Shown here: piece after piece, positions 1-64,000 of the stretch
Numbering within the stretch: position 1 is the first letter of the stretch
How the letters are laid out: every line of letters begins with the position of its first letter
From: Ostreococcus lucimarinus
Taxonomy: Eukaryota
Reading direction: 5' to 3' (one strand)
DNA: 64,000 bases
Assembly (NCBI GenBank): GCA_000092065.1
Contig: CP000583.1
Made by a program: the position numbers and the translations under genes
The notes under the pieces: model-generated
Database searches by the model: none
What the model saw: the letters and a program-made list of their open reading frames with translations, nothing else
What the model was told of the DNA's origin: nothing

Positions 1-170
1 CGATGCGGCGCGTCACTTCGCGCCGCGACGCGATTCGAATCGATTCGATTCGCGTCGCGCGACGCGCGCGACGCGACGCGACGGAGCGGTCGACGCGCGC
101 GACATAGAGACGCGATCGATCGACGGGACGACGCGCGACGCGAGGCGAGGCGTCGACGAATCCGCGAGAC

Positions 171-202
171 GATCGATCGATCGATCGATCGATCGATCGA
201 TC
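171..202. repeat. (GATC)8 palindromic microsatellite ending about 24 bp upstream of the ATG at 226
   Basis: Direct reading: gatcgatcgatcgatcgatcgatcgatcgatc. Confidence 0.85.
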
Positions 203-225
203 ATCTTGCGAACGGAATCTTCGGG

Positions 226-1965
226 ATGGGGACGCGGCGGCGCGCGCGATGGACGACGGCGACGGTGATGGCGTGCGCGATGATGGTGATGGCGACGGTG
301 ACGGTCGGCGGCGCGCGGGCGCAGACGTGCGAGGCGGGGTGCGCGCCGGAGAGGGAGGCGCGGGACGCGGCGAGGCGAAGCGCGACGCTGGCGCGAGAGC
401 GAGACGCGATTAAAAGCGATTACGATGGGTTGACGAAGGATTTGGAGCGAGCGAGGCGAGAGGCGAAGGAGGCGGTGCGAGCGGCGACGGCGCGGGCGAC
501 GGCGGCGGAGAGTGAGAGGGATCGGGCGAAGGCGGACGGGGAGAGGCGAAGGAGCGACGCGGAGACGATGGAGAAGCGACTCGAGCAGACGATGAAGGAA
601 TTGGACAAGGTGAGGAGCAGCGAATCGAGGCGAGTGACGATGTTGGAAGAACAGGTGCAACTCGCGGAAGAGGCGTGGGTGCCGATTTGGCTTCAACGTC
701 GCGCGGAGCCGGTGACGAAGCGGGCCAAGGAAGCGGTCGAGATTGGGAAGAAGACCACGGCGCAAGCCGTCAAGTTGGGTCAAGAGAAGACGGCGCAAGC
801 GGTGGAGTTCGGCAAGGAAAATATCCCCAAGGTTGTTCAAGCGGTTGAGAAGCAAACGAAGAAAGTGGTGGAGGTGAGTAAGGAACAGACGGCGAAAGTC
901 GTCAACGCCGCCAACGAGCGCATCCCGCACGTGGTGAACGCCGGGAAAGAACAAACCGCCAAGCTCGTGAACGCGGGTAAAGGCGTCGTGGACGGCGTCT
1001 CTAAGACGGTCGGTCAGATTCCGAAAAAGGTCAAGGTTCTCAAAGAACTCAAGCAAGACTTCAAGGAGGCTAAAGCTATTCACGAAAAGAAGCTGAAGAC
1101 GGGCAAGCCGCAGAAGAAGTATCCGCAAAAGTTTTCGACACGACAAGCCGTTCGCGCGCTCGAGCTCACGACCGAAGCCAAGAGTCTCTGGCGTGTCGTT
1201 ACGGCGAAAATATCCGCGGCGGGGTTCCTCAGAGGAATTTTTACCTTGGTTAAGGACGAGTTCAATCGCATTTTCAACGCCGTGAAGAAGTCGTACCGCG
1301 AACGTTTCATCCCGTTCACGCAAACCGTACGAGCGTTCACGGCCAAGCACGTTGGGATCAAGCTCGCCACACTAATTCTTGGGCTTCCGACCGACGTTCT
1401 TCAGAAGATTCCTTTCAACTTGTCCTCGTACGGTGTCGAGAAGCTTTCGGTGAAGATTGCCGACGGAATTTGGACAGTCATCGTGAGCATTTTTGTCATT
1501 GCGATTCTGCGCGACATTTTCATCATCCCTGAAAACAGCTACGCCGCGACGTACTCTTTCATGAAAGTTCCCGAAGAGAACGGTGTTGACGTCCTCATTC
1601 GTTTGCCGCGCGTGGAGAGCATGGATGAGGTCGATTTCCAATTCGATCAAACGTTCAACCAAATCACCATCGACGCCGAGCAAGCGGGGCACAGCGAGCT
1701 TATCGTCGTGCCCAAGTGCAAGATTGGCGTCAAACGATGGGCCAAGCCTTCCCCAATTTTTTTGGAAGGTGAAGAGGTTGTGCTCGTCGAACTTCGTCCC
1801 GTCGGCTCTGGAAGAGATCGCTCCTCCATCGCAGACACTCAGCCACCGCGCGCGCCGTCAGCTCTGTTTCAGCCGTTTGCGCCGGTGACGAAGCGCGCCG
1901 CGCCCAAGAAAAAGGCATCAGCGGACAAAGTCACCACGGCTCGTACGTCGAGAAGCCGACGCTAA
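226..1965 (+). CDS. Secreted/membrane protein: signal peptide, Glu/Arg/Ala-rich coiled coil, then about 9 amphipathic 11-residue repeats (KEQTAKVVNAG / KTAQAVKLGQE) resembling apolipoprotein/synuclein/LEA lipid-binding repeats, then one predicted TM helix
   Basis: ATG-initiated 579-aa ORF. N-terminal hydrophobic signal-like segment (MACAMMVMATVTVGGARA). Periodic K-E/T-Q-T-A-K-V-V repeats visible in translation. AATAAA and TGTAA downstream of the stop. Confidence 0.6.
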   Translation: MGTRRRARWTTATVMACAMMVMATVTVGGARAQTCEAGCAPEREARDAARRSATLARERDAIKSDYDGLTKDLERARREAKEAVRAATARATAAESERDRAKADGERRRSDAETMEKRLEQTMKELDKVRSSESRRVTMLEEQVQLAEEAWVPIWLQRRAEPVTKRAKEAVEIGKKTTAQAVKLGQEKTAQAVEFGKENIPKVVQAVEKQTKKVVEVSKEQTAKVVNAANERIPHVVNAGKEQTAKLVNAGKGVVDGVSKTVGQIPKKVKVLKELKQDFKEAKAIHEKKLKTGKPQKKYPQKFSTRQAVRALELTTEAKSLWRVVTAKISAAGFLRGIFTLVKDEFNRIFNAVKKSYRERFIPFTQTVRAFTAKHVGIKLATLILGLPTDVLQKIPFNLSSYGVEKLSVKIADGIWTVIVSIFVIAILRDIFIIPENSYAATYSFMKVPEENGVDVLIRLPRVESMDEVDFQFDQTFNQITIDAEQAGHSELIVVPKCKIGVKRWAKPSPIFLEGEEVVLVELRPVGSGRDRSSIADTQPPRAPSALFQPFAPVTKRAAPKKKASADKVTTARTSRSRR

Positions 1966-2022
1966 ATAAAATTTTAATTAACATTCCATTTCTACAGCTG
2001 CTGTAAGCTCTACTGCTATTCG

Positions 2023-3180
2023 CTACGTTGTTGCCCGTCTCGCGTTTTCGTGCTTGAGCTGGCTCGCGACGAGCTTCCGAATGCTCGCGCTCTCTTTGAT
2101 CAGAAACGAGTCATCGCGGTCGTTTTGGTGTCGCGTCATCACTTTTTTGACGACTTTTTGCTCCACGATGCTCGCCAAAGCTGCCTCGCACGCGCCCGTG
2201 TCGACGAGAAGTTGCACGTAATCGCAACACAGCTTCCTCACCGCGACTTCTACTGCTGAGTGAGTTATCTTCTTACCGGCGACTTCGTTAATTGGCTCAT
2301 CGATACGCGTCGCGGCGTCGCACGCTTCGTCGAGCGCTTCGCTCTCTTCCGCGTCGACGTCCTCTTCTCCGCCAACCTCGACTTTGACTTCGTCCACGTT
2401 GGCAGCACGATGCGCCGAGCCGTCGCGATGCTTGCAAGCAGCGATGAAAAATTCGACCGCTTCATCTCCTCTCACGGTTGAACATCGCGTGAGATCGATA
2501 TCGTTCGCCGCCGAGCACTCGTAGTCTTGCTTCAGCGCTCCAGGCTCCGCTTTCGCCGATTCACCACCGCGCAACATCAGTTGCGCGCTCAAATTCCTAT
2601 ACGTCGCCTTGCTCGTCGCCTTTGCGTGCAATTTCATCTCTTCCTTCACCGCCTCCTCGACCGCCGATTTACGCTCATCTGGATGTGCAGATATCCACGC
2701 TTCGCTCACGCGCTCCCTGACTCCGACGTTCGCCCGACTGCGAAGCTTTCTCGCCGCGAGCGCGTTCAGAAATCGCTGTCGCACCGCTCGCGGCACCTTC
2801 GCCGGCGCTCGCATCGAAAACGCCTGCGTCACCATCGGCCGTTCGCTCTCCGGTAAATGCATCAATAATTTCGCATCCTCCTTCGCCCACGCCTCGGCGT
2901 CGACCGCGTTCGGCGTCGACGGCGCCGTCGACGGCGCCCGCGCCGGCGCCGCCGTCCCGCGCGCGCCGTCGTCCGCCGCCCGCGCCGCCGCCCGGCGATC
3001 TCCCGGCGGACGAAACGGCGCGTCTTTGCGCTCGCGCGTGAGTTCTTCGAGCGGGACGAACGTCCGTCGTCGACCGAGCGGTTGAACGCCGTCGACGTCG
3101 CGCGTCGACGCGTCGGCGTCGTCGGAGGAAGATTCTGCGAGCGCCGCGGCGCGCGCCAAGATGGCCTCGCGACGGCTCAT
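2023..3180 (-). CDS. Hypothetical nuclear protein, weakly TFIIS-central-domain-like (KATYRNLSAQLMLRGG motif)
   Basis: 394-aa ORF on the minus strand. The ORF-track start is TTG; the first ATG (MSRREAIL) is at 3180. The assignment to TFIIS domain II is by motif recollection only. Confidence 0.35.
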   Translation of the reverse strand: MSRREAILARAAALAESSSDDADASTRDVDGVQPLGRRRTFVPLEELTRERKDAPFRPPGDRRAAARAADDGARGTAAPARAPSTAPSTPNAVDAEAWAKEDAKLLMHLPESERPMVTQAFSMRAPAKVPRAVRQRFLNALAARKLRSRANVGVRERVSEAWISAHPDERKSAVEEAVKEEMKLHAKATSKATYRNLSAQLMLRGGESAKAEPGALKQDYECSAANDIDLTRCSTVRGDEAVEFFIAACKHRDGSAHRAANVDEVKVEVGGEEDVDAEESEALDEACDAATRIDEPINEVAGKKITHSAVEVAVRKLCCDYVQLLVDTGACEAALASIVEQKVVKKVMTRHQNDRDDSFLIKESASIRKLVASQLKHENARRATT

Positions 3181-3348
3181 CGTCCTCGACGCGACGAAAC
3201 GGTCCAAGGTGCTCGCGCGCGGCGCATGTTCGCGCGCGCGTTCGCGCGCGACGCGCGACGCGGCGTTAAATGAAGGGTTGAATGATTTACTACAACTTTC
3301 CTACGCCGCGCCGCGAGACGCGGAGTGGCTCGCTAAAGAATTAAATCG

Positions 3349-5637
3349 CTATTTTGAAGGCTGGGGCCTCGTGAGCTCGTGCAAGAAGCGCCTCGCGAGC
3401 TCCTTCGCGTCCGATACCGCGGTGTGTCCTTCGGTGCGACGGTTGGCGCGCAAAACGTTGAGGCGTTGACAGGCGAAGCGCTTCGAGTCGCGAGCGACGC
3501 GAAGCGTCTCGACGTCGAGCGCGGCTCGACCGAGCACGGGGATCCAAAGGTCCGGGTTGTCACCTAACGCGATGATGGTCGATCGAATGGCGTCGATGGC
3601 GTTGTCGACGGTGAACGCATCGTCGGACGAACTTTCGCCATCGCGACGCGCGTCGCGAGCGAGGAGCGTTTCGAGCGCGGCGACGAAATCATCGATGAGT
3701 TTCTGACGAGTCGACTCGCCTCGTTCGCTCAACAAAAATTTGAGCGCGTCCTCCATCGCCACTTTCGTCGCTCGACGAGCCTCTTCTTCGCCATTTTCGG
3801 TCGCGCGCTCGCCCGACACGAGCTCGGTGATACCAACGACGGTTTTCTCGAGCGCTTGACGGAAATCAGATTTCGCCGTCGCGTCGGACGACGCCATCGG
3901 CGTCGTCTCGACACCGTACGCGCGAATGAGGCGTACTAAGCGCTTGTAACGAATGGATCCATCATCCGACAGCAATAATCTTCGCAGACTTTCTCGCATT
4001 TCGGGACTTCGATCGCTCAAAACTCGAGACAGTACGAAGGGATAACTCCTGTCCACGACGCGAAACGACGGGTCGATGGTCGTCGCCGTGCCTTCCAATG
4101 CCGCGAGCGCACGCAGAATGCGCGAAAAGTACGGCGGCAGTCTGAATCCATGTTTCATCAGTGCCGTGGATAACTGGGAGACGACGCCCATGAAATCGTT
4201 GCTGTTACGAACCTTGGTCGTGCTCTCGCCCGCGAAGACGGATCGCAGCGCCTCCTCCGCCGCCGCGCGGTCGACGTTTGGGGGGAGAAAATCCATGACT
4301 TTCAAGTCATCTACCAATCCCCGCGCGTCGCGATTGACGAACCCGATCAATCCGCGAACCATCGCTCGTCTGGTCTCGATCGGGACCTCCACCGTCATGC
4401 CGAAATCGAGATACGTCAAACCGCCGTTTTCGGCGACTAACAGGTTACCCGGATGCGGGTCGGTGTGCATGAATCCAGAACTCAGTAACTGATGGAGAGA
4501 CGCGCGCAAGCCTCGATCGAGGACTTCTTTCGGGGTGATCCCTCGCGATTGCATCAGCGACACGTCCGTCAAACGCAAGCCTTGCACCCACTCCATGGTC
4601 AGCACCGTGGGCGTGCTCAGAAAGTCGACGACGCGAGGCGCGTACACCAAACCCGCGAGTCCGACCCCGGCGTCGCCATTCGCGGCATACATCTCTCGAA
4701 ACCGCTCGCAACTCTCCGCCTCCTTGCTATAATCCATTTCCTCGAATATTCTCCCCACGAGCTCGTCCACGATGCCCACAACATCGCTCTTAAAGTTCCT
4801 CCACTTGCCGACGACGCCCACAAAGCGCCGCAAAATCACCGCGTCCAACGCCACGAGCTCGGCCAATCCCGGACGTTGAAGCTTAATCGCCACCTCGTGC
4901 CCCCCCGGAAGCGTCGCGCGGTACACTTGCGCGAGCGACGCCGCCGCCACGGGCGTTGGCTCAAACTTCTCGAAGAAATCAATCGAAATCCCGAGCTCGC
5001 GCTCGAGCGTCTCCAGACTCGTCGCCAAATCCGACGGCGGCAGCGCGTCCTGCAATTTCGCCAGCTCCTCCACGTACTCCACCGGAAACACGTCCGCGCG
5101 CGTCGACATCACCTGTCCCAATTTTATGTACGCCGGCCCGAGCCTCGTGAGCGTCTCCGTGAACGCTCGCGCGCGCCTTCTCCGCTCCCCCGCGCGCGCC
5201 GCGACGCCCAGCCCGATCGCCCCCAGCTCGTACCCCACCACCATCGCCCTCGCCAGCACCCGCAGCGGCCGTCTCGCGAACCACGCCTCGAACGCCTCGA
5301 CGTCGTACCGCAGCGCTCGTCGCCACGGCGCGCGCGCCTCCGTCGCCGTCGTCGTCCCCCGCGCGTCGTCGCCGCTCGTCGACGTCGTCCCGCCGTCCCG
5401 TCGCCGCGCCGCGCGCGCGTCGTCCACGAGCGCGCGCGCGCGCGCCAGCGCCGCCTCGCTCGCCCGCGCGCCGTCGTCGGCGCGCGCGCGCGCGCGTCTC
5501 GCGTCTCGCGCGCGCGCGCCGCCGTCGTCGTCGTCGTCGCGCGCCGTGCCACGCATCGCCGTCGTCATCGTTCGCGCGTCGCGCGCCGTCGCGCCGTTCC
5601 GCGCGAGCGCCGCGACGCGCCCGCGCGCGCGCATCAT
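3349..5637 (-). CDS. ABC1/ADCK/UbiB-family atypical kinase (ABC1K-like), with an Arg/Asp-rich N-terminal extension that may be a targeting peptide
   Basis: Core AFTETLTRLGPAYIKLGQVMSTRADVFPVEYVEELAKLQDALPP and the downstream kinase-like region are typical of ABC1/UbiB proteins. Start codon uncertain. Confidence 0.8.
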   Translation of the reverse strand: MMRARGRVAALARNGATARDARTMTTAMRGTARDDDDDGGARARDARRARARADDGARASEAALARARALVDDARAARRRDGGTTSTSGDDARGTTTATEARAPWRRALRYDVEAFEAWFARRPLRVLARAMVVGYELGAIGLGVAARAGERRRRARAFTETLTRLGPAYIKLGQVMSTRADVFPVEYVEELAKLQDALPPSDLATSLETLERELGISIDFFEKFEPTPVAAASLAQVYRATLPGGHEVAIKLQRPGLAELVALDAVILRRFVGVVGKWRNFKSDVVGIVDELVGRIFEEMDYSKEAESCERFREMYAANGDAGVGLAGLVYAPRVVDFLSTPTVLTMEWVQGLRLTDVSLMQSRGITPKEVLDRGLRASLHQLLSSGFMHTDPHPGNLLVAENGGLTYLDFGMTVEVPIETRRAMVRGLIGFVNRDARGLVDDLKVMDFLPPNVDRAAAEEALRSVFAGESTTKVRNSNDFMGVVSQLSTALMKHGFRLPPYFSRILRALAALEGTATTIDPSFRVVDRSYPFVLSRVLSDRSPEMRESLRRLLLSDDGSIRYKRLVRLIRAYGVETTPMASSDATAKSDFRQALEKTVVGITELVSGERATENGEEEARRATKVAMEDALKFLLSERGESTRQKLIDDFVAALETLLARDARRDGESSSDDAFTVDNAIDAIRSTIIALGDNPDLWIPVLGRAALDVETLRVARDSKRFACQRLNVLRANRRTEGHTAVSDAKELARRFLHELTRPQPSK

Positions 5638-5701
5638 CGCGCGCGCCGTTTGTCACCCCTCGCGCGTCGCCGCGCCGGCCATCGTGAATGCGCGCGCGTC
5701 A

Positions 5702-6484
5702 ATGCGGGCCGTCCCGCGCGCCGTCCCGAACAATTCGCCGCACCGCGACGCCATGCGCGCGTCGCGCGCGCGTCGCGACGTCGCGATCGCGCCGTCGCGT
5801 CGCCGACGTCGCGCCGGCCATCGTCGCGCGACGGACGCCGACGGATTCTGGATCCCGGGGCCGTTCTTAAGACCCGAGGGATCGCCCGCGAGCGAGTCGT
5901 GCACCGGGCCGACGGTGTGGCGATTGATGCAGACGGAGCTCGCGGAGAGCGGACTCGAGCAGATCGCGCCGTCGCGCGCGCGCGCGATGGCGACGTCGAA
6001 CGGGTGGACGCTGCTCGACGTGCGACCGCGGAGCGATTATCGCGAGAGACACTGCTGGGGCGCGGCGAACGCGCAGTATTATCGAGCGATGGACGCGCGC
6101 GCGCCGGAAAATTGGGGAAAGGCGGCGCTGAGCGCGATGATGTTTCCGGAGCGCGTCGGGAAGGGGTATCTGAACGTGACGGAGAATGAGAATTTTATGG
6201 AGGAGGTGCTGGAGGCGGTGGAGTGGGGGTCGAAACTCATCGTGTACGACGACGCGGGGGGGGTGATCGGGGAGCCGGGAGTGAATTTCGAGAACGGCGT
6301 GCAGACGCCGAGCTTGATGGCGATCTACGAGCTCGCGGCGCGGGGGTGGGGGACGGAAAATTTATTGCACATGGCGGGGGGGCTCGTTTACTGGGACGAG
6401 GTCGACCGCTTCGACTGCGGGGAGATCGACGCGAGCGCGCTCGAAGAGGAGGCGCGAGCCGACGGCGCGAGCGAGGGCTGGTGA
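5702..6484 (+). CDS. Rhodanese-domain (sulfurtransferase-like) protein
   Basis: C-terminal WTLLDVRPRSDYRERHCWGAANAQYY ... LIVYDDAGG matches the rhodanese fold. The ORF-track ORF (5126..) carries a long Ala/Arg/Ser junk N-terminus; the start is taken at the in-frame ATG 5702 (alternative 5753). Confidence 0.55.
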   Translation: MRAVPRAVPNNSPHRDAMRASRARRDVAIAPSRRRRRAGHRRATDADGFWIPGPFLRPEGSPASESCTGPTVWRLMQTELAESGLEQIAPSRARAMATSNGWTLLDVRPRSDYRERHCWGAANAQYYRAMDARAPENWGKAALSAMMFPERVGKGYLNVTENENFMEEVLEAVEWGSKLIVYDDAGGVIGEPGVNFENGVQTPSLMAIYELAARGWGTENLLHMAGGLVYWDEVDRFDCGEIDASALEEEARADGASEGW

Positions 6485-6566
6485 TCGCTAGTGATTAATG
6501 ATATCTATTCAAGCGCTACGTGATCAATCTATTGGAAACTAAACGGCGAGCCGAGCCATCGCGCGC

Positions 6567-7499
6567 TCACCATCCCGACTGCTTGAGCGTCTCGTAAACG
6601 CCAAAGGAAATCGCGGAACCGGGCGCGACCGCGGCGACGCGCGCGCCCGCGCCCGCGAACAATCCACGCGCGCCTTCGCGCTTAAACACGTCTCGTAACA
6701 CCTCACGCAACGACGCCGACGTCGTCGTCTCGAACCGCATCGTCTGCAAGCGCGTCTTGGCCAAATCGAGCGGGTGCGTGAGCGTCGTCGCCGCCGTCGC
6801 CGCCGCCGTCGCGCTCACCGCGCTCACCATCGGCGACGCCTCACCACCGCTCGACTCCAACGCAACGCGCGATCGTTCGTATATCGCAAAGTACGCCGCC
6901 GACCACGGCCACCACACGAAATTCTGCGCCCAGTATCCCCGAAACAGTCCCCGCGCGCCCTCCTCTCGCGCGATGACGCGCGCCGCGTCCACCCAATGTC
7001 TATACCGTCCCATCCTCGCGCGTTCGCCCAGCACGTCTTGCGTCTGCAATCTTTCCTTTATCACGTCCATCGGCGTGTACACCACTCCCGCGAGCGCTTG
7101 CGCCCACATCCCCGTCGCCGCGCTCGCGCTCGCGCTCGTCCCGAACCATCGCGTCCCGCTCTCGTACCCGACGAAGTACGCCCCGCTCGCGAGCGGCGCG
7201 AGCGCCGCGACGGCGCCGAATCCTTTATATAATCCCACCGCGCGCGTTCGTCCGCCCTCGGCGCGCGCGACGGCGCCGCGCGCGCCTCGGACTTGCGCGC
7301 GCGCCTTGAGCGTGTCCATGGGGTGCGTCAAGAAACGCGCCGCGAGCCCGCTGACGGCGCCGCGCGCGCCGTCGGCGAGGACGCCGTCGAGCGCGGACGC
7401 CGCGGCGGGGTCCGCGCCGCGCGCGCGGGCGCTCGACATGCGGCGAGCGACGCGCGCCGCGTCCGCGTGTGACGCGTGTGTTGTGTGATAAATACACAC
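6567..7499 (-). CDS. Mitochondrial carrier family (SLC25) protein
   Basis: Three repeats with P-x-D-x-x-K-x-R signatures (PMDTLKARAQ, PMDVIKERLQ, PLDLAKTRLQ). ATG at 7499; alternative start MSSAR at 7437. Confidence 0.75.
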   Translation of the reverse strand: MCIYHTTHASHADAARVARRMSSARARGADPAAASALDGVLADGARGAVSGLAARFLTHPMDTLKARAQVRGARGAVARAEGGRTRAVGLYKGFGAVAALAPLASGAYFVGYESGTRWFGTSASASAATGMWAQALAGVVYTPMDVIKERLQTQDVLGERARMGRYRHWVDAARVIAREEGARGLFRGYWAQNFVWWPWSAAYFAIYERSRVALESSGGEASPMVSAVSATAAATAATTLTHPLDLAKTRLQTMRFETTTSASLREVLRDVFKREGARGLFAGAGARVAAVAPGSAISFGVYETLKQSGW

Positions 7500-7635
7500 A
7501 TCGGTGCTTTTTCGATTAAATACGTAAAGTAGGGTTTACGTGGTGCGTCGACGTCGATGCGTCGCGCGCTTATCCGGCGCGCGCCGCAGACGACGACGCG
7601 CGCGCGCCACGCGAGCGGCGCGCGACGCGGCGCAC

Positions 7636-10600
7636 ATGACGCCCGCATCGCGCGATGCGCGCGCGAGCCCGCGCGGTGCGGCGCGCGCGACGCGAGCGCC
7701 GCGAATGCGCGCGCGGCGCGGCGACGTCGCATCGTCCCGAGGACGACGACCGCGCGCGCCGCGCCCGCGCGCGAGCGTCGACGAAGAGCGCTCCGAGCGC
7801 GCGGACAGCGCCGACGGTGCGTCGACGAGCGCGAGGCGGCCGACGATGGAGCTGCAGATGACGCCCGCGAGCGGGGCCCCGTTCGGGGGGTCCAGGGTGG
7901 TGGACTTTGTCGCGGCGTGGGACGCGATATCGCCGCGATTGGCGGCGCGCGAACACGGAGAGGCGGACAAGGAGATGCTGCTGAGCGCGTTGACGCTCGC
8001 CATACCGCGGCTGCAGCAGATCGTGCGAACGGAAGGGAAAGGAAAGAAGCCGGCGCACGAGCGAGCGGTGGACGTGACGCTCACGCTCGTGGACATGGGG
8101 ATGGACGCGGAATGCATCTCCGCGGGATTGCTTCGAGAGGCCGTGGTGCACGGGACGGTGAGTTTGGATGAGATAGAGGACGTGCTCGGGGAGCGGGTGA
8201 TGCGGTTGGCGCACGATGTGGGGCGAGTGCACGATTTACCGAGACGAGTGCACTCGTACGACGAAAACGCGGCGGAACGCTTGCGGTCGTTTTACCTGTC
8301 GTTTCACGACATAAGAGCGATCGTGGTGGAGTTGGCGTGCAGACTTGATACTTTGAGAAACATCGATGAGCTTGAGCCGATCCAGCGGACGACGATTGCG
8401 TTGGAGACGATGCAGATTTACGCCCCCATGGCGCACGCGTTGAACACGGGCGCCCTTTGCGCAGAGTTGGAAGATTTAGCGTTTAAGATTTTGTTTCCGA
8501 CGTCTTACGCCTCGCTGGAGAGGTGGCTGACGGCAAAAAGTCCAGGGGACTCGGCCATCTTGGATAAGATGACAAAGATGCTCACGGATACGATGAACGC
8601 CGACACGACGATGAACGCGTTGATCGGCCGCGGAGGGGTCAAGGTTTTGGCGAGAAGGAAATCTCGTTACTCCACCATGAAGAAGATCATTCGCGATGGG
8701 CGAAAGCGTGAAGAGGTGCACGATTTGCTCGGACTACGCCTCGTTTTGACCCCGCAACCTGGGAGTGGGGCGGAATTGCCCGGCATGGGTCAGGTGTATT
8801 CGGGTGAGGTTACGTACGAGCACATGGAGGCGAGAGCGTTAAAAGCGGCGAACGCGGCGTGCTATCGCGCACAGCAAATAGTGCACGGTTTATTTCCAGC
8901 CGTAAGCGGACGAACCAAGGACTACATCAGTGATCCCAAGGCGAACGGATACTCGTCCTTGCACAGCACTCTCAAGGTCGCGTTTGGCGACGACGGCAAA
9001 CCTTTGGCGTCGAGCGAAGCGTACAAACGCGGCGTGAATGTCGAGATGCAGATCCGAACGGCAGCCATGCATCTCGCCGCTGAAGCGGGCACTGCGTCGC
9101 ACAATTCGTATAAGGGTGGCTTGAAGGAAGACACGGGTATGGCGGGCTCGCTCGCGGACTTGGCCTCGGCAGCGAATCGCGCCGCGGAGGAAAAGTTTGG
9201 CGCTTTCACGCACGCCGATTTGCGCGAACGCGACGAACTCCACGACAGATTGTTCGAAGCATTCGATCTTGATGGTGATGGTCGCGTCACGATGAGTGAG
9301 CTGCGTACGGTACTGGAGAAAATATGGGACACGGAGATGAACGATTTGCGCGAGGAAGCTCACGCGTTGATGGAGCTCCTCGACGTTAACCAGGATGGTA
9401 CTATCGACGCTGATGAATTTGCAAAGTTCCGCGCGTCGCTCACCGCGATTAGTGCGCTACCTAAAGCGGATGCGGCGACCTTGGCGGCGATTGAAGCCGT
9501 TGCGATTGACGTTGAGATCGCCGAAGACGCGCCGGCGGCGCAAGTCGAGGACAAAGCTTTGGTGATTGACGTCAACCCCACGGAGGTGCCCACGGGTGAA
9601 AATATCGAAGAGAAGGCCGAATTGATAGCCACCGTGCGCGCGAAGGTACGAGCCGCGGTATCTGAGAGCTACGAGTACACCGGTAAAGTAGATTTAGCCG
9701 GGCGCAAGGCAACTGCGGCGATGCGCGATTCCGAGTCGGGTCCGGTGGAATGGCAACTGGTGTGGGATTTGATGCGAACTGGTCGAGCCGAGACAGCGCG
9801 TCAACTGTTTTACCAGCGTACTACGCGAGCGCCGAGTCAGATTCTTGTATGGGAGCAGTGGGCACGTTTTGAGCTTCTTCAAGGAGACCCCGAACGCGCG
9901 CGAAGCCTCTACCGCGCTGCATTGTTGCACTGCGAAGATCAGCCCATGGTGCGGGCCGAAATTTTGCGAAAATGGGCCATGATGGAGATAGTATCCACCG
10001 ATGCGCTGCACCAAACGTCTCATTCTGATTTGTTTTCTCGCACGATTGCGGTGCTGGCAGAGGCTCAGAGCAAAGGGCGCATCACTGCCGAGGAGTCTGG
10101 CTCAGCGCAAGCGAAGACGTACCAAGTTTGGGCGCAGGGGCTCGCTCGTGCGGGGAACATCGACGAAGCGAGAAAACTTTTGGATAAGGCTATCGATCTG
10201 GACGAAAACAATGCAGCCGTTGCGCACGCTCAAGGGCAAATCGAGGAAACGCTCGATAACTTCCCGGCAGCCATCGCCGCGTATCGTCGGGGTCTCGAAG
10301 CGAACCCGAACGACGCCTACTTGCTTCAGTCGTGGGGTCGAATCGAGGCGAAGATGGGTCGTTTGGACAACGCTCGAAAGCTGTTTAGACACGGCGTCGA
10401 AACAAACGAGGAAAATTACCACATTCCCCAGGCTTGGGCGGTGAGTGAGGCGGAGCATCCAGAAGGCGACGCGGCGACGGCGCGTGAAATGTTTCAACGC
10501 GCGAGCTCACTCGCGTACTGGTCCGTCCAAACCTGGGCTGCTTGGGCGCGCTTTGAACTGGACGCGGAAGATAACGAGCAAAGGCTTGAAACTGCGCGCA

Positions 10601-11175
10601 CGCTGTATGAACGCGGTCTCGATGCCGAACCCGGGAACTTGGTGTGTCTCGTCGGCCTCGCAAAGTGCGAGAGTCGACTCGGTCGCTTTGGCGCCGCCCG
10701 CGAAACGCTTCGCCGAGCGAACGCCATCCATCCCGATTCCTCAGCTCTGTGCTTCGCCCAAGCCAGACTCGAAGAAGCCGCGGGCGCGCCCGCGAAAGCC
10801 GCCCACCTCTACCAAAAAGCTCGCCAACTCCAAAAAGAAAGCCGCAAGAAAAAGTCGCGCGTCTCGACGCGCGGTCGCGGTTCCCGCTCCACCTGGGACC
10901 CCGTCGAAGCGTTCGAACGCCAAGAAATCGCATCGGCATCCATCATCTACGCCACCACCGACGACAACCACTTCGCCCACATGGACGAACAAGACGCCAA
11001 CGGCTTTTCCGAGGACGAAAAGCGTCGCTCGAGCGACGATTTGGGCAGTTACGAGCCCCCTCGCTCGTACGAGCGTCGCCGCGTTCGCAAGACGCGCCGC
11101 GCGCCCTCGACGCGCGTCGCCCCGCGCGCCGCCGACGACGACGACGTCCTCGGCAGTAGCCTCGACTCCCTTTAA
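7636..11175 (+). CDS. RelA/SpoT homolog of CRSH type with a C-terminal HAT (half-a-TPR) repeat region, in one uninterrupted frame. The N-terminal HD-like domain has a degenerate HD motif; it is followed by a (p)ppGpp synthetase domain and two EF-hands
   Basis: Synthetase motifs (RRKSRYSTMKKI..., YISDPKANGYSSLHSTLKV, EMQIRTAAMHLAAEAGTASHNSYKGG). EF-hands DLDGDGRVTMSEL and DVNQDGTIDADEF. HAT-like W..WA.FE repeats from about residue 740. The ORF track starts at GTG 7540; the first ATG is 7636 (later ATGs are possible). Confidence 0.8.
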   Translation: MTPASRDARASPRGAARATRAPRMRARRGDVASSRGRRPRAPRPRASVDEERSERADSADGASTSARRPTMELQMTPASGAPFGGSRVVDFVAAWDAISPRLAAREHGEADKEMLLSALTLAIPRLQQIVRTEGKGKKPAHERAVDVTLTLVDMGMDAECISAGLLREAVVHGTVSLDEIEDVLGERVMRLAHDVGRVHDLPRRVHSYDENAAERLRSFYLSFHDIRAIVVELACRLDTLRNIDELEPIQRTTIALETMQIYAPMAHALNTGALCAELEDLAFKILFPTSYASLERWLTAKSPGDSAILDKMTKMLTDTMNADTTMNALIGRGGVKVLARRKSRYSTMKKIIRDGRKREEVHDLLGLRLVLTPQPGSGAELPGMGQVYSGEVTYEHMEARALKAANAACYRAQQIVHGLFPAVSGRTKDYISDPKANGYSSLHSTLKVAFGDDGKPLASSEAYKRGVNVEMQIRTAAMHLAAEAGTASHNSYKGGLKEDTGMAGSLADLASAANRAAEEKFGAFTHADLRERDELHDRLFEAFDLDGDGRVTMSELRTVLEKIWDTEMNDLREEAHALMELLDVNQDGTIDADEFAKFRASLTAISALPKADAATLAAIEAVAIDVEIAEDAPAAQVEDKALVIDVNPTEVPTGENIEEKAELIATVRAKVRAAVSESYEYTGKVDLAGRKATAAMRDSESGPVEWQLVWDLMRTGRAETARQLFYQRTTRAPSQILVWEQWARFELLQGDPERARSLYRAALLHCEDQPMVRAEILRKWAMMEIVSTDALHQTSHSDLFSRTIAVLAEAQSKGRITAEESGSAQAKTYQVWAQGLARAGNIDEARKLLDKAIDLDENNAAVAHAQGQIEETLDNFPAAIAAYRRGLEANPNDAYLLQSWGRIEAKMGRLDNARKLFRHGVETNEENYHIPQAWAVSEAEHPEGDAATAREMFQRASSLAYWSVQTWAAWARFELDAEDNEQRLETARTLYERGLDAEPGNLVCLVGLAKCESRLGRFGAARETLRRANAIHPDSSALCFAQARLEEAAGAPAKAAHLYQKARQLQKESRKKKSRVSTRGRGSRSTWDPVEAFERQEIASASIIYATTDDNHFAHMDEQDANGFSEDEKRRSSDDLGSYEPPRSYERRRVRKTRRAPSTRVAPRAADDDDVLGSSLDSL

Positions 11176-11844
11176 CGGCGCGCGCACCTTTTCTCGCCCG
11201 CCATCCGTCCTTCGCGCGACCTCGGACCCGCGCCTCGCCTCGCGGCGCGTCGACGAAGAAACGACGAATGGCGTCGCGCGCGGCGTCCACGCGCGCCGAC
11301 GCGCGACCGCCCGCCCGACCCCGGGATCGCCGCGAAATCCTCGCGCGCGCGCGCGCGCGCGTCGCTCGAATCACGACTCGTCGAGTCCCTCTTTTTTTCC
11401 CAGCCCGTCGATACTGTTTGCGCGGCCGACGCCCGGCCGCGACGGCCCCCCGCGACGTCCCGCGGCGGTTTCGGGCGCGCTGGCGTGTGTAAAACGACCG
11501 ATCGTGACTCAAGCGCCGTTTACGTATTGCGCGCGCATTTCGCCAATGTATCGCGAACGCGACGCGCGCGTCGTCTCCGGGCGGTCGGTCGCCCGCCCCG
11601 CGCGACGCGCGCGAGCCGCGACGTCGACGCGCGCGCGGCAGTCGCCCGCGCGCGCGACCGCGCGAGCGCGCGCGAACGCGCGAACCGCGCGCGCGCGACC
11701 GACGGGCGAGGGAATCGACGCGCGCGCGACGATCTCGGCGACGGATCGAAGACGCGATCGATCGATCGAAGATATTTCCGCGGGCAGCGCTGGCGGAAAC
11801 GGCGCGCGCGACGCGCGCGAGGGCGAGGACGCGCGCGAGACGGG

Positions 11845-12684
11845 ATGCCGTCGATGACGCGGAGTCGAACGGACTCGCCGAACGCGATCGCGGCGATCGC
11901 GGTGGACGTCGCGGTGCGAGCGCTGGGAGGGAGGCGGGCGACGGAGGCGGGGACGGCGAGCGACGAGGCGAGCGAGGTGGTCGACGCGTTGTTGCCCAGG
12001 GTGACGCGGTTGAGCGTGCGAAAGCGATTGTCGGGGCGGGGGGGGAAGAGTGATAGAGAGGGACGGGTGGGGGCAGACGAGATGGGGTTCGACGCGATGG
12101 ATGCGGATACGTTGTTCGGGGAAAGATCCACGGAGGGGTCGCTTCGCGGAGGCACGGCGATGTTTCACGAACGAAAAAACTCGTTCGATGGGGAAATTAA
12201 ATTTGAATCGGCGTTGCCGACGGCGTCGGACGATGCGGTGATTCCGACCGAGGAGGGTGGGCGGCGACCGCCGACGCCGGGTAAGACTCGCCCTTGGTTG
12301 AAGGAATCGCGAGCGACTCCGATGCAAGTCGACGACGAGCGAGCGAAGACTTGCGGCGACGCCGTGCCCAGTATTTTGGCTTCGCCGAAGAGAAACGGAT
12401 CCATGCTGATCCTGAATGCGGAAGATCACGATACAAAGATGCGCTGCGTGGGAACGCCGACGTTGGTGCCGCGCGCGCGTCGCGCCGAAGTCAATTCCCC
12501 GACGTTGGTTGGGGTCGAATCGCCGTCGGCGGGTACGCCCTCCGAACAATCCATCGAGACGTCTGACCACAAGCCGTTCAGTCGTAGCGCATCCACGCTG
12601 TCGACGGTATCTCTCGCCTCGGCGTTCAGCCCGGTCTCTCGACCGATGTCGAGGAATGCATCCCAAGAAGACCTCAGTAAATGA
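11845..12684 (+). CDS. Hypothetical Ser/Pro/Thr-rich disordered protein
   Basis: ATG-initiated 279-aa reading frame with host-like GC3 codon usage and no recognisable domain. The upstream part of the track ORF looks non-coding. Confidence 0.3.
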   Translation: MPSMTRSRTDSPNAIAAIAVDVAVRALGGRRATEAGTASDEASEVVDALLPRVTRLSVRKRLSGRGGKSDREGRVGADEMGFDAMDADTLFGERSTEGSLRGGTAMFHERKNSFDGEIKFESALPTASDDAVIPTEEGGRRPPTPGKTRPWLKESRATPMQVDDERAKTCGDAVPSILASPKRNGSMLILNAEDHDTKMRCVGTPTLVPRARRAEVNSPTLVGVESPSAGTPSEQSIETSDHKPFSRSASTLSTVSLASAFSPVSRPMSRNASQEDLSK

Positions 12685-12843
12685 GGAATGAAACGTCCCA
12701 TCGTCGCGACACCACGCCCGTTGTATTCACCGATTCCTCGACCACTATTTATGTGGTTCTAGTCGCGTTCTATGTTGTGGATATTGTATTCTCAATCAAT
12801 GTTTATTCCGTCTAGGTGCAATCTATTCCTCCCGTACAAAAGC

Positions 12844-14760
12844 CTACAAAAGTAAAACCTTGGAGGCGGGAGAGGCGCGCAAACCGGAGAACCGGACATG
12901 CCCGCGACGCGCTTGCTGTTGCGGGACGCCACGCACCGCGCGCGCCTTGACACGAACACCACGCTCCCGAACACCCGTCATAGTCGCAGAGATAGTCGCG
13001 GCTGTCCCATCCTTCTTCACATCAAACTTATCCGCCGCGACGTGCACGTTCTTCACCGCCCGGCCAGAAATATCCCCGACGCTCTTCTCCCACTCAGGAT
13101 CCCAGCACACGGCTTCCGGAGTGGAACACGCGATAGATTTGCCAAATGGGCACGTCGCATACGCGCAGTCACCATTCTCAAATCCAGTCACAAAGTGCTC
13201 CTCGAAAATGGAGCGGAGCAAGTAATACTCCTTCGTCGTCGGCGGATGCAGCGGGAAGCGTTGGGCGCGTCTCGCAAAGTCTTCATCCGACACTTCGAGC
13301 TCGGCATGCGCCGCCAAACCGTCGACCCAGTCGTAGCCGACGCCGTCGCTAAATTGTTCTTTTTGTCGCCAAAGCACTTCTTGCGGCAAGTAGGAATCTC
13401 CAGGGGTGTCGAACGCCTTGCGAAGGATGTACTTTTCCAAGTACGGACGCCCATCCGCATCCTTCTTGTTGACATCAATCATCTTGTCCTCCGGTCGCAT
13501 GTTCATCGCGAGATCGATGACTTGCTGAGACAAGAGCGGAGTGCGCACCTCAATGCCCCAACTCATAGTTGATTTGTTCGCGCGCAAAACGTCCCATTGG
13601 TGCAATCGCATGGTCTTCCGACGGCACTCGGCGTGGAATTCAGCCGGGTTCGGCGCCTTGTGAAAATACAAGTATCCGCCGAAGAGCTCATCCGCGCCCT
13701 CGCCCGACAGCACCATCTTGAATCCCAGTGACTTGATATGACGGCTCAAAAGATACATTGGCACCGACGCCCGAACTTGTTCGAACGTTTCCAGATGCCA
13801 AATGACATCCGGAAGCGCGTCCAAGGCTTCCTCAGGCGTGAAATGCACCTCGTGGTGAATCGTTCCGAGTTGCTCGGCAACCTTGCGAGCGGCGACTAAA
13901 TCTGGTGCCCCCTTGATACCGATGGAAAACGAGTGCACGGGTTCGTCCGCACCGTACGTGTTCTTCGCTAACTTACGCTGACGCACAGCGATGGAAGTGA
14001 TCAACGAAGAGTCGAGGCCTCCAGAGAGGAGCACGGCGTACGGGACGTCCGCCATCAAACGCTTGGTGACGGCGTCGACGACGCACTCACGGAGCTCCTC
14101 CAAGTTTGCCTCCTTGGTCGGCACGTAATTTTCATCCGTAATCCACTGCGGGTTGTACCAGCGCTCGATCGTCGCCGGCGCGTCCCCCTTCTTGACGTAC
14201 ACGTGACCAGGGGGGAAGATTTCATAATTCGCCACCCCCGGGTCGTCGTGAAGTGTCTTCATCTCGCTGCTAAACCACACGCTCCCATCCTTCCCGTTCG
14301 CCATATACATCGGAATCTTACCCATGTGATCTCTCGCCGCCACGATCACATCGTTCTCGCGATCCTCAATCACGAACGCGAACATTCCGTCGAGCTCGCT
14401 CACAAAGCTCGGCCCGTGCTGCTCGTACAGGTGCCCGATGACTTGACAATCGCTCTTATTCTCGCTCACGATTCCATACTTTTCCCTCAATTCCGCGTGA
14501 TTATAAATCTCCCCGTTCGCGATGAACGCCGTCCTCTTCGTCGCGTCCGTGAACAGCGGTTGATCGCCGCTCTTTCCCGGCGCCACGATGCTCAGGCGCT
14601 TGTGCACCATGAAGGTTTGTCGTCCCGCGTCGTCCAATCGCACCTCCATCCCGTACGAATCCGGTCCTCGGTGTCGCAGCCGCTTCGCGAGCTGATACAC
14701 GCGCTGCCGATTCTTGCGCGCGTCGCCCGTGAGGCGCAGGACGCTGAAGATCCCGCACAT
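12844..14760 (-). CDS. ASNS: Asparagine synthetase (glutamine-hydrolysing)
   Basis: Begins MCGIF (class II glutamine amidotransferase, N-terminal Cys nucleophile). Full-length AsnB architecture including the SGGLDSS PP-loop. Confidence 0.9.
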   Translation of the reverse strand: MCGIFSVLRLTGDARKNRQRVYQLAKRLRHRGPDSYGMEVRLDDAGRQTFMVHKRLSIVAPGKSGDQPLFTDATKRTAFIANGEIYNHAELREKYGIVSENKSDCQVIGHLYEQHGPSFVSELDGMFAFVIEDRENDVIVAARDHMGKIPMYMANGKDGSVWFSSEMKTLHDDPGVANYEIFPPGHVYVKKGDAPATIERWYNPQWITDENYVPTKEANLEELRECVVDAVTKRLMADVPYAVLLSGGLDSSLITSIAVRQRKLAKNTYGADEPVHSFSIGIKGAPDLVAARKVAEQLGTIHHEVHFTPEEALDALPDVIWHLETFEQVRASVPMYLLSRHIKSLGFKMVLSGEGADELFGGYLYFHKAPNPAEFHAECRRKTMRLHQWDVLRANKSTMSWGIEVRTPLLSQQVIDLAMNMRPEDKMIDVNKKDADGRPYLEKYILRKAFDTPGDSYLPQEVLWRQKEQFSDGVGYDWVDGLAAHAELEVSDEDFARRAQRFPLHPPTTKEYYLLRSIFEEHFVTGFENGDCAYATCPFGKSIACSTPEAVCWDPEWEKSVGDISGRAVKNVHVAADKFDVKKDGTAATISATMTGVRERGVRVKARAVRGVPQQQARRGHVRFSGLRASPASKVLLL

Positions 14761-15122
14761 GATCGTCCGCGCGCGTTCGACGCGCGGCAAAGCCCTGAAC
14801 GCTGGAACCCTCGAGTCGGGCGCGCGCGCCGGCGGACGCGCGCGCGACGCCGCGAGGCCGCGAGGCGAGGCGCGCGACGGGTGCGCGCGCGGTCGAACGA
14901 CGCGAGCGCGGCGGACGCGGCGCGCGGTGGACGCGACGCGACGGCGTGTGCGCGCGAGACGACGCGAGCGCGCGCATTATCCGACCGAGCCGCCGCCGAT
15001 CGATGGGCGACCGACCGCCGTGTGGGCAAACAGTGACGTGTGGGGGGGATTCGGGATGGATCGCGCGCGAGCGAGACGCGGCGAGGCGACGCGACGACGG
15101 CGCGCGCGAGAAAAGTGCGTCG

Positions 15123-16241
15123 TTAACAACGAACGAGAATTTTTAAACGGCCGATCGAGGCCGAGGGGTCGAGGTCGGCGGCGGCGTCGAGGCGAAGGGC
15201 CTCGGGAAGACCGCGCAGGGGGACGTCGCGGAGACGGGACGAGGGCGTGCGGAGCGCGCCGTCGTGAATCTCTCGCGAGATTTGGGCGAGCATGTCGCGG
15301 CGACCGGCGCCTTGAGTGGTGTTTTCGTCGTGCTCGAGCCAGCGGGTGAGCCAGAAGCCTTTGAGGGTGATGTCTTTGAAGATGAAGGCGCCGGTGGGAA
15401 CGACGAGCGGTTGCTTGGACATGCCGCCGTAGGTAACCATGACGGACGATGCGTTCGGCTGAAGCAGTCTAAGCATGGTTTGCGCGCTATATCCACTCAC
15501 GGCGTTAAACCCAAACCGCGCCCTCGTCGCGAGTTCGCGCGTTTTCGCGTCGAGTCGGAGGAATTTACCCTCGACGTCTGGTATCACGACGTCGGCGCCG
15601 TCGGCGCGCAACGATTCAAAAACCTCCTCCGTCGCCGTCTCGCTCGATCTCGGCCGACACATAGCTATCGTTCTAATACCCCTCGCGCGTGCGAGCTGCA
15701 ATAACGCCCGTCCAACCCCCGAAGTCGCGGCGTTCACGACGATCGTATCCCCCTCTCGCGCGTCGTTATCGACCAACAGCCGCAGCGCCGTGCACGGATT
15801 CACCGTCATCATCGCCGCCTCGTGCACGGGCACGTCCCGATCGATCACATCAAACGCGTTCGCGTTCGCCACCACCTCTCGTCGCCACGTTCCCAGCGCG
15901 TACGATCGATTCGGCACCACTCTGTCGCCCGTTCGCGCGCCCCTCGCCAGCGCCCTCGTCCCGCACGCCGTCACCTCCCCCACCATCTCGTTCCCTCCGC
16001 ACGCCGGCAGCTCGCGCGCGACCGGGTACTTACCCTCGATCATGTTCACGTCCGACGGGTTCACCGGCGCGGCGAGGACGCGCACGCGCACGTCGTCCTC
16101 GCCCAGTTCGTCCGGCAACGGTATCGACGCCACGCGCAGGACCTCCCCCGGCGCGCCGCGCTCGGCGTACACGCACGCCTCCGTGTGCGCGCGTCGACGC
16201 GCGATGACGTCGCGGATCGCGCGCGGCGCGCGTCGGCGCAT
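15123..16241 (-). CDS. MDR-superfamily NAD(P)H enoyl reductase, trans-2-enoyl-CoA reductase (MECR/ETR1)-like
   Basis: About 370 aa from MRRRAP (ATG at 16241), with PVNPSDVNMIEGKYP and the GVG Rossmann region typical of MECR/quinone oxidoreductase-like proteins. The 210 aa upstream in the track ORF is Pro/Arg-rich junk. Confidence 0.7.
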   Translation of the reverse strand: MRRRAPRAIRDVIARRRAHTEACVYAERGAPGEVLRVASIPLPDELGEDDVRVRVLAAPVNPSDVNMIEGKYPVARELPACGGNEMVGEVTACGTRALARGARTGDRVVPNRSYALGTWRREVVANANAFDVIDRDVPVHEAAMMTVNPCTALRLLVDNDAREGDTIVVNAATSGVGRALLQLARARGIRTIAMCRPRSSETATEEVFESLRADGADVVIPDVEGKFLRLDAKTRELATRARFGFNAVSGYSAQTMLRLLQPNASSVMVTYGGMSKQPLVVPTGAFIFKDITLKGFWLTRWLEHDENTTQGAGRRDMLAQISREIHDGALRTPSSRLRDVPLRGLPEALRLDAAADLDPSASIGRLKILVRC

Positions 16242-16324
16242 CGCGCGTCGAGCGCGACGCGATGCGGCGTCAGAGCGCGACGCCGCGAATCGATCCGCGC
16301 GCGCGTCGATGCGAGTCGACGCGA

Positions 16325-17524
16325 ATGGACGGTGAGAGCGCCGCGACGACGTGCGGGGCGTGCGAGAAAGCGCGCGCGAGGTACGCGTGTCCGAAGTGCG
16401 GCGCGAGGCTGTGCGCGCTGGCGTGCTACGAGCGACACAACGATGGGAAGTGTCAAAGTCGATTTCACGAGGACGCGCTCGCGAGCGCGATGCGAGGGAT
16501 GACGGCGACGGCGGAGACGAAGCGGGAGATGATGGAGACTTTGCGGCGACGCGCGGTGGCGGACGGGACGCTGGATCTCGGGATCGAGGAGGAGGAGGAG
16601 GAGGAGGAGGGCGACGACGACGACGACGGCGGCGAGCGGTGCGTGCTGAGCGAGGCGAGCTTGGAGGTACTGCGCGCGGGGGGAGAGTTGGATTTAGAAG
16701 CGTTGAATGAGGAAGAACGGGCGAGTTTTGAGCGGGCGGTCGCGAGCGGGGAGCTCGTGGAGGCGTGGGTGCCGTGGTGGGAATCGCCCGAGGCTGGACG
16801 AACGCGCGCGAGCGCGAGGGGCGAGCGCGCGGTGGCGGAGCTCGATCTGTGTGAACCGACGACGAGCGAGGGCGCGAACGACAAAGATAAAGGCATACCA
16901 CCGCTCGCGAGCGCGGATGAAGCTTTGGATCCGTTTGAGAGGTTGAGCGGGGGTAAAGAAGCCCCCGAAGCGCTTCGCTGGCACTGCGTCAACGCGCTCT
17001 CGGCGTACGTCCTCGTCAAGCGATCTTTCAACGGAGATTGGAGCGATGAAGAGGAAATCGCGTGCGACGCGATGTTAGAACTATCCGCTGTGCTCAGCGC
17101 CGAGCGCGGTGCGATCGCGGAGGCCCAGTGCGCGCGAGACGCCGCGCTCGACGTCGTCCGCCGCGCGCCGCGCGCGCTCCCCTCCCCCCCCTCCCCTCGC
17201 GCTCTCCAGCGCGCGCTCACCGCCGACCTCCGCGCCCTGTTCGCCGCCCCAACCATCCCCATTCGAGCCCTGCTCGACCTCTCTCGCGCTCTCGACGTCG
17301 CCGCGCGCGCGTCGGCGTCCGACCGCGCGCGACGCCGCCGCGCCGCGCTCAAGTCCCGCTACCTCTGCGCCTACCTCTGCGCCGACGCCCTCGGCGTCGT
17401 CACCGCCGACGTCGCGCGCGCCGTGAAAGAAATCATCGACGACGACCTCGACGTCGACCCCGACGTCGACCTCGACGTCGTCCGCGTCCGCGACGGCGTC
17501 GCGTCGCCCCGCGCGCGCGGGTAG
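16325..17524 (+). CDS. zf-HIT zinc-finger protein with a poly-Glu/Asp tract
   Basis: CGACEKARARYACPKCGARLCALACYERHNDGKC is a zf-HIT Cys/His pattern. The first ATG of the domain-bearing frame is at 16325. Confidence 0.6.
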   Translation: MDGESAATTCGACEKARARYACPKCGARLCALACYERHNDGKCQSRFHEDALASAMRGMTATAETKREMMETLRRRAVADGTLDLGIEEEEEEEEGDDDDDGGERCVLSEASLEVLRAGGELDLEALNEEERASFERAVASGELVEAWVPWWESPEAGRTRASARGERAVAELDLCEPTTSEGANDKDKGIPPLASADEALDPFERLSGGKEAPEALRWHCVNALSAYVLVKRSFNGDWSDEEEIACDAMLELSAVLSAERGAIAEAQCARDAALDVVRRAPRALPSPPSPRALQRALTADLRALFAAPTIPIRALLDLSRALDVAARASASDRARRRRAALKSRYLCAYLCADALGVVTADVARAVKEIIDDDLDVDPDVDLDVVRVRDGVASPRARG

Positions 17525-17711
17525 CGCTCCACGCACCACGTGGCGCATTTTAACGATCGCGCCTATATACATACATACACGCGCACTGTTTGCCCATACG
17601 TGCCAGCTGGCACCGGCGAAAATAGCCGCGGGGGATCGACGCGATCGAACGGATCGAACGCGTCAGAGCGTGTCGCGCGAGCGCCCGTCGATCGAACCGT
17701 CGACGCGCGTC

Positions 17712-19568
17712 ATGGCGCGACAGCGCTCCTTCGTCGCCGCGGCCGTCGCGGTCGCGCTCGCGTGCGTGGCGCTCGGCCCGATCGCGGGCGCGAACGCGGG
17801 ACACGATGGGTGGGGACCGAATCCCACGCCCACGTCGTCGAATTCGTACAACAATCCGGGGTACTACGGTCCGTACTACGGAGGCGGGTCGACCTGTCCG
17901 CCGACGGTGACGACGTTCGGGAGAGACGCCAACTGCCCGACGTCCGCGGGCGATTGCGGCACGACGTCGTTTTATGGAAGTTCGGATTGCCAGCAAATGA
18001 CGTGGGAGTACGACAATTACAAGTATTACGTCCTCGACGGGCAACCGAACTTGCCGGAACCGTTCACGGGCATTCCGCGCGTGAACATCGAGACGAATGA
18101 GAAGTATGAAGGTCAGATGGCCCTGGATCGGGCGTACGTCGGATCGATCGTCGGTCAAGCGCTGCCGGGCATCGTCATCGCCATCATGTTGTTCGCTTCG
18201 ATGCTTTTGGTGTGCTTCTTCTACCTCATCTCCTCCGTGTGCAAGTGCTGCGGCGTGTGCAAATGCTGCTTCCGACCGAGACCGTATACGCGCAAGGCTT
18301 TGCACGTGGCCAAGGGAGTGCAACTCTTGTTTGTGGCTCTGTGCTTCTGCGGTTGCGTCGTCATCTACGCCGCGTCTCCGGACGTCTCCAGCGGCGTGCG
18401 AACGATCACGAGCGGTTTGGTCAACGCCACGAACGACCTGTCGAACGATGTGAGCTCGCTCCAGACGACATTAGCTGCCGTTCAATCGACCGACATGGAC
18501 ACCGCCGAACTCACTGACCTGAGCACCGCGGCTACCACGGCAAACGTGGAAATTACCAAGACGAAGAATAGCATCGACAAAGCACAAGAAGACGTCCAAC
18601 TCGCCGCCGACATCGTCGCCGGTGTTCTCCTCGGCGTTGCCGTGATCACGATGGTACTCTCTGTGCTGAACTTCTGGCGCTTACTCATCATTTTCTCCGT
18701 CTTGACGTCTTTGATTTTGATCGCCACGTGGATCGTCGTCGGCGCCTTGGCCGCCGTCGGCGTCTTCCTCGACGACTTGTGCTACACGATGGATTTGTAC
18801 GTCCAAAATCCGGATTCTGTCTCCATCAGCAAGGAAATTCCGTGCCCAGACGCGAAAGATGTCGTCCAATTCGGTTCAAAGTTCCGCGAACAAATCAACA
18901 TCATGGTGCATGACCTCAACGACAAAGTTTTCACGCACAACGGTGGTGTGGGTGCTGGAAACCAAAAAAATTTTCTGTGCCCGGCCTATGAAAAGCAGAC
19001 CTGGGATAACTTGTGCGGTACCGCCTCCCAACGTAATGCTGGTTCCTGGGTATCCCCGTTATGGAGCGACGAATTCGCAAACAAAGCCTGCGAAGCCTAC
19101 CACAGGGGCGACCTCGGCGGCACGTCCGCGGCCCCGTCGGCTACGTTCACGCCCTTTGTGACGTGGGATTGTCGGTCAGGCGACACTCCTAGCGGCTACC
19201 TCAACTTCACGTTGAGTTCAAGTACACGCGTTACCCAGACAATCGGCGGGGACATTGGGACTTACTACAACGGAGTAAGTGGCGTGACGACGCAGATGGT
19301 CAGCGACATCACGAACGTCTACAACGTCATTTGGCAGTTTGAGTCCATCCTCAAGTGCGACTTCATCTCCAACACGTTCATGTGGGTTCAACCGGGCTGC
19401 CGCGAAGCCGTTGACGCCATTCAGCTCATGTGGAGAGGTTTCATCGTCACCGCCACCGGCTACTTGTGCTTGTGGATCACCATGCTCGTCACCCTCGGCC
19501 GCATGGCCAACGCCGACTTGATGATTGACGGCGGTAAGTTCAACGCCAAGAAGGCTGGTTTGATCTAA
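17712..19568 (+). CDS. Five-pass membrane glycoprotein with a prominin/tweety-like topology: signal peptide, 5 predicted TM helices, two large loops, and a Cys cluster CKCCGVCKCC after TM1
   Basis: Hydrophobic segments at about residues 150-177, 215-235, 300-325, 330-360 and 585-605 of the ORF translation. Assignment is by topology only. Confidence 0.55.
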   Translation: MARQRSFVAAAVAVALACVALGPIAGANAGHDGWGPNPTPTSSNSYNNPGYYGPYYGGGSTCPPTVTTFGRDANCPTSAGDCGTTSFYGSSDCQQMTWEYDNYKYYVLDGQPNLPEPFTGIPRVNIETNEKYEGQMALDRAYVGSIVGQALPGIVIAIMLFASMLLVCFFYLISSVCKCCGVCKCCFRPRPYTRKALHVAKGVQLLFVALCFCGCVVIYAASPDVSSGVRTITSGLVNATNDLSNDVSSLQTTLAAVQSTDMDTAELTDLSTAATTANVEITKTKNSIDKAQEDVQLAADIVAGVLLGVAVITMVLSVLNFWRLLIIFSVLTSLILIATWIVVGALAAVGVFLDDLCYTMDLYVQNPDSVSISKEIPCPDAKDVVQFGSKFREQINIMVHDLNDKVFTHNGGVGAGNQKNFLCPAYEKQTWDNLCGTASQRNAGSWVSPLWSDEFANKACEAYHRGDLGGTSAAPSATFTPFVTWDCRSGDTPSGYLNFTLSSSTRVTQTIGGDIGTYYNGVSGVTTQMVSDITNVYNVIWQFESILKCDFISNTFMWVQPGCREAVDAIQLMWRGFIVTATGYLCLWITMLVTLGRMANADLMIDGGKFNAKKAGLI

Positions 19569-19666
19569 ATCATCGCCGCGCATCGCGCACGGCGCGCCTC
19601 ACGAGGCGCGATGCCGTGACATTTTCTCAAGTAACAACCTTTATGAATCAAATCTAAAATCCTACT

Positions 19667-20302
19667 CTAACTTTCCGCGCTCGGGTTCGCCGCCGCCTCC
19701 TCGGCTCTCGACTTTGCGAGCGCCGCTCTGCGCGCGTACATCGCCTTCGCCTCTTCACTCCGCGCGGCCAGCGCCACGCGTCGCGCGTGTGCCTCCGGAT
19801 TGAACGCCACCATTCCCTCCGGCGATCGCGCATCCGGCGGCTTACTCAACCCTCGCGCCGGCGCCTCCATGCGCGACATTTTCGATTCATCAAACGCGTG
19901 CTCCGCCCCCGGAAACACCCTCAACTTCCGCATCGTCTCCTTGCTCCGCACGCACCTCGGCAGCATGCGTTCGACCGCTTTTCTCAGCACCCACGTCGGA
20001 TCTCGATCGAACATCTCCCTCGCCGTGCGCGTCACCAATCCCCCGACGTATCCCGTGTGTCGATGATACCGCTTCTTCTTCAGCTTCTCCCCCGTCAGGT
20101 GCACCTCCCCCGCGTTCACCACCACCACGACGTCCCCGCTCCCCGCGCCCGGCGCGTACGTCGGCTTATCCTTACCCTGCAGCGCCACCGCGATCCGCGA
20201 CGCCAATCGACCCAGCACCTCGCCCCTCGCGTCCACCAAGCGGTACCGCAGCCCGCGCAGGTTGGCCACGTTGCGCACGATCGCGCTCGATTTCGACGCC
20301 AT
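19667..20302 (-). CDS. Organellar (bacterial-type) ribosomal protein uL13
   Basis: ATG start; MASKSS...LRGLRYRLVDARGEVLGRLASRIAVALQGKDKPTYAP is a canonical L13 N-terminus. Confidence 0.8.
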   Translation of the reverse strand: MASKSSAIVRNVANLRGLRYRLVDARGEVLGRLASRIAVALQGKDKPTYAPGAGSGDVVVVVNAGEVHLTGEKLKKKRYHRHTGYVGGLVTRTAREMFDRDPTWVLRKAVERMLPRCVRSKETMRKLRVFPGAEHAFDESKMSRMEAPARGLSKPPDARSPEGMVAFNPEAHARRVALAARSEEAKAMYARRAALAKSRAEEAAANPSAES

Positions 20303-20425
20303 CGCGCGCGACCGCGACGCGCCGAGCGCCTCCGCGCGCGCGCCGGGCGCGCCTTCGTCCGCGCGCGCGACCGCGCGCGACCGCGACGACCGCGGACGAC
20401 GAACGACGCGCTCGAGCGTCGATCA

Positions 20426-20494
20426 ATGGCGAAATCGCAGAGGTTTTCGCCGCACACGACGGCGCGAGACATGTCGCGCGCGATCGTCGCGCGC

Positions 20495-20530
<36 letters not shown>

Positions 20531-21493
20531 CGCGCGCGCGCGCGAACGACGCGCGCGGCGCGGACGACGCGGACGACGCGCGCGCGCGTCGTCGCGCGAG
20601 CGACGGAGGATGGGCGAGAGGAGGATTCGAAGAGCGACGCGACGACGACGAGCGCGAGCGATGCGCGCGCGGTCATGCGAGCGTCGGACGCGGTGGAGGT
20701 CGCCGAGGATGATTACCGAGGCACGCTGCGGTTGTTTCTGGACACGGCGGACGAGGAGACGTTCGACGCGTGGTTGCCCACGGGGATGTTCGTCGGCGTG
20801 ACGACGAATCCGACGATATTGGAACGGGACGGCGTGGAGTGTAGCGTCGATGCGCTGAGCGCGCTGGCGAGGAATGCGCTTGAGTTTGATGCGGTGGAAG
20901 AGTTTCAAGTGCAGACGTGGGGGGAGGATAGCGATGAGATGTGGAAGAATGGAATCGCGTTGGCGCGACTGGACCCGGAGCGCGTGGTGGTCAAGGTGCC
21001 GGTGACGCTGGAGGGGATAAAGGCGGCGAACGCGTTGGTCGTGGACGGGGTGCGGGTGACGATGACGGCGGCGTATGCACCGCATCAAGTGCTCGTGGCG
21101 GCGTCGATCGGAGCGAATTATATAGCGCCGTATTTGGGACGAATGAACGACGCCGGTCGAGACGGCTTGGGAACCATCGTCTCGATGCAAGAAACCGTGG
21201 ATGAGTTGGAGAGCGATATGCGCATTCTCGTGGCGAGCGTGCGCACGGTGGCAGAGATGGCGAAGCTCGCGGCGAAAGGCTGCGATACGTTCACCATCAG
21301 CGAAAAGGTTGCGGCAGAAATGTTCACCGATCCTTTAACGAGCCAAGCCGCCATCGATTTCCAAAGCTGCGCCGAGCGCATGGCGCCCAAGCCGCCCAAG
21401 AAGGAGAAGGAAGCCGTCGTCGTCGAGGAAATAGACGTCGACGACTCCGACGACACCGACATCGTTCAAGACAGCGACGCGAGCGACGCGTGA
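20426..21493 (+). CDS. Transaldolase-like protein (TalC/fructose-6-phosphate-aldolase type) with an N-terminal transit-like peptide containing an (Ala-Thr)n tract
   Basis: LFLDTADEETFDAWLPTGMFVGVTTNPTILERDG and the downstream TIM-barrel region match MipB/TalC-type transaldolases. The ORF-track N-terminus (19787-20425) is antisense to uL13 and discarded. Confidence 0.75.
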
Positions 21494-22916
21494 GCTATGA
21501 TTAATGCAAGCTATTCTATTCGTACGACTCCCGCACTCGCCGCGCCGCTTCGCGAACTGGTCCGCCCCGCGCGAGATCGAATCCGGCACCTCCGCCGCGA
21601 ATCGAGGCGCGAGGCTCGACCGCAGGGCGCGCGCGACCGCGAAACGCGGACGCGACTTCGCCCGCGGCGCGAACGACGGACGACGGCGACAGTTGGCGAC
21701 GCGGGACGATGACGACGAGCGACGACGACGCGACGCGCGAGCCGACGACGACGGCGACGACGGTGAACGACGCTTCTAGGTCGTGAAATAAAAGCGCGCT
21801 GAGTCGAGCGCTGTACGCCACGTTCGGGCGAAGGCACGAGGAGAGACGGAATCGAGCGCGAGGTGACGCCGCCGGCGCAAAGTCGAACGCCGCGAAAAAC
21901 GGGAATCGAACGTCGGTGGCCGATAAAGCGTGCGGTGATGATGTTTCGTAGGCGCGATAACGATCGAGTCGCGTCGGCGCGCGAGTTTTGTAAAGTATAT
22001 TGATCAAAAGATGGAGCCACCGCGCGACGCGAGACGCGTCCAACTTGTCAACTTCACAACTTCAACTCTTCAATCTTCAACTCTTTCAACTAGTGTACAG
22101 AGGAGCGAATCGATCGCGCCAGTGCTCGTTCGTGGTGAGTCGGCATGTGTCAATCGATGGAATCTCAGCGCGTGCGCATACTTCTCACGCGAAGCACGTA
22201 TTGAGCATTGAGCTCGTCCAAGCGTCTCGAGATTTCGCGAGCGTCGGGCAAGCGACACGAGTCGCCGCACCAGAACGCTCGACGAGCGGGTGAACAGAGC
22301 GCCTGATTTTGCCAGTATGATGATTTTCCCTTTCCGTTGTTTGCGATCGAAGACGAATACTCATGCGAACGCGCCACGCTCGAGCTCGACGACGGCGCCG
22401 CGGCCGATCCCGACTCGACGTCGGAGTCGGAGTCGTTGAGCATGTTTATCAAATCCACCAAGTCGCACGGAAACATCTCTTCGTGGCTGGCGAGAAACAC
22501 GCTCGGTGACATGAGCGTCACCGTACACGGGGAGGCCGTCGTCGTGGCTTCCGAAGTCGGGGTCGTGCTAATCCTCTCGTCGTCTCGCGAAAGCACCAAG
22601 AGGTCAGAAGTGGGCGACGTGACGACCGAGTCACGCGCGAGGGTATCGGCGCTCGCAGACGCCATGATGAGTGATCGAGACGATGTCCGTCAGTGTACGC
22701 GAGCACTTTGCGGGTAAGGTACGATTGCGCGCGTTAAAGTGTGACCAGCGCCGTGCGCGTCACACTTTTTCGCACGTGAGCGCCGTTGGGTCGTCAGAGC
22801 GAAGGAGCAGCGGAGCCGCGGTTCATATTGAATTCAGATATGTATTATCATGGTACTATACTGCTACGGTGATTGTTGGCTGTGGACATCGGTATGATAC
22901 AAACGGGCTCGCGTCG

Positions 22917-24128
22917 TCATGAAAATGCGTGGCAGTCGTGCACAAACGTCGCCGTCGAGCTTTGTTGACGTATTTCCGCGATTGAATTTGGATCGGCAAA
23001 GGACGCTGGAAGCAGCGCGATCGATTGTAAGGCCTCATTGATGAGACGCATGTAGTACAAACAACCAAACGTGCTTGATTGTACCCTGCTCATGTCGAAC
23101 TGGTATTCGTCTGCTTGCTGTTTCATCTTTGCGACGACGTCGCCGATGGTGCTGGTCTGGAAGATAACAGCCTTCATTCTCTCTATTGGCACTGGACCCT
23201 GCAAGCCACGGAAGCCACTACGCTCCGCAATCATGGATGATTTGTTTTCCATGGCTGCTAATAGATTTTCTTGCATGGCCGCCATGCCGAGATAGTTCGC
23301 GTACGGATGAGCCGGCGCCGCCAACGCCGACGGACCTCGCGTAACCTTCTTATGCGACACACGTTGGCTGCGCCTCTGATCAGACAGGGCAGCGAGCTGC
23401 TTAGCGATCTCTGCTTCTTCGCCCGCGTCTGTAACGTCGTTGAGAAAGAAGGAGCAATAACGATCCGCCACTTGCACGTGTCGCGGAACCTTGCGGAAGT
23501 ATGTGTCTTCTGGAATTTTCCCGAGGTCGGCGTAGAAATCAATCAGAGGTCGCATTTTCCGCGTCCCACGCGGTCTGCGCAACTCGTCCATCGATTCTCG
23601 TATCATCCGTACCTCGACCAAGGGAGGAAGAGGAACAGGCGATGGGTCTCTCACCGCCTCGGCGACTGGTTCGCTCTTCAAGTCCGCGTTGGCTCCGCCG
23701 ATACGAGGTTGTTTCACGGACACCAACCCACTCAACGCGGCTTCTAAGTCATCCTCGAGCACTTCATCGTCGTCGACTGAAGCCTTCGATCGCTTTCTCT
23801 TCGCCGCAACAGCCACTTTTACTTTCTGCTGCGCGGGTTTCGCGAGGGCGACTTCGAGTTCGCGCGGCTCGACGACGACCTCCTTAATCTTCATATACTT
23901 TTCCATCTCCCTCGACGGCTGGACTCCCGGAGGCAGACGCAGCAATAACTTTTCCTTACCCGACCTAAAGTCGATCTGCCAAGGCTTGGTGATCACCAAC
24001 TGCTGCAACGCCTCGGTCTCCGGCAACAAGATCGTCCCCCACAACAACTCCACGCTCGAATCCACGCTCGGCACCCCGACCACGCGCGCGCAAAACTCCC
24101 CCACGGTCTCCCCATCGTACACCGGCAT
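22917..24128 (-). CDS. Hypothetical conserved-looking protein with a possible ubiquitin-like N-terminus and a basic KRKR region
   Basis: 403-aa ORF from the first ATG (MPVYDGE). Balanced composition, unlike the antisense artefacts. No domain recognised with confidence. Confidence 0.45.
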   Translation of the reverse strand: MPVYDGETVGEFCARVVGVPSVDSSVELLWGTILLPETEALQQLVITKPWQIDFRSGKEKLLLRLPPGVQPSREMEKYMKIKEVVVEPRELEVALAKPAQQKVKVAVAAKRKRSKASVDDDEVLEDDLEAALSGLVSVKQPRIGGANADLKSEPVAEAVRDPSPVPLPPLVEVRMIRESMDELRRPRGTRKMRPLIDFYADLGKIPEDTYFRKVPRHVQVADRYCSFFLNDVTDAGEEAEIAKQLAALSDQRRSQRVSHKKVTRGPSALAAPAHPYANYLGMAAMQENLLAAMENKSSMIAERSGFRGLQGPVPIERMKAVIFQTSTIGDVVAKMKQQADEYQFDMSRVQSSTFGCLYYMRLINEALQSIALLPASFADPNSIAEIRQQSSTATFVHDCHAFS

Positions 24129-24610
24129 CTGCGACGCCTCGTAATCCGGCAACGGCTTCGCGCCCGCGTCGCTCGTCGTCCCTCCCGCGTCGTCGCGTCG
24201 TCCCCGTCGTCCTCTCGTCGACGCCTATCCCTCGCGCGCGCGTCCGTTCCATCGTCAGTCCATCGCTCGCGTTCGACCGTCGCCCCTCCTCGTTCCTTTC
24301 GCGTCGTTCGCATCGCGCGCTCGCGCCGCGCGCCCGCGCGCGTCGCGACGACATCGCGCCAATCCCTCGACGCGTTCGTTTCGCGCGCGCGTCGTTCGCC
24401 CCGCGCGCGTCGTCCGCGCGCGCGCACCTTGGTGTCGATCGCGAGCGTCACGTGTCCGATCGGCGCGCGCGTCGCCGCGCGCCGACGCGCGTCGCGCGCG
24501 TCGACGTCCATCGCGCGACGCGACGCGCGCGACGCGACGCGGCGCGCGGAGATGTGCGCCCCGTCCCCTCGCGGGATGTTGCGGCGATCGCGCGGGCGCG
24601 GCGATCGCGC

Positions 24611-24899
24611 GGGTCGGTCGAGTGGGTCGATCGATCGATCGATCGATCGGTGCGTGGGTCGATCGGGTGATCGGTCGGTCGGTGGGTGATCGGTCGGTGG
24701 GTGGGTCGATCGATCGGTGGGTGGGTCGATCGATCGGTGGGTGGGTCGACTCGATCGATCGATCGGTGGATCGGTGGATCGATCGGTGGGTCGATCGATC
24801 GATCGGTGGATGGGTCGATCGATCGATCGGTGGGCGGGTCGACTCGATCGATCGATCGATCGGGGCGATCGATCGGTCGGTCGGTCGGTCGGTCGGTCG
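24611..24899. repeat. Minisatellite of about 290 bp, imperfect (GGTGGGTCGATCGATC)n, inside the divergent intergenic region between the gene starts at 24128 and 24957
   Basis: Direct reading of about 15 tandem units. Confidence 0.9.
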
Positions 24900-24956
24900 C
24901 GGCGACGCGACGCGCGACGCGCGAGACCGCGACGACGACGACGGGGCGGCGGCGAC

Positions 24957-26525
24957 ATGGCGCGCGCGACGGCGGCGCGCGGCGCGGGACGCGCGGTGGA
25001 CGCGCGCGCGGGCGCGCGACGCGGGACGCGCGCGACGCGCGTCGCGCGGGCGACGCGCGCGAACCGCGCGACGACGACGACGTCATCCGCAACGGCGACG
25101 TCCGACGCGGCCGTGGACGCGTTGGAGGCGCTGCGCGAGGTGAAAATCGCGCGCGCGGTGGATGGGGTCGAGGTCGACGCGGTCGGGGACGCGATCGCGC
25201 GCGAGGGACGCGTGGCGGCGCTGTTTTTGACGCAGTTTGGGGATTTCGATTCGTGGGAGCTCGCGCAGCGATTGGTGGACGATTTGGACGCGATGAAACG
25301 GGCGGGCGTGCGCGTGGTGGCGATCGGGATCGGGAGCGCGGACGCGGCGAGGGAGTTCTCGAAGCGCACGAGGTTTCCGCTGGAGAATTTGTACGCGGAT
25401 GAGGGAGGGAAGTGTCACGAGGCGCTCGGTTTCGCGCCGGGACTCGGACGCGCGGGAGGGGATTTCGCGTGGATGGAAGACAAGACGCCGTTTGTGAACG
25501 GGTACGCGAAATTGTTGCTGATGTGCGCGGGGATTGGGTCGCCCGGGACGCTTCCGGCGGTGTTCGGGGGGTATTTTGGGTCGAAATATAAGGATGAAAT
25601 CTTTGTGGAAGGAAGCAACCTGGACGTTCCGGCGATTCGCAAGGCGATGAAACTCACGCTCGGAGACGGTTACTTGCGGCCTTTTGAGCTTGCAACGTTG
25701 CGATTGAACAACATGATTCAAATTCTCAATAACTGGGAAGCGTTGACGCCGAAGGATAGCAACTTGTTGGTGCAGCGCGGTGGGGTCATCGTCTTCGACG
25801 ACGGGAAAGCTGCGTTCAGACACGACGATCAAGGGATTTTAGGATTCTGTCCCGCCGCTCGTGTCGTGGAAAAGGCTTTGAGTGACGATCCGTCGGCGAA
25901 GCCGGATCCCGTGAAGACGTTGCACCTCGCCGCAGAGTCGCGACGGGCGTACGTGGACGATATTTTCACCTCCATCTCTGCGCTCGAAAAGTCCAAAGAC
26001 AAGGACAACGTCAAAGGCGAGGAATTGACCGGTCAGTGGCGATTGATTTACACCACGGGAACAAAGAAAGTTGCGGCGAACGTCAATCGAACGGGTGGTG
26101 GGAGCTACTTTCCCATTCCCGCCGTGCAGTCGTTTGACTTGAACTCGGGACGCATTCGCAACGGAATCTACCTCGGCCCTATTAAGTTCTTTTTCGACGG
26201 ACCATTCATCTGGCGCGAAAAGTTGGACATGTTGGAATTCACTTTTACGCGCGTGAGCTTAGCGCTCGGTTCCCTAGGACCGTGGTCGAAGGATATAGAC
26301 GACGGCAAATGGGAAGCCGTGAAAGCCGCCGAGCAAAGCGCGAGCTCTGGGCAAGGTAACATAGAGAAATCGGACGTAAAAGCATCCAAGCCCGGTGCCA
26401 ATCCTTTCTTCAAGTTCGTGTACACCGACGATAAGTGCATCGCCGCGCGAGGTCGAGGCGGTGGCTTGGCGTTGTGGGCTCGCGTCGGCGAGCCCGAGAC
26501 GGATGCTCAAGAACAGCAGCAATAA
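24957..26525 (+). CDS. Fusion protein: Ala/Arg/Thr-rich transit-like peptide, then an AhpC/TSA-like thioredoxin-fold domain (PRXL2 type), then a C-terminal PAP/fibrillin domain
   Basis: PRXL2-like VAALFLTQFGDFDSWELAQRLVDDLDAMKRAGVRVVAIGIGSADAAREFSKRTRFPLENLYAD. Fibrillin signatures GQWRLIYTTG ... FKFVYTDDKCIAARGRGGGLALWAR. Confidence 0.7.
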   Translation: MARATAARGAGRAVDARAGARRGTRATRVARATRANRATTTTSSATATSDAAVDALEALREVKIARAVDGVEVDAVGDAIAREGRVAALFLTQFGDFDSWELAQRLVDDLDAMKRAGVRVVAIGIGSADAAREFSKRTRFPLENLYADEGGKCHEALGFAPGLGRAGGDFAWMEDKTPFVNGYAKLLLMCAGIGSPGTLPAVFGGYFGSKYKDEIFVEGSNLDVPAIRKAMKLTLGDGYLRPFELATLRLNNMIQILNNWEALTPKDSNLLVQRGGVIVFDDGKAAFRHDDQGILGFCPAARVVEKALSDDPSAKPDPVKTLHLAAESRRAYVDDIFTSISALEKSKDKDNVKGEELTGQWRLIYTTGTKKVAANVNRTGGGSYFPIPAVQSFDLNSGRIRNGIYLGPIKFFFDGPFIWREKLDMLEFTFTRVSLALGSLGPWSKDIDDGKWEAVKAAEQSASSGQGNIEKSDVKASKPGANPFFKFVYTDDKCIAARGRGGGLALWARVGEPETDAQEQQQ

Positions 26526-26530
26526 AGTTG

Positions 26531-27595
26531 TCAATAAAACTGTTGTACGTGCGCGCTAATCATGCACTTTTCCACTTCGATCGCTCGTCGCTTCGTATTT
26601 TCATCGAAAGTTTCCACCGCGAGCACCTCTTGTAAACCTTCGCGCACGTTTGGGACAAACTGTGTCGCTCGCTCTCCGGCGACGCGCAGCGCAGCCTCCA
26701 ACAAATCCAACACTCGCCGCACGACATCTTCGCGCCAACCGACGCTGGCGTGCGCGCTGAGCTCATTGAGCGCTGGAACGAGCACGTCGCCGAGGTGTCG
26801 ACACACCAAATCTTCAAAATCCTCCGCCGAGGAATGCGCGACTTCTTCGCCCACGGCGCGCACGTCGTCGATGTCATCCTTCAACGCACCGAGTATGTAA
26901 GGAAGCACTCGCGGCATTTGATCATCGCGACGGACATTAACAATCGTTCCACATAATCGAATGAATTCCATGCGCACGAGTGGCGATCGATCGCACGCGA
27001 GCGCGCCAAAATAGTTCACGCGACGACTGTCGTCGTCGCCTCGATATCCGCCACCCGTGAGATGAAAAGCGACGTCGTCGTACCCGCTCGCCGACATCGT
27101 CTCCCGCAGCGCGCACAGCGCGTGTTGACGCACTTTACTCGAACGATGCGTCAAGCTCGGCGCGATTATTTCGCGCACCACGACGACGGCGTCGGCTCGA
27201 TCTCGCGCCGCCGCGCGCGCCGCGCCGAGCGCCGAAATCGCCACCTCCGCGCACTCCTCTCTCGCGCACCCCCCGAGCGCGCGCACCACCGCATCGCGCG
27301 CGTCCGCATCCAGCGCCAAAAACGTCGACGTCGACGGCATCGCGCGCACCCTCTCCAAAATCCTCCCCATCGCTCGCGCCGCGCTCTCGCGCGCCTCCTC
27401 GCGCGCCTCCTCCCCTCGCGCCAGTCTCCCTCCCAGCCGCACCAGCGCCTCGCGCGCCTCCTCCCTCGTCGCGCTCGCCGCCATCCATCCCACCGTCTCG
27501 CACGCCCGCGCGCGCGCCTCCCCGTCCCGCCCCCCTCCCGCCGCCGTCTCCAGCGCCCGCGCCCGCGCCTCCCGAGTCAACGCCGAAACGTCCAT
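26531..27595 (-). CDS. HEAT/ARM-repeat protein of unknown function
   Basis: Alpha-helical repeat composition. The start is taken at the ATG for MDVSAL. The stop codon lies 5 nt from the stop of the convergent gene. Confidence 0.4.
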   Translation of the reverse strand: MDVSALTREARARALETAAGGGRDGEARARACETVGWMAASATREEAREALVRLGGRLARGEEAREEARESAARAMGRILERVRAMPSTSTFLALDADARDAVVRALGGCAREECAEVAISALGAARAAARDRADAVVVVREIIAPSLTHRSSKVRQHALCALRETMSASGYDDVAFHLTGGGYRGDDDSRRVNYFGALACDRSPLVRMEFIRLCGTIVNVRRDDQMPRVLPYILGALKDDIDDVRAVGEEVAHSSAEDFEDLVCRHLGDVLVPALNELSAHASVGWREDVVRRVLDLLEAALRVAGERATQFVPNVREGLQEVLAVETFDENTKRRAIEVEKCMISAHVQQFY

Positions 27596-28123
27596 TCGCG
27601 TCCTCGCCCCCCTCGCGCGTCGCGCGTCGTCGTCGCGTCGGCGTCGCGATCGCGGCGACGCGCGGTCGACGCGACGTTCGCGTCGCACCGCGCGCGCGTC
27701 GCGCGTCGTCGCCCGCGCGCGCCGGCGTCGCGTCGCCCGCGCGTCGCCCCGATCGCGACGATCCGGCGACGCCGACGCGACGATCGACGTCGCGCGCGCG
27801 GGCGCGCGGGCGCGAAATACCCATACACACGGATCCGAAACCACCATCACGCGCGCGGACCCGAGACACCGATAAAGCGGACCGCGCGCGCGAGATCACG
27901 CGTTTAACGTGCGCTCGACGCTATAAACGTGGATGGACGAAACGCACGAAAAACGGCGCGGCGCGCGCCGATCGGGCGAGGGGAACGAAGCGCGGGAAAC
28001 GAATCGGCGCGACGGCAAAACGGCGCGCGCGACGACGACGCGAGGCGCCGACGACGCGCGACGACGACGCGACGCGACGCGACGCGTTGATTCGCGGCGA
28101 ACGCGCGCGGTCGGGATCGGGAG

Positions 28124-30040
28124 ATGGCGCGCGGCGCGAGCGCGACGCGACGAAGAAGCGCGCGATCGAGCGCGAAGGGGACGAAGGCGATGGGTGATTC
28201 GGAGGACGGACGCGGGGGGGGGTGCGAGACGGGCGCGGGAGAGGCGACGGAGACGTTTAACTTTACGCCGATTAACGCGATGCGATCGCTGGAGAACGTG
28301 GAGCTGAGCGCGGAGCGCGAGGGAGGGATGGGGAAGCGCGCGAGGCGGGCGTCGACGCCGGCGGCGAAGAAGGCGAAGGACGGGGAGAATTTTGATACCG
28401 CCGACGTGGAGGCGACGACGACGACGACGACGACGACGGATAGCTTCACGTTTGCGATGCAAGGGGATAGGAGTGAGTCGAAGACGTTTTGGGCGACGCA
28501 GAGCGAACAGAAGCGGTTGGCGCCGTTGGCGCACACGAACGGCCTACCGCCGACGCCGGCGGTTTATAACGCGGTGCCGTGGCCGAGCTCGATCCCCCTT
28601 CGTGAAAAGTCACCACTTCGTGGTGTTCCGGCGATGTACAGTAATGCGTGTGTGACGCCGGACGGGCGCGAGTTTCAGGGACGCGTGCAGGGCGCGACGG
28701 TGTCTGCTCGAATGTCACCGCTCGTCATGGAACCTTTGGCGACGACACCCAAGGAACTTGCAGCGCAGTTGGTCGAAGTCAAGCGTGAGATTGCAAAGCG
28801 ACAAAGCGAAGCGGTCGATGTCACACGCGCTTTGCGTCAACTTCAAAGCGAGGAAGCGGACCTGTACGCCAGAGCCGCGGCGATTCAGCGACAGTTACTC
28901 GAGTGCACGAGCGACGAACAACCGTATGACTTGAATGTTACGGTACCGTCTAAAGGGGTGGCAAAATTGATAACTCTCGAAAACGAGATACATTCGAACG
29001 AAGAGACGCAGAGACGAGTCGTGCGCGAGGAAGGCTCGCCACTGAATGATCAGCAGCCGTCGACGTCTGAAATCGCCGTAAACGCTATGCAACCATTTCA
29101 AAAGCTGGATGTGCGAAAGTCATTGATTTCCCTCGATTTTATCGATGGTCCGGGTGGCTTATCACTTTTGACTGCAAGCGCTGACGACTGTCTCCGCTTG
29201 TGGGCACCCGACAGCCGAAAGCCAGCGGCACTCATGCGCGCACCCAGGGGCATGAGTGCGACGACGGTCATGAACGAGCGCATCGTTTGCGTGGGTACAG
29301 ATATGGGACAAATCGTGCAAATGGATCTCGCTACTGGCCAAATTTTTGGTGCGCTTACGCAAGGCGAACACGCGGCACCGTGGAGCGTGAAGACGCTCAC
29401 CAAGGTTGGCCGAGACGCGGAGCAACTCGTCGCCGCGGCGGGCTCGGGCGGCGACATCAAGGTCTGGGACGCACGCATCGCCATGAATGGCGGGGCTCCG
29501 ATGGTGATGTACTCACATGGTGCATCCGAGATTCGCGGGCTTTCGTTTTCATCAGACGGTCGTACCGTCGTCGCCGCGGCCTCGAACGATTTGCGCGTTT
29601 TTGACTTGCGCATGAACGGGCGTTCTACGCGAATGAACGTCGCGAGTGATTCGCAACCCTCGTGGACGTCTGTCTTGCATGATGCATCAACGAGTGAGAT
29701 CATCACAACATCTAGTGTAGGCGACGTATATGCGTGGTCTACCGCTGCGCCGTATCCGTTGTCGCGAACCGTCGCCAAAGCGTGTGCGCCAAACTCTGGC
29801 GCCGCCATCGCAACCGCGGGCGCCCTGCTCTGCGCTTCTGGCGCCGACGCGAGCGACGTGGACTTCGTTCGGCATTCATCCGGCGAAATTGTCGCTCGCT
29901 GGTCTCCCGAATCCACCGAACGCGCGTGCGTCACGTGTGTCGCCGTCAGCGACGTCGGCGCTCGAGCGCAGCCCTACGCCGCAGGTTCCTTCGCCGCAGG
30001 CACTGCCTCCGGCACCGTCGTCGTCTTTGCCTCGTCGTAA
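28124..30040 (+). CDS. Coiled-coil plus C-terminal WD40 beta-propeller protein (ATG16-like architecture, unassigned)
   Basis: Coiled coil at QLVEVKREIAKRQSEAVDVTRALRQLQSEEADLYARAAAIQRQLLE. WD repeats (DIKVWD, LRVFDL ...) follow. Confidence 0.65.
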   Translation: MARGASATRRRSARSSAKGTKAMGDSEDGRGGGCETGAGEATETFNFTPINAMRSLENVELSAEREGGMGKRARRASTPAAKKAKDGENFDTADVEATTTTTTTTDSFTFAMQGDRSESKTFWATQSEQKRLAPLAHTNGLPPTPAVYNAVPWPSSIPLREKSPLRGVPAMYSNACVTPDGREFQGRVQGATVSARMSPLVMEPLATTPKELAAQLVEVKREIAKRQSEAVDVTRALRQLQSEEADLYARAAAIQRQLLECTSDEQPYDLNVTVPSKGVAKLITLENEIHSNEETQRRVVREEGSPLNDQQPSTSEIAVNAMQPFQKLDVRKSLISLDFIDGPGGLSLLTASADDCLRLWAPDSRKPAALMRAPRGMSATTVMNERIVCVGTDMGQIVQMDLATGQIFGALTQGEHAAPWSVKTLTKVGRDAEQLVAAAGSGGDIKVWDARIAMNGGAPMVMYSHGASEIRGLSFSSDGRTVVAAASNDLRVFDLRMNGRSTRMNVASDSQPSWTSVLHDASTSEIITTSSVGDVYAWSTAAPYPLSRTVAKACAPNSGAAIATAGALLCASGADASDVDFVRHSSGEIVARWSPESTERACVTCVAVSDVGARAQPYAAGSFAAGTASGTVVVFASS

Positions 30041-30799
30041 ACAAGCAACCGAAGAAAGAATGGAAACTCGCCTACGTTTTAATCGATCAATCAATCATTC
30101 AACAAGTCTTCGCACACGCGCTCGTGCCCGCGCGCGAGGTAGAAAATCACAAGCGTCGACCATATTTTTGCGGTCTAGCTCTCGTATGCGCAATCAGTGT
30201 GGCACATGATACTAAAATACTTTTACCACTGGGGCCGGTCGCCGTTTTCGTCGCGGAAAGTCGAACCGTTTACGCACACGCGCGCGCCGGTATGCGTCTT
30301 AGCCACGTCAACGACCGGAAGTCGACCGGAACGCGCGATGACGACGGAAACGACGACGATCCCTCCAATAAAGGGGGGTCGAAACGCCGCGCGTTGTCGA
30401 TGGAAACCGCCATCAATACGGCAGTCACGGCGACGGCGGCGGCGACGAAAGACGCGCGAGTTAAAGGCGAAGAGGTCTTAACGGAGTCCACACCCCTCGA
30501 GGTGGATCGTGCGATGAGCGAGCGAAGCGGTGCAAAGGAACATCTCGTTCACGCCGTGAAAAATCCAAAGCGGCGTCGGCGCGGTCGCCGCACGCCACCG
30601 TTGAGCGAGCGTCCGAAGACGTTGAGCGGGGCAATTCGTGAGATCCGCGCCACATTGGTCGATCCAACGATAGCAAAGCTCGAATTCTATCGGGAAAAGA
30701 TATCCGGCGCCGCGGGCCAGGAGGAAGGTGGAGACACGACCGAGCCGTGAGCGTCGCCGCGACCGACGGCGACCCCCTCGCCCGGACGCCGGGCGCTCG

Positions 30800-30840
30800 A
30801 GCGCCAAGACACATCAACACACATCAACACACATCAACAC
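30800..30840. repeat. (ACACATCA)n tandem repeat, about 4 units
   Basis: Direct reading: acacatcaacacacatcaacacacatcaacac. Confidence 0.8.
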
Positions 30841-30970
30841 GAGTAAACACGATTAATATCCTGTGTTTTACTATCTTAGCATCGTAGACAACGTCGGTAG
30901 CTGACGTACGTATTAATATAGACGGTAAAACACTACTACTGTACTGTGGGTGAACCACCCCGCCCCAGCG

Positions 30971-31004
30971 GTCGGTCGGTCGGTCGATCGATCGATCGTC
31001 GTCG
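30971..31004. repeat. (GGTC)n/(GATC)n microsatellite about 40 bp upstream of the CCT5 start codon
   Basis: gtcggtcggtcggtcgatcgatcgatcgtcgtcg. Confidence 0.8.
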
Positions 31005-31044
31005 ACGACGCCGCACAATCAGCCCGGCGGCCCGCGACGGAACC

Positions 31045-31092
31045 ATGTCGCTGGCGTTCGATGAGTTCGGGCGACCGTTCATCATCATCAAG
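31045..31092 (+). CDS. CCT5: CCT5 exon 1 (MSLAFDEFGRPFIIIK), followed by a GTGCGAGG donor
   Basis: Matches the N-terminus of TCP-1 epsilon (human ...LAFDEYGRPFLIIK). Coordinates +/-2. Confidence 0.65.
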
Positions 31093-31247
31093 GTGCGAGG
31101 GCGACGAACGAGCCGTCGCGGTATCCGCGCGCGCGGCGGACGAACGAACGGACGCGCGCGCGCGACGTGCGCGCGCGATGGTGAAGGACTCGCGCGATGC
31201 GATCGGGACACTGACGCTGGAACGCGTTTGTCGTTTACGCGATGCAG

Positions 31248-31352
31248 GAACAAGGAGCGAAAACGCGCGTGCGCGGGATCGATGCTCAGAAAGCGAACAT
31301 CGCGGCGGCGAAGAGCGTCGCTCGAACGCTTCGGTCTTCGCTCGGGCCAAAG
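31248..31352 (+). CDS. CCT5: CCT5 exon 2 ([35 protein letters not shown]), with a CAG acceptor and a GTGAGA donor
   Basis: Aligns with human CCT5 [32 protein letters not shown]. Coordinates +/-2. Confidence 0.6.
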
Positions 31353-31469
31353 GTGAGATGAAGACGCGGCGACGCGCGCGACGTTTGACTTTTTCGTAAA
31401 GCGAAGCGAGACGCGATTCATTCGCGCGGCGACTGACGAGAGGCGACGCGATGTCGCGAAATATCGTAG

Positions 31470-31515
31470 GGTATGGATAAGATTTTACAGTCTGGCGACG
31501 GCGACATCACGATAA
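31470..31515 (+). CDS. CCT5: CCT5 exon 3 (GMDKILQSGDGDITIT, split codon), with a TAG acceptor and a GTGCGT donor
   Basis: Aligns with GLDKMMVDKDGDVTVT. Coordinates +/-2. Confidence 0.6.
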
Positions 31516-31602
31516 GTGCGTGTGCGATTTCGAAACTCGAGGCGAAGCGCTCGCGAGGTTTGACTTTCGAACGCGATGACTGACGGTCATTTTATCTCGC
31601 AG

Positions 31603-33014
31603 CAAATGATGGAGCGACTATTTTGGATCAAATGGAAGTCGAACATGAGATCGGTAAGCTCATGGTTGAGCTGTCCAAGTCGCAGGACTACGAGATCGGT
31701 GATGGGACGACCGGCGTGGTGGTTTTAGCGGGCGCGCTGTTGGAGCAAGCCGAGTCACTTCTTGACCGCGGTATCCATCCCCTTCGAATCGCGGAAGGCT
31801 ACGAGATGGCGTCCAAGGTGGCGACAAAGGAGCTGGCAAGAATCAGCGAAAAGTTCGAATTCGATGCGGAGAATATCGAACCGTTAATTCAAACGTGTAT
31901 GACGACGCTGAGTAGTAAGATTGTGAACCGGTGCAAGCGCGAAATGGCAGAGATTTGCGTGAAGGCTGTGATGGCGGTGGCCGACTTAGAACGTAAGGAT
32001 GTGAACTTAGACTTGATTAAGGTTGAAGGCAAGGTGGGCGGCAAGCTAGAAGATACCATGTTGGTGAACGGTATCGTGTTGGACAAGGACATCAGCCACC
32101 CGCAGATGGCGAAGGAGATTAAGGACGCAAAGATCGCCATCTTGACTTGCCCTTTTGAGCCGCCAAAGCCGAAGACGAAGCACAAGATTGAAATCGACAC
32201 GGCGGAAAAGTACGAGGAGCTCCGTCAGCAAGAAGAAAAGTACTTTAACGACATGGTGAAGCAATGCAAGGACTGTGGCGCGACGCTCGTCATTTGCCAG
32301 TGGGGTTTTGATGACGAGGCAAATTCGATGCTCATGCAGCAAAAGCTTCCCGCCATTCGCTGGGTCGGTGGTGTCGAGCTTGAGCTTTTGGCTATCGCCA
32401 CTGGCGGTCGTATCGTACCGCGATTCACGGAGTTAACGCCAGAGAAACTCGGTTCAGCGGGCATGGTGAAGGAGGTTTCGTTTGGAACGACTAAGGAACG
32501 CATGGTAATCATTGAAGACTGCGCCGCGAGCAAAGCGGTCACAGTCTTCGTGCGCGGCGGCAACAAAATGATGGTTGATGAAACGAAGCGTTCTCTGCAT
32601 GACGCGATCTGTGTTGCTCGCAACTTGGTTCGATCGAACAACATTGTGTACGGCGGCGGTTCTGCTGAAGTTGCGTGCGCAATCGCCGTCGAGGAGGAAG
32701 CCGACAAGATTCCAAGCGTCGAGCAATACGCCATGCGCGCCTTCGCGGACGCTCTTGACGCTGTTCCGAACGCTTTGGCCGAAAACAGCGGCCTTCCTCC
32801 GATCGAGAGCGTGGCCACGATCAAGGCGCAGCAATTGAAGGACAAGAATCCGTTCCTCGGCGTCGACTGCAAAGAAATTGGCACCAACGACATGAAGTCT
32901 CAGGGCGTGTTCGAGACTCTCATCGGCAAGCAGCAACAAATTTTGCTCGCCACGCAAGTCGTCAAGCTCATTCTCAAGATTGACGACGTAATCTTAGCGG
33001 GAGAAGGGCAGTAG
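31603..33014 (+). CDS. CCT5: CCT5 exon 4 ([28 protein letters not shown] ... to the stop); T-complex protein 1 subunit epsilon
   Basis: A TCTCGCAG acceptor precedes the exon. High identity to CCT5 throughout; the four exons together encode about 536 aa. Confidence 0.85.
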
Positions 33015-33039
33015 TCGCCTTCTCTTCATTCAACACTTT

Positions 33040-33807
33040 ATGAATAGACAGCCAACCGACGCGCGTCACTCCCCGCACTCCCACTCCCTTCACGATCGAA
33101 GTCCTCCACCTCGCGCGCGCGCGCGGACGAGGATGCTCATCATCGACATCATCGACCACGTCGCCGCGCGGCGTCTCTTCCCCGAGCTCCGCGCCGCGCA
33201 CGTCGAATGTTTTCCGAACGATGTCCCGAACGACGAGTGCGTCCCGAACGATGGCGAGACCGAGGACGCCTTCTTCGATCGCGTCACCTGGCTCCACGAA
33301 GAGCGCGAAACAACGTGGTTCGTCCTGCGCGAGCTCGATGCGCGCGGACGTCGCGGTGCGATCGTCGGTTTTGCGTGTGGGTGCGCGTACGCGGATAGCT
33401 GGTACGGCGCGCACCTGGGCGTCGTCCCGAGACGGCGAGGCGAAGGGCTTGGATCGTATCTCATGTACGTTTCGCAGGCGCACGCGGGGAAATTAGGTAT
33501 CACTCGGTTGCAGGCGAGCGTGGAGGTGGATGGGAAGATCGGGCGAGGACGGTTGCTGAAGTATTACGAAAGGCACGGTGCTCGCGCGGTGGAGACGGGC
33601 TTTGGGAGCACAGGGTCGGTGGCGGCGAGCGTGATTCGGATAGAGAGAGCGTTTACGTTAGAGGTGGCGTTGAGGGAACTAGAAGATTCAGAGCGACGAG
33701 TGCGTGGATCAGCGCACTCGAGGAGTCGAAGCAATCGGTGGTTTGTCGCGGCGGCGATGACGGTTGTTTGCGTCGTCCTTCAAAAGCTGAGGTCTAGAAG
33801 GAAATAG
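33040..33807 (+). CDS. GNAT-family N-acetyltransferase
   Basis: Acetyl-CoA-binding motif region VVPRRRGEGLGSYLM. The ATG at 33040 lies only 25 bp after the CCT5 stop; the alternative start ATG 33133 (MLIIDIID) is more likely. Confidence 0.6.
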   Translation: MNRQPTDARHSPHSHSLHDRSPPPRARARTRMLIIDIIDHVAARRLFPELRAAHVECFPNDVPNDECVPNDGETEDAFFDRVTWLHEERETTWFVLRELDARGRRGAIVGFACGCAYADSWYGAHLGVVPRRRGEGLGSYLMYVSQAHAGKLGITRLQASVEVDGKIGRGRLLKYYERHGARAVETGFGSTGSVAASVIRIERAFTLEVALRELEDSERRVRGSAHSRSRSNRWFVAAAMTVVCVVLQKLRSRRK

Positions 33808-33876
33808 AGTAGCATTAGTTGGTCTTCGTTGTATTTTACAAGGTACAAATGTAGGAAATAACTAATGTCAGCTAAT

Positions 33877-35472
33877 TCAGAGCTCTGTGACTTTCCAATT
33901 CGTTGGGATCGCGGGCTCGGCGTCGTCATTCTCTCTCCGCGCCGCGACGTCCTCGATGGGCATCTGTTCTCGCCTCACCACTCTCGGTCTTCCAGTTTCT
34001 CTATTCAGTTCGACGCCGAGACTTCTAGAGAGAAGCTCTTCACTTTCTTCTACGGCTTGAGGTTGAAGCTCGGCGATTTTACTGCGCGCCAGCTCACTAC
34101 TTTGCGTTAAGTTTCGCACTGCCCAAAGCGCCCACTCTCGGAGGTACGCCTCGCCTTCTTCGCCTCTCGTATGATTTAACACTATGGGTAATCCTCCCAA
34201 ATTCGCGACATCGTCACAGACACGCGCGCGATTGAACGCTGCGTTTCCAATAATCGCGATCAGGTCGACTCTGTAACCAGACCACGGGACTCGAGACGGA
34301 TACGTGACGTCGCTCTTCAACTCTTCCGGCACGCTTTGCTTGAGCTTCGGAGCGGCGGCGGGTCCCGTTGCCTTACTCGTCTGTCCTATACCTTCTGGTG
34401 CAGGTAACGCCGCGAGAAGCGATAGGGTAAGCCTGACGAGACCCATTGCCGCTAAACACGCGACGGTGTCGCCAGCATGAGGCTTCACCTCGCGCTCACT
34501 CATCGCGCGCAAAATACTCACGCACTCCATGAGTATCGACAGCGCAACTTTTCGCTCATCATCATCTACCGCGGCTTCGAACCGTGCGGCGACGACAGAG
34601 GTGGTATCTAATAGAAACGCTAAAACGCCTTCTGGCATTAAAAGTGGTGGTTGCTCGCCCTCGCGTATCTCGGAGTGAGGAATGTCGACGTACGACGTCG
34701 CATCTTTGTCGTTCAACAATGCAGCAATGAAATGCAGCAAAGTCGCCTGTTCGGACGTAAACACCATCTGAGGTAGATTCGTTTTGTGCGTACTTTCCAT
34801 GACCTCATTCACCCGAGAATCATCTTCGGCGAGCTCGACAAGACGCGCGCGAAGCATGGCCTCATTGAGAGCAGAAATTTCAGCACCGTTCGGCGATAAC
34901 GCGCGGAAAAGTTTTGGTAAACCGCCTCCTTTGCAACATATCGTACGAATCAGCGTCATCAAATGCGTACCACCGCCGACATTCTCGGGTTCTTCAACTT
35001 CTGTTGACGCACGCAATAGCGAGAGCCAAAAACTCTGCGCCATATCCACGACTTTCTCCGCGCGAGCGCCGTCGTGCTTCACGCACGCGTCCACGAATAC
35101 GCACGCCAATCCGTGCGTCTTCGCCCCTCCAATCCCGCGCAGTGAAGTCACGGCTTTGAGTGCATCTTCCATCGCCTCGCACTCCCACGCCTCGGTCAAA
35201 CACTCGCCATCGTCCATCCCCGCGTTGACGACGGTTTGCAACGCGAACATCGCGCACTTCGCCCGCGCCTCCTCCTCCCTCCCACCGCGTGCCTCCATCG
35301 TCCCCATCTCGCGCACGATCTCCATCAACATTCTACATCCCTCGTTTTCCCTCAACCGAGTCGTCTCCGCCGCGTTCCCCGCGCACGCGTTCCGTCCCTC
35401 TCTCGCTTCCTTCGACGCGCCCTCCGCGTCTCGTCCCCGCGCGCGCCTCGCGCACTCAACAACGCTCTCCAT
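33877..35472 (-). CDS. Ataxin-10-like armadillo-repeat protein
   Basis: C-terminal LREWALWAVRNLTQSSELARSKIAEL matches the conserved Ataxin-10 domain motif. ATG at 35472. Confidence 0.6.
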   Translation of the reverse strand: MESVVECARRARGRDAEGASKEAREGRNACAGNAAETTRLRENEGCRMLMEIVREMGTMEARGGREEEARAKCAMFALQTVVNAGMDDGECLTEAWECEAMEDALKAVTSLRGIGGAKTHGLACVFVDACVKHDGARAEKVVDMAQSFWLSLLRASTEVEEPENVGGGTHLMTLIRTICCKGGGLPKLFRALSPNGAEISALNEAMLRARLVELAEDDSRVNEVMESTHKTNLPQMVFTSEQATLLHFIAALLNDKDATSYVDIPHSEIREGEQPPLLMPEGVLAFLLDTTSVVAARFEAAVDDDERKVALSILMECVSILRAMSEREVKPHAGDTVACLAAMGLVRLTLSLLAALPAPEGIGQTSKATGPAAAPKLKQSVPEELKSDVTYPSRVPWSGYRVDLIAIIGNAAFNRARVCDDVANLGGLPIVLNHTRGEEGEAYLREWALWAVRNLTQSSELARSKIAELQPQAVEESEELLSRSLGVELNRETGRPRVVRREQMPIEDVAARRENDDAEPAIPTNWKVTEL

Positions 35473-36007
35473 CTCCCCTCGCCTTCCCTCGGCTCGGTCC
35501 TTGACAGCACAGCAGCAACGTCCACCCTCGCGCCAGGGCGAAGACGCCCGCTTCGCAGTGATTCCTTTCGCGCGCCGCTTTCGTCCCCGCGTGTCGCGGT
35601 TTCACCGGCGCGAATTCCGCGTCGTCCGCCGCGCTCGCGAACGCGCTCGCCGACGCGCTCTCGCTCAGCGCGCTCGCGGACTCGCTCGCGCTCAGCGCCG
35701 GTCCCGTCGTCCCGTCCCGCGCGCTCGATCGAGCGTCGCGCGCGTCGCGCATCGACGACGCGGCGCCGAGTGCCGCCGAGCGACCGCAATCCGCGACGCG
35801 CGGTCGATCGACGCGTCGAGCGCGACGCGCGATGAGCGGGACGATGCGCGTGGCGAACTGCCCGAGTCAGGTGCGCGCGCGCGCGGCGCGCGAGGGCGAG
35901 ACGAGCGCGAGCGAGCGCGATTCGAGATTGCGAATCGAATCGCGCGTCGAATCGTGAAACGATGAAACGACGAAGACTGACGGAGACGCGACGCGCGCGG
36001 GACGCAG

Positions 36008-38194
36008 GAACTGGCGCTGACGAACTGCGCGTTCGTGAACGATGCCGACGTCGAGGCGTGCGCGCCGTACGTGGAGATTGGCGATTGCGTGTTTTTGACG
36101 CGCGCGAGCGCGGAGGTGGCGCCGGGGGCGGTGGGACTCAACGGCGTGCAGCGAAAACAGCTGCGAGTGAGCACCGGAGACGCGGTGAAGTGGCGAAAGT
36201 ACGAACCGCCGAGCCGAGAGTTCGATTGCGCGGGAATGACGATCGAGTTGGAGTTCACGCGACCGGCGTTAGCGGCGAGTTTGATCGCGAAGAACGCGCA
36301 CGAGGGCGTGGACGCGAATTCGATGACGACGATTTTGCGTAGGACATTTAGCTCGCAGGTGTTCACCGTGGGACAAAAGGCGGCGGTTGAGTACTGTGGG
36401 AATAATTATTTGCTTAGTGTGAATCACGTCGTCGTGGAGGGGGCGAGGGAAGGCGTGACATCGCTGCGAGGGATGTTTACGCCGTCGACGGCCGTCGTGT
36501 ACGAGGCGTCGTCCAATAGCGGTATAAAAATTTTAGGTCAAAAAGCGGCGGTGATGAACACAGGGTTGTTCAAGAGTAAAGATTTTAGTTTTTCCAAGCT
36601 CGGAATCGGGGGTCTGGATCAACAATTCGAGGACATCTTTCGACGAGCGTTTTCGTCGAGAATTTTCCCGCAGAGCGTAGTGCAACGCCTCGGGATCCAA
36701 CACGTCAAAGGTATGCTCCTTCACGGTCCCCCGGGTACGGGCAAAACTCTGATCGCGAGGCAAATCGGGAAAATGTTGAACGGCAAAGAGCCGAAAATCG
36801 TGAACGGGCCGGAGGTAATGTCCAAGTACGTCGGACAATCGGAAGAAAACGTTCGTAAGTTGTTTGAAGACGCCGAAGCCGAGTACAAAGCGCGCGGAGA
36901 CGATAGTGATTTGCACATCATAATCTTCGACGAGATCGATGCGGTGTGTAAATCTCGTGGAAGTGTTTCGAGTGGCACAGGCGTGCACGACTCCATAGTC
37001 AACCAGTTGCTTACGAAGATTGACGGCGTCGACGCGTTGAACAACATCTTGCTCATCGGTATGACGAATAGAAAGGATATGTTGGACGAGGCAATCTTGC
37101 GCCCCGGTCGCTTAGAGGTGCACATCGAAATCGGTTTGCCCGATGAGAACGGACGGATACAGATCTTGAACATTCACTCGAATAAGATGAGTGAAAATGA
37201 GTTTCTCGGCGGCGACGTCGACTTGGCGGAATTGGCCAAGCGCACGGGCAACTTTAGCGGAGCTGAGATTGAAGGCTTGGTGAAATCCGCGGTGTCGTTC
37301 GCGCTGACGAGGCAAGTGGATATGAATGATATCGGTGCACCGATTGACGAAGATAATATCAAAGTCACGATGGCAGATTTCGAGCTCGCGCTGCTCGAGG
37401 TCAAACCAGCGTTTGGGGCGTCGACGGATCTATTCGAACGGTGCATGTTGAATGGAATGATTTCGTACGGAGAAAAGTACGAAAAGCTCGTCTCGACCAT
37501 GGAGTCACTCATCGAGCAAGTCAGGGTGTCGGAGAAGACTCCCATGCTGACGTGCTTGCTCGAAGGTGGCGCCGGGAGTGGAAAAACGGCGCTCGCAGCC
37601 GCGCTCGCGATCAAGTCGCAGTTCCCGTTCACCAAGCTCTTGACCTCAGACGGTTTCGTCGGTGCCTCCGAAGCGGCGAAGTGTCAAGCTCTCGCAAAAT
37701 TGTTCGATGATGCCTACAAGTCGCCGGTCTCGTTGATCGTATTGGACGATATCGAGCGCTTGCTCGAGTACGTCGCCATCGGCCCGCGCTTTAGCAACGT
37801 CGTCTTGCAGGCGCTCTTGGTGTTGCTCAAACGTCAACCCCCACCCGGACGAAAGCTGTTGGTGATCGGTACGACGTCGTTACCACTCGTTTTCGAGGAC
37901 ATGGGTCTCAACGCCGCCTTCAACGTCTCCTTACACGTTCCCGAGTTGAGCCCTAGCGAAACCTCCGCCGTGCTCGCCGAGCTCGGCGCCTTTGACGCCG
38001 TCGATCTTCCGCGGGCGTGTCAAGCGCTCCAAGCCCTCACGGGCGACCGCGTGCCGATTAAGCGATTATTCATGCTTCTCGAGATGGCGCGTCACGGCAA
38101 AGACGATCTCGGCGATTCCATGGACGTCGGCGACGGCCGTCGCGTCGTCGCCCTCGACCGCTGGGTCGCCTGTCTTCGCGATCTCGCGCAGTGA
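36008..38194 (+). CDS. NSF: N-ethylmaleimide-sensitive factor (AAA+ ATPase; N domain plus D1 and D2). The 5' end is unresolved, with no in-frame ATG upstream of the first conserved residues
   Basis: ELALTNCAFVND... (compare human ELSLTNCAVVNE). Walker A GPPGTGKT in D1 and GAGSGKT in D2. A CAG acceptor at about 36005-36007 suggests an upstream mini-exon carrying the ATG. Confidence 0.85.
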   Translation, partial: ELALTNCAFVNDADVEACAPYVEIGDCVFLTRASAEVAPGAVGLNGVQRKQLRVSTGDAVKWRKYEPPSREFDCAGMTIELEFTRPALAASLIAKNAHEGVDANSMTTILRRTFSSQVFTVGQKAAVEYCGNNYLLSVNHVVVEGAREGVTSLRGMFTPSTAVVYEASSNSGIKILGQKAAVMNTGLFKSKDFSFSKLGIGGLDQQFEDIFRRAFSSRIFPQSVVQRLGIQHVKGMLLHGPPGTGKTLIARQIGKMLNGKEPKIVNGPEVMSKYVGQSEENVRKLFEDAEAEYKARGDDSDLHIIIFDEIDAVCKSRGSVSSGTGVHDSIVNQLLTKIDGVDALNNILLIGMTNRKDMLDEAILRPGRLEVHIEIGLPDENGRIQILNIHSNKMSENEFLGGDVDLAELAKRTGNFSGAEIEGLVKSAVSFALTRQVDMNDIGAPIDEDNIKVTMADFELALLEVKPAFGASTDLFERCMLNGMISYGEKYEKLVSTMESLIEQVRVSEKTPMLTCLLEGGAGSGKTALAAALAIKSQFPFTKLLTSDGFVGASEAAKCQALAKLFDDAYKSPVSLIVLDDIERLLEYVAIGPRFSNVVLQALLVLLKRQPPPGRKLLVIGTTSLPLVFEDMGLNAAFNVSLHVPELSPSETSAVLAELGAFDAVDLPRACQALQALTGDRVPIKRLFMLLEMARHGKDDLGDSMDVGDGRRVVALDRWVACLRDLAQ

Positions 38195-38366
38195 GCGCGT
38201 CGCGCTCGCGCGCGCCGCGCGTCGCGCGCGTCGTCGCCGCGTCGCGCGCGTCTTAGATCTACTACTTCGTATATATCACAATCAAATCTCGCTCTTCGTC
38301 ACCGCGCGCGTCGCCTCTCGCCTCGCCGCTCGATCACCCATCAATCGCCCCGTCCTCCGCGCTCGC

Positions 38367-38501
38367 TCACTTCTTCGCCGACGACCGCCCGAACAGCCCG
38401 GTGAATCCGTTGACGACGATCCCGTACGTCAATCCCGCGGTCACCGCGCCGACGCGCAGGAACGCGGCGAGCGAGCTCGTCCCCGAGTACGGCCCACCCA
38501 T
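38367..38501 (-). CDS. Possible 44-aa single-pass membrane micro-protein (MGGPYSGTSSLAAFLRVGAVTAGLTYGIVVNGFTGLFGRSSAKK)
   Basis: First ATG in its frame. Gly-rich GxxxG-type hydrophobic helix. Sits in the 3' region after NSF. It could be a chance ORF. Confidence 0.2.
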   Translation of the reverse strand: MGGPYSGTSSLAAFLRVGAVTAGLTYGIVVNGFTGLFGRSSAKK

Positions 38502-38582
38502 CGCGCGCGTCGCAGTGCCGGCACCCAGGCAGGCAGTCGACCGGCGACCAGTGGCCGAATGCTGAACACTTAATACTTTTAA

Positions 38583-38692
38583 TTCTCGTCGAGTTTTCTG
38601 CGCATTTACCGTGATTTAGAGCTATGCGTTCAAAACTCGCGAATGCGTTTTGTCCAGCCTGCGCAACGCCGATTTCTTAAACCCTTTTCATA
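38583..38692. repeat. Left copy of a dispersed repeat pair: segment A (38583..38665, about 83 bp) followed by segment B (38672..38692, atttcttaaacccttttcata)
   Basis: Segment A has 80/83 identity with 39752..39834; segment B is identical to 39715..39735. The order here is A-B, but B-A in the right copy. Confidence 0.85.
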
Positions 38693-38742
38693 AGGAATTT
38701 ACCGTACTGTAATTTACCCCCGGGATCTCGCGGGATGATAGG

Positions 38743-38749
38743 TATAAAT
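38743..38749 (+). promoter_or_regulatory. TATAAAT box about 200 bp upstream of the ATG at 38948
   Basis: ggTATAAATcaattaatata, in the only AT-rich stretch of the window. Confidence 0.3.
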
Positions 38750-38947
38750 CAATTAATATATGTGGTCATACGGCCAAATAGTGAGGCTCCATATGTCCGA
38801 CCGACCATGTCGACACCCGCGACACCCGTGTCAACACCCGCGAGTATGGGTCCATGTTTGATTTGATTCTCGCGCGGGGTTGGCAGGCAATTCACTCACT
38901 CCTCCACGCGTCCGCGTCAGCAATTCACTCCTCGACGCGTCGCGGCG

Positions 38948-39676
38948 ATGAACGCGTACGACTCCATCGAACGCGGCGCTGCCGACGAGTGCGAACCTTT
39001 AACAGGACGACGACCACGGACGTTTACTCTCACGCAACTGCTCGTCGCGTGCGGCGCCGTGTGCGTCTGTGCGATCGGGGCGACGATGTTCGTGAACACT
39101 CACGCTCAACTGGCCGACGCTGGTTATGGTGGCGACTCGATCCAATCCTCTGGTTGTCCAATTCAAGACTGGGTTGATGATTCTTTGTGCGCGGCGAGTC
39201 CGCCCGGCCTATCCGAGTCTAAAAGCCGAGGTCGCGCGCTGCTTGGCTCGCGAAACACATCAAGTGAAACATCAATTGACACATCAAGTGACACATCAAG
39301 TGAAACATCAATTGACAACACATCAAGTGACACATCAAGTGACACATCATCAGACACATCAAGTTCCAATCAAGTGTCCATTCCGTCGTGCGCAAAAATA
39401 CCGCCGCGTCCGAAATCAAGTGATTCGGTAAGCTGCAACGGCCACGGTTGGTGTCATGAAGGCACAACGGCAAGTGGCAACAAGCCACACTGCGATTGCA
39501 ACGCTGGTTATGGTGGATCTCATTGCGAAACGAAGATTCTGAACCTGGAAGACCTCAGTATCAAAGTCGCCGACATCGAGGAGGAGATGGAGAAAATGGC
39601 TGAATCCGCAGTCGAGACCATCAAACTCGAGGAGCAACCGCTGCTGCACGAGCACGGGCACGAGCATGGGGAATGA
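38948..39676 (+). CDS. Secreted/type-II membrane mucin-like protein with (SSDT/SSET)n repeats, one EGF-like Cys domain (CNGHGWCHEG...CDCNAGYGGSHC) and a His/Glu-rich C-terminus. Its codon usage is unlike the rest of the window
   Basis: Signal-anchor LLVACGAVCVCAIGATMF. The repeat region is encoded by a 12-bp tandem DNA repeat. A/T-ending codons (tca agt gac aca, gaa aca tca att) contrast with the GC3-rich neighbouring genes. Confidence 0.65.
   Translation: MNAYDSIERGAADECEPLTGRRPRTFTLTQLLVACGAVCVCAIGATMFVNTHAQLADAGYGGDSIQSSGCPIQDWVDDSLCAASPPGLSESKSRGRALLGSRNTSSETSIDTSSDTSSETSIDNTSSDTSSDTSSDTSSSNQVSIPSCAKIPPRPKSSDSVSCNGHGWCHEGTTASGNKPHCDCNAGYGGSHCETKILNLEDLSIKVADIEEEMEKMAESAVETIKLEEQPLLHEHGHEHGE
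39255..39365 (+). repeat. About 9 copies of a 12-bp coding tandem repeat (acatcaagtgac) encoding the Ser/Thr/Asp-rich mucin-like region
   Basis: Direct reading. Confidence 0.8.
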
Positions 39677-39714
39677 CACTACTGAGCGACCCACAATTTC
39701 AAGCAAATTCAAGA

Positions 39715-39834
39715 ATAATTTTCAATTTCTTAAACCCTTTTCATATATATCTTATATATATTTCTTGTCGAGTTTTCTGCGCATTTACCGTGATTTAGAG
39801 CTATGCGTTCGAAACTCGCGAATGCGTTTTGTCC
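39715..39834. repeat. Right copy of the dispersed repeat pair: segment B (39715..39735) then segment A (39752..39834)
   Basis: See the left copy. Together the two copies bracket the AT-rich gene 38948..39676. Confidence 0.85.
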
Positions 39835-39912
39835 AGCCCGCGCACGCCCGCGACTGAAATTTGAAACGTTCGCGACGACGCGCGACGCTGGCGCGAGAGC
39901 GAGACGCGCGAC

Positions 39913-40123
39913 ATGCTGCGCGCGACGCGCGGAGGGATGGCGTGCGCGTCGATGGCGCGCGCGCGGGCCGCGCGGGCCGCGACCCCGACGCCGCGATGCG
40001 TCGCGGCGGCGGCGTTCGGACGCGGACGCGCGGGCGCGGGGAAGGCGATGACGGTGCGCTTCGGCGTCGGGGCGACGCGCCGAGGCGCGGCGCGAGGGAA
40101 GTCCGCGAGCGTGGGCGGTGGGA

Positions 40124-40165
<42 letters not shown>

Positions 40166-40770
40166 GCGACGGCGGTGGCGACGGCGCGGCGGGCGGCGTT
40201 CAAACGTTGTGGGCGGCGTATCTCAACGCGCTCGAAAAGAATCCGTTGGCGACGAAGTGCGCGACGAGTGGGGTGCTGAATGCGTTGGGTGATTTGTTTG
40301 CGCAGTTTTCGTTCGATGACGCCGCGAAGAAGGGGATCGATTGGCGTCGGGCGGGCGTGTTTACGTTTCTCGGCGGCGCGTTGGTTGGACCCGCGCTGCA
40401 CTTTTGGTACGGCACGCTCGGGAAGATTGTCACCGCGCAAGGCAGCGCCAAGGCGTTCATCAGCTTGGTTTTAGATCAAGGTTTGTTCGCGCCGGCGTTT
40501 TTGTGCGTGTTTTTGAGCTCGCTGTTCACGATCGAAGGCAAGGCGAGCGAAATCGTTCCCAAGCTCAAGCAAGATTTTGCGCCGACGGTGATGGCGAACT
40601 GGAACATCTGGATCCCTTTCCAGTTCTTGAATTTCCGTTTCGTTCCGCTGAACTTGCAAGTCGCTGCCGCTAACGTCGTGGCGCTGTTATGGAACACGTA
40701 CCTCTCGTGGGCGTCGCACAAGGAAGTCGTCGTCGAGACGGCGAGCAAAGGAAAGAAGAGTAAGAAGTAG
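39913..40770 (+). CDS. Mpv17/PMP22-family membrane protein with an N-terminal transit-like peptide and a poly-Gly tract
   Basis: WAAYLNALEKNPLATKCATSGVLNALGDLFAQ ... NWNIWIPFQFLNFRFVPLNLQVAAANVVALLWNTYLSW are typical of Mpv17/PMP22. A (GGC)12 run at 40126..40163 encodes G13. Confidence 0.8.
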
Positions 40771-40831
40771 TTCTGGTGGAGGTTAGTTGTTTTTAATACG
40801 ATATACACTACAAGCAAGCGAACAGATGAAA

Positions 40832-42037
40832 TCAAATCGTCGCCCCCGAACACGAAGACCCCGAGCCCGCGGTGCAGCCGAAACAATGGTTGTCCGCGAC
40901 GATGCGCGAGCCGACCAAGTCGTCGCACGAGTCGAGATCGAAAATTGTCTTCTTCTCATCGCGCACCGGCATGTCGAGTTGTTGGTTGAAGTCGCAGTCG
41001 TACAGCGTTCCATCCCAAGACACGCTGATCAGATCACGGCACATTACCCCCACCGAAGCCGCAACGTTGAAATTTTCGACGAGTAAACTCATGTACTCGC
41101 TCGTCTTGCCCTCGCGATGCAAATAATCGGCAAAGCGCTTGATGGGCATGTTCGTCAACGTGAACAATCGCGAGAATTCCACGCCCCAAGTATCTCTCAA
41201 CTCGCTGCGGTACGCCACCTCTAGGTTTTCTTGCGCCGGTGGCAAGAATGCTCCTCCAGGATTATACATGAGATCGAGCTCGAGCCCCGAGCCTTCGACC
41301 CCGTATCCGACGGCGTTCAAGTCGCGCAACGCCGCGATGGATCTTTCGAACACCCCTTTTCCTCGCTGCGCGTCCGTGTTCGCCTCGCTGTAACATGGTA
41401 ACGAAGCGACTACTTTGACCTTATTTTCTGCCAAAAACTGTGGCAAATCCTCCTGCCCCTCCTCGTACAGCACCGTCAAGTTGCACCTGTCGATGACGTC
41501 GACGCCGAGCGCCCTCGCCTCGCGAACGAGAAATCTAAACTGCTCGTGCAACTCGGGCGCCCCCCCAGTGAGATCCAACGTCTTCACGTTCGAAGAATTT
41601 TTCAGCACGCGCACCACGGCTTGCGCCGTCGCCGCATCCATCACCTCCGTCGTGCGCAACGGCGACGATTCCACGTGACAGTGCGCGCACGCCTGGTTAC
41701 AATACAACCCAATGTTTACTTGTAAAATCGTCGTCGGCTCGCGAATCAGCGCCTTCCCCCCTCGCGTCTCGAGATACGACTCGAACGACGGCACCCCGAT
41801 CGTGTCCAGCGCCCGTCGTCGTCGCGCGCGCTCTTCCTTCGTCAGCGCTTTTTGTCCGAGCGTTTCCAGCCGCGTCTTGGCTGTCTGAAACTCGTCATCC
41901 GTCGCCATTTCTGCGAGCGTTTCGTCGATGATGCTGTCGAAACGGCGCGCGACGCGCGCGGAAGTCGTCGAGAACGTCTGTTTGCGCGTCTTCGCGCGGA
42001 GCGTCGACGGCGCGACCGGCGACGCACGGGCGAGCAT
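40832..42037 (-). CDS. Radical SAM/Cys-rich-domain protein of the ArsS family (arsenosugar-biosynthesis radical SAM (seleno)protein)
   Basis: Radical-SAM CNQACAHCH cluster motif plus the family-typical C-terminal Cys-rich tail CFGCTAGSGSSCSG. TGA stop. Convergent with the Mpv17 gene, with about 60 bp between the stops. Confidence 0.8.
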   Translation of the reverse strand: MLARASPVAPSTLRAKTRKQTFSTTSARVARRFDSIIDETLAEMATDDEFQTAKTRLETLGQKALTKEERARRRRALDTIGVPSFESYLETRGGKALIREPTTILQVNIGLYCNQACAHCHVESSPLRTTEVMDAATAQAVVRVLKNSSNVKTLDLTGGAPELHEQFRFLVREARALGVDVIDRCNLTVLYEEGQEDLPQFLAENKVKVVASLPCYSEANTDAQRGKGVFERSIAALRDLNAVGYGVEGSGLELDLMYNPGGAFLPPAQENLEVAYRSELRDTWGVEFSRLFTLTNMPIKRFADYLHREGKTSEYMSLLVENFNVAASVGVMCRDLISVSWDGTLYDCDFNQQLDMPVRDEKKTIFDLDSCDDLVGSRIVADNHCFGCTAGSGSSCSGATI

Positions 42038-42080
42038 GGTGCGGAGTTGTGACGTCGAGTGACTTTTTTGAGATTACAGC

Positions 42081-44042
42081 CTACGGCGTCGAGTCGGCGA
42101 CGCGGTCGTCGTCGTACACGTCTCTAGGAGCAGTGGACACGCGCGGACCGTTTTCGAGATTGAATTTTGTCTCGAGCGAGGTCTTGACCGGGGTTTGACG
42201 GCGCTTAATGAGAGCGATTTCGGATTTGATCTCGTCGAGGCGCTGCTGCGCCGACGACGGCGTCGCCTTGCTCGCGAACGCGGCGCCAGAGCCGAGATCG
42301 GTGACGCGAGACCAACTTGCGCGGGTTTGCGTCGTCGGTGTCGACGTTGGACTACCACGAAGCGTTCGATGGAAGTCAATCGTGGCGCCGAGTTGGGTGC
42401 GCCAGGCCTCGTCGGCGCTCGAAGGCGAGGGCGTCGCCGCGAGACGACCTCGCAAGTCGTGCTTTTCTATTCTCAGACGCTGCACCTCCACGTTGGCTTC
42501 GCGCTGGGCTTGAATCGAGCGCAGCACCGAGGCTTCGGCATCGGCGGTAAAATCGGCGATGGTTTGTTTTGCCGCTTCGATTTGCGCGATTTGACGCTCG
42601 AGATCGATGCGTCGACGCCGTTCCTCGTGAAGCTCGAACTCGAGCTCTTGCTTCGCCATCAAAGCAGAATTCGCGATCGTCGCTTGTTTTTGCGCCTCAA
42701 CCGCGGCATCGCGCGCAGACGCAGTGTGTTTTGACACTTGCATCGCGTGATCTTGTACTTGTTCGGCGCACTCGAAGCGAATCTCTTCTTTTTCACGCGC
42801 CGCCGCTCGTTCGGCATCGCCAATTTTTGCCACCAAGCGCTCAACTTCACCGCTCAACCGCTTGACATCTTTTTCGAAGATTTTCGCCCGATTGATCGCA
42901 TCTGTGCGCTCTTGAAGTGCGATGGCGAGCTCTTTCGAGCTCGTGTGTTCCCGCAAGGTGACGCCATCGATCATTTGCTCCAGTTCAGCGTTACGCGCCT
43001 CCTTTGCAAAGCTCTCTTCCGTTTTCTTCAAAAGCGTCTCCGTCAACCGCACGTTTTCGTCCCTCGCCGCGCGCAAGTGCGCCAGCGTCAACCTTAAATG
43101 TTCATCTGCGGTAGATTTCGCGGAATTTATCACCGCAATCTCACGTCTGAGCTCGAGGTTTTCTTGTACTAACGCCGACTCGGACACCTCGCCGCTTCCC
43201 AACGCGGAGACTTCATTCTTAGCGTGTGCCGCCATGATCTCCGAAGTCTCGGCTCTTCGCATCGCCTTATCACGTTCTTCGCTTGCAATTTGTAAATCTT
43301 TGCGCAGAGCTTCGTTTTCTCGACCCATGACTTCCTCGAGCGAACGATAGCGTTCGAGCTTGAGTCTCTGCTCATCGTAATCGGACCGAAGCTGCGCCGC
43401 GCGTTCTTGCTGAAACTCCAAATTCTTCGTCAGATTCCGCACCTTGATCTCGTAAGACACCGTTGAGTTATCGAAATATCCCTCCTCTGTTGTTCGGCCG
43501 CTTTTTGCCGCCCCCTCGCGCGCTCTCGCCGCCTCTAATTCCGCCTCCGCCTCGCGCAACGCGTCCGAAAGCAACAGATTCTCCTCACGAAGATCCCTGA
43601 CCAACGCGCTCGACGACCCCGACGTCGACGCCGTCGGCGTCATCCTGGCATCACGATCCAATCGTGCGCGCAGACCTTCCCCCCCCCGCGCGCACATCGC
43701 CTCCACGAGCGCCTCCGCCTCGCGCGCGTCTCTCGCCCGCAACCGCATCGCCTTCGTCTCCCCCACCACCACCACCCCGAGCTCCACGTCCGCGCCTCGC
43801 GTCCGCGCGCGCGCGACGCTCGACAGCGGAAACTTCCCCAGCATCGCTCGTCGCGTTCGCGCGCCCGCGCGTCCGCGCGCGCCGTCGTCGTCGTCGATTA
43901 ATCGATCGATGCGCAACCCGCGCGCGGAGACGTCGACCCGCGCGACGACGCCGTCGCCGCGCGCGCCGTCGCCCAGGACGCGCACGTCGAACGTCGCGCT
44001 GTCGTCCTCGCCGCGCGTCGCCGCGGCGGGCATCGCGCGCGA
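42081..44042 (-). CDS. PH-like domain followed by a long myosin-tail-like coiled-coil protein
   Basis: Continuous heptad-rich E/R/A/L sequence over about 550 aa. The N-terminal FDVRVLGDG...GKFPLSS...EAEALVEAM resembles a PH fold. The track ORF extends to 45110 but the upstream part is antisense junk; the first plausible ATG (MPAAATRG) is at about 44042. Confidence 0.5.
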   Translation of the reverse strand, partial: SRAMPAAATRGEDDSATFDVRVLGDGARGDGVVARVDVSARGLRIDRLIDDDDGARGRAGARTRRAMLGKFPLSSVARARTRGADVELGVVVVGETKAMRLRARDAREAEALVEAMCARGGEGLRARLDRDARMTPTASTSGSSSALVRDLREENLLLSDALREAEAELEAARAREGAAKSGRTTEEGYFDNSTVSYEIKVRNLTKNLEFQQERAAQLRSDYDEQRLKLERYRSLEEVMGRENEALRKDLQIASEERDKAMRRAETSEIMAAHAKNEVSALGSGEVSESALVQENLELRREIAVINSAKSTADEHLRLTLAHLRAARDENVRLTETLLKKTEESFAKEARNAELEQMIDGVTLREHTSSKELAIALQERTDAINRAKIFEKDVKRLSGEVERLVAKIGDAERAAAREKEEIRFECAEQVQDHAMQVSKHTASARDAAVEAQKQATIANSALMAKQELEFELHEERRRRIDLERQIAQIEAAKQTIADFTADAEASVLRSIQAQREANVEVQRLRIEKHDLRGRLAATPSPSSADEAWRTQLGATIDFHRTLRGSPTSTPTTQTRASWSRVTDLGSGAAFASKATPSSAQQRLDEIKSEIALIKRRQTPVKTSLETKFNLENGPRVSTAPRDVYDDDRVADSTP

Positions 44043-44520
44043 GTCGCGACGCCGGCCGCGGTCGCGATGTGACGCGACCGGCACTGCACGCCGCGCGACG
44101 CCGCGCGCGCGTCGACGCCGCGACTCGCGCGGACGCGCGAGCGGTGCGCGGCGAGAGAGGGCGCGGTGCGTCGCGACCGCGCGTCTCGCGAGGGCGTCGG
44201 CGCGCGCGAGCGCGAGCGCGAGCGCGATGACGATCGGAAGCAGAGCCGTTACGGCGCGCGCGGCGAACGCGTCGGTGAATCGCGCGTCCACGTCGCGCGC
44301 GCGATGCGACGGCGCGATGGGACGGTTGAGCGCACTCGCGAACGATCGACGCGGACGCGCGAGGACGGGGCGACGGACGCGAGGGAGAGGGACGCGAGCG
44401 AGGGACGGGGACGGGGACGGGGACGACGACGAGCCGGGCGGCGACGGGTACTCCGATCGAGACCGCGCGAGCGGGCGGCGAAGCGCGAGAGAGCGGGCGA
44501 AGAGTCGGGCGGAACGCGCG

Positions 44521-45324
44521 ATGGACGAGGACGACGCGGCGATGCGAGATGCGTTCTTGGACGGGGCGGAAATATTCGCGTTGACGGCGGCGGTGGGCGT
44601 GAAGGCGCGCGCGGCGTACGTGGAACATAAGACGGCTAAAGTGGCGCAGGCGGCGGGATACGTCGAGCATTTACCCCCGAGAGCGGTGACGAGCGTTTGG
44701 GGTGACTTGCCACTGTACGTGGCCGTGGTGGCGGGGACGATTTTGCGAAGGTTGAGTCGAGCGCGGGAGGAGTCAACGGAGGGACGGCTGCAGGGCGTGC
44801 CCAGCTCGGTGAAGGCGAGGCTGGCGTTTTTGGAACAGGCGAACGACAGCGTCATGGAAGTCTCGAGGCGCACGGCGCGAGATGTTTCGCGTTTGGGCAC
44901 GCGCGTGCGGTTGACGAGACGGGAGCTGTCGCCACCACTACGAAAAGTGCAAGCCGAGTCCAAGGAAAACGCGCAAATCTTAGCCGCCGTGGCGCAACGC
45001 ATCGAACTCCTCGAGGGCGAGCTCGCGGAGGGACAATCCACCATGAGTGGACTCCACACCGTGAGCTCCAAGCAGTTCGACGTCTTGTCCAAGGCCATCG
45101 CCGATCTCAAGGCTTCTCAGATCGAGCTTCAGGCCGCGCTCGCCGAGCTCCCGGAGCGCGAGCCGCGCGTCGAGCCCGCGTCGCTCGAATCCGTGGAGTA
45201 CGAGACCGTCTCCGCGTCGCGCGACGAAGACGACGCCAGCGTCAACCACGCTCCCGCGCGCGCTGCGCTTCCTCAGCCGCGCGAGTCCGAGGCCCCGAAA
45301 CCGTCGTCGATGGACTACTTGTAA
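44521..45324 (+). CDS. Hypothetical protein with an amphipathic/coiled-coil C-terminal half
   Basis: Protein-like composition from MDEDDAAMRDAFLDGAEIFALTAAV...; head-to-head with the coiled-coil gene. The alternative ATG 44227 would add a transit-like extension. Confidence 0.4.
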   Translation: MDEDDAAMRDAFLDGAEIFALTAAVGVKARAAYVEHKTAKVAQAAGYVEHLPPRAVTSVWGDLPLYVAVVAGTILRRLSRAREESTEGRLQGVPSSVKARLAFLEQANDSVMEVSRRTARDVSRLGTRVRLTRRELSPPLRKVQAESKENAQILAAVAQRIELLEGELAEGQSTMSGLHTVSSKQFDVLSKAIADLKASQIELQAALAELPEREPRVEPASLESVEYETVSASRDEDDASVNHAPARAALPQPRESEAPKPSSMDYL

Positions 45325-45714
45325 GACACGTTTCCAGGCGCCTCGTCAGCGACAAACCCAGTGCCCTCCACACACGTCCACGCAATTCTCTAATGATCGC
45401 CACCACGAACACCATCGCGCGCCCGTGCGTCGCGCAGAGGTGCGTCGCGATGAAACAAAACGCGCGCTCGAACGCGGCTCGTCGCGCGGCGTCGCGCGAT
45501 GGACGACGCGGGCGGGACGCGCGCGGGACGACGACGACGCGGACGACGTCACCGTCGAGCCGCGCGCGCGCGCGCGCGACGCAGAGGACGCGCGCGAACG
45601 CGCGCGAACGCGCGAGCGACGAAGAAGATCGCGCGGTCGCGCCGTCGCCGCGCGTGGACGTTCGAACGGCGCGCGGGAGGCGATGGAGACGCGAGAGGGG
45701 CGACTGACGCGGAT

Positions 45715-46065
45715 ATGGTTTGTTTCGCTCGCAGGACGACGGTTCGCAAGACGCGCGCGGTTCGCGTGCACGCGGGCAAGGGACCGAACGTCGATCGCAC
45801 GACTGGTTATATTGAGAGCGATAACACGGGTAGTGGTAACATCTTTGCGATTGAGCCGCGCCAGTTGTACACGGAATCGCCGACGAGCGACAAGTACGCC
45901 AAGCAAGGTTTGGGCGGTATCGGCGGCGTCATCGTCGCGGTCGGTGTGCTCGGAGCGGTGGCGTTCGCGACGAAGGGTTTGGCCGGCTTCGAAGAAGCGA
46001 ACAATGAGTTCGCAAACTACAACGGACCGAGTGTTTCCGCGCTCGAGCAACAGTTTGAGCGTTGA
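45715..46065 (+). CDS. Small (about 116 aa) probably organelle-targeted single-TM protein (…GLGGIGGVIVAVGVLGAVAFATKGLAG…)
   Basis: Transit-like MVCFARRTTVRKTRAVRVHA, then a soluble part, then one Gly-rich TM helix. A possible upstream exon at 45393-45470 (MIATTNTIARP...) lies in another frame. Confidence 0.45.
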   Translation: MVCFARRTTVRKTRAVRVHAGKGPNVDRTTGYIESDNTGSGNIFAIEPRQLYTESPTSDKYAKQGLGGIGGVIVAVGVLGAVAFATKGLAGFEEANNEFANYNGPSVSALEQQFER

Positions 46066-46428
46066 GCGACTCGAATCCTCCGCGCCGAGCGGTGGCGCGA
46101 TTCCAAAATCAACGCCGCTCGCGCGCTTCTCTCAAATAGCCCGCGCTCGTCGATGCGATCGCCGTAAATGATTGTTTGTGATCGATGTATATGTTTTGCC
46201 ACATCAGTCGTCGCCTCGGCGCGACCATCGTCTCGCGTCTGCGTCCGCGTCCGCGTTCCGCGCGAGCGCGAGCGCCGAGTCGAGTTCGGCGCGCGCGCCG
46301 CCGCCGCCACACTGCGCGCCGCATCGCGGATGCTCGCGAGATCGCTCGCGGCGCGAAACGCCGTCGTCGTCGCGCGCCTTCACCGCGCCAGCGCGCGTCG
46401 AATCGTCGCCGCGACGACGCGAAGCGAC

Positions 46429-46911
46429 ATGTCCTCCGACGCCCGCGCCCACGGCGACGGCGTCTCCTTCGGCCCGATCGCGATCCCCGGCGCGCAGGTC
46501 TTCTACGAAACCTCTCAGACGTTCGCGCTGGTGAACCTGAAGCCCGTCGTTCCCGGGCACGTCCTCGTGTGCCCGCGGCGCTCGACGCCAAAGTTTACCG
46601 ACCTGAGCGACGAAGAGATATCGGACCTGTGGCGAACCGTCGCGGTGATTCAGCGCGCGCTCGAGCGCGAACACGACACCTCGAGCTCTACTTTAGCGAT
46701 TCAAGACGGCCCGTTGGCTGGACAAACGGTGCCACACGTGCACGTGCACGTGCTTCCGCGTCGCGTCGGCGACTTTGCCAGAAACGACGACGTGTACGAC
46801 GATTTGGAGCGATGGAACGCGGACGGGAGCAAGGCTTTGGACGACGACCGTCCACCGAGGAGCGCGGAAGAGATGCGCGCGGAGGCGGACGCGCTCAGGG
46901 CGCTGTTTTAG
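46429..46911 (+). CDS. FHIT: FHIT-type HIT-family dinucleoside triphosphate hydrolase
   Basis: FGPIAIPGAQVFYETSQTFALVNLKPVVPGHVLVCPRR plus the histidine triad HVHVHVLPR. Confidence 0.8.
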   Translation: MSSDARAHGDGVSFGPIAIPGAQVFYETSQTFALVNLKPVVPGHVLVCPRRSTPKFTDLSDEEISDLWRTVAVIQRALEREHDTSSSTLAIQDGPLAGQTVPHVHVHVLPRRVGDFARNDDVYDDLERWNADGSKALDDDRPPRSAEEMRAEADALRALF

Positions 46912-47054
46912 ACGCGAAGTGGTTCGCGTTGTAAAATATTAGTCAACCACCACCTGGCTGGTTTCATCCAGAGTCGCGCCGCACTTCGAGTCGCTCGTCG
47001 CCGATCGCCCTTCGCCCGTCATCGTCGCGAACGCCGCGCGCGCGCCGAGCGACC

Positions 47055-48098
47055 ATGCACGGCGTGTTCGACGCGCTCAAGGACGTCTTGCGCGTCGGGT
47101 ACGACGCGTCAAAGACGAAAACGGCCCTGCGATTGGCGCTCGGGCGCTTGAAACTGCTTCGTAATAAACGCGAGAGCGCGCGACGCGCGATCGAGACCGA
47201 GGTGGGAGAGATGCTGAAACAGAGTCGAGGGTTCGGGTACGACGCGGCGCGCATCCGATGCGAGACGGTGTGCCGAGAGGATGCGACGCTGAAGGGATAT
47301 GAGATTCTGGAATTGACGCTGGAGACGCTGCTCGCGCGTCTGCCGGCGGTGAGCGCGTCGAAAGCGGTGCCGGAAGAACTGCGCGAAGCGATCGCGACGG
47401 TTATTTACGCCGCAAAACGCGCGGGGACGGAGGTTCCGGAGTTGGAGACACTAAAGAAGCAGTTTGGACGCAAGTACGGACGTGAATACGTCGCGGCGTG
47501 CGAAGGCGAAGGCACGGCGAGTGCGTGCGGAGCGAATGCGACGGTGCTGGAGAGCCTGAAGGTGAAGACCGTGGACGATAATACGGTGCAGAGGCGATTA
47601 GAGGCGATTGCGGCGAAAAATGACGTCGTGATGGAGACGCCGATCGCGATCGGGGAAGAGGTAGCGATGCCCGCTTCGGAATCGAACGCGGCGTACGCGA
47701 GCGCGGCGCGGGCGGCAGCGGCGGCTGAAGCGGCGGCGCAACGCGCAGAAGCGGCGGCAGCGATAGTAGCGAGCGCATCACTGCATGCGCCGAGCGATGA
47801 TGCGACGAAAGAATTGAGCGACGCCGACGTCGAAGCCGTCATCGACGAAGTGCTCGCGATGCCAGACTTGACGGTTGAAGACGCCACTGCGAAGCCCAGC
47901 GCGCCCTCAGGCCCACCTCCGGGCGTGGGTCAACCGATCAGTGACAAGAAAGTTGAGCTCGAATCGAGCGACGCGAGCGACCCGGCCAAGCCCAAGGCTT
48001 ACCCAAAACCTTCCGCTCCCGAAGAGCAGCGCGGACCGCCAACCGCTGACGCGGACGACCTCGCCGGGCGATTCGCCGCGTTAAAAAAAGGCCCGTGA
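47055..48098 (+). CDS. IST1: IST1 homolog (ESCRT-III-like regulator of VPS4)
   Basis: N-terminal DALKDVLRVGYDASKTKTALRLALGRLKLLRNKRESARRAIETEV is the IST1/DUF292 signature. Pro-rich MIM-like C-terminus. Confidence 0.8.
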   Translation: MHGVFDALKDVLRVGYDASKTKTALRLALGRLKLLRNKRESARRAIETEVGEMLKQSRGFGYDAARIRCETVCREDATLKGYEILELTLETLLARLPAVSASKAVPEELREAIATVIYAAKRAGTEVPELETLKKQFGRKYGREYVAACEGEGTASACGANATVLESLKVKTVDDNTVQRRLEAIAAKNDVVMETPIAIGEEVAMPASESNAAYASAARAAAAAEAAAQRAEAAAAIVASASLHAPSDDATKELSDADVEAVIDEVLAMPDLTVEDATAKPSAPSGPPPGVGQPISDKKVELESSDASDPAKPKAYPKPSAPEEQRGPPTADADDLAGRFAALKKGP

Positions 48099-48286
48099 CC
48101 AGAGACAGTACCGTGTAAAACGATTAGAGCATTATTTCCACTTCCGAAAATCGCGTACCATCGCGGCAGCGCGGCATTTGCCGCACTTCTGAAGCTGCAA
48201 AGTTTAATCGATTCTCTCGCCAACGCTTTAAAAACAGCCGTGTGACGTCACACATCGGACCCGACTCGGCCTCAGACCACGCCTCG

Positions 48287-50095
48287 ATGTCGTTCCGTCG
48301 CGCCGTGCGAACGGCTACTGGTCTTACCGCCACGGCCACGGCCACGGCGCTCGCTGTTCACGGCTTTGTGAGCTCAAACGACGGCCAACTTCCGAAAGAT
48401 CCTTGGAGCGAGTCGAGCACGCCGTTACCGTCACGAAGCGCCACTGTGCGCGCGCTGAAGCGAGCGCAAGAGCCGTGTGACGTGCTCGTCATTGGTGGTG
48501 GTGCCACGGGCGCGGGATGCGCGGTAGATGCGGCGACGAGAGGGCTGAGCGTGACGCTGGTCGAGGGCGAGGACTTTGGCGCCGGGACGAGCGGCCGAAG
48601 CACGAAGCTGGTGCACGGCGGCGTGCGATACCTCGAGAAGGCGGTGTTTCAGCTCGATCCAGGACAGTTGAAGCTTGTTTTTGAGGCGTTGCAAGAGAGG
48701 AAAACGTTGTTAAATAACGCGCCGCACTTGACGCGAGCGTTGCCCATAGCAACGCCGTGTTACGAGTGGTGGGAGGTGCCGTATTACTGGGCGGGAATGA
48801 AGGCGTACGATTTAGTCGCCGGATCGCAAGGTTTGACGATGTCGATTTTCGCGAGAGCAGGGTCCATGAAGTCCCAGTTCCCACAATTGACGCAAATGCG
48901 CACAGATATCGGAGAAAAGTCGATGAAAGGGGCGATTGTGTACTATGACGGGCAGTTTGACGACGCTAGATTAAACGTCGCTTTAGCGTGTACGGCAGCG
49001 CATGCAGGCGCTGCCGTCGTGAATTACACGAGAGTTGTGAAGTTTCACAAGGATGGCGATCGAATCTCCGGCGTGCGAGCTCGCGATATGCTGACTGGGA
49101 GTGAATACGACATTTACGCCAAGACGGTGATCAACGCAAGCGGACCTTTCACGGACGAGCTTCGTAAACTGTCAGACGACAAAGCAGAAGAAATCATGAT
49201 GCCTGCCGCTGGTGCGCACTTGACGCTTCCAGCGTACTACTGCCCGAGCGACCTCGGTCTCATCATTCCAAAGACAAAAGACGGACGTGTCGTCTTCGTA
49301 CTCCCGTGGCTGGGTGCGTGCATTGCAGGTACCACAGATACCAAGTGCGACGTAACGATGACGCCATCGGCCACGAAGGACGAAGTTGATTTCATTTTAG
49401 AGTCAATCGCACCTTATCTGAAAGTTGAGACGCGTCGTTCCGATATTTTGAGCGCGTGGAGTGGTATTCGTCCACTCGCGGCAGATCCGGGGGCAAAGAA
49501 TACAGAAAACATGTCCAGAGATCACGTGATTGCCGTCGAGAAGGATGGAATGGTGACCGTCACTGGAGGTAAATGGACGACTTACAGACGAATGGCTGAA
49601 GAAGCAGTCGATAAGGCCATCGAAACCGGAGGGTTATCGGGAGAAGCTGGCAAGTGCCGAACTCATGCTCTGGGCGTCGTCGGCGCGCATGGTTACACAA
49701 ACGACTTGTTTGTCCAAGTCGCTCAGAGGGGTGGTAGCAGCTTTGGAGGTACGCCAGATGAATCCGTCGCCAAGCATCTCGCTCATTCATATGGCGACAG
49801 AGCTCTCGTTGTAGCGGATCTCGCGGCTTATTCGCACCTGTCAAAGCGTCTCGTGCCAAACCATCCCGTCATTGAAGCGGAAGTCGTGTATGCTGCTCGA
49901 GCGGAATATTGTCAAACTGCGATTGATTTCCTCGCTCGTCGCACACGTCTTGCGTTTTTAGATGTTGATGCTGCCGAAAAAGCTTTACCACGCGTGGTGG
50001 CTCTCCTCGGCGCCGAACTCAACTGGAGTTATATTCGGCGTCGACGAGAGTTGGCTGCCGGTCGAACGTTTCTCTCCACTTTTAAGACGGCATAG
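48287..50095 (+). CDS. FAD-dependent glycerol-3-phosphate dehydrogenase (mitochondrial-type GlpA/GPD2-like) with a transit-like N-terminus
   Basis: DVLVIGGGATGAGCAVDAATRGLSVTLVE FAD-binding fold and the C-terminal GlpA domain. The track starts at GTG 48242; first ATG at 48287. Confidence 0.9.
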   Translation: MSFRRAVRTATGLTATATATALAVHGFVSSNDGQLPKDPWSESSTPLPSRSATVRALKRAQEPCDVLVIGGGATGAGCAVDAATRGLSVTLVEGEDFGAGTSGRSTKLVHGGVRYLEKAVFQLDPGQLKLVFEALQERKTLLNNAPHLTRALPIATPCYEWWEVPYYWAGMKAYDLVAGSQGLTMSIFARAGSMKSQFPQLTQMRTDIGEKSMKGAIVYYDGQFDDARLNVALACTAAHAGAAVVNYTRVVKFHKDGDRISGVRARDMLTGSEYDIYAKTVINASGPFTDELRKLSDDKAEEIMMPAAGAHLTLPAYYCPSDLGLIIPKTKDGRVVFVLPWLGACIAGTTDTKCDVTMTPSATKDEVDFILESIAPYLKVETRRSDILSAWSGIRPLAADPGAKNTENMSRDHVIAVEKDGMVTVTGGKWTTYRRMAEEAVDKAIETGGLSGEAGKCRTHALGVVGAHGYTNDLFVQVAQRGGSSFGGTPDESVAKHLAHSYGDRALVVADLAAYSHLSKRLVPNHPVIEAEVVYAARAEYCQTAIDFLARRTRLAFLDVDAAEKALPRVVALLGAELNWSYIRRRRELAAGRTFLSTFKTA

Positions 50096-50131
50096 CGTGT
50101 ACAGTAGAATAAATTACATACTAGAATAACT

Positions 50132-51607
50132 TCAGCCAAAGATATCTTGCGTTATGCGACGCGCCTGGAGCTTGAGTACCTCGGAGTTGCTCTTCATGAT
50201 GACATCATACAATTTCATCGAGAGATTCGCATACTGGTCAATCTCCATCTTCAAGAGCTCTGCGGACGCGTGCTTGATATTTTGTTCCATCGGACTTGGT
50301 GCTGCTTGCGACGAAATCTGAAGCGTTGATAATAATGCAACTCCCTCGGCCGCATCCGGGTTCCCACTTTCAAGGCTGGCGTGAAACGCGTCGAGCGCGT
50401 CGTCCAAGTCTCCGTTTACGATTTCCGCATACCCTAACGCGGTGAACGCGCTCATGACTCCACCTCTCACGGCTTGCTCATAGTAATTCCTCGCCTCGTT
50501 GAAACTGGCCGGCACACCGACGCCCTCTTCGTAGCACACAGCGAGGTTGTTCATGGCCGCAGCGTTTCCCTTCGCCGCGGCTACTTTGAAGTATTCAGCC
50601 GCATTTTCTCTATCCGCCCCGATCCCTAGCTCCAAGTACTCGAGCGATCCTAGATTATTATTGCATATCGGACACCCTTCTTTCACACCCTCTTTGTACC
50701 ATCCACGAGCTTGATCATAATCACATTTCACACCGATACCGAGCTCGTAAATCTTGCCAATGCTCGAATACGCGGGAACGTATCGATCCTTCGCAGCTAA
50801 AACGTAGCACTTTAGCGCCTCTTTCGCCTTCTCATCACTCGTTTCTTCGTCAACATCTACGTCGTAAGATTCCGCCTCCAAAGCTTTCCCTCGAAGAAAC
50901 AATGCGTGCGCTTCGCTCATCGGCCCAAGCGGTACCTCGGGCAAAACGATTTCCTTTCGCTTCCCCTCTGATTGCTGTTTGTCCGCCAACATCGCCACCA
51001 CGGGCGTGCGCGTCGAAGCGATGTCGAAATTTCCGTCGCTATATCTTACCGCTCGCAAAATACACCCCACGTCAACGTCTTGACACACATATCGTTCGCC
51101 TCGAGCGTTTTCGATCAACTCCACGCCGCCCTGCGGCCCGACGCGTTGCCACCGCAGCGTCGTCAATCCTCCCATCTTCCGCCGCGTGATCGCCTCCACG
51201 CACTCCCCCGCGCGAACCATACCAGCCAATCGCATGTAATCCTCGGCCCCATCACCCTCACCACGACTCAGTGCGTCGCCGTAATCCAACGCTCTCGTCA
51301 GCGCTCGCTCGCGCGCGTCCCGCTCGTCCTCGTCGCTCGCCGTCTCGCTCGGCGGCACGTACCCATCGTCGTCCACCACCGCTTGATCCTCCAAGTATTG
51401 CATCGTGAGTGCGTGTTTATGATCGTCGCGCTCGCGCGTCACCGTTCCGGGCGGCGCGTGCCGTTCGCCGGGCGTCATCACCGAGGCCTCGCGCGGGACG
51501 CCGTCGTCGCCCGCGGGGACAATCACGCGCGGCGTGGGCGATTGCGGCACGTGCGTCGGTCGAGACGCGCGCTCTGGAGTAGTGGGTGGACTTTTTTCAC
51601 GCACCAT
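50132..51607 (-). CDS. Sel1-like (TPR-like) repeat protein
   Basis: Repeated ...A..YY..AA..G...A...LG..Y..G.GV motifs in the C-terminal half (GNAAAMNNLAVCYEEGVGV). Confidence 0.6.
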   Translation of the reverse strand: MVREKSPPTTPERASRPTHVPQSPTPRVIVPAGDDGVPREASVMTPGERHAPPGTVTRERDDHKHALTMQYLEDQAVVDDDGYVPPSETASDEDERDARERALTRALDYGDALSRGEGDGAEDYMRLAGMVRAGECVEAITRRKMGGLTTLRWQRVGPQGGVELIENARGERYVCQDVDVGCILRAVRYSDGNFDIASTRTPVVAMLADKQQSEGKRKEIVLPEVPLGPMSEAHALFLRGKALEAESYDVDVDEETSDEKAKEALKCYVLAAKDRYVPAYSSIGKIYELGIGVKCDYDQARGWYKEGVKEGCPICNNNLGSLEYLELGIGADRENAAEYFKVAAAKGNAAAMNNLAVCYEEGVGVPASFNEARNYYEQAVRGGVMSAFTALGYAEIVNGDLDDALDAFHASLESGNPDAAEGVALLSTLQISSQAAPSPMEQNIKHASAELLKMEIDQYANLSMKLYDVIMKSNSEVLKLQARRITQDIFG

Positions 51608-51871
51608 CGCGCGCGATCGCGCGGGAGACGCGAGCGAGACGCGCAGTGCGGGACGGCGCGCGAGCGGGCGAGCCGAACGCGAGCGAGCGGGACCGACGCG
51701 CGAGACGCGCGAGAGTAACACGACGCGCGGGCGCTCGGATCGAGCGAAGATGATTTTACGAACGTGTATTCGTTATTACACATAAGAATCCCACTAGCTG
51801 GGCCACCAAATTCCAAATCTCTCCTCTCTCTCCTCCTCAACTTGCAAAAGCTCCGATGCGACGCATCGCTT

Positions 51872-52426
51872 TTAGTTCATGCGGCGGATGAGCGCGTTGA
51901 TCTTATCTTCGCGGTTACCAGCCATGCCACCTTCGATGAAGTGTTGCTTCTTCACAGTCATCCCGCCGTTCGGGGCGGAGAGCTTGAACGGCCACAAAAA
52001 GTTGGCGCACTCCTTGAAGTGCGGACCGACGGTGTAAATTTCGTGAATCAAGTCTTCGACGCAAATGATCCCCTTGTCGCCGAGGGCTTGCTCAACCACG
52101 GCGTTATCCGTGAGCGGAATGCGCTGCTTGTTCACCTTACCGTAACCACGCTTGTAGATGAGCTCTCTAACCGTCTTCAAGTTCGGGTAACCAAACATGA
52201 TGTACGGCTCCACCTTGCGAAGCTGGTTGAGCGTCGCCTTGTTCACCTTCATGAAAATCCCGTTGTGGATTTGACGCAAGCGAAGGAGCTGGAGAATCTT
52301 CTTCGTCTTCGGGTGAATGTCATTCAAACCGCGCAAGCGCATGACAAACATGAGCTTTTCCTCGGGTTCGACGTAGAAACCACCCTTGGCGCGCGCCTCG
52401 CGCTTGAGACGCACGAGGTCGGCTTC
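51872..52426 (-). CDS. RPL7: 60S ribosomal protein L7 (uL30), exon 2
   Basis: [56 protein letters not shown]... aligns with RPL7 through the C-terminus. A CGCGCAG acceptor precedes the exon. Confidence 0.85.
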
Positions 52427-52665
52427 CTGCGCGCGCGAACAGACGCATCGTCGTCGTCGTTAGTCATCGCGTCCAATCGAGCGTTCGCGAGCGCAACGCG
52501 ACGCATCGTAATGTCGCCTCCGCCTATCAATCGCAAGCGCGCATCCAACACGCGTCGCGCTCATCCCAAGGCCGCCGCGCGACGCGCGCGACGTCCCGCG
52601 ACGTCCCGACGAACCCTAAAACAATCCCATCGCGCCCAGTCACATCGCTCGCTCACATCACGCAC

Positions 52666-52866
52666 CTGGTCGCGGTACTCCTTGACATACTTCTCCGCGC
52701 GCTTGAAAATTTCCTCGCGCTTCTTCTCGCCCGCCTTCTTCGCTTCGGCCGCGGCCGCCGCCTTTTGCGACGCCCACTGCTCGTCGCGTTTGCGCTTCTT
52801 CAGCACGGATTCGGGAACGGTGGAAGGCTGCACGTCGCGCGCGCGAAAGCGTCCTCCGTCAGTCAT
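52666..52866 (-). CDS. RPL7: 60S ribosomal protein L7, exon 1 (MTDGG...KEYRDQ), followed by a GTGCGT donor and an intron of about 239 nt
   Basis: 67 codons matching the RPL7 N-terminal region (…KRAEKYVKEYRDQ versus human EKAKHYHKEYRQM). Confidence 0.8.
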
Positions 52867-53423
52867 CGTTCGTCGCAAACATATCCATCCACCGATCGCC
52901 CTCGATCTCCCTCCCTCTCGCGCCGCGACCGCGCCGACATCGCCCTCCCATCGACGCATCGACGCGCCGCGCGTTAGGGTCACGCATCGCGCGAATCGCG
53001 TGCACCGTCGCGCGCACCGCGCGCGCATCGCCGATCGACGACGCGCGCGCGCGGTGACGAGTGCGAATGCGCGCGTCACGCGCGGTCGCTTCGCGTTCGC
53101 CGCGCACCATGCTCGCGTTCGCGCGTCGAGGTTAGAGGCCGACGAGGTCGCGATCGACGCGCGACGCGCCCGTCCGCCGGCGCGTCGAGGGTCGTGTGTC
53201 GTCGAGTCTTGTCATGTCCGAATGTCCGAATCTCTGCGGACGGTCGATCTCACATCGGCGCGCGCATCGGATCGTACGGTATTCTCGACCGACGAAGATT
53301 CGCGATAAATCGTTTCGCACTGAATGCCCAGGCGATGCACGAACGACGACGCGCCCGCGGCGCGCGAATGCCGAGCGGATCCGAGGCGCCAGATCGACGC
53401 GCGCGCGACGATTCGCGCGAGCG

Positions 53424-54233
53424 ATGTCGATCTCGAACAGCGTGCGAAAGCTGGAGACGGACGCGTACGGCGCGATCCTGAAAGCGATGGCGGTGACGGG
53501 GCTGACGTGGGAGCGCGAGGAGTTTTTAGGACGGCTCAGGGTGGAATTAAACGTCTCGAGCGAGGAGCACTTGAAGATGAGGGACCAGGTCGAAACGGAC
53601 GAACGCGTCGCTAAATTGCGACAAGGGCTGACGGATCATAAGGATACGCAGGAGGCGAAGCGACAGCGAACGGAGGCGGCGGCGATGGCGGCGGCGATGG
53701 CGCCGGCGGCGCCGCCGAGGGCGCACGCGGCGCCGAGGCGAAAGCCGCAGCACTCGGCGACGAGAGCGCCGAAGATCACGCCCGCGCAGTTGGAAGCGAT
53801 GGGGGTGAATGAGCTCATCTGTAAGAAGGTGAAGAGATTCTGGCCGAGCGAGGGGGGGTGGTTTGATTGCATCATCACGGATTATAACACCGAGACGAAG
53901 CAGCATTGCTTGACGTACGAAATCAATACCCCGAACGAGTCGTACGAATGGGCGGACATCTCGACGTTTTCCCCGCATGAGTTCAAGATTGAAGAGGGCA
54001 GGGTGGATATTCGTGAATTGCAGGCGTTCACGCAAGGACCAGGGGCGGCAGCGGCGCAAGCGCAGGCCAACACGTCGGTGGTGGGCGCTCCCGCGGACCA
54101 CATCGTTGCGGCGGCGACCAAGGCGCGTGATCCGGCCAAATTCGAGGCGGTGAAGACCTCTTTGACGGCCGAAGAGGAGGCGCTACGAAAGCAACTCGCA
54201 GAATTGGAAGACAGCGAAGATGAAGACGATTAA
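53424..54233 (+). CDS. ENT (EMSY N-terminal) domain protein with a C-terminal Agenet/Tudor-like domain (plant EMSY-like type)
   Basis: ETDAYGAILKAMAVTGLTWEREEFLGRLRVELNVSSEEH is the ENT signature. RFWPSEGGWFDCIITDYN is Agenet/Tudor-like. Confidence 0.7.
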   Translation: MSISNSVRKLETDAYGAILKAMAVTGLTWEREEFLGRLRVELNVSSEEHLKMRDQVETDERVAKLRQGLTDHKDTQEAKRQRTEAAAMAAAMAPAAPPRAHAAPRRKPQHSATRAPKITPAQLEAMGVNELICKKVKRFWPSEGGWFDCIITDYNTETKQHCLTYEINTPNESYEWADISTFSPHEFKIEEGRVDIRELQAFTQGPGAAAAQAQANTSVVGAPADHIVAAATKARDPAKFEAVKTSLTAEEEALRKQLAELEDSEDEDD

Positions 54234-54306
54234 CACTGATGTCGAAGGGAAATAATCTAGAAAAAAATTTACAGCCCCGATGATGTAACGATTTCGTCGT
54301 CTTTGT

Positions 54307-55119
54307 TTACGTTTTCTTGTACCATTCCGCGAGCTTTTCCATGGGCACGCCGATGTGATAACCTAATATAATTACTTGATTCATCAGAGTCACTTTACTG
54401 AATCCTCGCTCGTCCCATCGCCTGCCGCTCGTCGTCACGGGGGCGCTAAATAGCGCCGGCGCGCCGCGTCGCCGCAACTTTCGCGCCATGATGTAGTCCT
54501 CCATAAACGGTAGCTCATCGAACCCTCCGACGCTGTCAAACGTTTCTCGTCGCATAACCAAAGCCTGATCACCGTAAGGCATTCTAAACAGTCTACACCG
54601 CGCATTCGTCCCGAATTCGATTGCGCGCCGAGTGCACGTTCGAGCGAACCCTTCGTCCTCTCGCTCGCCGCCCATCTTAAATTCGAACGCCCCCCACTCG
54701 CGCGATCGTCCAGTCACGCGTTTCGCCAACGCGCGCGTTATTAACTCCCCGTACCCAGTCGGTAGCGTGCTATCGGCGTGCAGAAACACCAACACATCGC
54801 TCGCGTCTCGCGTCCCCGTCGCCGCCGCCGCCGCCGCCCCCGCGTTCATCTGTCTCCCTCGTCCTCGCTCGCTCCTCACCACGCTCGCCCCGTGCTTCCG
54901 CGCCACGCGCACGGTGGCATCGGTGCTTCCGCCGTCAACGACGATCACGCGCGCGCTCGCGTTCGCGCGCGCGCTCGCGATGGCTTCGCGCACGCGCGTC
55001 TCTTCGTTTAGCGCTGGGATCACCACGGTGAACGACGCCTTCGACGACGGCGCCCTCGACGACGACGCGCGACGCCCATCGCGCGCGTCGCCGTCGCGTC
55101 CCGCGCGATCGAACCGCAT
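54307..55119 (-). CDS. Small GT-A-fold family-2 glycosyltransferase of bacterial type
   Basis: FTVVIPALNEE ... VVDGGSTD ... GT2 motifs in about 270 aa. Resembles the 'rSAM/selenodomain-associated transferase 2' class by recollection only. First ATG at 55119. Confidence 0.7.
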   Translation of the reverse strand: MRFDRAGRDGDARDGRRASSSRAPSSKASFTVVIPALNEETRVREAIASARANASARVIVVDGGSTDATVRVARKHGASVVRSERGRGRQMNAGAAAAAATGTRDASDVLVFLHADSTLPTGYGELITRALAKRVTGRSREWGAFEFKMGGEREDEGFARTCTRRAIEFGTNARCRLFRMPYGDQALVMRRETFDSVGGFDELPFMEDYIMARKLRRRGAPALFSAPVTTSGRRWDERGFSKVTLMNQVIILGYHIGVPMEKLAEWYKKT

Positions 55120-55202
55120 CGCGCGCCGCGTCGACCGCACCGCGCGCGCGGTCAACGAGTGACGATTTGTATTCGTTTCGACTTCAGAACGACGCGCGAC
55201 GC

Positions 55203-57173
55203 ATGCGACGCGCGGTCGTCAACGTCGCCCTCGGCGCGCTGACGATCGTCGATGTTGTTTCGCGCGCGAGCGCGAGCGCGGTGACGATGCGCGCGCGCGC
55301 GATGCGGGCGTACGTCGCCGATGCGATGACGTGCGGCGTCGAAGGACGGTTGCGCGACGAAGCGTCGTCGAGCGATCGGGACGGCGGTGGCGCGCGCGTC
55401 GTCGCGGCGATCGGTGACGGCGGTGATGGATGCGCTGTCGATGCGCGAGGACTGGCGCTGGGCGAGGCCGCGGGACGGGTTGAAGCGATGGAACGCTCGA
55501 GCGCGGCGGACGCCGAGGCGCTGGCGCGCGCGATGATAAACGCGACGACGACAGAGTTGTGGTTGAGGAACGATTTTCGAGCGGTCGAGGAGCTGCTAAT
55601 CCCGATATTCAGCGTTCGCGACGACGACGATGGCTGGCGATGGATGACGCTGTGGGTCAACGCGAATGGAGACGCGCGAATGGGCGGCGACGATTTCTTT
55701 ACGCCGAAGTCGTTCTCTCTCGAGGCGGATGAGGAGAATCAGACGCACGTCGTCGTAATCGTCGACGATGCCGCGGTGAAAACATATGTAAACGCCGCGT
55801 TAAAGTTACAAATGCCTCGGGGGGATGTATGGAGGCTGTCGCGTCCATATGCGCGAGCGCGCATCGTCCTCGGAGGAAGGGCGACCAACGCCGATATTGC
55901 GTGGTCGGGCACGATATACGCTGTCGCGCTCTACCCGTTTGCGCTCACCGCGAGTGACATCGAAAACATTTATGCAGCCGGTTTACCTCACGCTACGCTC
56001 GAGACGTCGGGCGAAATTATCGATATTGACGTGAATCGAGGCGAGGCTATTTCAGCTACGTTTGACGTCGAGACACAAATTGAATTCGATAGCGATCGCC
56101 TCGACGCGCTGTGTGATGAGAATGAGAGTTCTTGCGATTTGTACGTTGATTCTGAATTGATCATCCTAGAGTGGCCACTTTACGGGACGGTTTACTCGTG
56201 TGGATATCCGCGATCTCAGGGCAATGTACGGCGCCTGCCCGCGGACGAGCTGTGCTACCTTGCGACGAATGCTCCGAGCGGTGTAGACGAACATTCGATG
56301 GTGTACCGCGATGCATTTAGATTTGAAATCGCCGGTATCTCTCAGTCACCACGGTTCAAGATTGCGGTTGACGTCCACAAGGGCGTGCTTGCGTGTGACG
56401 TCAACATCCATATGGACGAAGGAGGCGTCGCTGTCACGACGCTTCAGATCATGAACACTGGACACGAATCCGAAGACACGGGCTTCATAGTGAACACATT
56501 TATGGAGCATGGGGTATTTTTTTTTGAGAATGGAACGACCGTACCGATTTATGAGCGCATCGTAGGACACGCGTGCGGGGCTCAGCCCGCATGCAAATAT
56601 TATTCAGTCGATCAGCAAATGCGTCGATGGTGCTTAAACGTCGTTATCGTGCCGTTGCCGGAGTATTTCAATGCGCAAGATACGTTCTTGGGTCCAGAAT
56701 ATCCACCTTGGGAGATGAAGCCGACGAAGATCTCATATTCGGGCTTTGTCGGCGAACACCTATCAAAGCCGGCAACGTTGAACATCACCGTGAGTGCCGT
56801 ATCGAACGAACCGCGGCTTCGAGTGAACCGCAGTGTTTTTACAGCAAAATACCTCGATCGGGTGAGTATCGGAACTTTTCGAATAGACGCGGGTGATTAC
56901 GACTCAAGAGCGTCGCGCGTCGCTATTCGCTCCGCAAAAGCAAATTTGTTATCAGTCTCCAACCTGAGCGCCGTGGCGCTTTGTGAGAATCCGTTCGTCG
57001 CAGGTGATGGAACCGGCAATGATGAGATTGTCTTTGATGCCGTACCGAGCGTCATCGCCTCCGTGCTGAACAGTTTGGTTTACGTTCACATCAAACGCGG
57101 CGCCACACAAGACGAGGTGCGAATAGAAGTCGGCGCAAAAAAGATCGTCTTGATAGCGCTGCTGGGCGCGTAG
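55203..57173 (+). CDS. Large secreted protein with a probable ConA-like/LamG-like lectin domain
   Basis: Signal-like MRRAVVNVALGALTIVDVVSRASA. DGWRWMTLWVNANGDARMGGDDFF ... AWSGTIYAVALYPFALTASDIENIY is reminiscent of LamG/ConA-like folds. Low certainty on family. Confidence 0.45.
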   Translation: MRRAVVNVALGALTIVDVVSRASASAVTMRARAMRAYVADAMTCGVEGRLRDEASSSDRDGGGARVVAAIGDGGDGCAVDARGLALGEAAGRVEAMERSSAADAEALARAMINATTTELWLRNDFRAVEELLIPIFSVRDDDDGWRWMTLWVNANGDARMGGDDFFTPKSFSLEADEENQTHVVVIVDDAAVKTYVNAALKLQMPRGDVWRLSRPYARARIVLGGRATNADIAWSGTIYAVALYPFALTASDIENIYAAGLPHATLETSGEIIDIDVNRGEAISATFDVETQIEFDSDRLDALCDENESSCDLYVDSELIILEWPLYGTVYSCGYPRSQGNVRRLPADELCYLATNAPSGVDEHSMVYRDAFRFEIAGISQSPRFKIAVDVHKGVLACDVNIHMDEGGVAVTTLQIMNTGHESEDTGFIVNTFMEHGVFFFENGTTVPIYERIVGHACGAQPACKYYSVDQQMRRWCLNVVIVPLPEYFNAQDTFLGPEYPPWEMKPTKISYSGFVGEHLSKPATLNITVSAVSNEPRLRVNRSVFTAKYLDRVSIGTFRIDAGDYDSRASRVAIRSAKANLLSVSNLSAVALCENPFVAGDGTGNDEIVFDAVPSVIASVLNSLVYVHIKRGATQDEVRIEVGAKKIVLIALLGA

Positions 57174-57313
57174 AGCTGTGCAATGCGTACAATGAATTTT
57201 TGCAGCTGATTATCGTCGAATTTACCCGCACTAGCTCGATCAACTGCGCGCCGCGCCTCACTTCTCCGCGGTGACTACCTCGCAGTGGTCACAATCGCAC
57301 TCGTGCGGACGCC

Positions 57314-57685
57314 ATGCCCGGTAAACCGCCGCGAAACGAGCGCTCGCTGGTGTGTTTCATCCAAGCTCTAGTCGGGACCACGGTCGTGATCGAATGCCGC
57401 GATGACGTCGCGCTCAGGGGTCACCTCGAGCAGTGCGATGAGGGCATGCACTGCACGCTCACGAATGCAATCCGCGTCACGCCCGAGGGGCACAAGACTA
57501 AGCTCGAGCGCGTGTTCGTGCGCGCGCGCATGATACGTTACGTACACTTCGCGCCGACGATCGATCCGTTAGAGCTGATCGAACAGAAGAGGCTCGAGTG
57601 GTTCAATGCGTCGAGGCACTACGCGGGCAAGGCGGCGTTTGGTCCCAAGAACGCGCCCAAGGTACGGGATGCGGAGGCTAGGTAG
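57314..57685 (+). CDS. Sm-like protein, closest in motif to LSm10 (U7 snRNP)
   Basis: SLVCFIQALVGTTVVIECRDDVALRGHLEQCDEGMHCTL ... VFVRARMIRYVHFAP (compare LSm10 LFVTGRNVRYVHIPD). Confidence 0.55.
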   Translation: MPGKPPRNERSLVCFIQALVGTTVVIECRDDVALRGHLEQCDEGMHCTLTNAIRVTPEGHKTKLERVFVRARMIRYVHFAPTIDPLELIEQKRLEWFNASRHYAGKAAFGPKNAPKVRDAEAR

Positions 57686-57754
57686 AAAAGCGTACAGTAG
57701 ATAAATAGAATGAATAGCATGCTTTGTGTAATATTACAGTGTATCATCAAATCA

Positions 57755-59926
57755 TCAAATTTGTTCCGCGTTCATCTCTTCGGCTTCAGCCAAGACACCT
57801 TCCAAACGTTCCCACTCTGCGTAATAAAGCTCTTGCTTGGCCACCTTGGCGTCTTTTTTCTTTTGGATTTCCAAAGCTTTGGAGACGTCTGCACCAGCAT
57901 TGAAGAGCTCGGAATCAAAGGTAGTGATCTCCTTGTCCAAGACTTCGAGCGCTTTCTCAATCTTCGCTATGAGGCCAGGCGCATTGTGCGCTTCACGCAA
58001 TAGCTCGCGCTTGCGCTTCTCTTCCTCTTTCGCGGCTTCTTTATCCTCTTCGCTCGCAAATTCGATAGTCTTAACTTTTTTGCCGATCTTTTTGTCCTCG
58101 GCGTCTTGTTCCTGCTTCTTCACATAGTCGCGCAGTTCGGAGTAGGATCCAGACCAGTCAGAAATCCCACCTTCGCCATCAAAGACGAAGATGTGATCTG
58201 CCAAGTTGTTCACGAATTGTCTATCGTGACTCACTATGAGGACACAGCCATCAAAATTCGAGAGCATATCCTCGAGTGCTTCGATAGTGTCCAAGTCTAA
58301 ATCATTCGTCGGCTCATCGAGGATCAGAAAGTTTGGACAGAGGGCCAAGACAGTGAGCATCTGAAGCCTTCTCTGCTCACCACCGCTCAAAGCTCCGATT
58401 TGTACTGCTTGTTTACCATCTGTGAAGTTGAATCGCTCGAGCAAGGTGTAAACACTCAATCTTTGTCCGGCAAAACCACCAATCAGGTCCTTTGCCTCAC
58501 CCTCAATTTCCTTCACGTAGTCGACAACGCGTTGCGTCGGGTCACGAAAGTTCACGACTTGGCTGTAATAGCCGAAAGACACCGTCTCGCCGACTGAAAC
58601 CCAACCCGCATCGAGGGGGACTTGCCCTAAGATGGTTTTGATGAGCGTCGTCTTGCCAGCACCGTTGGGCCCGACGAGGCCGATTTTCTCACCCTTATTG
58701 AATGCATAGCTGAAACCATTCAATATCGTCTTATTGCCGAATGAAAGACGCGCCTCGTCGAATTCCACGATAACATCGCCCATTCTAGAAGATGACACCT
58801 CTCCAAGCTCGATTGTTTTCGTTTTCGTGCCTTTGTAGTTGACTTTGTTTGTCAAGTCAGAGAAGCGTTCAATACGAGCCTTCTCTTTGGTCGATCGAGC
58901 CTTCGGTTGTCGACGCATCCATTCTTGTTCTCTTCTGAAAGTGTTCTTCGCCGCTTGTAACTGTTGCGCTTCCGTCGACCAACGCTCTGCACGCTGCTCG
59001 AGAAACGTCGCGTAGCCGCCGCGGTGTCTGTATGACCCTCCCCTTCCGTCGAGCTCGATAATGTCTGGACAAACGTTATCGATGAACATTCTGTCGTGAC
59101 TCACCAACAGTACCGTGAGTTTGGGATCTTGAAGTTGACCTTCCAACCATTCCACGCCCTCGACGGATAAATGATTCGTAGGCTCGTCTAAAATTAACAG
59201 ATCCGGCGTCTCCACGAGCGCCGCCGCCAACGCCACGCGCTTTCGCTGCCCTCCCGAAAGTTCGCCCATTTTATTCTCGATGAACGAATCGCACCCGAGC
59301 TTTTTCAACGCAACTTGCGTCTTTTCTTCTAAATCCCAAGCCCCCAGCGCGTCCATATCCGCGATCGCGGCCGACATCAACCCTTCGTCGAGCGTTCCTC
59401 GAGCGGCAGCCGCCATCACCGCGTCGTATTTTCTCAACGCTCGCATCACCGGCGTATCGCTCGCGTACACCGCATCAATCACCGTGAGTTCGGCATCAAA
59501 GTCCGGTTCTTGATCGACAAAGCACACTCGCAGCCCTTTCCTGCGCCACACCTCCCCATCCTCCAGCCCGACTTTTCGGCCTCCCAAAACCTGCAGCAAG
59601 GTTGACTTCCCACTCCCGTTCGGTCCGACGATCGCCACCTTTTGCCCTTCGCTCAGTCCGACGTCGACGTTTAAGAATTGATACCGCTCACCATCGTACG
59701 TTTGTCGGAGATTTTGCGCCGAGAGCACGCTCTCGCGATCGCGCGCGTCGTACGTTTGCTGTCGGCCATCCTTGTAGACGTCGCCGCCGCGTTTGCCCGC
59801 GCCCACGCGCGCGAGTCTTCGCCTCGCGGGCGTTTCGCTCGCGCGCGCGCGACGTGCGCTCGGTGTTTGAGCGTCGCCAGCGCGACTCGCGCGGTGCGGC
59901 GAAGCGAAGCGCGCGGGCGACGCCAT
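57755..59926 (-). CDS. ABC-F family ATPase (two ABC cassettes, no TMD; GCN20/ABCF3-like) with an Arg/Ala-rich N-terminal extension
   Basis: Two Walker A motifs (GPNGSGKST, GPNGAGKTT), two LSGG signature motifs, and an inter-domain linker. Confidence 0.85.
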   Translation of the reverse strand: MASPARFASPHRASRAGDAQTPSARRARASETPARRRLARVGAGKRGGDVYKDGRQQTYDARDRESVLSAQNLRQTYDGERYQFLNVDVGLSEGQKVAIVGPNGSGKSTLLQVLGGRKVGLEDGEVWRRKGLRVCFVDQEPDFDAELTVIDAVYASDTPVMRALRKYDAVMAAAARGTLDEGLMSAAIADMDALGAWDLEEKTQVALKKLGCDSFIENKMGELSGGQRKRVALAAALVETPDLLILDEPTNHLSVEGVEWLEGQLQDPKLTVLLVSHDRMFIDNVCPDIIELDGRGGSYRHRGGYATFLEQRAERWSTEAQQLQAAKNTFRREQEWMRRQPKARSTKEKARIERFSDLTNKVNYKGTKTKTIELGEVSSSRMGDVIVEFDEARLSFGNKTILNGFSYAFNKGEKIGLVGPNGAGKTTLIKTILGQVPLDAGWVSVGETVSFGYYSQVVNFRDPTQRVVDYVKEIEGEAKDLIGGFAGQRLSVYTLLERFNFTDGKQAVQIGALSGGEQRRLQMLTVLALCPNFLILDEPTNDLDLDTIEALEDMLSNFDGCVLIVSHDRQFVNNLADHIFVFDGEGGISDWSGSYSELRDYVKKQEQDAEDKKIGKKVKTIEFASEEDKEAAKEEEKRKRELLREAHNAPGLIAKIEKALEVLDKEITTFDSELFNAGADVSKALEIQKKKDAKVAKQELYYAEWERLEGVLAEAEEMNAEQI

Positions 59927-60028
59927 CGCGACGCGCGCGATGATGCCGACACATCGCGACGCGCGTCGCGACCGAGCGAAGAACCGACGCAGATGCGCGC
60001 GAACTCGCGCGCGCGCGCGACGGCGACG

Positions 60029-60682
60029 ATGCTGGTGCACGCTCGGTGCGCGCGCGCGTCGCGCTCGGCGCGCGCGCGGAGAAGGGCGTGCGCGCGAGCG
60101 AGGCGACGCGTCGGTGCGAGCGGTGACGATGACGAAGGACGCGGTGTTGGACGACGCGAGGACGACGCGAAGAGGGGGGAGTACGACGTGCCGTACGATG
60201 TGGTGAACGCAAAAAGCGATGATCCGTACGAGCTGAGGGTGTACGGGGCGTATTACGTCGCGGCGACCACGTACGAGAATCGCGAGCGAGGGCTGACTAC
60301 GCTGCTAGAGTACTTGGAGGGCGGGAACGTCGAGGGAGCGATGTATCCACCGACGCAGCCTTTGACGACGAGATACTTTGAGGGTGGAAAAACAATGGAA
60401 CTCGCGTTGCTCGGTCGACGAGCCAAGGAAAGTATCGCGGCGCCGTATGAAGATAGCGACGTGAAAGTGGTGGCGGGCGGCGGCGAGTTGTTGGCCGCGA
60501 TGACTTTTGAAGGCAACGCAACGCCCGATGTGGCCGAGTTTTATCGATCTAAACTCGTTTCTGCGTTACAGGCGAATGGTTTGAAGTGTGTGGACGATCA
60601 AGCGTTCCGAATAAACACGTTCGGGCCGTTATATAGTTTGAAGACGCGGCGCAACGAGCTTTTGATGCAAGTGGCAATGTGA
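60029..60682 (+). CDS. SOUL/haem-binding-protein family member
   Basis: YDVPYDVVNAKSDDPYELRVYGAYYVAATTYE ... typical of the SOUL/HBP fold. ATG about 100 bp from the divergent ABC-F start. Confidence 0.65.
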   Translation: MLVHARCARASRSARARRRACARARRRVGASGDDDEGRGVGRREDDAKRGEYDVPYDVVNAKSDDPYELRVYGAYYVAATTYENRERGLTTLLEYLEGGNVEGAMYPPTQPLTTRYFEGGKTMELALLGRRAKESIAAPYEDSDVKVVAGGGELLAAMTFEGNATPDVAEFYRSKLVSALQANGLKCVDDQAFRINTFGPLYSLKTRRNELLMQVAM

Positions 60683-61738
60683 TTCGCGCGCTTCGGGACG
60701 GCGCAAGCGGGCTCTTAGATGTACAGTTTGCGTTTCGTTCTACAATTCTCTAGAAAGCTATAGTAATATACTCTGTTAACGATCGGTATCGCCAACCTGC
60801 TCGGATGACGTGTTGTAAAAGAGAAAACCATCACGCGGTGCAAATTCGAAATTTTTCGAAAATGTCGCCAGCCCCACCGCGCGTAGCTCTCAGAGTCAAC
60901 GGTAACTCTCAATGTGAGTAAAACCAGTAAAATTATGTCAGTGCGTAGCGTGTCCTTTACGCTGTCCGGCCAGCAACCTCGCCGCCTCGACGGCCTCCTT
61001 CGCCAGTCTCTGGTGTTTGCGACGCGCGATTTTCGCATCCGCCGCGGCGCGCTTCTGTGCCGGCGTCAGCGCGTCTCGTCGCCTCTGCGACCGCAGCCGT
61101 TCCTTCTCTCGATGCTCGGGGGTCTGAACCAACCGACGCCGTATGCTTCGCATTCTCTTGCGATCGGATTCCGTCGCGTCGGCCGCGTCGGCCTCGTACT
61201 CCGGCACGATGACTATCGCCACCTTGGTCTCGCCCGCCCCCCCCCCCGTCGCCTCCCTCTCGCCGCTCGCGCCCGTCTCCTCGCCCTCTTCTTCCCCACG
61301 ACCGACCTCGTTCTTTTTTTCTTCCCGCGCGTCGCGGTCGTCCGCGTCCGCGCCGTCGCGCGCCGCTCGCGCGTCCTCCTCCTCGCCGTCGATGAATCGC
61401 AATCGCGGCAGCGCCGCGTCCCGCGCGCGCGCGCGTCTTCCGCCCCTACCCGTCGCCGCCGTCGTCGTCGCCGCCATCGGACGCGCGATCGGGCGACGCG
61501 ATCGACGATCGTCGTCCATCGCGCGCCTCGATCGCGCCGATCGCGCGCGTTCGCGCCGCGCGTCCGACACTCGCGCGACCGCGCGACCGCGCGATCGCGC
61601 GGACGCGCCAGCGGACGCGCCTCGCGGATACGCAGTTACGCTTTGCGCAGTGACGCGGATATCGCGCGCGTCGCGATCGACGTCGATCGATCATCGCGAT
61701 CGACGACGATCGACGCGTCGAGGTTCGATCGATCGTTC

Positions 61739-61853
61739 GGGTCCGCTTTAAGTAGTTTGGGTCCGCTTTAGTGGTATTTGGATCCGTCATGCTATCTTGG
61801 GTCCGCCCTCAGTGGTCGTCCGGCGTCGCGGGTCCGCCCTCGGTGGTATTTTT
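61739..61853. repeat. Five tandem units of about 20-22 bp (GGGTCCGC[C/T]YT-N-AGTGGT...) flanked on both sides by GATC-rich palindromic blocks (61660..61738 and 61858..61960). This composite element ends about 60 bp upstream of the PRPF19 ATG
   Basis: Direct reading: gggtccgctttaagtagttt / gggtccgctttagtggtattt / ggatccgtcatgctatctt / gggtccgccctcagtggtcg... / gggtccgccctcggtggtattttt. The right flank contains (GATC)10. Confidence 0.85.
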
Positions 61854-62023
61854 CGGCGATCGATCGCGACGTCGATCGATCGATCGATCGATCGATCGAT
61901 CGACGCATCGACGCATCGAGGCGTCGATCGCGACGCGCGATCGATCGATCGCGTCGCGCGTCCGTCCGCGCGCGCGTCCGTCCGCGCGCGCCGCCGGCGC
62001 GCGGGAGTGCGCGACGCCGGGGC

Positions 62024-62119
62024 ATGTTTTGCGCGATCAGTGGGGCGGCGCCGGCGCGCCCGGTGGTGACGCCGAGAGGCGTGCTGTACGAGAGATCGTT
62101 GATCGTGAAGGCGATCGAG
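62024..62119 (+). CDS. PRPF19: PRPF19 exon 1 (U-box start MFCAISGAAPARPVVTPRGVLYERSLIVKAIE), followed by a GTGCGC donor
   Basis: Matches the PRP19 U-box N-terminus (human [34 protein letters not shown]). Confidence 0.75.
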
Positions 62120-62252
62120 GTGCGCGCGCGAACCGAGGGCGAGGGGAGGGCGATGGGAGGACGCGCGCGGGCGATCGCGGCGAACGGGGCGCGGATGCGA
62201 CGTGAATTGTGACGCGCGAATGCTGACCGGAACGCGCGATTTACGACGATAG

Positions 62253-63593
62253 GAACGAGGCGAGTGCCCGGTGACGAAAGAATCGCTGAGCGTGGACGAT
62301 TTGATCGAACTCAAGGCGCAGAAATGGGTGAACCCGCGACCGGAGGCGACGATGTCGGTGCCAGGGTTGTTGAGCGCGTTTCACAACGAGTGGGACGCGT
62401 TGATGCTAGAAACGCACACGCTGCGGAAGGAATTACAAACGACCAGGCAAGAGTTGAGTCATGCGTTGTACCAACACGATGCCGCGTGTCGAGTGATCGC
62501 ACGGTTGATGAAGGAGAGAGATGATGCCAGAGACGCGCTCGCGAACGCGAAGGGGTCGGCGAAGCGAAGCGCCGCGGGGGACGCCGAACCGGAATCGAAA
62601 AAGGTCAAGGCGGGACTTCCGGCGGCTGTCGTGGCGAAAATGAATGACGTGCAGAAGGAACTTTCGAGTGGACGCAAGAAGCGCGAAATTTCGAGCGAAT
62701 TGGCGACGATGGGGGATATCTCGGCGTACGAAGCCAAGGTGACGCAAGCTGTGCACAAGACGTCGCCTGCAGGCATCAACGCCGTGGCGATCAAAGCGGG
62801 CGACGATAACGTCATCGCCACGGCGGGTAACGATCATACTGTGGCAATCTTTGACAAAGTAAGCTCGCAGCGCGTTCAGCAGCTCAGCGGACATTCCAAG
62901 AAGGTTCTCGACGTCAAGTTTGTCGGCGACAACGTGTTGTCGTGTGGCGCGGACAAAGTCGTCAAGCTTTGGGGTGCCGATGGCTCTGAGATTGCAACGT
63001 TCGGTGATCACACTGGTGATGTAACCAGCGTCAGCGTGCATCCCTCGAACAGCTATTTTGTGTCCACTTCAACGGACAAGACTTGGGGATTTCACGACCT
63101 TACCACGAGCTCGTGCATCACCTTGGTGAACGACGACACCGATTCTGCCATCACGTGCGCAAATTTCCACCCCGATGGTGTGATTTTGGGAGCGGGCACG
63201 AAGGATTCGGTAGTTAAGCTTTGGGATGCTAAAGATGCGCGCAAGTTGCTTCAATTAGACGGCCATGCGAGCGAGATTACCGGTTTGTCTTTCTCGGAAA
63301 ATGGCTACTATCTCGCCTCTGCGGCTAAGGACGGTGTGAAGATTTGGGACCTTCGAAAGTCCAAGCTCGTTCACGAGATCGAATGTGCTGGCGCACAGGG
63401 CGTTGCTTTCGACCACAGCGGGTCTTACATCGCCACTGGCGGTCACAATGCGTCCGTTTACCAGGTGAAAGGCAAGTGGGAATTGGTCAAGGAGTTTGAG
63501 GTGAAGAAGGCTGTCAAGGCTGTCGCCTTCGGCGGCGACGCGCGGTCGCTCGTCGTCGCTAGTGCCGACCATAACTTGCGTATCTTCGCTTAG
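62253..63593 (+). CDS. PRPF19: PRPF19 exon 2 (ERGECPVTKESLS ... coiled coil ... 7 WD40 repeats, to the stop)
   Basis: HNEWDALMLETHTLRKELQTTRQELSHALYQHDAACRVIARL is near-identical to the PRP19 central region. A TAG acceptor precedes the exon. Boundary +/-2. Confidence 0.8.
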   Translation, partial: ERGECPVTKESLSVDDLIELKAQKWVNPRPEATMSVPGLLSAFHNEWDALMLETHTLRKELQTTRQELSHALYQHDAACRVIARLMKERDDARDALANAKGSAKRSAAGDAEPESKKVKAGLPAAVVAKMNDVQKELSSGRKKREISSELATMGDISAYEAKVTQAVHKTSPAGINAVAIKAGDDNVIATAGNDHTVAIFDKVSSQRVQQLSGHSKKVLDVKFVGDNVLSCGADKVVKLWGADGSEIATFGDHTGDVTSVSVHPSNSYFVSTSTDKTWGFHDLTTSSCITLVNDDTDSAITCANFHPDGVILGAGTKDSVVKLWDAKDARKLLQLDGHASEITGLSFSENGYYLASAAKDGVKIWDLRKSKLVHEIECAGAQGVAFDHSGSYIATGGHNASVYQVKGKWELVKEFEVKKAVKAVAFGGDARSLVVASADHNLRIFA

Positions 63594-63765
63594 ATCTAGG
63601 ATTCGATTAATTTACACACTTCTAAAGTGAGCTAAACCTCTCGCAGTCTCGCGCACAAAGCGCCAGCGCGTCGGCAAATTCGCTAAAACTCGCGCATCAC
63701 CGACCATCGCGAGACGACACGACAGGCGCGAGGTCTACGGCTAAAGCTCGTTACACGATCGACAC

Positions 63766-63981
63766 TCACGATTTCTTCTGCGCCGAGTTTGCGGCTTCGT
63801 CGACCTTAGGGACGTCGTAGCCGCCCATAAACCACTTCTTCAAGTCGAAGTCGTCCGGCGCTGGTTCTAGGTCGTAGTAACGCGCGGCGCCGTACGCAAC
63901 GGCCGCACTGGTGCACAAGAGTATGGTAAACTTGTCGTACGAGCGCATGAAGCGTTTAGCCGCCTCAGATTGCGGCGCCAT
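63766..63981 (-). CDS. Small 71-aa single-TM protein (MAPQSEAAKRFMRSYDKFTILLCTSAAVAYGAARYYDL...), possibly a mitochondrial membrane-complex subunit
   Basis: ATG-initiated complete ORF with one hydrophobic helix and balanced composition. Family not identified. Confidence 0.35.
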   Translation of the reverse strand: MAPQSEAAKRFMRSYDKFTILLCTSAAVAYGAARYYDLEPAPDDFDLKKWFMGGYDVPKVDEAANSAQKKS

Positions 63982-64000
63982 GACGATGCGTGTTCGAGAA

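Follow-up and report, generated by a model that had tools for sequence, protein, structure and literature searches.

Short tandem units lying just upstream of genes are a described feature of eukaryotic promoters, in yeast and among human promoter microsatellites (PMC3566118; review PMC5622345), where copy number is polymorphic between individuals and turnover between species is fast. The (GATC)n arrays of the alga Ostreococcus reported here share these properties and, as candidates, may share a quantitative effect on expression. They are hypervariable promoter-located microsatellites, a kind already known, with an unusual unit: GATC is a CpG-containing palindrome, whereas repeats elsewhere usually have AT-rich or GT/GA units. 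They also differ in their setting, a compact genome in which non-triplet repeats fit almost only in promoter spacers.

A second system for comparison is the AMT1-type 6mA of Chlamydomonas, Micromonas and Ostreococcus. Published nanopore work places this mark at ApT in Micromonas and Ostreococcus, with a peak at the ATG or just past the transcription start site (TSS), the region of lowest 5mCG (PMC12695648; bioRxiv 10.64898/2026.07.10.737489). GATC offers ApT in the favored VATB setting, and the arrays occupy the 6mA-high, 5mCG-low zone around start codons, but the published 6mA is carried by dispersed ApT sites in active genes, where they lie in linkers of the first nucleosomes, and is not tied to GATC repeats (PMC12695648; bioRxiv 10.64898/2026.07.10.737489). 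Clustered GATC beside a regulated start region is also known from bacteria, where it is read through Dam methylation (oriC/SeqA, pap phase variation), and the GATC restriction-modification pair CviAI of chloroviruses is a further point of comparison; the bacterial sites are spaced, conserved and read by specific proteins, unlike the variable head-to-tail slippage arrays of Ostreococcus, and the likeness is one of analogy only. Palindromic repeats such as (AT)n share perfect self-complementarity and a predicted stable fold-back but lack the 50% GC and the one CpG of the GATC unit. Our literature search found nothing specific on GATC repeats or microsatellites in promoters of Micromonas, Ostreococcus or Mamiellales, where GATC was mentioned only as Hi-C ligation sites and viral methylation motifs.

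The window analyzed here, a 64-kb stretch of Ostreococcus lucimarinus DNA, has 61% GC, a CpG observed/expected ratio of 1.65 and about 39 genes. GATC is its dominant tetranucleotide repeat: GATCGATCGATC, that is (GATC)3, was matched 22 times against 0.03 expected from dinucleotide-preserving shuffles of the window, and ten perfect GATC-class period-4 runs of at least 12 bp, reaching 8.25 head-to-tail units, fell into five loci (Table 1). GGTC was the sole other recurrent tetranucleotide class in the window and was found only beside GATC runs. All five loci precede a start codon, at a distance of 23-121 bp; five of the roughly 39 genes carry an array. Pairs of GATC also occur inside coding DNA of the window (15839, 18142 and 26985).

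Table 1 Coordinates of GATC-class arrays, seeds and related features in the 64-kb window.
Feature	Position	Strand	Setting and composition
Locus 1, perfect (GATC)8.25 microsatellite	170..202 (33 bp)		Divergent spacer; ends 23 nt before ATG 226
Isolated GATCGATC seed	114..121		In the locus 1 spacer
Locus 2, (GATC)3.75	11755..11769		670-bp tandem spacer (stop 11175), 76 bp upstream of ATG 11845
Locus 3, 290-bp imperfect compound array	24611..24899		GATC, GGTC and GGTG units; ends 58 bp before ATG 24957
Locus 4, compound (GGTC)4(GATC)3	30969..30998	+	Tandem 295-bp spacer, 47 bp upstream of CCT5 ATG 31045; (GGTC)4 first, GATC part at 30984-30998
Locus 5, GATC-rich block	61857..61951		(GATC)7 at 61872-61903 and (GATC)3 at 61938-61951, 121 and 73 bp from PRPF19 ATG 62024 (+)
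Degenerate GATC/CGAT block	61674..61739		64% matches; far side of the PRPF19 divergent spacer
GATCGATC seed	57559..57566		Convergent (3'-3') spacer; placement counter-example, unexpanded
Sequence without GATC repeat	35925..35960		gattgcgaatcgaatcgcgcgtcgaatcg, gaatcgaatcg-type

An earlier note on this DNA had reported arrays upstream of at least four genes, and all four were recovered, with small changes of boundary for three of them: the run placed at 171..202 is a perfect (GATC)8 at locus 1, that before CCT5 is the compound locus 4, the minisatellite before the gene at 24957 is an imperfect array, and the run placed at 61873..61912 is the (GATC)7 of locus 5. A short run listed near 11755 proved to be a fifth promoter array, its position before the gene at 11845 having gone unmentioned. 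Two further short runs did not hold up, one (35925..35960) containing no GATC and the other (24600..24660) being part of the locus 3 array. The distance of 15-60 bp to the start codon claimed for the named genes applies to three of the four, the PRPF19 array lying 73-121 bp away.

The gene at ATG 226 encodes a 579-aa secreted or coiled-coil-like protein, and the divergent nature of its spacer was established on a conspecific contig (L001), in which the ATG of a minus-strand gene lies 264 bp upstream of that of gene 1. The array of locus 3 has a higher-order period of roughly 20 bp, contains five perfect GATC-class runs, and occupies a divergent spacer of 829 bp between a gene at 22917-24128 (-) and the AhpC/PAP-fibrillin gene starting at 24957 (+). 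Exon 2 of the CCT5 gene behind locus 4 was identical over 460 residues (100% identity) to XP_001416598 of Ostreococcus lucimarinus CCE9901, which assigns the window to this species or to its immediate population. Locus 5 lies in a divergent spacer of roughly 550 bp between a gene at 60938-61477 (-) and PRPF19.

Gene models combined Pfam hits with a log-odds score for codon usage, for which the confident genes served as training set. For a wider view we scanned metagenome contigs for (GATC)6, which gave at least 120 loci, a sample chosen for carrying the repeat and annotated by a crude codon-usage predictor with no TSS information. Among the matches listed, 42 contigs with a GC of 0.53-0.68 and a CpG observed/expected ratio of at least 1.4 were taken as Mamiellales-like and treated with the same gene predictor as the window. 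For nine of ten sampled flanking genes on these 42 listed contigs the predicted strand carried Pfam domains, in support of the orientations assigned and of the reliability of the gene predictions. Another 78 of the matches listed were AT-richer contigs of other organisms (GC 0.35-0.52, ordinary or low CpG) and were set aside from the placement analysis; they indicate that long GATC microsatellites occur also in unrelated organisms, several of them from host-associated samples, and (GATC)n is not unique to the Mamiellales lineage. For the placement counts two duplicate loci were dropped and the five loci of the window were included; spacer lengths and GC were taken from the same 441 kb of Mamiellales-like DNA.

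Across the window and the 42 related loci (L016-L133), the GC content of spacers tracked gene orientation, with 65% in divergent, 61% in tandem and 49% in convergent spacers, and the most GC-rich non-coding DNA was that of promoter spacers. The GATC word itself was not enriched beyond base composition: in repeat-free sequence its observed/expected ratio, calculated from dinucleotides, was 0.61 in divergent, 0.74 in tandem and 0.54 in convergent spacers and 0.68 in coding DNA. An apparent over-representation of GATC or CGATCG as a promoter word was rejected, since it disappeared once repeat-bearing spacers were removed and is explained by the decayed flanks of repeats. The potential seeds of arrays, CGATCG and GATCGATC, reached 2-3 times the density in promoter spacers that they had in 3'-3' spacers, in keeping with the GC- and CpG-rich composition of the former.

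The arrays favored promoter spacers. Counting arrays flanked by a known gene on either side, in the window and among the matches listed, divergent spacers (20.8 kb) held 14 GATC arrays and 23 other non-triplet simple sequence repeats (SSRs), tandem spacers (27.1 kb) held 12 and 27, and convergent spacers (13.1 kb, median 121 bp) held 1 and 6, respectively; array density, within the same matches, was 0.63 per kb in divergent versus 0.48 per kb in tandem spacers. The shortage in convergent spacers among these matches was nominally significant against spacer length alone (P=0.012), and not significant when the control was the distribution of other non-triplet SSRs on these sequences (P=0.20) or the product of seed density and length (P=0.21). 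SSRs without ApT (GGTC, AGCG and AACG) were placed like the GATC arrays. The preference for promoter spacers, present in the window as well as in the wider sample, supports part of the earlier note's reading, and other non-triplet SSRs share it. Runs of at least 20 bp were, among the matches listed, almost only outside coding DNA; six runs fell inside predicted genes, four of them no longer than 15 bp and two, of 25 and 29 bp, in weak-scoring ORFs that were probably predicted in error. The promoter-side bias is largely a consequence of arrays being excluded from coding DNA and from 3'-3' spacers, which are AT-rich and very short. Arrays at contig ends add a further component: 20 of 21 among the matches listed faced a gene start, an excess that stayed significant both against the expectation from other SSRs (P=0.0015) and against the two-sided GATC sample (P=0.015), leaving a modest residual preference for bidirectional promoter spacers that the controls do not explain.

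Within promoter spacers no narrow, fixed distance to the start codon emerged. The 23-121 bp of the window widened to 4-1015 bp between run and predicted ATG on the 42 Mamiellales-like contigs among the matches listed; most arrays of the wider sample in those matches lay 100-600 bp from an ATG, and the two-sided cases were mostly in divergent spacers. In the tandem spacers of the matches listed, the mean relative position of arrays on a scale from stop to ATG was 0.59 (n=12, z=1.1), with no significant bias toward the ATG end.

No flanking sequence was common to the 50 runs of at least 20 bp examined among the matches listed, and a shared mobile element or module around the arrays was rejected because the flanks are unrelated. 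Many arrays were bordered by one-base variants of the unit (GACC/GGTC, GTTC, GATG and GATA). Unrelated flanks and variant units together point to independent origins of a kind typical of microsatellite birth and decay, in non-triplet units kept out of coding DNA. An RNA gene was also considered as a candidate and dropped, the window containing no Rfam or tRNA match.

Copy number varied within the species at three loci. On two conspecific contigs with at least 99.3% identity to the window, locus 1 measured 37 bp (L001) and 25 bp (L002), compared with 33 bp in the window, corresponding to 9, 6 and 8 units. For loci 3 and 4 the window and ten further haplotypes were compared. Between fixed anchors, locus 3 ranged from 372 to 415 bp in seven length classes over the 11 conspecific haplotypes, changing through substitutions of units and as blocks of roughly 20 bp were gained or lost. 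Locus 4 was invariant in all 11, as expected for a short microsatellite of only 3-4 units. At locus 5, whose spacer is spanned by four conspecific haplotypes (L145-L148), the main run had 7 units, 7 with an extra unit, 4, or 3 with a local duplication, or was deleted, the deletion having removed the main run together with a neighboring repeat copy in one haplotype. Short-read contigs carrying PRPF19 stop at the locus 5 array.

Two of these promoters showed additional features. The segment directly upstream of the CCT5 repeat (30925-30955, 30 bp; about 9290-9330 in L135-L144) is an indel hotspot whose sequence differs in nearly every one of the 11 haplotypes, while the stretch from the repeat through the ATG is identical. 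A putative TATA box upstream of the same repeat was discarded: the window reads 'gtattaatatagacgg' where the ten other haplotypes read 'gtattgtttgtagacgg', and the TATA-like sequence is therefore unusable as evidence that the CCT5 repeat lies in a 5' UTR. The PRPF19 spacer holds, at 61739-61860 between its two GATC-rich blocks, GGGTCCGC(Y)3 in four exact copies and GGATCCGTCAT as a degenerate fifth, at intervals of 20-31 bp. The exact element is confined to this part of the window, haplotype L148 lacks one copy, and the series has no Rfam match.

Turnover between species was rapid. An O. tauri-like syntenic contig (L003), with coding DNA 70-79% identical to that of the window, contained no GATC run of at least 12 bp in 21 kb, and no tetranucleotide array in the spacer orthologous to the AhpC promoter (2290-2900). 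At the place equivalent to locus 4 it carries (GGAT)n instead (9373-9401, CCT5 ATG at 9445). A syntenic Micromonas-like orthologue of gene 1 (BLASTP E=4e-15) likewise had no GATC in its divergent promoter. In total, (GATC)n was absent from three orthologous promoters of O. tauri-like and Micromonas-like relatives. On the same O. tauri-like contig, about 500 bp of extra, AT-richer sequence (8780-9340) lies between CCT5 and its upstream gene and is absent in O. lucimarinus.

We consider it likely that the arrays are ordinary tetranucleotide microsatellites generated by slippage, one of them grown into a compound minisatellite, that are typical of Ostreococcus and other Mamiellales, and that any regulatory effect is a by-product. 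Observed directly here are the base composition, the density of seeds, the location of arrays, their polymorphism and turnover, and their independent origins; we infer that slippage generated the arrays, that fold-back contributed, and that selection acts against them in 3' regions that are transcribed. The CpG-rich composition of promoters would supply seeds and replication slippage would expand them, probably helped by fold-back of either repeat strand. Arrays would persist only where a 4-bp unit is harmless: such a unit could not grow in coding DNA without a frameshift, and convergent spacers, tiny (median as above) and wholly 3' UTR under this scheme, would offer arrays little room. What non-coding DNA remains would lie nearly all within 100-300 bp of a start codon, so that surviving arrays would end up 'just upstream of an ATG'. 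By-product effects are possible, through extra ApT and CpG methylation sites, hairpins or altered promoter spacing, and these might tune expression while not being required for it.

Positions 160-235 were predicted to fold into a hairpin, at -21.6 kcal/mol for DNA and -37.5 kcal/mol for RNA, with z-scores against shuffles of -1.7 and -2.8, respectively. The hairpin capacity attributed to the arrays by the earlier note is thus borne out for self-complementarity, and at 170-202 by a fold-back predicted to be stable. At 163-209 the palindrome continues for 7 bp past either end of the repeat (CGCGAGA / TCTTGCG, one G-T pair included), which lengthens the predicted stem. Such fold-back probably raises slippage and instability of GATC arrays and breaks short-read assemblies.

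The principal alternative is that the arrays are tunable promoter elements, a dense patch of ApT (VATB) and CpG in the 5mC-poor, 6mA-rich zone; we think this unlikely. AMT1 methylation or nucleosome exclusion would help to keep the promoter open and copy number would act as an evolvable dial of expression, an extension about which we are equally doubtful. The earlier note's appeal to 6mA has a published basis, the peak of AMT1-type 6mA at ApT just after the TSS or at the ATG being complementary to 5mCG (PMC12695648; bioRxiv 10.64898/2026.07.10.737489). Each GATC is a symmetric ApT in the favored context (G-AT-C), in a 6mA-rich zone defined here from the literature only, and window promoters with an array had 7-14 ApT per 150 bp upstream of the ATG compared with a median of 5. 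The arrays may well be methylated, then, and could modulate promoter chromatin. The favored promoter spacers and the one-sided cases facing a gene start, both among the matches listed, also speak for such a role, as does the CCT5 repeat of the O. tauri-like genome, in the same place with a different unit. The ordinary-microsatellite reading is weakened by the residual promoter-side excess, by the ApT-rich array promoters, and by the CCT5 repeat, which two species have at one place and which in O. lucimarinus is invariant beside a hypervariable stretch. Against the tunable role, 34 of the 39 window promoters have no array, natural PRPF19 haplotypes lack the main run and orthologous promoters lack arrays; SSRs without ApT are placed likewise, GATC words are no commoner than composition predicts, and the published 6mA is found chiefly in linkers past the TSS and not necessarily upstream of the ATG. 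Overall, a functional, tunable role in promoters seems to us improbable. The more specific proposal that (GATC)n arrays are the densest natural AMT1 substrates in Ostreococcus promoters, forming copy-number-tunable 6mA and nucleosome-free patches in which slippage would create heritable, fast-evolving variation of expression in a genome nearly devoid of other regulatory DNA, is distinctly less probable again.

A required positioned signal is very unlikely. The earlier note had proposed a dedicated promoter-proximal signal or TSS selector, and against this stand the unfixed distance, the variable copy number, the orthologous promoters without arrays, the small share of genes carrying one, the unenriched GATC word and the like placement of other SSRs. 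Its observation of arrays before start codons is largely right; its reading of them as positioned promoter signals is for the most part unsupported.

The arrays might also act after transcription, as (GAUC)n hairpins in the 5' UTR controlling translation or stability of the downstream mRNA, a reading that we regard as highly improbable. In its favor are the strength of the RNA fold predicted for 170-202 with its flanks, ending 23 nt before the AUG, and the three arrays lying 23-58 bp from an ATG. A 5' UTR hairpin this strong, however, would be expected to block scanning during eukaryotic translation initiation, and free variation in length is hard to square with tuned translational control. 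Most arrays of the wider sample among the matches listed, moreover, lie farther from the ATG, at the 100-600 bp given above, with two-sided cases mostly divergent; selection against arrays in transcripts, if present, would favor the neutral model. Finally, that the arrays are no genuine nuclear feature at all is hardly credible: GATCGATC is the Hi-C ligation junction of DpnII-type enzymes and transposon ends are often marked by repeats, but against an assembly or library artefact (such as DpnII ligation junctions) stand arrays at matching loci in many independent shotgun and long-read assemblies and runs of 8-12 units rather than 2, against a mobile-element remnant the lack of common flanking sequence among the runs examined, and against an unannotated RNA gene the absence of Rfam or tRNA matches in the window.

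If the arrays are ordinary slippage microsatellites, the pattern is a side product of the non-coding space that this compact algal genome leaves, and the finding by itself matters little. The arrays are of use as highly polymorphic markers for Ostreococcus population genetics, and they account for the breaks at promoters in short-read metagenome contigs of these algae. Length alleles precede essential genes, PRPF19 and CCT5 among them, and so offer a natural experiment on ApT and CpG density versus promoter chromatin. MNase-seq data have been published for prasinophytes, namely those on Micromonas pusilla used in PMC12695648. The Huff and Zilberman data set reportedly includes O. lucimarinus, and gene targeting by homologous recombination is reported to work in O. 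tauri. Were it true that arrays nucleate 6mA, microsatellite instability would be tied to epigenetic promoter tuning in a minimal eukaryote.

Some spacers of the window deserve mention in their own right. Bidirectional spacers can be very short, with 67-124 bp between divergent start codons (59926-59993, 16241-16325, 55119-55203 and 20302-20426), one of them separating an ABCF gene from a SOUL gene. Coding signal is weak or absent in three stretches of 0.6-1.4 kb (21500-22900, 38200-38950 and 57173-57755), unusually for so dense a genome; they gave no Rfam or tRNA matches and may hold unrecognised small genes or ncRNAs. Downstream of the gene at 30292-30750, an AT-rich stretch at 30800-30840 contains a (CACATCAA)n-like repeat that is probably 3' UTR or terminator sequence.

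Follow-up and report, generated by a model that had tools for sequence, protein, structure and literature searches.

An RSH4/CRSH (p)ppGpp synthetase of Ostreococcus lucimarinus with a C-terminal HAT/TPR tail predicted from a single open reading frame

Introduction

Is the long open reading frame at 7540..11175 on the forward strand of a 64-kb stretch of the Ostreococcus lucimarinus CCE9901 genome (64,000 nucleotides, the window) a single gene in which a Ca2+-gated alarmone synthetase is joined to an array of helical repeats, and, if so, what might those repeats contact? Ca2+-activated synthesis of ppGpp, which acts in plastids, has been demonstrated only for plant CRSH enzymes, and algal RSH4 enzymes often bear novel C-terminal domains, which reviews regard only as potential new inputs for regulation (PMC10107265). 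A preliminary description of the locus had held that no known CRSH protein continues past its EF-hands and that a fusion of this kind has not been described. Neither statement stands, as C-terminal TPR domains on green-algal RSH4 were reported by Ito et al. 2017, according to Avilan et al. 2019 (PMC6881373), and Table S2 of the latter enters a TPR for O. tauri (OUS43685.1), Klebsormidium (nitens GAQ91082.1), and Chlorella. The fusion of RSH4 with a C-terminal TPR domain was known before the present analysis, and what is added here is modest: an affinity of the tail to the Mbb1/HCF107 family from outside that clade, a generic TPR fold, and a charge that is not consistently basic. In the accessible portions of the green-algal RSH4 papers, the tail is given only as a TPR domain acquired in some green algae, and neither kinship with Mbb1/HCF107 nor tails in Micromonas or liverworts were found there (PMC6881373). 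Literature searches found nothing joining ppGpp with HCF107, Mbb1, or HAT, or with Ostreococcus.

Results

The reading frame and its gene model

The uninterrupted 1211-aa frame first proposed exists exactly so, with 1211 codons counted from a GTG and then a stop codon, no in-frame stops (36 and 38 in the other two forward frames), and a coding-type GC1/GC2/GC3 pattern that is continuous across the linker preceding the repeats. The frame corresponds to RefSeq XP_001416591.1, with which its translation is identical from M103 on, and the exact protein is also present in two places on Tara Oceans metagenome contigs syntenic with the window. These contigs are genomic and were rejected as transcript evidence. 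A tRNA scan of the whole window found no tRNA genes.

The sequence 5' of M103 matches the N-termini of orthologues, with RPRAPRPRASVDEE in the presequence region among the aligned residues, so translation probably begins at M33 (nt 7636) or at M56 (nt 7705). The resulting N-terminus (7636..7845) is Arg/Ser/Ala-rich and transit-peptide-like, with a net charge of +11 and a pI of 12, and has no counterpart in models starting at M103. A basic presequence of this composition is conserved in position among RSH4 orthologues, and its character would be compatible with plastid targeting of the O. lucimarinus protein. The RefSeq model also splices out as an intron an in-frame GT..AG interval of 72 nt (8765..8836), the encoded peptide of which is kept in other Ostreococcus clades, and it ends at aa 631 (nt 9432), directly after the EF-hands, where there is no stop and the open frame continues. 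This truncation hides the tail in O. lucimarinus and explains why Table S2 of Avilan et al. 2019 enters no TPR for the species (PMC6881373); domain surveys relying on the defective model undercount the fusion. The public model needs correction at its N-terminus, which is too short, at the doubtful 72-nt intron, and in its 3' half, which is absent.

A pseudo-hydrolase, a synthetase, and paired EF-hands

Pfam profile matches to RelA_SpoT, EF-hand_7, and TPR/HAT models (the last at ~aa 740-1100) bear out the proposed order of CRSH, EF-hands, and HAT/TPR array within one frame, and the N-terminal hydrolase-like and synthetase halves together match TIGR00691 (E 3.5e-57). The HD_4 pseudo-hydrolase (7990..8445, aa 151-302; Pfam E 9e-26) has its catalytic His and Asp replaced. 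When aligned with bacterial long RSH enzymes, HP is changed to ER, LLHDVVEDT to LLREAVVHG, and ADRLHN to ACRLDT, with the catalytic pairs HD and ED becoming RE and VH, and the domain is predicted to be catalytically dead. The RelA_SpoT (p)ppGpp synthetase (8653..9117, aa 372-526; Pfam E 3e-25) possesses all of its motifs (RRKSRYSTMKK; DLLGLR, including the conserved Gly of DxxGxR; KDYISDPKANGYSSLH; and EMQIRTAAMHLAAE..H..YK), which are invariant across 33 orthologues, and carries a lineage-variable insert at about aa 405-435. Judged by these motifs the synthetase is intact, and the same alignment upholds the earlier pairing of a degenerate hydrolase with an intact synthetase.

The EF-hand pair (9235..9429) has canonical loops at aa 576-587 (DLDGDGRVTMSE) and aa 615-626 (DVNQDGTIDADE) and is matched by EF-hand_7 (aa 566-630, E 3e-10) as well as EF-hand_1, EF-hand_5, and EF-hand_6. 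The Ca-ligand positions of both loops are invariant or nearly so among the 33 orthologues, in agreement with the claim of two canonical EF-hands. Profile searches of the translation found no match to a TGS or ACT domain. The best homologues belong to the EF-hand RSH proteins and not to RSH1 or RSH2/3, and the dead HD domain, intact synthetase, EF-hand pair, and placement of XP_001416591.1 with O. tauri RSH4 in the RSH4 clade of a published tree (Avilan et al. 2019, PMC6881373) assign the frame, as far as sequence can, to RSH4/CRSH.

A flexible linker and a HAT/TPR solenoid

The gap between EF-hands and repeats, put at ~100 aa when first noted, is an acidic linker (net -9) of about 110 aa (9430..9741) that contains conserved blocks in the orthologue alignment. 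AlphaFold2 predicts it to be partly disordered (aa ~657-689) and then to form a long helix running into the repeats; in the full-length model (pTM 0.48) the domains are confident and the linker low-confidence, and it is modelled as a flexible tether between the EF-hands and the solenoid. In the model of the tail (pLDDT 93.7), tandem hairpins of about 34 aa form an alpha-solenoid at 9742..10869 with 20 helices, or about 10 hairpin repeats, so the earlier count of at least 8 HAT/TPR-like repeats is correct. The remaining 10870..11175, up to the stop codon, is low-complexity and disordered (pLDDT below 50), with a short motif, RSTWDP, conserved among the Mamiellophyceae.

TPR profiles and one of three HAT profiles recognize the solenoid, with generic TPR models scoring far above HAT models. 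TPR_14 matches six stretches (1.7e-23) and is joined by TPR_2, TPR_19, and TPR_12, while of the HAT models HAT_PRP39_C is above its cut-off (35.9 bits, cut-off 33) and HAT_Syf1_CNRKL1_C (23 vs 27) and HAT_PRP39_N (24.1 vs 27.7) are below theirs. A HAT signature, consisting of an aromatic W/Y pair in helix A, a conserved E, and then AR-x-[ILV]-[FY]-[ED]-[RK] in helix B, is present in at least four repeats (VWEQWARFELLQGDPERARSLYRAAL, LQSWGRIEAKMGRLDNARKLFRHGV, PQAWAVSEAEH..ATAREMFQRAS, and TWAAWARFELD..ETARTLYERGL), and its columns are conserved.

Distribution of the fusion across the green lineage

A search for orthologues in other green algae recovered the same fusion. In at least nine Ostreococcus-like clusters (68-75% identity) the three modules lie together on one full-length ORF of 1100-1600 aa, as they also do in Bathycoccus prasinos, Micromonas commoda (XP_002501330.1), and M. 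pusilla (XP_003062410.1). O. tauri OUS43685.1 has pseudo-hydrolase, synthetase, two EF-hands, and TPR/HAT tail in the same order and is collinear to the C-terminus, and Klebsormidium nitens GAQ91082.1 shares the domain order. Beyond these, the fusion is present in Cymbomonas, Mesostigma, and the liverworts Marchantia paleacea and Calypogeia fissa, with the Marchantia tail collinear over the whole module (123 bits, E 2e-34). The tail was absent from the vascular plants sampled (one fern and one angiosperm); alignment with the fern and Ficus homologues extends over all of aa 103-640, and the sampled fern and angiosperm CRSH end shortly past the EF-hands, where the O. lucimarinus protein adds ~580 aa of linker, repeats, and disordered tail. 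Several chlorophyte relatives also lack it (Pyramimonas P0086, and P0075, P0082, and P0085), some of which may be fragments.

Because the tail is found from the Mamiellophyceae to the liverworts, its distribution suggests an ancestral trait lost in vascular plants, not a sporadic algal gain. The fusion is most parsimoniously an old Viridiplantae architecture retained by the Mamiellophyceae, some other prasinophytes, streptophyte algae, and liverworts. In a neighbour-joining tree the monophyly of all RSH4 tails received 37.5% bootstrap, so parsimony favours one ancient fusion but does not demonstrate it.

One gene or two

The point at which the RefSeq model stops is also where a CRSH gene would end (near 9.4-9.5 kb) if a separate HAT-repeat gene, with its own mRNA, began at an ATG near 9720. 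A conserved Met at about aa 727 could serve such a gene, and calls that start at an internal Met do occur; the one examined as a stand-alone HAT gene product, P0121, was rejected, and since its start lies inside repeat 2 it is a gene-caller artefact. Two genes are nevertheless very improbable here: the RefSeq end runs directly into open frame, the linker is coding-like in composition and contains conserved blocks, and all lineages of the Mamiellophyceae keep the frame open across it although their proteins diverge by 25-60%. Further, the three modules stand together in two UniProt entries of the A0A7S0 series, from O. mediterraneus (1175 aa) and M. pusilla (1406 aa), with no genomic contig recorded; this accession series derives from MMETSP transcriptomes. 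An extra internal transcript is possible and would leave the fusion protein in place.

Relatives of the tail and its potential ligand

The repeats had been likened to those of HCF107 and Mbb1, and that likeness holds. BLASTP of the tail gave Chlamydomonas Mbb1 (97 bits), potato HCF107 (84), and crooked-neck (55), an exhaustive HMMER search placed Mbb1/HCF107-type HAT proteins as the nearest non-RSH relatives, and most of the non-RSH sequences in the top 150 of that search reach 200-780 bits with an Mbb1/HCF107 HMM. Among stand-alone HAT proteins, those most strongly related to the tail are nearly all environmental sequences. The tail and Mbb1/HCF107 share about 10-11 tandem HAT hairpins (about 10 here, 11 in HCF107) with the signature W..W...E...G....AR.L[FY] and, presumably, the plastid compartment. 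HCF107 is without domains other than the HAT repeats and binds the psbH 5' UTR in vitro (PMC5897788), and the best natural PDB sequence matches of the tail are HAT RNA-processing factors (Clf1/Crn, Prp6, Syf1, and Rrp5). Together, these affinities would fit a sequence-specific RNA-binding array of the HCF107/Mbb1 type, tethering the Ca2+-gated synthetase to particular plastid transcripts or rRNA and directly linking alarmone production with RNA metabolism, as the preliminary description proposed.

Such an array is rather doubtful, however, when the same relatives are considered more closely. Identity to Mbb1/HCF107 is only about 28%, with scores inflated by register-shifted repeat matches, and in the neighbour-joining tree the Mbb1/HCF107 proteins are monophyletic (99.5% bootstrap) with all RSH4 tails excluded. 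By sequence, Mbb1/HCF107 is the closest named non-RSH family, with the tail outside its clade; membership in the orthogroup was ruled out on that placement and on the fusion to RSH and EF-hands, where HCF107 consists of repeats alone. The standing of TPR over HAT profiles, two of the three HAT models being under cut-off, also argues against it, as does a Foldseek search of the PDB with the tail model that ranked generic protein-binding TPR solenoids first (OGT, SPY, TTC7B, and APC/C). Orthologous tails carry net charges anywhere between -12 and +12, and that of O. lucimarinus carries -2, compared with +17 to +18 in plant HCF107. Charge and pI were equivocal as a proxy for RNA binding. Given the generic TPR fold and the lack of a consistent basic charge, we offer RNA binding by the tail as a hypothesis.

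These structural matches, the strength of TPR_14, TPR_2, and TPR_19, and a charge that in several orthologues is neutral to acidic would fit a tail that makes no direct contact with RNA and serves as a TPR scaffold between proteins or as an intramolecular regulator, for which possible roles include oligomerisation, Ca2+-relieved autoinhibition, and docking on a ribosomal, nucleoid, or thylakoid component. Most HAT proteins (Clf1, Syf1, Prp6, and CstF-77) act mainly as protein scaffolds in RNPs, and C-terminal gains by RSH4 are viewed in review as regulatory inputs. We give this reading a little less than an even chance, as the sequence affinity of the tail to Mbb1/HCF107 exceeds that to any protein-binding TPR family, and the lack of confident inter-domain packing at a pTM of 0.48 argues against a stable intramolecular clamp. 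At the other extreme, the tail could be a true RNA-recognition module, sister to Mbb1/HCF107, that was fused to the Ca2+-gated synthetase in the green-plant ancestor, addresses alarmone synthesis to specific plastid transcripts or ribosomes, and was lost in vascular plants; this fuller scenario we consider quite unlikely. Overall, an RNP or protein partner is somewhat more likely as ligand than naked, sequence-specific RNA.

Discussion

The explanation that we consider likely is a single nuclear gene encoding one RSH4/CRSH polypeptide of about 1150-1180 aa, a putative Ca2+-gated plastid synthetase with a HAT/TPR tail. The protein shares with Arabidopsis and rice CRSH a dead hydrolase, active-type synthetase motifs, and a C-terminal EF-hand pair, as well as, presumably, Ca2+-triggered ppGpp synthesis in the plastid. 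By homology to those enzymes, the polypeptide would be imported into the plastid, Ca2+ on the EF-hands would switch on (p)ppGpp synthesis, and (p)ppGpp would damp plastid transcription and translation. More tentatively, the HAT/TPR tail may be a docking or regulatory scaffold that replaces the lost TGS/ACT region of bacterial Rel, and by which the enzyme might be positioned or gated at some part of the apparatus for plastid gene expression. The bacterial long RSH enzymes (Rel/RelA/SpoT) have homologous N-terminal halves and a C-terminal regulatory region that tethers the enzyme to the translation apparatus; that region consists of TGS, helical, and ACT/RRM domains, whereas the O. lucimarinus protein has EF-hands and a HAT/TPR solenoid, and its hydrolase is predicted to be inactive.

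Targeted gene modification is reported to be feasible in Ostreococcus tauri, a relative with a collinear tail. A defined ligand, if the tail has one, would offer the first hint of the place and the target at which a (p)ppGpp synthetase of the plant lineage works within the plastid, and if the RNA-recognition reading were true, it would imply local, RNA-addressed stringent signalling in that organelle.

Reading frame and domain organization

The RSH4/CRSH gene occupies 1211 open codons on the plus strand (7540–11175; residues are numbered from the GTG at nt 7540), as the preliminary description had it, with only the start adjusted. Across this span the remaining two forward frames contain 36 and 38 stops, and the coding-type pattern of GC by codon position (GC3 high, GC2 low) is unbroken through the linker. 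Pfam places, all on the plus strand, HD_4 at residues 151–302 (E 9e-26), RelA_SpoT at residues 372–526 (E 3e-25), a pair of EF-hands (EF-hand_7) at residues 566–630 (E 3e-10) and six stretches of TPR_14 at residues ~740–1100 (E 1.7e-23). The NCBIfam spoT_relA model matches the N-terminal half (E 3.5e-57), and the NCBIfam search found neither a TGS nor an ACT domain. Set against the bacterial long RSH enzymes, the protein has lost its hydrolase signature (HP to ER, LLHDVVEDT to LLREAVVHG, ADRLHN to ACRLDT) and the synthetase motifs are all intact, such that the predicted enzyme would have a dead hydrolase and a live-looking synthetase. Both EF loops are canonical, with calcium-ligand positions invariant or nearly so among 33 orthologues. 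The proposed combination of degenerate hydrolase, intact synthetase and two canonical EF-hands is thus confirmed by Pfam and the motif alignment.

Between DxxGxR and KDYI (~8750–8850; residues ~405–435), and likewise in the orthologues P0040, P0013 and P0228, the synthetase domain has an insert that varies between lineages. Large low-complexity expansions are present at this insert and past the NGYxSLH motif in Bathycoccus and Micromonas.

An arrangement as two genes, with a CRSH gene ending near 9.5 kb and a separate HAT-repeat gene beyond it, is most improbable; it calls for a stop codon at about 9.5 kb, where none is present. The linker contains conserved blocks, and single ORFs that span all three modules at full length are widespread among relatives, including at least nine Ostreococcus-like clusters (68–75% identity), Bathycoccus prasinos, Micromonas commoda (XP_002501330.1, 1496 aa) and M. 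pusilla (XP_003062410.1, 1570 aa). For ~3.3 kb of frame to stay open through such divergence, selection must act along its entire length. P0121, a 409-aa homologue considered as a ‘stand-alone’ HAT protein, was rejected as a gene-caller fragment, its start being a Met within repeat 2. The exact protein is found on Tara Oceans contigs that are syntenic with the window, though these are genomic. Two UniProt entries of the A0A7S0 series, which probably derives from MMETSP transcriptome assemblies, have all three modules and no recorded genomic contig (O. mediterraneus, 1175 aa; M. pusilla, 1406 aa), and are the nearest approach to transcript evidence for the fusion.

Gene model and genomic surroundings

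The sequence ‘Ostreococcus_lucimarinus_CCE9901_XP_001416591.1’ in the supplementary FASTA of Avilan et al. 2019 (PMC6881373) begins MELQMTPASGAPFGG... and is identical to the ORF from residue 103, which places the ORF, by sequence identity, in O. lucimarinus nuclear DNA. This public RefSeq model appears truncated and is possibly mis-spliced: its last residue is 631 (nt 9432), a point with no stop codon, past which the frame continues, and it drops an in-frame 72-nt GT..AG interval (nt 8765–8836) whose peptide is kept in other Ostreococcus clades. The truncation accounts for Table S2 of Avilan et al. 2019 listing a TPR for O. tauri OUS43685.1, a protein collinear with the ORF up to the C-terminus, but not for O. 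lucimarinus. The translated stretch ahead of the annotated M103 (7540–7845) aligns with orthologue N-termini (RPRAPRPRASVDEE...). Because this alignment includes residues 80–100, M33 (nt 7636) or M56 (nt 7705) is the probable start of the protein, rather than the GTG or M103. With either start the protein would gain a very basic presequence resembling a transit peptide.

The neighbours are ordinary nuclear genes (ABC1 kinase, mitochondrial carrier, asparagine synthase, ADH-like gene and transaldolase). The mitochondrial-carrier gene (6567–7499, minus strand) is divergent from RSH4, and only ~200 bp (7440–7636) separate its first ATG (~nt 7439) from M33, which suggests a shared bidirectional promoter region. 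Four long ORFs, at 11485–12684, 226–1965 and 17670–19568 on the plus strand and at 2023–3207 on the minus strand, had no match to a Pfam family at E ≤ 1e-5; a 277-aa gene directly downstream of RSH4 on a syntenic Tara contig (L001) is likewise without a recorded Pfam match.

Nature of the C-terminal repeats

At least eight HAT/TPR-like repeats had been proposed for the tail, and AlphaFold2 predicts 20 helices in ~10 hairpins (mean pLDDT 93.7). Besides TPR_14, residues ~740–1100 are matched by TPR_2, TPR_19 and TPR_12, with HAT_PRP39_C marginally over its cut-off. In the full-length model (pLDDT 78.5, pTM 0.48), the segments joining the modules are not confidently placed, and pLDDT falls below 50 in the linker (residues ~657–689) and the last ~75 residues. 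Within the otherwise disordered C-terminus, a motif R/K-S/G-T-W-D/A-P (~10921–10938; residues ~1128–1133) is common to the Ostreococcus, Bathycoccus and Micromonas orthologues.

Among natural proteins in the PDB, the tail is closest in sequence to the HAT RNA-processing factors Clf1/Crooked-neck, Prp6, Syf1 and Rrp5, with OGT and TOM70 behind. BLASTP scores were 123 bits for the Marchantia RSH4 tail, 97 bits for Chlamydomonas Mbb1, 84 bits for potato HCF107 and 55 bits for Crooked-neck. The closest stand-alone homologue in the indexed search, P0123, is an Mbb1/HCF107-family protein (60% identity to Chlorella Mbb1, 50% to the Chlamydomonas MBB1 locus and ~40% to angiosperm HCF107). An exhaustive phmmer search of 1.84 billion representatives returned 12,089 matches at E ≤ 1e-3, and 16 of the best 150 have an RSH domain. 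Among the non-RSH proteins in that best 150, ~110 score >200 bits and 14 score >550 bits on an HMM built from 17 family sequences related to P0123, most of them annotated at source as Mbb1 or HCF107.

The comparison with HCF107 and Mbb1 therefore holds as resemblance (BLASTP, phmmer), but not as membership. In a neighbour-joining bootstrap tree the Mbb1/HCF107 family is monophyletic at 99.5% with every RSH4 tail outside; only one HAT Pfam model out of three clears its cut-off, and generic TPR models dominate; the Foldseek matches are generic TPR superhelices (OGT, SPY, TTC7B, Ctr9, Prp6 and APC/C); and the modules of the orthologues carry net charges anywhere between -12 and +12 (-2 in O. lucimarinus), against +17 to +18 in angiosperm HCF107. 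On these comparisons the tail resembles the family without belonging to it. HCF107 binds the psbH 5’ UTR in vitro (PMC5897788); comparable direct, sequence-specific recognition of RNA by the tail is unlikely, and a protein or RNP partner has a little under an even chance.

Distribution of the fusion

The tree of Avilan et al. 2019 places the gene in the RSH4/CRSH clade beside O. tauri RSH4. An identical module order occurs in Cymbomonas tetramitiformis, Mesostigma viride, Klebsormidium nitens and the liverworts Marchantia paleacea and Calypogeia fissa, while the fern and angiosperm homologues sampled stop shortly past the EF-hands. The Marchantia match is one collinear HSP across the whole module (E 2e-34). 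This distribution is most simply explained by a fusion that the common ancestor of green plants already had and that vascular plants and some chlorophytes later lost; as monophyly of the RSH4 tails reaches only 37.5% bootstrap in the neighbour-joining tree, a single ancestral fusion stays a parsimony argument. No RSH4 is listed for Micromonas in Avilan et al. 2019, yet XP_002501330.1 and XP_003062410.1 plainly have the RSH4-EF-TPR architecture. In the fern Adiantum capillus-veneris, the CRSH model (P0090) has a Rieske domain (PF00355) at its N-terminus, probably through fusion of a neighbouring gene into the model.

Relation to previous work and possible role

The feature is real and was correctly described, and its interpretation was partly correct; the claim that such an architecture had not been described fails, since this kind of RSH4 is already known: it is covered by Avilan et al. 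(PMC6881373), and a 2022 New Phytologist review (PMC10107265) restates that algal RSH4 enzymes often carry novel domains. The two canonical, invariant EF loops of Mamiellophyceae RSH4 bear on the section of that review on (p)ppGpp at night; elsewhere the review concedes EF-hands in ‘some green algae’. The searchable literature contained nothing linking ppGpp or RSH enzymes to the HCF107/Mbb1 HAT family, no paper on ppGpp in Ostreococcus and no function for the RSH4 tail.

By analogy with plant CRSH (PMC10107265), calcium binding would switch on ppGpp synthesis in the plastid, and plastid ppGpp would repress gene expression there, for instance when darkness sets in. Very tentatively, the solenoid may serve as a scaffold for docking or regulation, taking the part that the ribosome-sensing C-terminal region plays in bacterial Rel. 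An RNA-addressed alarmone synthetase ancestral in green plants is a decidedly doubtful prospect. The corrected O. lucimarinus gene model, the affinity of the tail to plastid HAT proteins and the fusion in Micromonas and liverworts are small additions of the present analysis, the last of which suggests that the fusion is ancestral and was not acquired sporadically.

Follow-up and report, generated by a model that had tools for sequence, protein, structure and literature searches.

What kind of DNA is the short, compositionally unusual island that lies between two direct repeats on a chromosome of the picoalga Ostreococcus lucimarinus? The island was noticed in a stretch of 64,000 nucleotides (hereafter the window), and a sequence-only reading had taken it for a recently acquired or mobile cassette, for example of viral or transposon origin, rather than an ordinary resident gene. 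The DNA of the window is O. lucimarinus-like, with a neighboring protein falling in a 90% cluster with XP_001416889 of O. lucimarinus CCE9901, and the island sits on a standard chromosome of this species. As set out below, we consider it to be a young insertion that is still polymorphic, namely a dispersed copy of a host family gene that came to lie in a minisatellite, and we give this reading a probability of about three in four.

The island is located in the intergenic region common to two divergent genes. To the left lies a conserved ORF of 44 amino acids (MGGPYSGTSSLAAFLRVGAVTAGLTYGIVVNGFTGLFGRSSAKK; 38367..38501, minus strand), which was recognized by its translation, is called as a gene in contig L004, shows 77-81% nucleotide identity in contigs L024-L027 and has no match in Pfam or NCBIfam. 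To the right lies a gene of the Mpv17/PMP22 family (39913..40770, plus strand; Pfam PF04117, 80.4 bits) with syntenic orthologs in the same four contigs. The order NSF, 44-aa gene, Mpv17 and radical SAM is kept in three other Ostreococcus lineages, in which NSF is about 76% identical in nucleotide sequence to that of the window. No gene is found between the 44-aa gene and Mpv17 in these three lineages, and the intergenic region measures about 250-360 nt there versus 1,411 nt here. The island gene therefore has no conserved syntenic ortholog in these relatives.

Within O. lucimarinus, the gene is variable in its presence. Marine metagenome contigs of the same species carry either the filled (L001-L010, L032, L033) or the empty site (L028-L031, L034), and their flanks are approximately 99.4-99.8% identical to the window, except that L031 and L034 each have a short left flank of approximately 96% identity. 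The empty contig L029, for example, covers window positions 30187-38692 and then 39762-44092 with 99.4% and 99.8% identity, respectively, and only about 3-6 sites per 3 kb differ between the flanks of island and empty alleles. Filled and empty alleles thus occur in one species with near-identical flanks, which defines a segregating insertion polymorphism. Among 12 island alleles from different samples, the 1,067-nt insert contains 0-1 variable sites, the sole variation being one SNP at 38703 in L009, while the adjacent repeat units and filler are variable. This invariance among the sampled carriers fits a recent insertion. Contigs in at least 57 collection blocks encode exactly the 242-aa protein of the insert, and its neighbors are the same in 10/10 places listed. 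Since island and empty alleles were never found in the same sample, some population structure between them is possible. Greater diversity of the right flank in empty alleles would also be expected of a geographically separate lineage that had lost the gene. The earlier view of the island as recently acquired, and not an ordinary resident, is upheld by its absence from the syntenic site in three lineages, its presence or absence within the species, its uniformity in carriers and its likeness, both in composition and in sequence (up to 100% over 243 nt), to paralogs in DNA of lower GC content.

Comparison with the empty alleles also reveals the nature of the flanking repeats. Self-comparison of the window yields a part A of 86 nt, present as A1 (38580..38665, plus strand) and as A2 (39759..39844, plus strand), the last and partial repeat unit directly upstream of Mpv17; the two copies are 95% identical over 86 nt. 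The 83-bp repeat described previously is contained in them with the 80/83 identities reported (38583-38665 versus 39762-39844), although its right copy had been placed at 39752-39834, which is 10 nt too low. The 21-nt part B is indeed present in two identical copies, B1 (38672..38692, plus strand; ATTTCTTAAACCCTTTTCATA) and B2 at the right end of the insert (39725..39745, plus strand). A and B each occur twice in the window versus 0 copies expected. A1 is also found in the empty alleles L029, L030, L031 and L034, where A and B together form one unit of 113-114 nt (A, 6 nt, B and CCC) that is arranged in tandem as A-B-A or A-B-A-B-A. Contigs L029, L030 and L031 read A-B-CCC-A and represent 2-unit alleles, L034 reads A-B-A-B-A and is a 3-unit allele, and L028 reads B-CCC-A followed by the right flank. 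With head-to-tail units of 113-114 nt whose copy number varies among alleles, the site is a minisatellite (VNTR), and A1 is native intergenic sequence, not the terminus of an element. The swapped order noted before (left A-B, right B-A) is real and results from an insertion that fell inside the pre-existing minisatellite; A and B are tandem units of the empty site and not the ends of a mobile element. B2 may belong to a third repeat unit or may represent a duplication of 21 nt of the target. Beyond the two copies in the window, a metagenome scan with the A core retrieved seven contigs, 7/7 of which map to this locus, and the paralogous loci contain no copy.

Alignment of the five empty contigs (L028, L029, L030, L031 and L034) with the window defines the breakpoints of the inserted segment, which comprises 1,067 nt (38693..39759, plus strand) and consists of the gene unit (38693-39724), the second B copy and a TA-rich filler, TATATCTTATATAT (39746..39759). 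In the empty alleles, CCC separates B from the next A, and the filler stands in place of this CCC. The left junction of the filled allele reads B1-AGGAATTT and the right junction B2-TATATC, and the motif AATTTACC is duplicated near the left junction (38696-38703 and 38712-38719). Neither inverted repeats nor long terminal repeats were detected at the ends of the insert (38693; 39724-39759), and the insert has no poly-A tail. Of its ORFs, only the membrane-protein CDS described below matches a family, the others being shorter and overlapping this CDS. Approximately 50 nt on the left (38693-38746) and 76 nt on the right (39649-39724) matched no sequence retrieved. From 38747 onward, the insert is homologous to the upstream region of its closest paralog, L037, at approximately 75-80% identity with indels.

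The base composition is less exceptional than had been proposed. The island has a GC content of 0.507 versus 0.609 for the window, but it is not the only AT-rich segment: the region at 57.6-59.0 kb, an ordinary ABC-F ATPase gene, is lower in GC (0.48), and several other windows of 300 nt fall below 0.48. The A/T-rich third positions of the gene are confirmed in so far as its GC3 of 0.55 is the lowest among 41 long ORFs (median 0.71; next real gene 0.58). However, the dip is confined to the middle of the gene (GC3 of 0.29 in the Ser/Thr repeat and 0.49-0.50 around the EGF part), and its first 156 and last 129 nt are host-like, with GC3 of 0.71-0.72. The TATAAAT box reported for the island is present (38743..38749, plus strand), 199 nt upstream of the ATG, and is a candidate core promoter inside the insert. 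Its occurrence was rejected as evidence, because the two TATAAAT motifs in the window compare with 0.82 expected and 22/100 shuffles also reach two.

The CDS of the insert (38948..39676, plus strand) encodes a putative type II membrane protein of 242 amino acids, with an anchor, a Ser/Thr/Asp-rich stem, an EGF-like domain, an acidic helix and a His/Glu tail in this order. A single hydrophobic segment at about residues 26-49 (Kyte-Doolittle peak of 2.46 at residues 31-49) is preceded by RRPR at residues 21-24, so that one N-proximal span flanked N-terminally by positive charges supports a type II (signal-anchor) topology at the sequence level. The stem is encoded by a 12-nt tandem repeat (39255..39376, plus strand) with 10 copies and a super-period of 36 nt that translates into TSSD/TSSE/TSID, confirming the internal coding repeats seen earlier. 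Ser and Thr make up 62% of residues 101-145, and the Ser/Thr repeat itself is short (about 40 residues), 18% acidic and devoid of Pro. The EGF-like domain (39389..39526, plus strand) has six cysteines within residues 148-193 (148, 163, 169, 182, 184 and 193), and CDCNAGYGGSHC at residues 182-193 fits the PS00022-type signature C-x-C-x(2)-[GP]-[FYW]-x(4,8)-C; cysteine and signature columns are invariant in nine homologs. The protein ends in a tail containing HEHGHEHGE. The anchor, stem, six-Cys signature and tail of the protein described earlier as mucin/EGF-like are confirmed, but all Pfam EGF matches, although consistent, stay under the curated cut-offs (best EGF_alliinase, 23.6 bits versus 25). 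Sequence matches in the PDB comprise TGF-alpha, alliinase, uromodulin and EGF at E = 0.2-0.9, and the 242-aa protein has no match in NCBIfam and none to GT29. An AlphaFold2 model from a nine-sequence alignment places a helix at residues 28-57 with low confidence; at a pLDDT of 39.6 it was too poor for use, and structure-based annotation was dropped. From these sequence features, the most probable assignment is a glycoprotein of the secretory pathway or of the cell surface, for which location and role are putative.

The gene belongs to a large host family. At least 70 distinct representative proteins share a nearly identical N-terminal anchor of 52 amino acids, followed by unrelated C-terminal domains, sialyltransferases among them. 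The corresponding 5′ module (38905..39103, plus strand) comprises about 45 nt of 5′ UTR and codons 1-52, encoding the cytoplasmic tail and the single transmembrane anchor, and is 93-97% identical in nucleotide sequence to paralogs with unrelated downstream sequence. Differences at the third-codon positions of this module amount to only about 8%, and right after codon 52 the similarity falls to random. Domains joined to the anchor are EGF-like, GT29 sialyltransferase, coiled coils, DUF285, acidic repeats and a Cys-rich tail; in protein P0076, a tail-plus-anchor module that is 73% identical over 67 aligned residues is fused to a GT29 domain, and the family is further linked to sialyltransferase-type and sugar genes. 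L037, the closest copy, matches 38902-39247 at 96.5% identity and 39406-39648 (243 nt) at 100%, and is also alike in the upstream region; it is a low-coverage contig of 827 nt, the flanks of which are outside the contig. The paralog L036, part of a tandem array, aligns with most of the CDS at 96.8% and 96.7% identity. The 12-nt repeat is absent from both of these closest paralogs. Paralog contigs have a GC content of 0.52-0.56 and family members a GC3 of 0.59-0.62 versus 0.55 here. The O. tauri-like homolog L011 is encoded on a standard chromosome with a host-like GC3 of 0.74, in a region of ordinary composition in which no repeat-flanked low-GC structure was found. Genes beside the paralog L023 fall into clusters, at 90% identity or above, whose proteins are also encoded on contigs of 0.93-1.6 Mb (the clusters of PFK and ankyrin neighbors have members on contigs of this size), which indicates a cellular genome and not a viral one. 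Judged by composition, the family may reside on chromosome 18 or in the low-GC part of chromosome 2.

Several other explanations for the island were weighed against insertion of a host gene copy. Were the gene an older resident, with the empty alleles as secondary deletions, the direct repeats of 86 and 21 nt on its flanks could have mediated the loss, for example by recombination, and the right flank is indeed somewhat more diverse in empty than in island alleles. However, recombination between the A copies would leave a single A, and no such empty site was matched in the metagenome by a search pattern that, with the island-haplotype TA filler in its left anchor, detects only deletion derivatives of that haplotype; a later scan with the A core, covering other haplotypes, likewise revealed no single-A allele, every contig having at least two units or the island. 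Recombination between the B copies would leave B-TATATCTTATATAT-ATTTCTTG, whereas the empty alleles read B-CCC-ATTCTCG, which is the form of the internal unit junctions of the 3-unit allele. Together with the absence of the gene from the site in three outgroup lineages, the near lack of diversity in the insert and its complete identity to a paralog over 243 nt, this makes a secondary deletion improbable, with a small residual chance left to precise loss combined with homogenization of the repeats. Because the B-CCC-A junctions are regular and free of A x A or B x B recombination scars, the empty state appears to be ancestral and the insertion derived, a polarity that is suggested by this junction form and by outgroups that are approximately 24% diverged in nucleotide sequence. 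A collapse of repeats during assembly could in principle have created false empty contigs, as the repeats are at least 86 nt long, contigs L010 and L030 end inside A, L006 is gapped and L008 loops. Yet a collapse of A1 and A2 would give a single A with island-type flanks and not A-B-CCC-A, the junction sequence (CCC, ATTCTCG) is absent anywhere in the island allele, and five independent contigs from different projects share this junction in both 2- and 3-unit versions, so that an artifact is highly unlikely.

A transposable element or its remnant (a MITE, a pair of solo LTRs or the cargo of a DNA transposon), with A as terminal direct repeats and B as target-site duplication, would account for direct repeats that bracket a compositionally odd, gene-carrying segment and for the exact 21-nt B copies around the core. 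The latter are equally explained by two neighboring tandem-repeat units, and A and B are older than the insert, being present as two to three tandem units at the empty site. A was confined to this locus in all contigs of the metagenome scan, and the insert contains no transposase or reverse-transcriptase ORF and lacks both inverted repeats at its ends and a poly-A tail. Contig L008 leads from A2 back into B1 and the core, which would be expected of a tandem or circular form, but in its haplotype A2 equals A1 over approximately 78 nt, which makes a mis-join by the assembler the simpler explanation; L008 was accordingly set aside as a tandem duplication or excised circle. According to a passage of the Mamiellales genome paper (PMC3491373), the related Bathycoccus is without transposons. 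The confinement of the repeat to one site, largely without target-site features, thus speaks against a transposon, which we regard as extremely doubtful. Transfer from an algal virus, be it a prasinovirus or another giant virus, was considered in view of the low GC content, which is atypical for the host, of the family member P0049 that adjoins GIY-YIG and HNH endonuclease-like ORFs and many unknown small ORFs, and of the short prasinovirus-derived stretches on the O. tauri outlier chromosome (PMC5498103). Four scans of 2.9 million viral contigs in IMG/VR, with the family alignment, the anchor-module peptide, the A core and the anchor-module DNA, returned 0 relatives. Paralog contigs have a GC content of 52-56%, whereas that of prasinoviruses is about 41-45%. 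Moreover, paralogs adjoin cellular genes (VTC, PFK, ankyrin/zinc-finger) whose protein clusters include chromosome-sized contigs, and the O. tauri-like homolog resides on a standard chromosome with its GC3 of 0.74. A viral origin is therefore very unlikely, and the proposal of a mobile viral or transposon cassette is not borne out: A and B pre-exist two to three times at the empty site, A was detected at no other locus in the metagenome scan, no TIR, LTR or transposase was found and the IMG/VR scans gave no viral match.

For the insertion of a host family gene, we envisage the following course. The target was the 113-114-nt minisatellite, with 2- and 3-unit alleles in wild populations, and the insert is placed between B and the next A or, equivalently, stands for the middle A of a 3-unit allele; both descriptions give the order A-B-insert-B-A. 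The gene itself is a dispersed copy from the large host family, and the location of the tandem arrays of this family in lower-GC DNA resembling outlier chromosomes explains its atypical composition. As judged from short motifs, namely the duplicated AATTTACC and the TA filler, the likely mechanism is repair of a break by end joining or by replicative template switching, which would have left filler DNA and duplicated 21 nt. Insertions of this kind (MMBIR/FoSTeS- or polymerase-theta-type) share with the island the lack of transposon hallmarks, AT-rich filler at the right junction, the seemingly locally templated AATTTACC that occurs twice at the left junction and the possible 21-nt target duplication; for the island, the mechanism is read from junction anatomy, and a 3-unit ancestor losing one A would require no duplication. 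One full A unit is left beside each flanking gene, and the insertion may be tolerated for this reason. MITEs, LTR retrotransposons and transposon-captured genes resemble the island in the direct repeats beside a compositionally odd segment, but here the repeats pre-exist at the empty site as tandem units of one locus, without element-encoded functions or TIRs. For genome scans, this case cautions that flanking direct repeats and odd composition need not imply a mobile element.

The island can be compared with the low-GC DNA of the outlier chromosomes of Mamiellales, which comprises the small outlier chromosome and part of the big one and carries hypervariable, species-specific genes related to glycans and the cell surface. 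The small outlier chromosome of O. lucimarinus (chromosome 18) has a GC content of 53% (PMC3491373, Table 2), close to the 0.51 of the island and the 0.52-0.56 of the paralog contigs. A lineage-specific gene, tandem duplications, links to sialyltransferase and sugar genes and variation within the species are further common features. In contrast to these chromosomes, the island is a single islet of 1 kb in a colinear block of standard GC, and while published translocations lead from standard to outlier chromosomes, the apparent direction here is the opposite. Variation of gene content within the species has been described, and 3 insertions and 10 gene deletions were reported on standard chromosomes among 13 strains of O. 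tauri (PMC5498103). As in those polymorphisms (PMC5498103), a small segment is present or absent on a conserved chromosome of one panmictic picoalgal species. The O. tauri insertions, however, were without known genes (PMC5498103), whereas the insert here is a complete family gene, and they were described from cultured strains, as opposed to environmental contigs with base-level breakpoints in a minisatellite. The island thus provides a base-resolved case of gene gain in a tiny, compact and apparently transposon-poor algal genome, in which a complete gene unit of a fast-evolving low-GC family landed in a minisatellite of a standard chromosome, in a promoter region shared by the neighboring genes, and is still polymorphic in the ocean. 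Genes of the outlier type are accordingly not restricted to outlier chromosomes, and the junction sequences can be counted in metagenomes to learn where and when carriers are favored, for example in relation to virus pressure.

The tail-plus-anchor module followed by a Ser/Thr-rich stem is shared with type II Golgi sialyltransferases of the GT29 family, but the luminal or extracellular part is EGF-like with an acidic helix and is non-catalytic here. The family represents an undescribed, modular group of membrane-anchored proteins, some of them sialyltransferase-like enzymes, with a possible part in shaping the cell surface. A more speculative and rather unlikely extension is cassette-like diversification, in which the conserved 5′ module would act as a recombination handle for ectodomain swaps and for the seeding of copies to new loci, the island being one product. 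If this were true, the cell-surface or glycocalyx repertoire would be diversified in an arms race with prasinoviruses.

Minor features of the minisatellite concern its possible structure and its variation. A structured RNA in repeat A was considered and rejected: there was no match in Rfam (E up to 1) and no tRNA according to ARAGORN, and the predicted hairpin was not convincingly better than shuffled sequences, with z = -2.1 and -0.9 on the plus strand and -1.1 and +0.5 on the minus strand. B1 contains TAAACCCT, which resembles the core of the telomere repeat (telo-box). Two differences between A1 and A2, 39811 G/A and 39839 C/T, are polymorphic among island alleles. Just 5′ of the first repeat unit, allele comparison revealed a hypervariable TA-rich filler (38570..38581), which is TTAATACTTTTA in the window; L029 has TTTATATATATATA at this place, and L030, L031 and L034 each have one nucleotide, T or C.

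Two 86-nt direct repeats, 95% identical (A1, 38580-38665; A2, 39759-39844), and two exact copies of a 21-nt motif (B1, 38672-38692; B2, 39725-39745) bracket the AT-rich island at 38560-39860, and their order is swapped (left A-B, right B-A), as a sequence-only reading had described; the 80/83 identity it gave for an 83-bp repeat holds, while its coordinates for the right copy were 10 nt too low. No further copies of A or B were found in the 64-kb window. A scan of metagenome contigs with the core of A identified seven contigs, all from this locus and none from any other, of which two (L032, L033) carry the island and five do not. In the empty contig L029, window positions 30187-38692 are followed directly by 39762-44092 (99.4% and 99.8% identity), an arrangement also seen in L031 and L030; L034 is empty with A in three copies, and L028, also empty, starts inside B. 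Read base by base, the empty alleles run ...GAACAC(T/C)-[A]-(A)CGCCG-[B]-CCC-[A]-...-Mpv17. A and B are a single tandem-repeat unit of 113-114 nt, present as two units (A-B-A) or three (A-B-A-B-A), and the parts appear swapped in the window because DNA was inserted into this tandem array. Rfam and tRNA scans of the island region were empty, and the stability of a hairpin inside A was not convincingly above that of shuffled sequence.

The island allele carries 1,067 nt (38693-39759) in place of the CCC between B and the next A of the empty alleles, comprising a gene unit (38693-39724), the second copy of B and 14 nt of TA-rich filler. The insert would either have replaced the middle A of a three-unit allele or have entered a two-unit allele with a 21-nt duplication, routes with indistinguishable products. 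Over 3 kb of flanking sequence, island and empty alleles differ at about 3-6 sites and belong to one species-level population; many contigs from marine metagenomes encode the exact 242-aa protein next to the same neighbours, their DNA being 99.4-100% identical.

The NSF-type AAA ATPase gene (36035-38194, + strand), a conserved ORF of 44 aa (38367-38501, - strand; glycine-rich and hydrophobic), the island, an Mpv17/PMP22 gene (39913-40770, + strand) and a radical SAM gene (40832-42037, - strand) follow one another in this order, which places the island between the divergently oriented 44-aa and Mpv17 genes, in their shared intergenic region. The radical-SAM protein belongs to the same 90% cluster as XP_001416889 of Ostreococcus lucimarinus CCE9901. 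Syntenic loci of three Ostreococcus-like lineages (L024, L025, L026/L027) were fetched via Mpv17 homologues of 82-89% amino acid identity. All three retain NSF (about 76% nucleotide identity to the window gene), the 44-aa gene, Mpv17 and radical SAM; none has a gene between the 44-aa gene and Mpv17, and this region spans about 250-360 nt, judged by eye from the printed sequences, versus 1,411 nt in the window. The 44-aa ORF, present in all four Ostreococcus lineages examined and called in only some metagenome annotations, has no Pfam or NCBIfam match. A (CGG)n tract at 40125-40198 encodes a poly-Gly run in an N-terminal extension of Mpv17, and the orthologues in L024-L026 have N-terminal regions of varying length with other triplet repeats (GAC/GAT).

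Insertion is probably the derived state, because the unit junction of the empty alleles is regular (B-CCC-ATTCTCG, identical to the internal junctions of the three-unit allele), because neither the single A expected from A1 x A2 recombination nor the B1 x B2 product, B-TATATCTTATATAT-ATTTCTTG, was found among metagenome contigs, and because three outgroup lineages have no such gene at the site. A comparison of twelve island alleles, drawn from different samples, showed a single SNP in the insert, beside an aberrant contig end, and no other variable site, where the flanks would predict about three; variation among these alleles is found in the A2 unit and in the TA filler preceding A1. Such invariance weakly favours a young insertion. 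Two of the four differences between A1 and A2 in the window (39811, 39839) are polymorphisms among island alleles, and the A copies were therefore nearly identical at the time of insertion.

The earlier observation is largely real, and its description as recently acquired is borne out by a site without the gene in three lineages, filled and empty alleles in one species and an invariant insert. Its interpretation as a viral or mobile cassette with boundary repeats of its own does not hold, since the repeats are already at the empty site and, in the metagenome scan, at no other locus. The insert has no poly-A tail and no inverted repeats at its ends, and its only ORF with a family match is the membrane-protein CDS; a transposon is made very unlikely by the pre-existing repeats, the lack of inverted ends and the lack of a further family-matching ORF. 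The viral variant is likewise unsupported: IMG/VR viral contigs were scanned with the family alignment, the anchor peptide, the A core and the anchor DNA, and all four scans came back empty.

From the sequence of the junctions, we infer break repair rather than transposition as the process they resemble. The right junction holds TA-rich filler, the left one a short direct repeat, AATTTACC (38696-38703 and 38712-38719), that may be templated filler, and 21 nt of the target are either duplicated or part of the neighbouring unit. End joining with capture of a fragment of about 1 kb would yield this anatomy, as would a replicative template switch that went to the donor and returned 21 nt upstream. 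The target is a promoter-proximal element duplicated in tandem, so that a full A is kept beside each flanking gene, which may have rendered the insertion harmless. Two contigs deviate. In L009 (1-148, a Tara ERR599300 contig end) the insert, from about 38704 onward, is joined to a completely different left flank, made up of a 14-nt tandem repeat, (TTCAATAAACCATG)n, and then unique sequence present in no other fetched locus; on the right it continues into Mpv17 as usual. The contig may represent the donor or a second copy, with the shared 1 kb as the site of a chimeric assembly, or else a further structural variant. In L008 (10812-11134) A2 is followed once more by B1 and the beginning of the insert, as in a tandem duplication or an excised circle; this loop is probably an assembler mis-join, since A2 equals A1 over about 78 nt in that haplotype.

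A protein search located homologues of the inserted gene, frequently arrayed in tandem, on contigs whose GC is 0.52-0.56. They are flanked by cellular genes, and some of these fall into clusters with proteins encoded on 0.93-1.6 Mb contigs. Identity between the window and the arrayed paralogues (93-97%) is limited to about 45 nt of 5' UTR plus the initial 156 nt of the CDS; beyond that they are unrelated. Much closer are L036 (96.8% over 38912-39253, 96.7% over 39389-39633) and, closest of all, L037 (96.5% over 38902-39247, 100% over 39406-39648), whose upstream region is homologous to that of the island from at least 38747; both lack the Ser/Thr repeat and the His/Glu tail, the latter being itself a 12-nt duplication in the window. 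This likeness, together with the missing repeat and tail, identifies the island as a dispersed family copy that came with its upstream region and later acquired the repeat expansion and a new 3' end. Family members have a GC3 of 0.59-0.62, and the small outlier chromosome of O. lucimarinus has a GC of 53% (PMC3491373, Table 2); the composition of the island appears to match the family's home regions and fits an origin as a family copy. An O. tauri-like EGF-type homologue (P0041), 40-50% identical, lies at an unrelated locus (L011, 6001-6711) with host-like GC3 (0.74), no flanking repeats and no anchor module detectable by blastp; it is placed between a gene adjoining fumarate hydratase and CDC6/ORC1.

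At 0.507 versus 0.609 for the window, the GC of the island falls into the bottom 1% of 1.3-kb windows. The earlier claim that no other segment is AT-rich is incorrect: 57600-59000 is the lowest-GC stretch (about 0.48) and belongs to an ordinary ABC-F type ATPase gene (57755-59926, - strand), so low GC alone is no mark of foreign DNA here. The ORF does have the lowest GC3 of 41 long ORFs (0.55; median 0.71), as its reported A/T3-rich codon usage implies, but only its central part is low (0.29 across the tandem repeat and about 0.5 near the EGF part); 156 nt at the start and 129 nt at the end are host-like. The proposed TATA box exists (TATAAAT, 38743-38749), but two occurrences in the window against 0.82 expected are not significant.

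The CDS (38948-39676, 242 aa) encodes a hydrophobic span (aa 26-49) preceded by RRPR, a 45-aa stem of 62% Ser+Thr and 18% Asp+Glu, six cysteines (aa 148-193), a predicted acidic helix (aa ~200-228) and a C-terminal tail, HEHGHEHGE; the 12-bp coding repeats noted earlier lie within it at 39255-39376. The cysteines carry the signature of the EGF-like domain previously assigned, but Pfam and PDB matches to EGF, while consistent, were all sub-threshold, and the AlphaFold model was too poor for use. Tail, anchor, Ser/Thr stem and luminal domain form the same architecture as in type II secretory-pathway proteins, and the tail-plus-anchor module matches its counterpart in a GT29 sialyltransferase-domain protein (P0076) with 73% identity across 67 aligned aa. 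The best functional guess would be a Golgi or cell-surface glycoprotein.

The 5' module (38905-39103) consists of the end of the 5' UTR and the first 52 codons, encoding tail and membrane anchor. Searched exhaustively with the 56-aa N-terminus, 1.84 billion representative proteins yielded 70 matches, all 52-94% identical in the module, and no distant relatives. The module thus recurs in near-identical form in at least 70 representative proteins (see P0031-P0142, P0347-P0360, P0436-P0462), and 122 of the 126 clusters retrieved at 90% identity contain it. The C-terminal parts are unrelated (EGF-like, GT29 sialyltransferase, coiled-coil, DUF285, acidic-repeat), most without a Pfam match. Paralogues differ at only about 8% of the module's third-codon positions, and similarity becomes random directly after codon 52, a pattern that suggests recent shuffling or concerted evolution. 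On a 463-kb ENA contig (L038, 9938-10919) an anchor-module ORF of 96 aa, counted from an upstream TTG (the annotated P0356 has 75 aa), precedes a GT29 sialyltransferase-like ORF in a different frame, the break being a frameshift, a pseudogene or a long-read error; the low-GC region at about 4.5-10 kb (GC 0.47-0.54) adjoins KDO/sialic-acid-type sugar genes (CTP_transf_3, DAHP_synth_1, SIS and another GT29).

Outlier chromosomes of Mamiellales are low in GC, hypervariable, rich in species-specific and glycan-related genes and linked to virus resistance (PMC3491373; PMC5498103). In the O. tauri strains studied, validated changes on standard chromosomes amounted to just three insertions and ten gene deletions, and the translocations reported lead from standard to outlier chromosomes (PMC5498103). 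Gene-sized insertion polymorphism is a known kind of event, of which the present case is new and well resolved; less familiar are an outlier-type gene, by composition, on a standard chromosome and the insertion into a minisatellite within a bidirectional promoter region.

TA-rich hypervariable filler stands just before each A unit (...C|ATTCTCGTCGAG; window 38570-38581 and 39746-39759, L029 ~8385-8398); its sequence is TTAATACTTTTA, TTTATATATATATA or TATATCTTATATAT, other alleles have just one base there, and the left (A1) site varies in island and empty alleles alike; the site looks like a local hotspot for TA-rich insertions. The telomere-repeat or "telo-box"-like core TAAACCCT occurs three times in the window (0.26 expected), twice within B (38678-38685, 39731-39738) and once (7531-7538, - strand) in another divergent intergenic region (7440-7635). 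Family paralogues carry TCTAAACCCTGATTTT at about 65 nt upstream of the ATG, L037 carries CCCTAAACCCTAA, and motifs of this type may be promoter elements.

Follow-up and report, generated by a model that had tools for sequence, protein, structure and literature searches.

ArsS is the radical SAM enzyme that makes DDMAA from DMAs(III) by adding a 5'-deoxyadenosyl radical, and DDMAA loses its adenine before further derivatisation (PMC13598754; bioRxiv 10.64898/2026.04.29.721666). Descriptions of this transfer to DMAs(III) concern characterised ArsS enzymes alone (PMC13598754), and the later arsenosugar steps, adenine removal and riboside formation, are covered in general terms only (bioRxiv 10.64898/2026.04.29.721666). 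Ostreococcus tauri encodes two AS3MT homologs (PMC5398495 supplement) and is cited as methylating arsenic "to some extent" (PMC5398495). No report of arsenosugars in Ostreococcus was found in the literature, nor any biochemical data on a eukaryotic ArsS in the literature searched. Among the organic arsenic species that enter seafood, the arsenosugars and arsenolipids made by marine algae predominate, and both Chlamydomonas and diatoms are known arsenosugar producers. To our knowledge, the first committed step, that of ArsS, is the only one in arsenosugar formation with an assigned enzyme.

A nuclear gene of Ostreococcus lucimarinus was compared with the ArsS of Synechocystis sp. PCC 6803 through the TIGR04167 model rather than by pairwise alignment. 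Both belong to this equivalog family ("arsenosugar biosynthesis radical SAM (seleno)protein ArsS"), and the Ostreococcus protein shares with the Synechocystis ArsS family the CxxxCxxC motif, a DUF3641 domain with five invariant cysteines and near-full model coverage. In contrast to the cyanobacterial gene, the Ostreococcus gene is eukaryotic, is not adjoined by ArsM, and encodes a protein around 98 residues longer at its N-terminus (a helical region of 64 aa preceded by a variable, putative presequence). The features of this gene and of a glycosyltransferase (GT) gene nearby are given in Table 1, numbered within the 64-kb window, that is, the whole stretch of DNA analysed.

Table 1. Features of the ArsS and GT genes in the 64-kb window
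Feature	Position	Strand	Remarks
ArsS orthologue CDS	40832..42037	minus	401 aa, single exon, ATG start, TGA stop
N-terminal residues 1-34, variable, Arg/Ser/Thr/Ala-rich	41936..42037	minus	no conservation across eukaryotic homologs
Helical N-terminal region, aa 35-98	41744..41935	minus	precedes TIGR04167 core
CNQACAHC, CxxxCxxC motif (C113, C117, C120)	41678..41701	minus	putative radical-SAM [4Fe-4S] cluster binding, from the motif
DUF3641 C-terminal Cys-rich domain, aa 265-401	40835..41245	minus	PF12345, 182 bits, residues 265-399
CFGCTAGSGSSCSG tail	40844..40885	minus	last Cys is C396, codon TGT
TIGR04283-family GT-A glycosyltransferase CDS	54307..55119	minus	270 aa from ATG at 55119
H114-A115-D116	54772..54780	minus	invariant in the family; equivalent of the DxD metal/donor motif of GT-A enzymes

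The ArsS orthologue of Ostreococcus lucimarinus

A sequence-only reading of this DNA had assigned the 401-aa protein to the ArsS type. The NCBIfam ArsS profile TIGR04167 matched it at 430.2 bits (cutoff 300, E = 3.9e-129), which bore out that assignment and, at the sequence level, confirmed the reading frame as O. lucimarinus ArsS, a family member above the curated equivalog cutoff. Residues 99-399 aligned without a break to model positions 4-302/303; the gene is without an intron, since these positions were covered in one stretch. Radical_SAM and DUF3641 domains were detected by Pfam. The protein shares a 90% cluster with XP_001416889.1 (O. lucimarinus CCE9901), and the NCBI gene model begins at M44, within the helical N-terminal region.

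Both cysteine signatures that had been claimed were present. The radical-SAM motif occurs as LYCNQACAHCHVESSP, and its three cysteines were invariant across 112 aligned ArsS sequences (32 eukaryotic and 80 bacterial). The Cys-rich tail, HCFGCTAGSGSSCSGATI, belongs to a complete DUF3641 domain, in which C333, C348, C385, C388 and C396 were all found; these five positions were 100% conserved across the 80 bacterial sequences. The C396 position is selenocysteine in some homologs, and the Ostreococcus tail agrees with the pattern CxGCTxGxGSS(C/U). Selenocysteine forms of ArsS were seen in diatoms and haptophytes. At one diatom locus (L098), TGA occupies the C396-equivalent position, followed in frame by QGATAEE and a stop.

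The N-terminal extension comprises two parts. Residues 1-34 probably form an organelle-targeting presequence, and residues 1-32 had a pLDDT below 50 in the structure prediction. The helical region that follows was kept in 12/12 eukaryotic ArsS sequences of the alignment and was not detectable in bacteria; ten bacterial ORFs covering most of it were identical at only 5-12 of 64 positions. No solved structure was found for either the ArsS or the GT family, and fold searches returned superfamily-level matches only. ArsS was predicted to adopt a radical-SAM fold with a SPASM/twitch-like C-terminus. The nearest solved folds were SPASM/twitch radical-SAM enzymes (SkfB 6efn, BlsE 7vob, SuiB 5v1t, anSME 4k37 and MoaA 1tv7), with which the model shares a radical-SAM core in the form of a partial TIM barrel and, after it, a Cys-rich domain at the C-terminus. 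The structural resemblance of ArsS to these enzymes is distant (TM 0.40-0.46, 11-17% identity).

ArsS was found in green, streptophyte, diatom, haptophyte, cryptophyte and xanthophyte algae, and these sequences form one clade. In NJ bootstraps on a limited sample, eukaryotic ArsS was monophyletic in 99/100 and Mamiellales in 98/100. Algal and bacterial ArsS are 50-59% identical. Cyanobacterial ancestry of algal ArsS gained no support in this NJ sample: a grouping of eukaryotes with cyanobacteria was obtained in 0/100, the latter represented by four marine picocyanobacteria and no Synechocystis or freshwater cyanobacteria. The Ostreococcus protein fell in a eukaryote-only clade by NJ and was not sister to the sampled marine picocyanobacteria. 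ArsS is probably an ancient gene shared by photosynthetic eukaryotes.

A TIGR04283 glycosyltransferase 12 kb away

The second protein had been said to resemble one of two small GT-A families, and the TIGR04283 profile supported this with 214.7 bits against a cutoff of 182 (E = 1.2e-63). The runner-up family, AglJ, scored 47 bits, and the model for dolichyl-phosphate hexose transferases 24. With the next family at only 47 bits, assignment to ordinary GT2 enzymes or to the dolichol-phosphate-mannose type is ruled out. Pfam detected Glycos_transf_2. Chance resemblance is excluded for both proteins by the E-values of the TIGR04167 and TIGR04283 matches together with the Pfam domains. The GT reading frame extends over 54307..55155 (minus strand), up to a TTG at 55155, and the 270-aa product matches a UniRef entry of Ostreococcus sp. 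'lucimarinus' from end to end with 100% identity. Both ArsS and GT already carry homology-based labels in public databases, and the advance is incremental because the identifications come straight from existing curated models and already appear in automated annotation.

An AlphaFold model of the GT (pLDDT 86.6) predicted a GT-A fold. Its best PDB matches were WrtF, a Leptospira GT and GpgS, all top matches being GT-A enzymes. H114 and D116 were invariant among 111 bacterial and 25 Mamiellales-like GT sequences, and each residue that never varied in this bacterial sample is retained. Thus the above-cutoff score, the predicted GT-A fold and the invariant DGGSxD, R87, Q90, FLHAD, GDQ, ED and RRW are shared with bacterial TIGR04283 (rSAM/selenodomain-associated transferase 2). 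The Ostreococcus GT stands alone with a short low-complexity N-terminal extension, whereas many bacterial members are fused or adjacent to TIGR04282/DUF2064; no TIGR04282-like sequence was found in the 64-kb window and no DUF2064 domain in the GT. Its distance from ArsS is 12 kb, in contrast to 0-3 kb for bacterial TIGR04283.

The 120 best matches listed for a profile of 25 Mamiellales-like GTs consisted of Mamiellales-like clusters followed by bacterial fusion proteins. None of these 120 was a TIGR04283 homolog from Chlamydomonas or diatoms, which bear ArsS. The GT is probably not a universal pathway step, because arsenosugar-producing, ArsS-bearing algae yielded no homolog among those 120 best matches. 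Nearest to the GT clade by NJ, on a limited sample, were bacterial GTs of the stand-alone kind, among them one from Nostoc. The histories of the two genes appear to differ, since ArsS is pan-algal and all GTs among the matches listed, bacterial ones apart, came from Mamiellales-like sequences.

Gene neighbourhoods and synteny

The bacterial sample comprised the 80 loci most similar to the Ostreococcus ArsS query and was without freshwater cyanobacteria or Synechocystis. Within 8 kb of ArsS in these 80 closest loci, the most frequent neighbours were an FAD oxidoreductase (27), TIGR04283 (24) and an ArsM-like gene (20), followed by TIGR04282 (16), TIGR04169 (11) and MTA phosphorylase (9). The FAD enzyme that heads this list is a disulfide oxidoreductase, MerA/GR-like, and an AhpD-like protein is another repeated neighbour. 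An ArsM-like gene was absent within 8 kb in 60/80 loci, and none of the four picocyanobacterial ArsS loci had one as a neighbour. The claim that the radical SAM family co-occurs in bacteria with two small GT-A families was substantiated by TIGR04283 (24/80) and TIGR04282 (16/80). A functional link between ArsS and the GT is plausible, as these families cluster with ArsS in the 80 bacterial loci. The "arsenosugar" name of TIGR04283 and TIGR04282 itself rests on co-occurrence, and no experimental function for a member of either was found in the literature.

Of the families that make up the bacterial ArsS neighbourhoods, two (ArsS and TIGR04283) occur within 15 kb of Ostreococcus DNA. Both genes lie inside 14.3 kb and are separated by a gap of 12,269 bp, in agreement with the earlier remark that they are not adjacent. 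The gap holds nine unrelated genes in both orientations (coiled-coil, two unknowns, HIT, Ist1, mitochondrial G3P dehydrogenase, Sel1, RPL7 and ENT). Unlike in bacterial neighbourhoods, these intervening genes are eukaryotic, there is no operon, and the remaining components are missing from the window: tblastn with 23 bacterial ArsM-like sequences found no ArsM in the 64 kb, and tblastn with all bacterial neighbour sequences no TIGR04282, TIGR04169, MTA phosphorylase or FAD oxidoreductase. Nor were pathway partners seen in Pfam scans of 32 window ORFs, those at ~21.5-28 kb being covered by tblastn only. The HIT-domain gene (46168-46911) was considered as a pathway nucleosidase and dropped; it goes with the wider synteny block, and in Micromonas-like contigs it lies away from ArsS.

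ArsS and the GT form part of a roughly 30-gene synteny block common to Ostreococcus relatives, the ArsS side of which is also found in Bathycoccus. In Bathycoccus, a candidate GT (P0137) was found on a contig of 4.4 kb, where nothing beside it is informative. Where the ArsS-GT linkage is kept, ~20 genes flanking the pair are equally syntenic, and no pair-specific selection is visible because the whole flank behaves alike. In Micromonas-like contigs the ArsS context is CoatomerE-RecQ-x-ArsS-Mpv17-AAA and the GT context Prp19-SOUL-ABC-LSM-SIR2-GT-RPL7-gyrB; the two genes were not seen within 10 kb of each other there, and no GT was seen beside ArsS in Coccomyxa, Nitzschia or Cylindrotheca. The suggestion of a retained bacterial-origin module did not hold up against these data: nine unrelated genes intervene, Ostreococcus/Bathycoccus synteny explains the linkage, the contexts are separate in Micromonas-like genomes, and the gene histories appear to differ. 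We regard that reading of the pair as weakly supported.

Candidate roles of ArsS and the GT

The explanation we consider probable is a vertically inherited nuclear ArsS and an intact TIGR04283 GT, independently transcribed, with roles in arsenosugar formation and no operon-like unit. ArsS would have been inherited vertically within eukaryotic algae. By analogy with the characterised cyanobacterial enzyme, a [4Fe-4S] cluster on C113/C117/C120 would reductively cleave SAM, and the 5'-deoxyadenosyl radical would add to dimethylarsinous acid supplied by an ArsM placed elsewhere in the genome; the expected product is 5'-deoxy-5'-dimethylarsinoyl-adenosine. DUF3641, through its five invariant cysteines (the last being Sec in some algae), may hold an auxiliary cluster and/or the arsenical. 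The GT would act downstream, most plausibly joining a beta-riboside bond to a glycerol-type acceptor after adenine loss. The two would be independently transcribed nuclear genes within the large conserved synteny block. An abundant picoeukaryote carries an intact, strongly conserved ArsS and an intact member of an ArsS-clustering transferase family. The GT is a concrete candidate for a later arsenosugar step in a small genome, and the main value of the locus is as a simple eukaryotic test case for the riboside-forming step.

A serious alternative, though an unlikely one, is that the GT is functionally unrelated to ArsS and close to it by coincidence, being a bacterial-derived soluble GT-A enzyme with another small-molecule acceptor. 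The GT evolves much faster: between the same pair of contigs, identity to an Ostreococcus-like relative was 55%, as opposed to 82% for ArsS, the latter on par with the AAA ATPase and G3P dehydrogenase. The absence of its usual partner TIGR04282 from the 64-kb window, its non-recovery from other ArsS-bearing algae among the 120 best matches listed, the Coccomyxa, Nitzschia and Cylindrotheca loci without an adjoining GT, and the small-acceptor enzyme GpgS among the nearest solved structures all point the same way. However, the protein passes the equivalog cutoff of a family defined by association with ArsS-family genes and keeps all residues invariant in the bacterial homologs sampled, and both ArsS and GT were recovered from Ostreococcus-like and Micromonas-like sequences.

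More speculatively, the TIGR04283 GT could be the very enzyme of the arsenosugar beta-riboside bond, acquired by Mamiellales from bacteria independently of the pan-algal ArsS; we hold this specific proposal to be rather unlikely. The candidate route, built from enzyme families found clustered with ArsS in bacteria, would begin with MTA-phosphorylase-type removal of adenine from DDMAA, pass through an optional nucleotide activation by TIGR04282, and end in inverting GT-A transfer by TIGR04283 to a glycerol-type acceptor. If true, Ostreococcus would offer a minimal, genetically tractable eukaryotic system (ArsM, ArsS and GT) for the whole pathway.

It is improbable that the ArsS-family protein and the GT act on a non-arsenic substrate such as another metalloid, a selenium compound or an unrelated 5'-deoxyadenosyl adduct, which would imply that the "arsenosugar" label has been over-extended from one cyanobacterial enzyme. 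The family spans many bacterial phyla without known arsenosugar production, and many ArsS-bearing bacteria are not known as arsenosugar makers. An ArsM-like neighbour is confined to 20 of the 80 closest bacterial loci and to none of the picocyanobacterial ones; the FAD disulfide oxidoreductase and AhpD-like neighbours hint at thiol/selenol redox chemistry, and the family has Sec forms. Against this, ArsM-like genes are still the third commonest neighbour in those loci, and the equivalog model is anchored on characterised ArsS, with the Ostreococcus protein 130 bits over its cutoff. The enzyme is also highly conserved between algae and bacteria, and its spread across algal lineages fits algae as classic arsenosugar producers.

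We consider it very improbable that the pair is the degraded remnant of a bacterial operon, transferred as a unit to the Mamiellales ancestor and split by insertions. The two families are neighbours in 24/80 closest bacterial loci, mostly within 3 kb of each other and in the same orientation; in Ostreococcus both are on the minus strand, and the linkage is retained in several Ostreococcus-like lineages. The Ostreococcus genome is ~13 Mb, and the a-priori chance of two named genes falling within ~14 kb of it is ~0.2%. Nevertheless, ArsS joins all other algal ArsS (99/100) rather than a Mamiellales-specific bacterial donor, the eukaryotic GTs among the matches listed were all Mamiellales-like, which makes different histories probable, the two are set apart by nine housekeeping genes lying in either orientation, and their contexts differ in Micromonas-like contigs. 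Bacterial contamination or a mis-binned contig was ruled out by the flanking TCP1, Ist1, Prp19, mitochondrial carrier and intron-bearing RPL7 genes and by synteny with other Mamiellales; the window is nuclear DNA with a eukaryotic gene context.

An ArsS orthologue and its gene model

The two open reading frames described in a sequence-only reading of this region, encoding a radical-SAM protein (ArsS) and a small transferase (GT), are both present in the window. The ArsS frame includes LYCNQACAHCHVESSP, carrying the CxxxCxxC cysteines C113, C117 and C120, and ends in HCFGCTAGSGSSCSGATI. Its product scored 430.2 bits (E = 3.9e-129) against TIGR04167, the NCBIfam equivalog model "arsenosugar biosynthesis radical SAM (seleno)protein ArsS" (curated cutoff 300). 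Model positions 4–302 of 303 were matched in a single stretch and the runner-up family reached 36 bits, so the earlier family call stands. Pfam assigned Radical_SAM and DUF3641. Eight cysteines (C113, C117, C120, C333, C348, C385, C388 and C396) were invariant across 80 bacterial sequences and the eukaryotes, except in eukaryotic proteins whose annotation stops just short of C396. Judged by homology, the protein is the expected orthologue of a known enzyme, and annotation of this kind already exists. JGI pipeline labels of cluster members read "radical SAM/Cys-rich protein" and "rSAM/selenodomain-associated transferase 2", and the UniRef name of the Chlorella vulgaris ArsS homolog begins "Arsenosugar biosynthesis radical...".

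Alignment of 12 eukaryotic homologs distinguished three regions: a variable N-terminus, which is probably an organelle presequence, a conserved helical stretch and the core enzyme. Ten bacterial ORFs spanning most of the helical stretch were identical to it at 5–12 of 64 positions. ArsS shares a 90%-identity cluster with XP_001416889.1/ABO95182.1, "predicted protein [Ostreococcus lucimarinus CCE9901]". This public model (358 aa) begins at M44, within the helical region conserved across all aligned eukaryotic ArsS, and the 401-aa ORF is therefore the better gene model. The AlphaFold model (pLDDT 73, pTM 0.75) gave only distant matches to solved structures (TM 0.40–0.46), namely the SPASM/twitch-type radical-SAM enzymes SkfB, BlsE, SuiB, anSME and MoaA; no solved structure of an ArsS-family member was found.

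Features of the window and their positions
Feature	Position	Strand	Remarks
ArsS ORF	40832–42037	−	ATG to TGA, 401 aa
ArsS aa 1–43	41909–42037		precede public start M44
ArsS variable N-terminus	aa 1–34	−	Arg/Ser/Thr/Ala-rich; pLDDT < 50
ArsS conserved helical stretch	aa 35–98, 41744–41935	−	ahead of TIGR04167 core
ArsS CxxxCxxC cysteines	41678–41701
ArsS C-terminal tail	40844–40885
Mpv17/PMP22-family gene	39913–40770	+	long Gly run in N-terminus
GT ORF	54307–55155	−	ATG at 55119 gives 270-aa protein
GT H-A-D	54772–54780	−	in place of usual GT-A DxD
GT invariant residues			D62-G-G-S65-x-D67; R87; Q90; F-L-H114-A-D116; G183-D-Q185; E207-D208; R233-R-W235
1009-aa ORF	42081–45110	−	composite
Coiled-coil gene	~42129–43478	−	by synteny
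Separate gene	~44524–45141	+	by synteny
RPL7	51875–52818	−	two exons
514-aa ORF	51764–53308	+	spurious
RelA/SpoT homolog	7540–11175	+	1211 aa; HD + RelA_SpoT, EF-hands, long TPR region

In the diatom Cylindrotheca closterium (CAKOGP040002091.1, locus L098), an in-frame TGA (4573–4575) occupies the position of the last invariant cysteine, C396 in the window protein, and the frame runs on as QGATAEE to a TAG. This ArsS is predicted to contain selenocysteine, and its annotated protein is cut short. The same GSS end was seen in 12 of the 120 best ArsS homologs (P0072, P0073, P0099, P0100, P0105, P0106, P0108, P0111, P0115, P0117, P0118 and P0120), some named as haptophyte or diatom.

The transferase and bacterial ArsS neighbourhoods

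The GT (270/282 aa) scored 214.7 bits against TIGR04283, "arsenosugar biosynthesis glycosyltransferase" (NCBIfam; cutoff 182). AglJ came next at 47 bits and the dolichyl-phosphate hexose transferase model reached 24, bearing out the proposed resemblance to an ArsS-associated transferase. Pfam assigned Glycos_transf_2, and the protein matches an Ostreococcus sp. 'lucimarinus' UniRef entry at 100% identity. The model adopts a GT-A fold (pLDDT 86.6) and, among solved structures, comes closest to small soluble enzymes of that fold, namely WrtF, a Leptospira GT and glucosyl-3-phosphoglycerate synthase. The GT retains all examined positions that do not vary among 111 bacterial TIGR04283-type sequences, and an alignment of 136 TIGR04283-type sequences showed H-A-D to be invariant in the family. 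The GT is an intact member of a co-occurring, uncharacterised transferase family. Many bacterial homologs (P0339–P0425) are 660–750-aa fusions of GT2 with a TIGR04282-like DUF2064 domain, often also with a PF12804 NTP-transferase domain; their taxon-named members are mostly Planctomycetota/Phycisphaerae. GT2 + DUF2064 fusions of 430–470 aa are likewise common.

The scan took a single genome for each species of bacteria or archaea, and the best 80 loci were kept (ArsS 44–59% identical to the algal protein). ORFs within 8 kb of ArsS were clustered, representatives named by NCBIfam, and neighbours recounted with a coverage filter. The most frequent was a MerA/GR-like FAD-containing disulfide oxidoreductase (NF004991, 27/80 loci), followed by TIGR04283 (24/80), an ArsM-like methyltransferase (20/80), TIGR04282 (16/80), a TIGR04169 AhpD-like protein (11/80) and S-methyl-5'-thioadenosine (MTA) phosphorylase (9/80). 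These counts confirm the claim that the radical-SAM family co-occurs in bacteria with two GT-A families. At least one of the six families was present at 59 of the 80 loci, and none within 8 kb at the four marine picocyanobacterial loci. A tblastn search of the window with all these bacterial neighbour proteins matched only the GT.

Gene linkage and evolutionary history

To the sequence-only reading, the proximity of the two genes suggested a retained bacterial module, a view that the evidence does not support. The gap of 12,269 bp contains nine genes by synteny mapping: coiled-coil, two unknowns, HIT, Ist1, G3P dehydrogenase, Sel1, RPL7 and ENT. The gene order of the window (SOUL-ABC → GT ... 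ArsS → TCP1) recurs on a JGI metagenome contig of an Ostreococcus-like relative. Bathycoccus prasinos, compared on the ArsS side, retains Sel1-G3PDH-HIT-x-ArsS-Mpv17-AAA-Atx10-GNAT-TCP1; the GT side of the block is common to a third lineage. High-GC, Micromonas-like assemblies place ArsS in CoatomerE-RecQ-x-ArsS-Mpv17-AAA, or a similar order, and the GT in Prp19-SOUL-ABC-LSM-SIR2-GT-ENT-RPL7-gyrB, with neither gene within 10 kb of the other. Given these intervening genes, the order shared in relatives and the separate contexts, the linkage is a property of a large Bathycoccaceae synteny block, not a conserved gene pair. No GT2 gene was found near ArsS in Coccomyxa, Nitzschia or Cylindrotheca.

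ArsS homologs at 53–66% identity (nearly all 55–65%) occur in chlorophytes, prasinophytes, streptophyte algae (Klebsormidium, Chlorokybus, Mesostigma), diatoms, one xanthophyte, a haptophyte and a cryptophyte. Neighbour-joining of 32 eukaryotic with 80 bacterial sequences, the latter biased to those closest to the query, placed eukaryotic ArsS in a single clade (99/100 bootstraps) and likewise Mamiellales ArsS (98/100). A clade of eukaryotes with the sampled picocyanobacteria never formed in 100 bootstraps. The GT shows a different pattern. About 25–30 Mamiellales-like GT clusters form a clade with bacterial sequences directly next, the closest being stand-alone GTs, one from Nostoc; a profile search with this clade returned no other named eukaryote among the matches listed. 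Within the same contig pair, ArsS was 82% identical, similar to the AAA ATPase and G3P dehydrogenase, versus 55% for the GT.

ArsS and the Mpv17/PMP22-family gene are arranged tail-to-tail, with 61 bp separating their stop codons. This adjacency held in every Mamiellales context with an identifiable downstream neighbour (Bathycoccus, Micromonas-like contigs) and is probable in the Ostreococcus-like relative, where the neighbour and the window gene share 82% identity. Plain synteny probably explains it.

Proposed pathway and other window genes

ArsS reductively cleaves SAM, and the 5'-deoxyadenosyl radical and dimethylarsinous acid yield 5'-deoxy-5'-dimethylarsinoyl-adenosine; adenine removal and then ribose derivatisation follow (PMC13598754; bioRxiv 10.64898/2026.04.29.721666). 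Ostreococcus ArsS would carry out the same reaction, because all invariant residues are kept and the score is at equivalog level. More speculatively, the GT may form the riboside bond. GT2 enzymes are inverting, and arsenosugars are beta-ribofuranosides. The association with MTA phosphorylase suggests that adenine leaves the ArsS product by phosphorolysis, and in bacteria this enzyme with a CofC-like TIGR04282 protein could, speculatively, yield ribose-1-phosphate and then a nucleotide-activated donor. The literature searched held no experimental evidence for the function of any TIGR04283 or TIGR04282 member. O. tauri has two homologs of the arsenite methyltransferase AS3MT (PMC5398495) and methylates arsenic to some extent (as cited in PMC5398495). 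The main value here is a simple eukaryote in which enzymes could be assigned to the later arsenosugar steps.

Otherwise the window consists of ordinary nuclear DNA of a prasinophyte, with genes for TCP1, AAA ATPase, Mpv17, HIT, Ist1, mitochondrial glycerol-3-phosphate dehydrogenase, Sel1, RPL7, ENT, ABC-F, SOUL, Prp19, asparagine synthase, an RSH protein and others. As is typical where DNA is GC-rich, the 1009-aa ORF is a composite, with two real genes under it, and RPL7 lies beneath the spurious plus-strand ORF. The RelA/SpoT homolog, fused to EF-hands and TPRs, is apparently a plant/algal RSH-type (p)ppGpp enzyme that responds to calcium.
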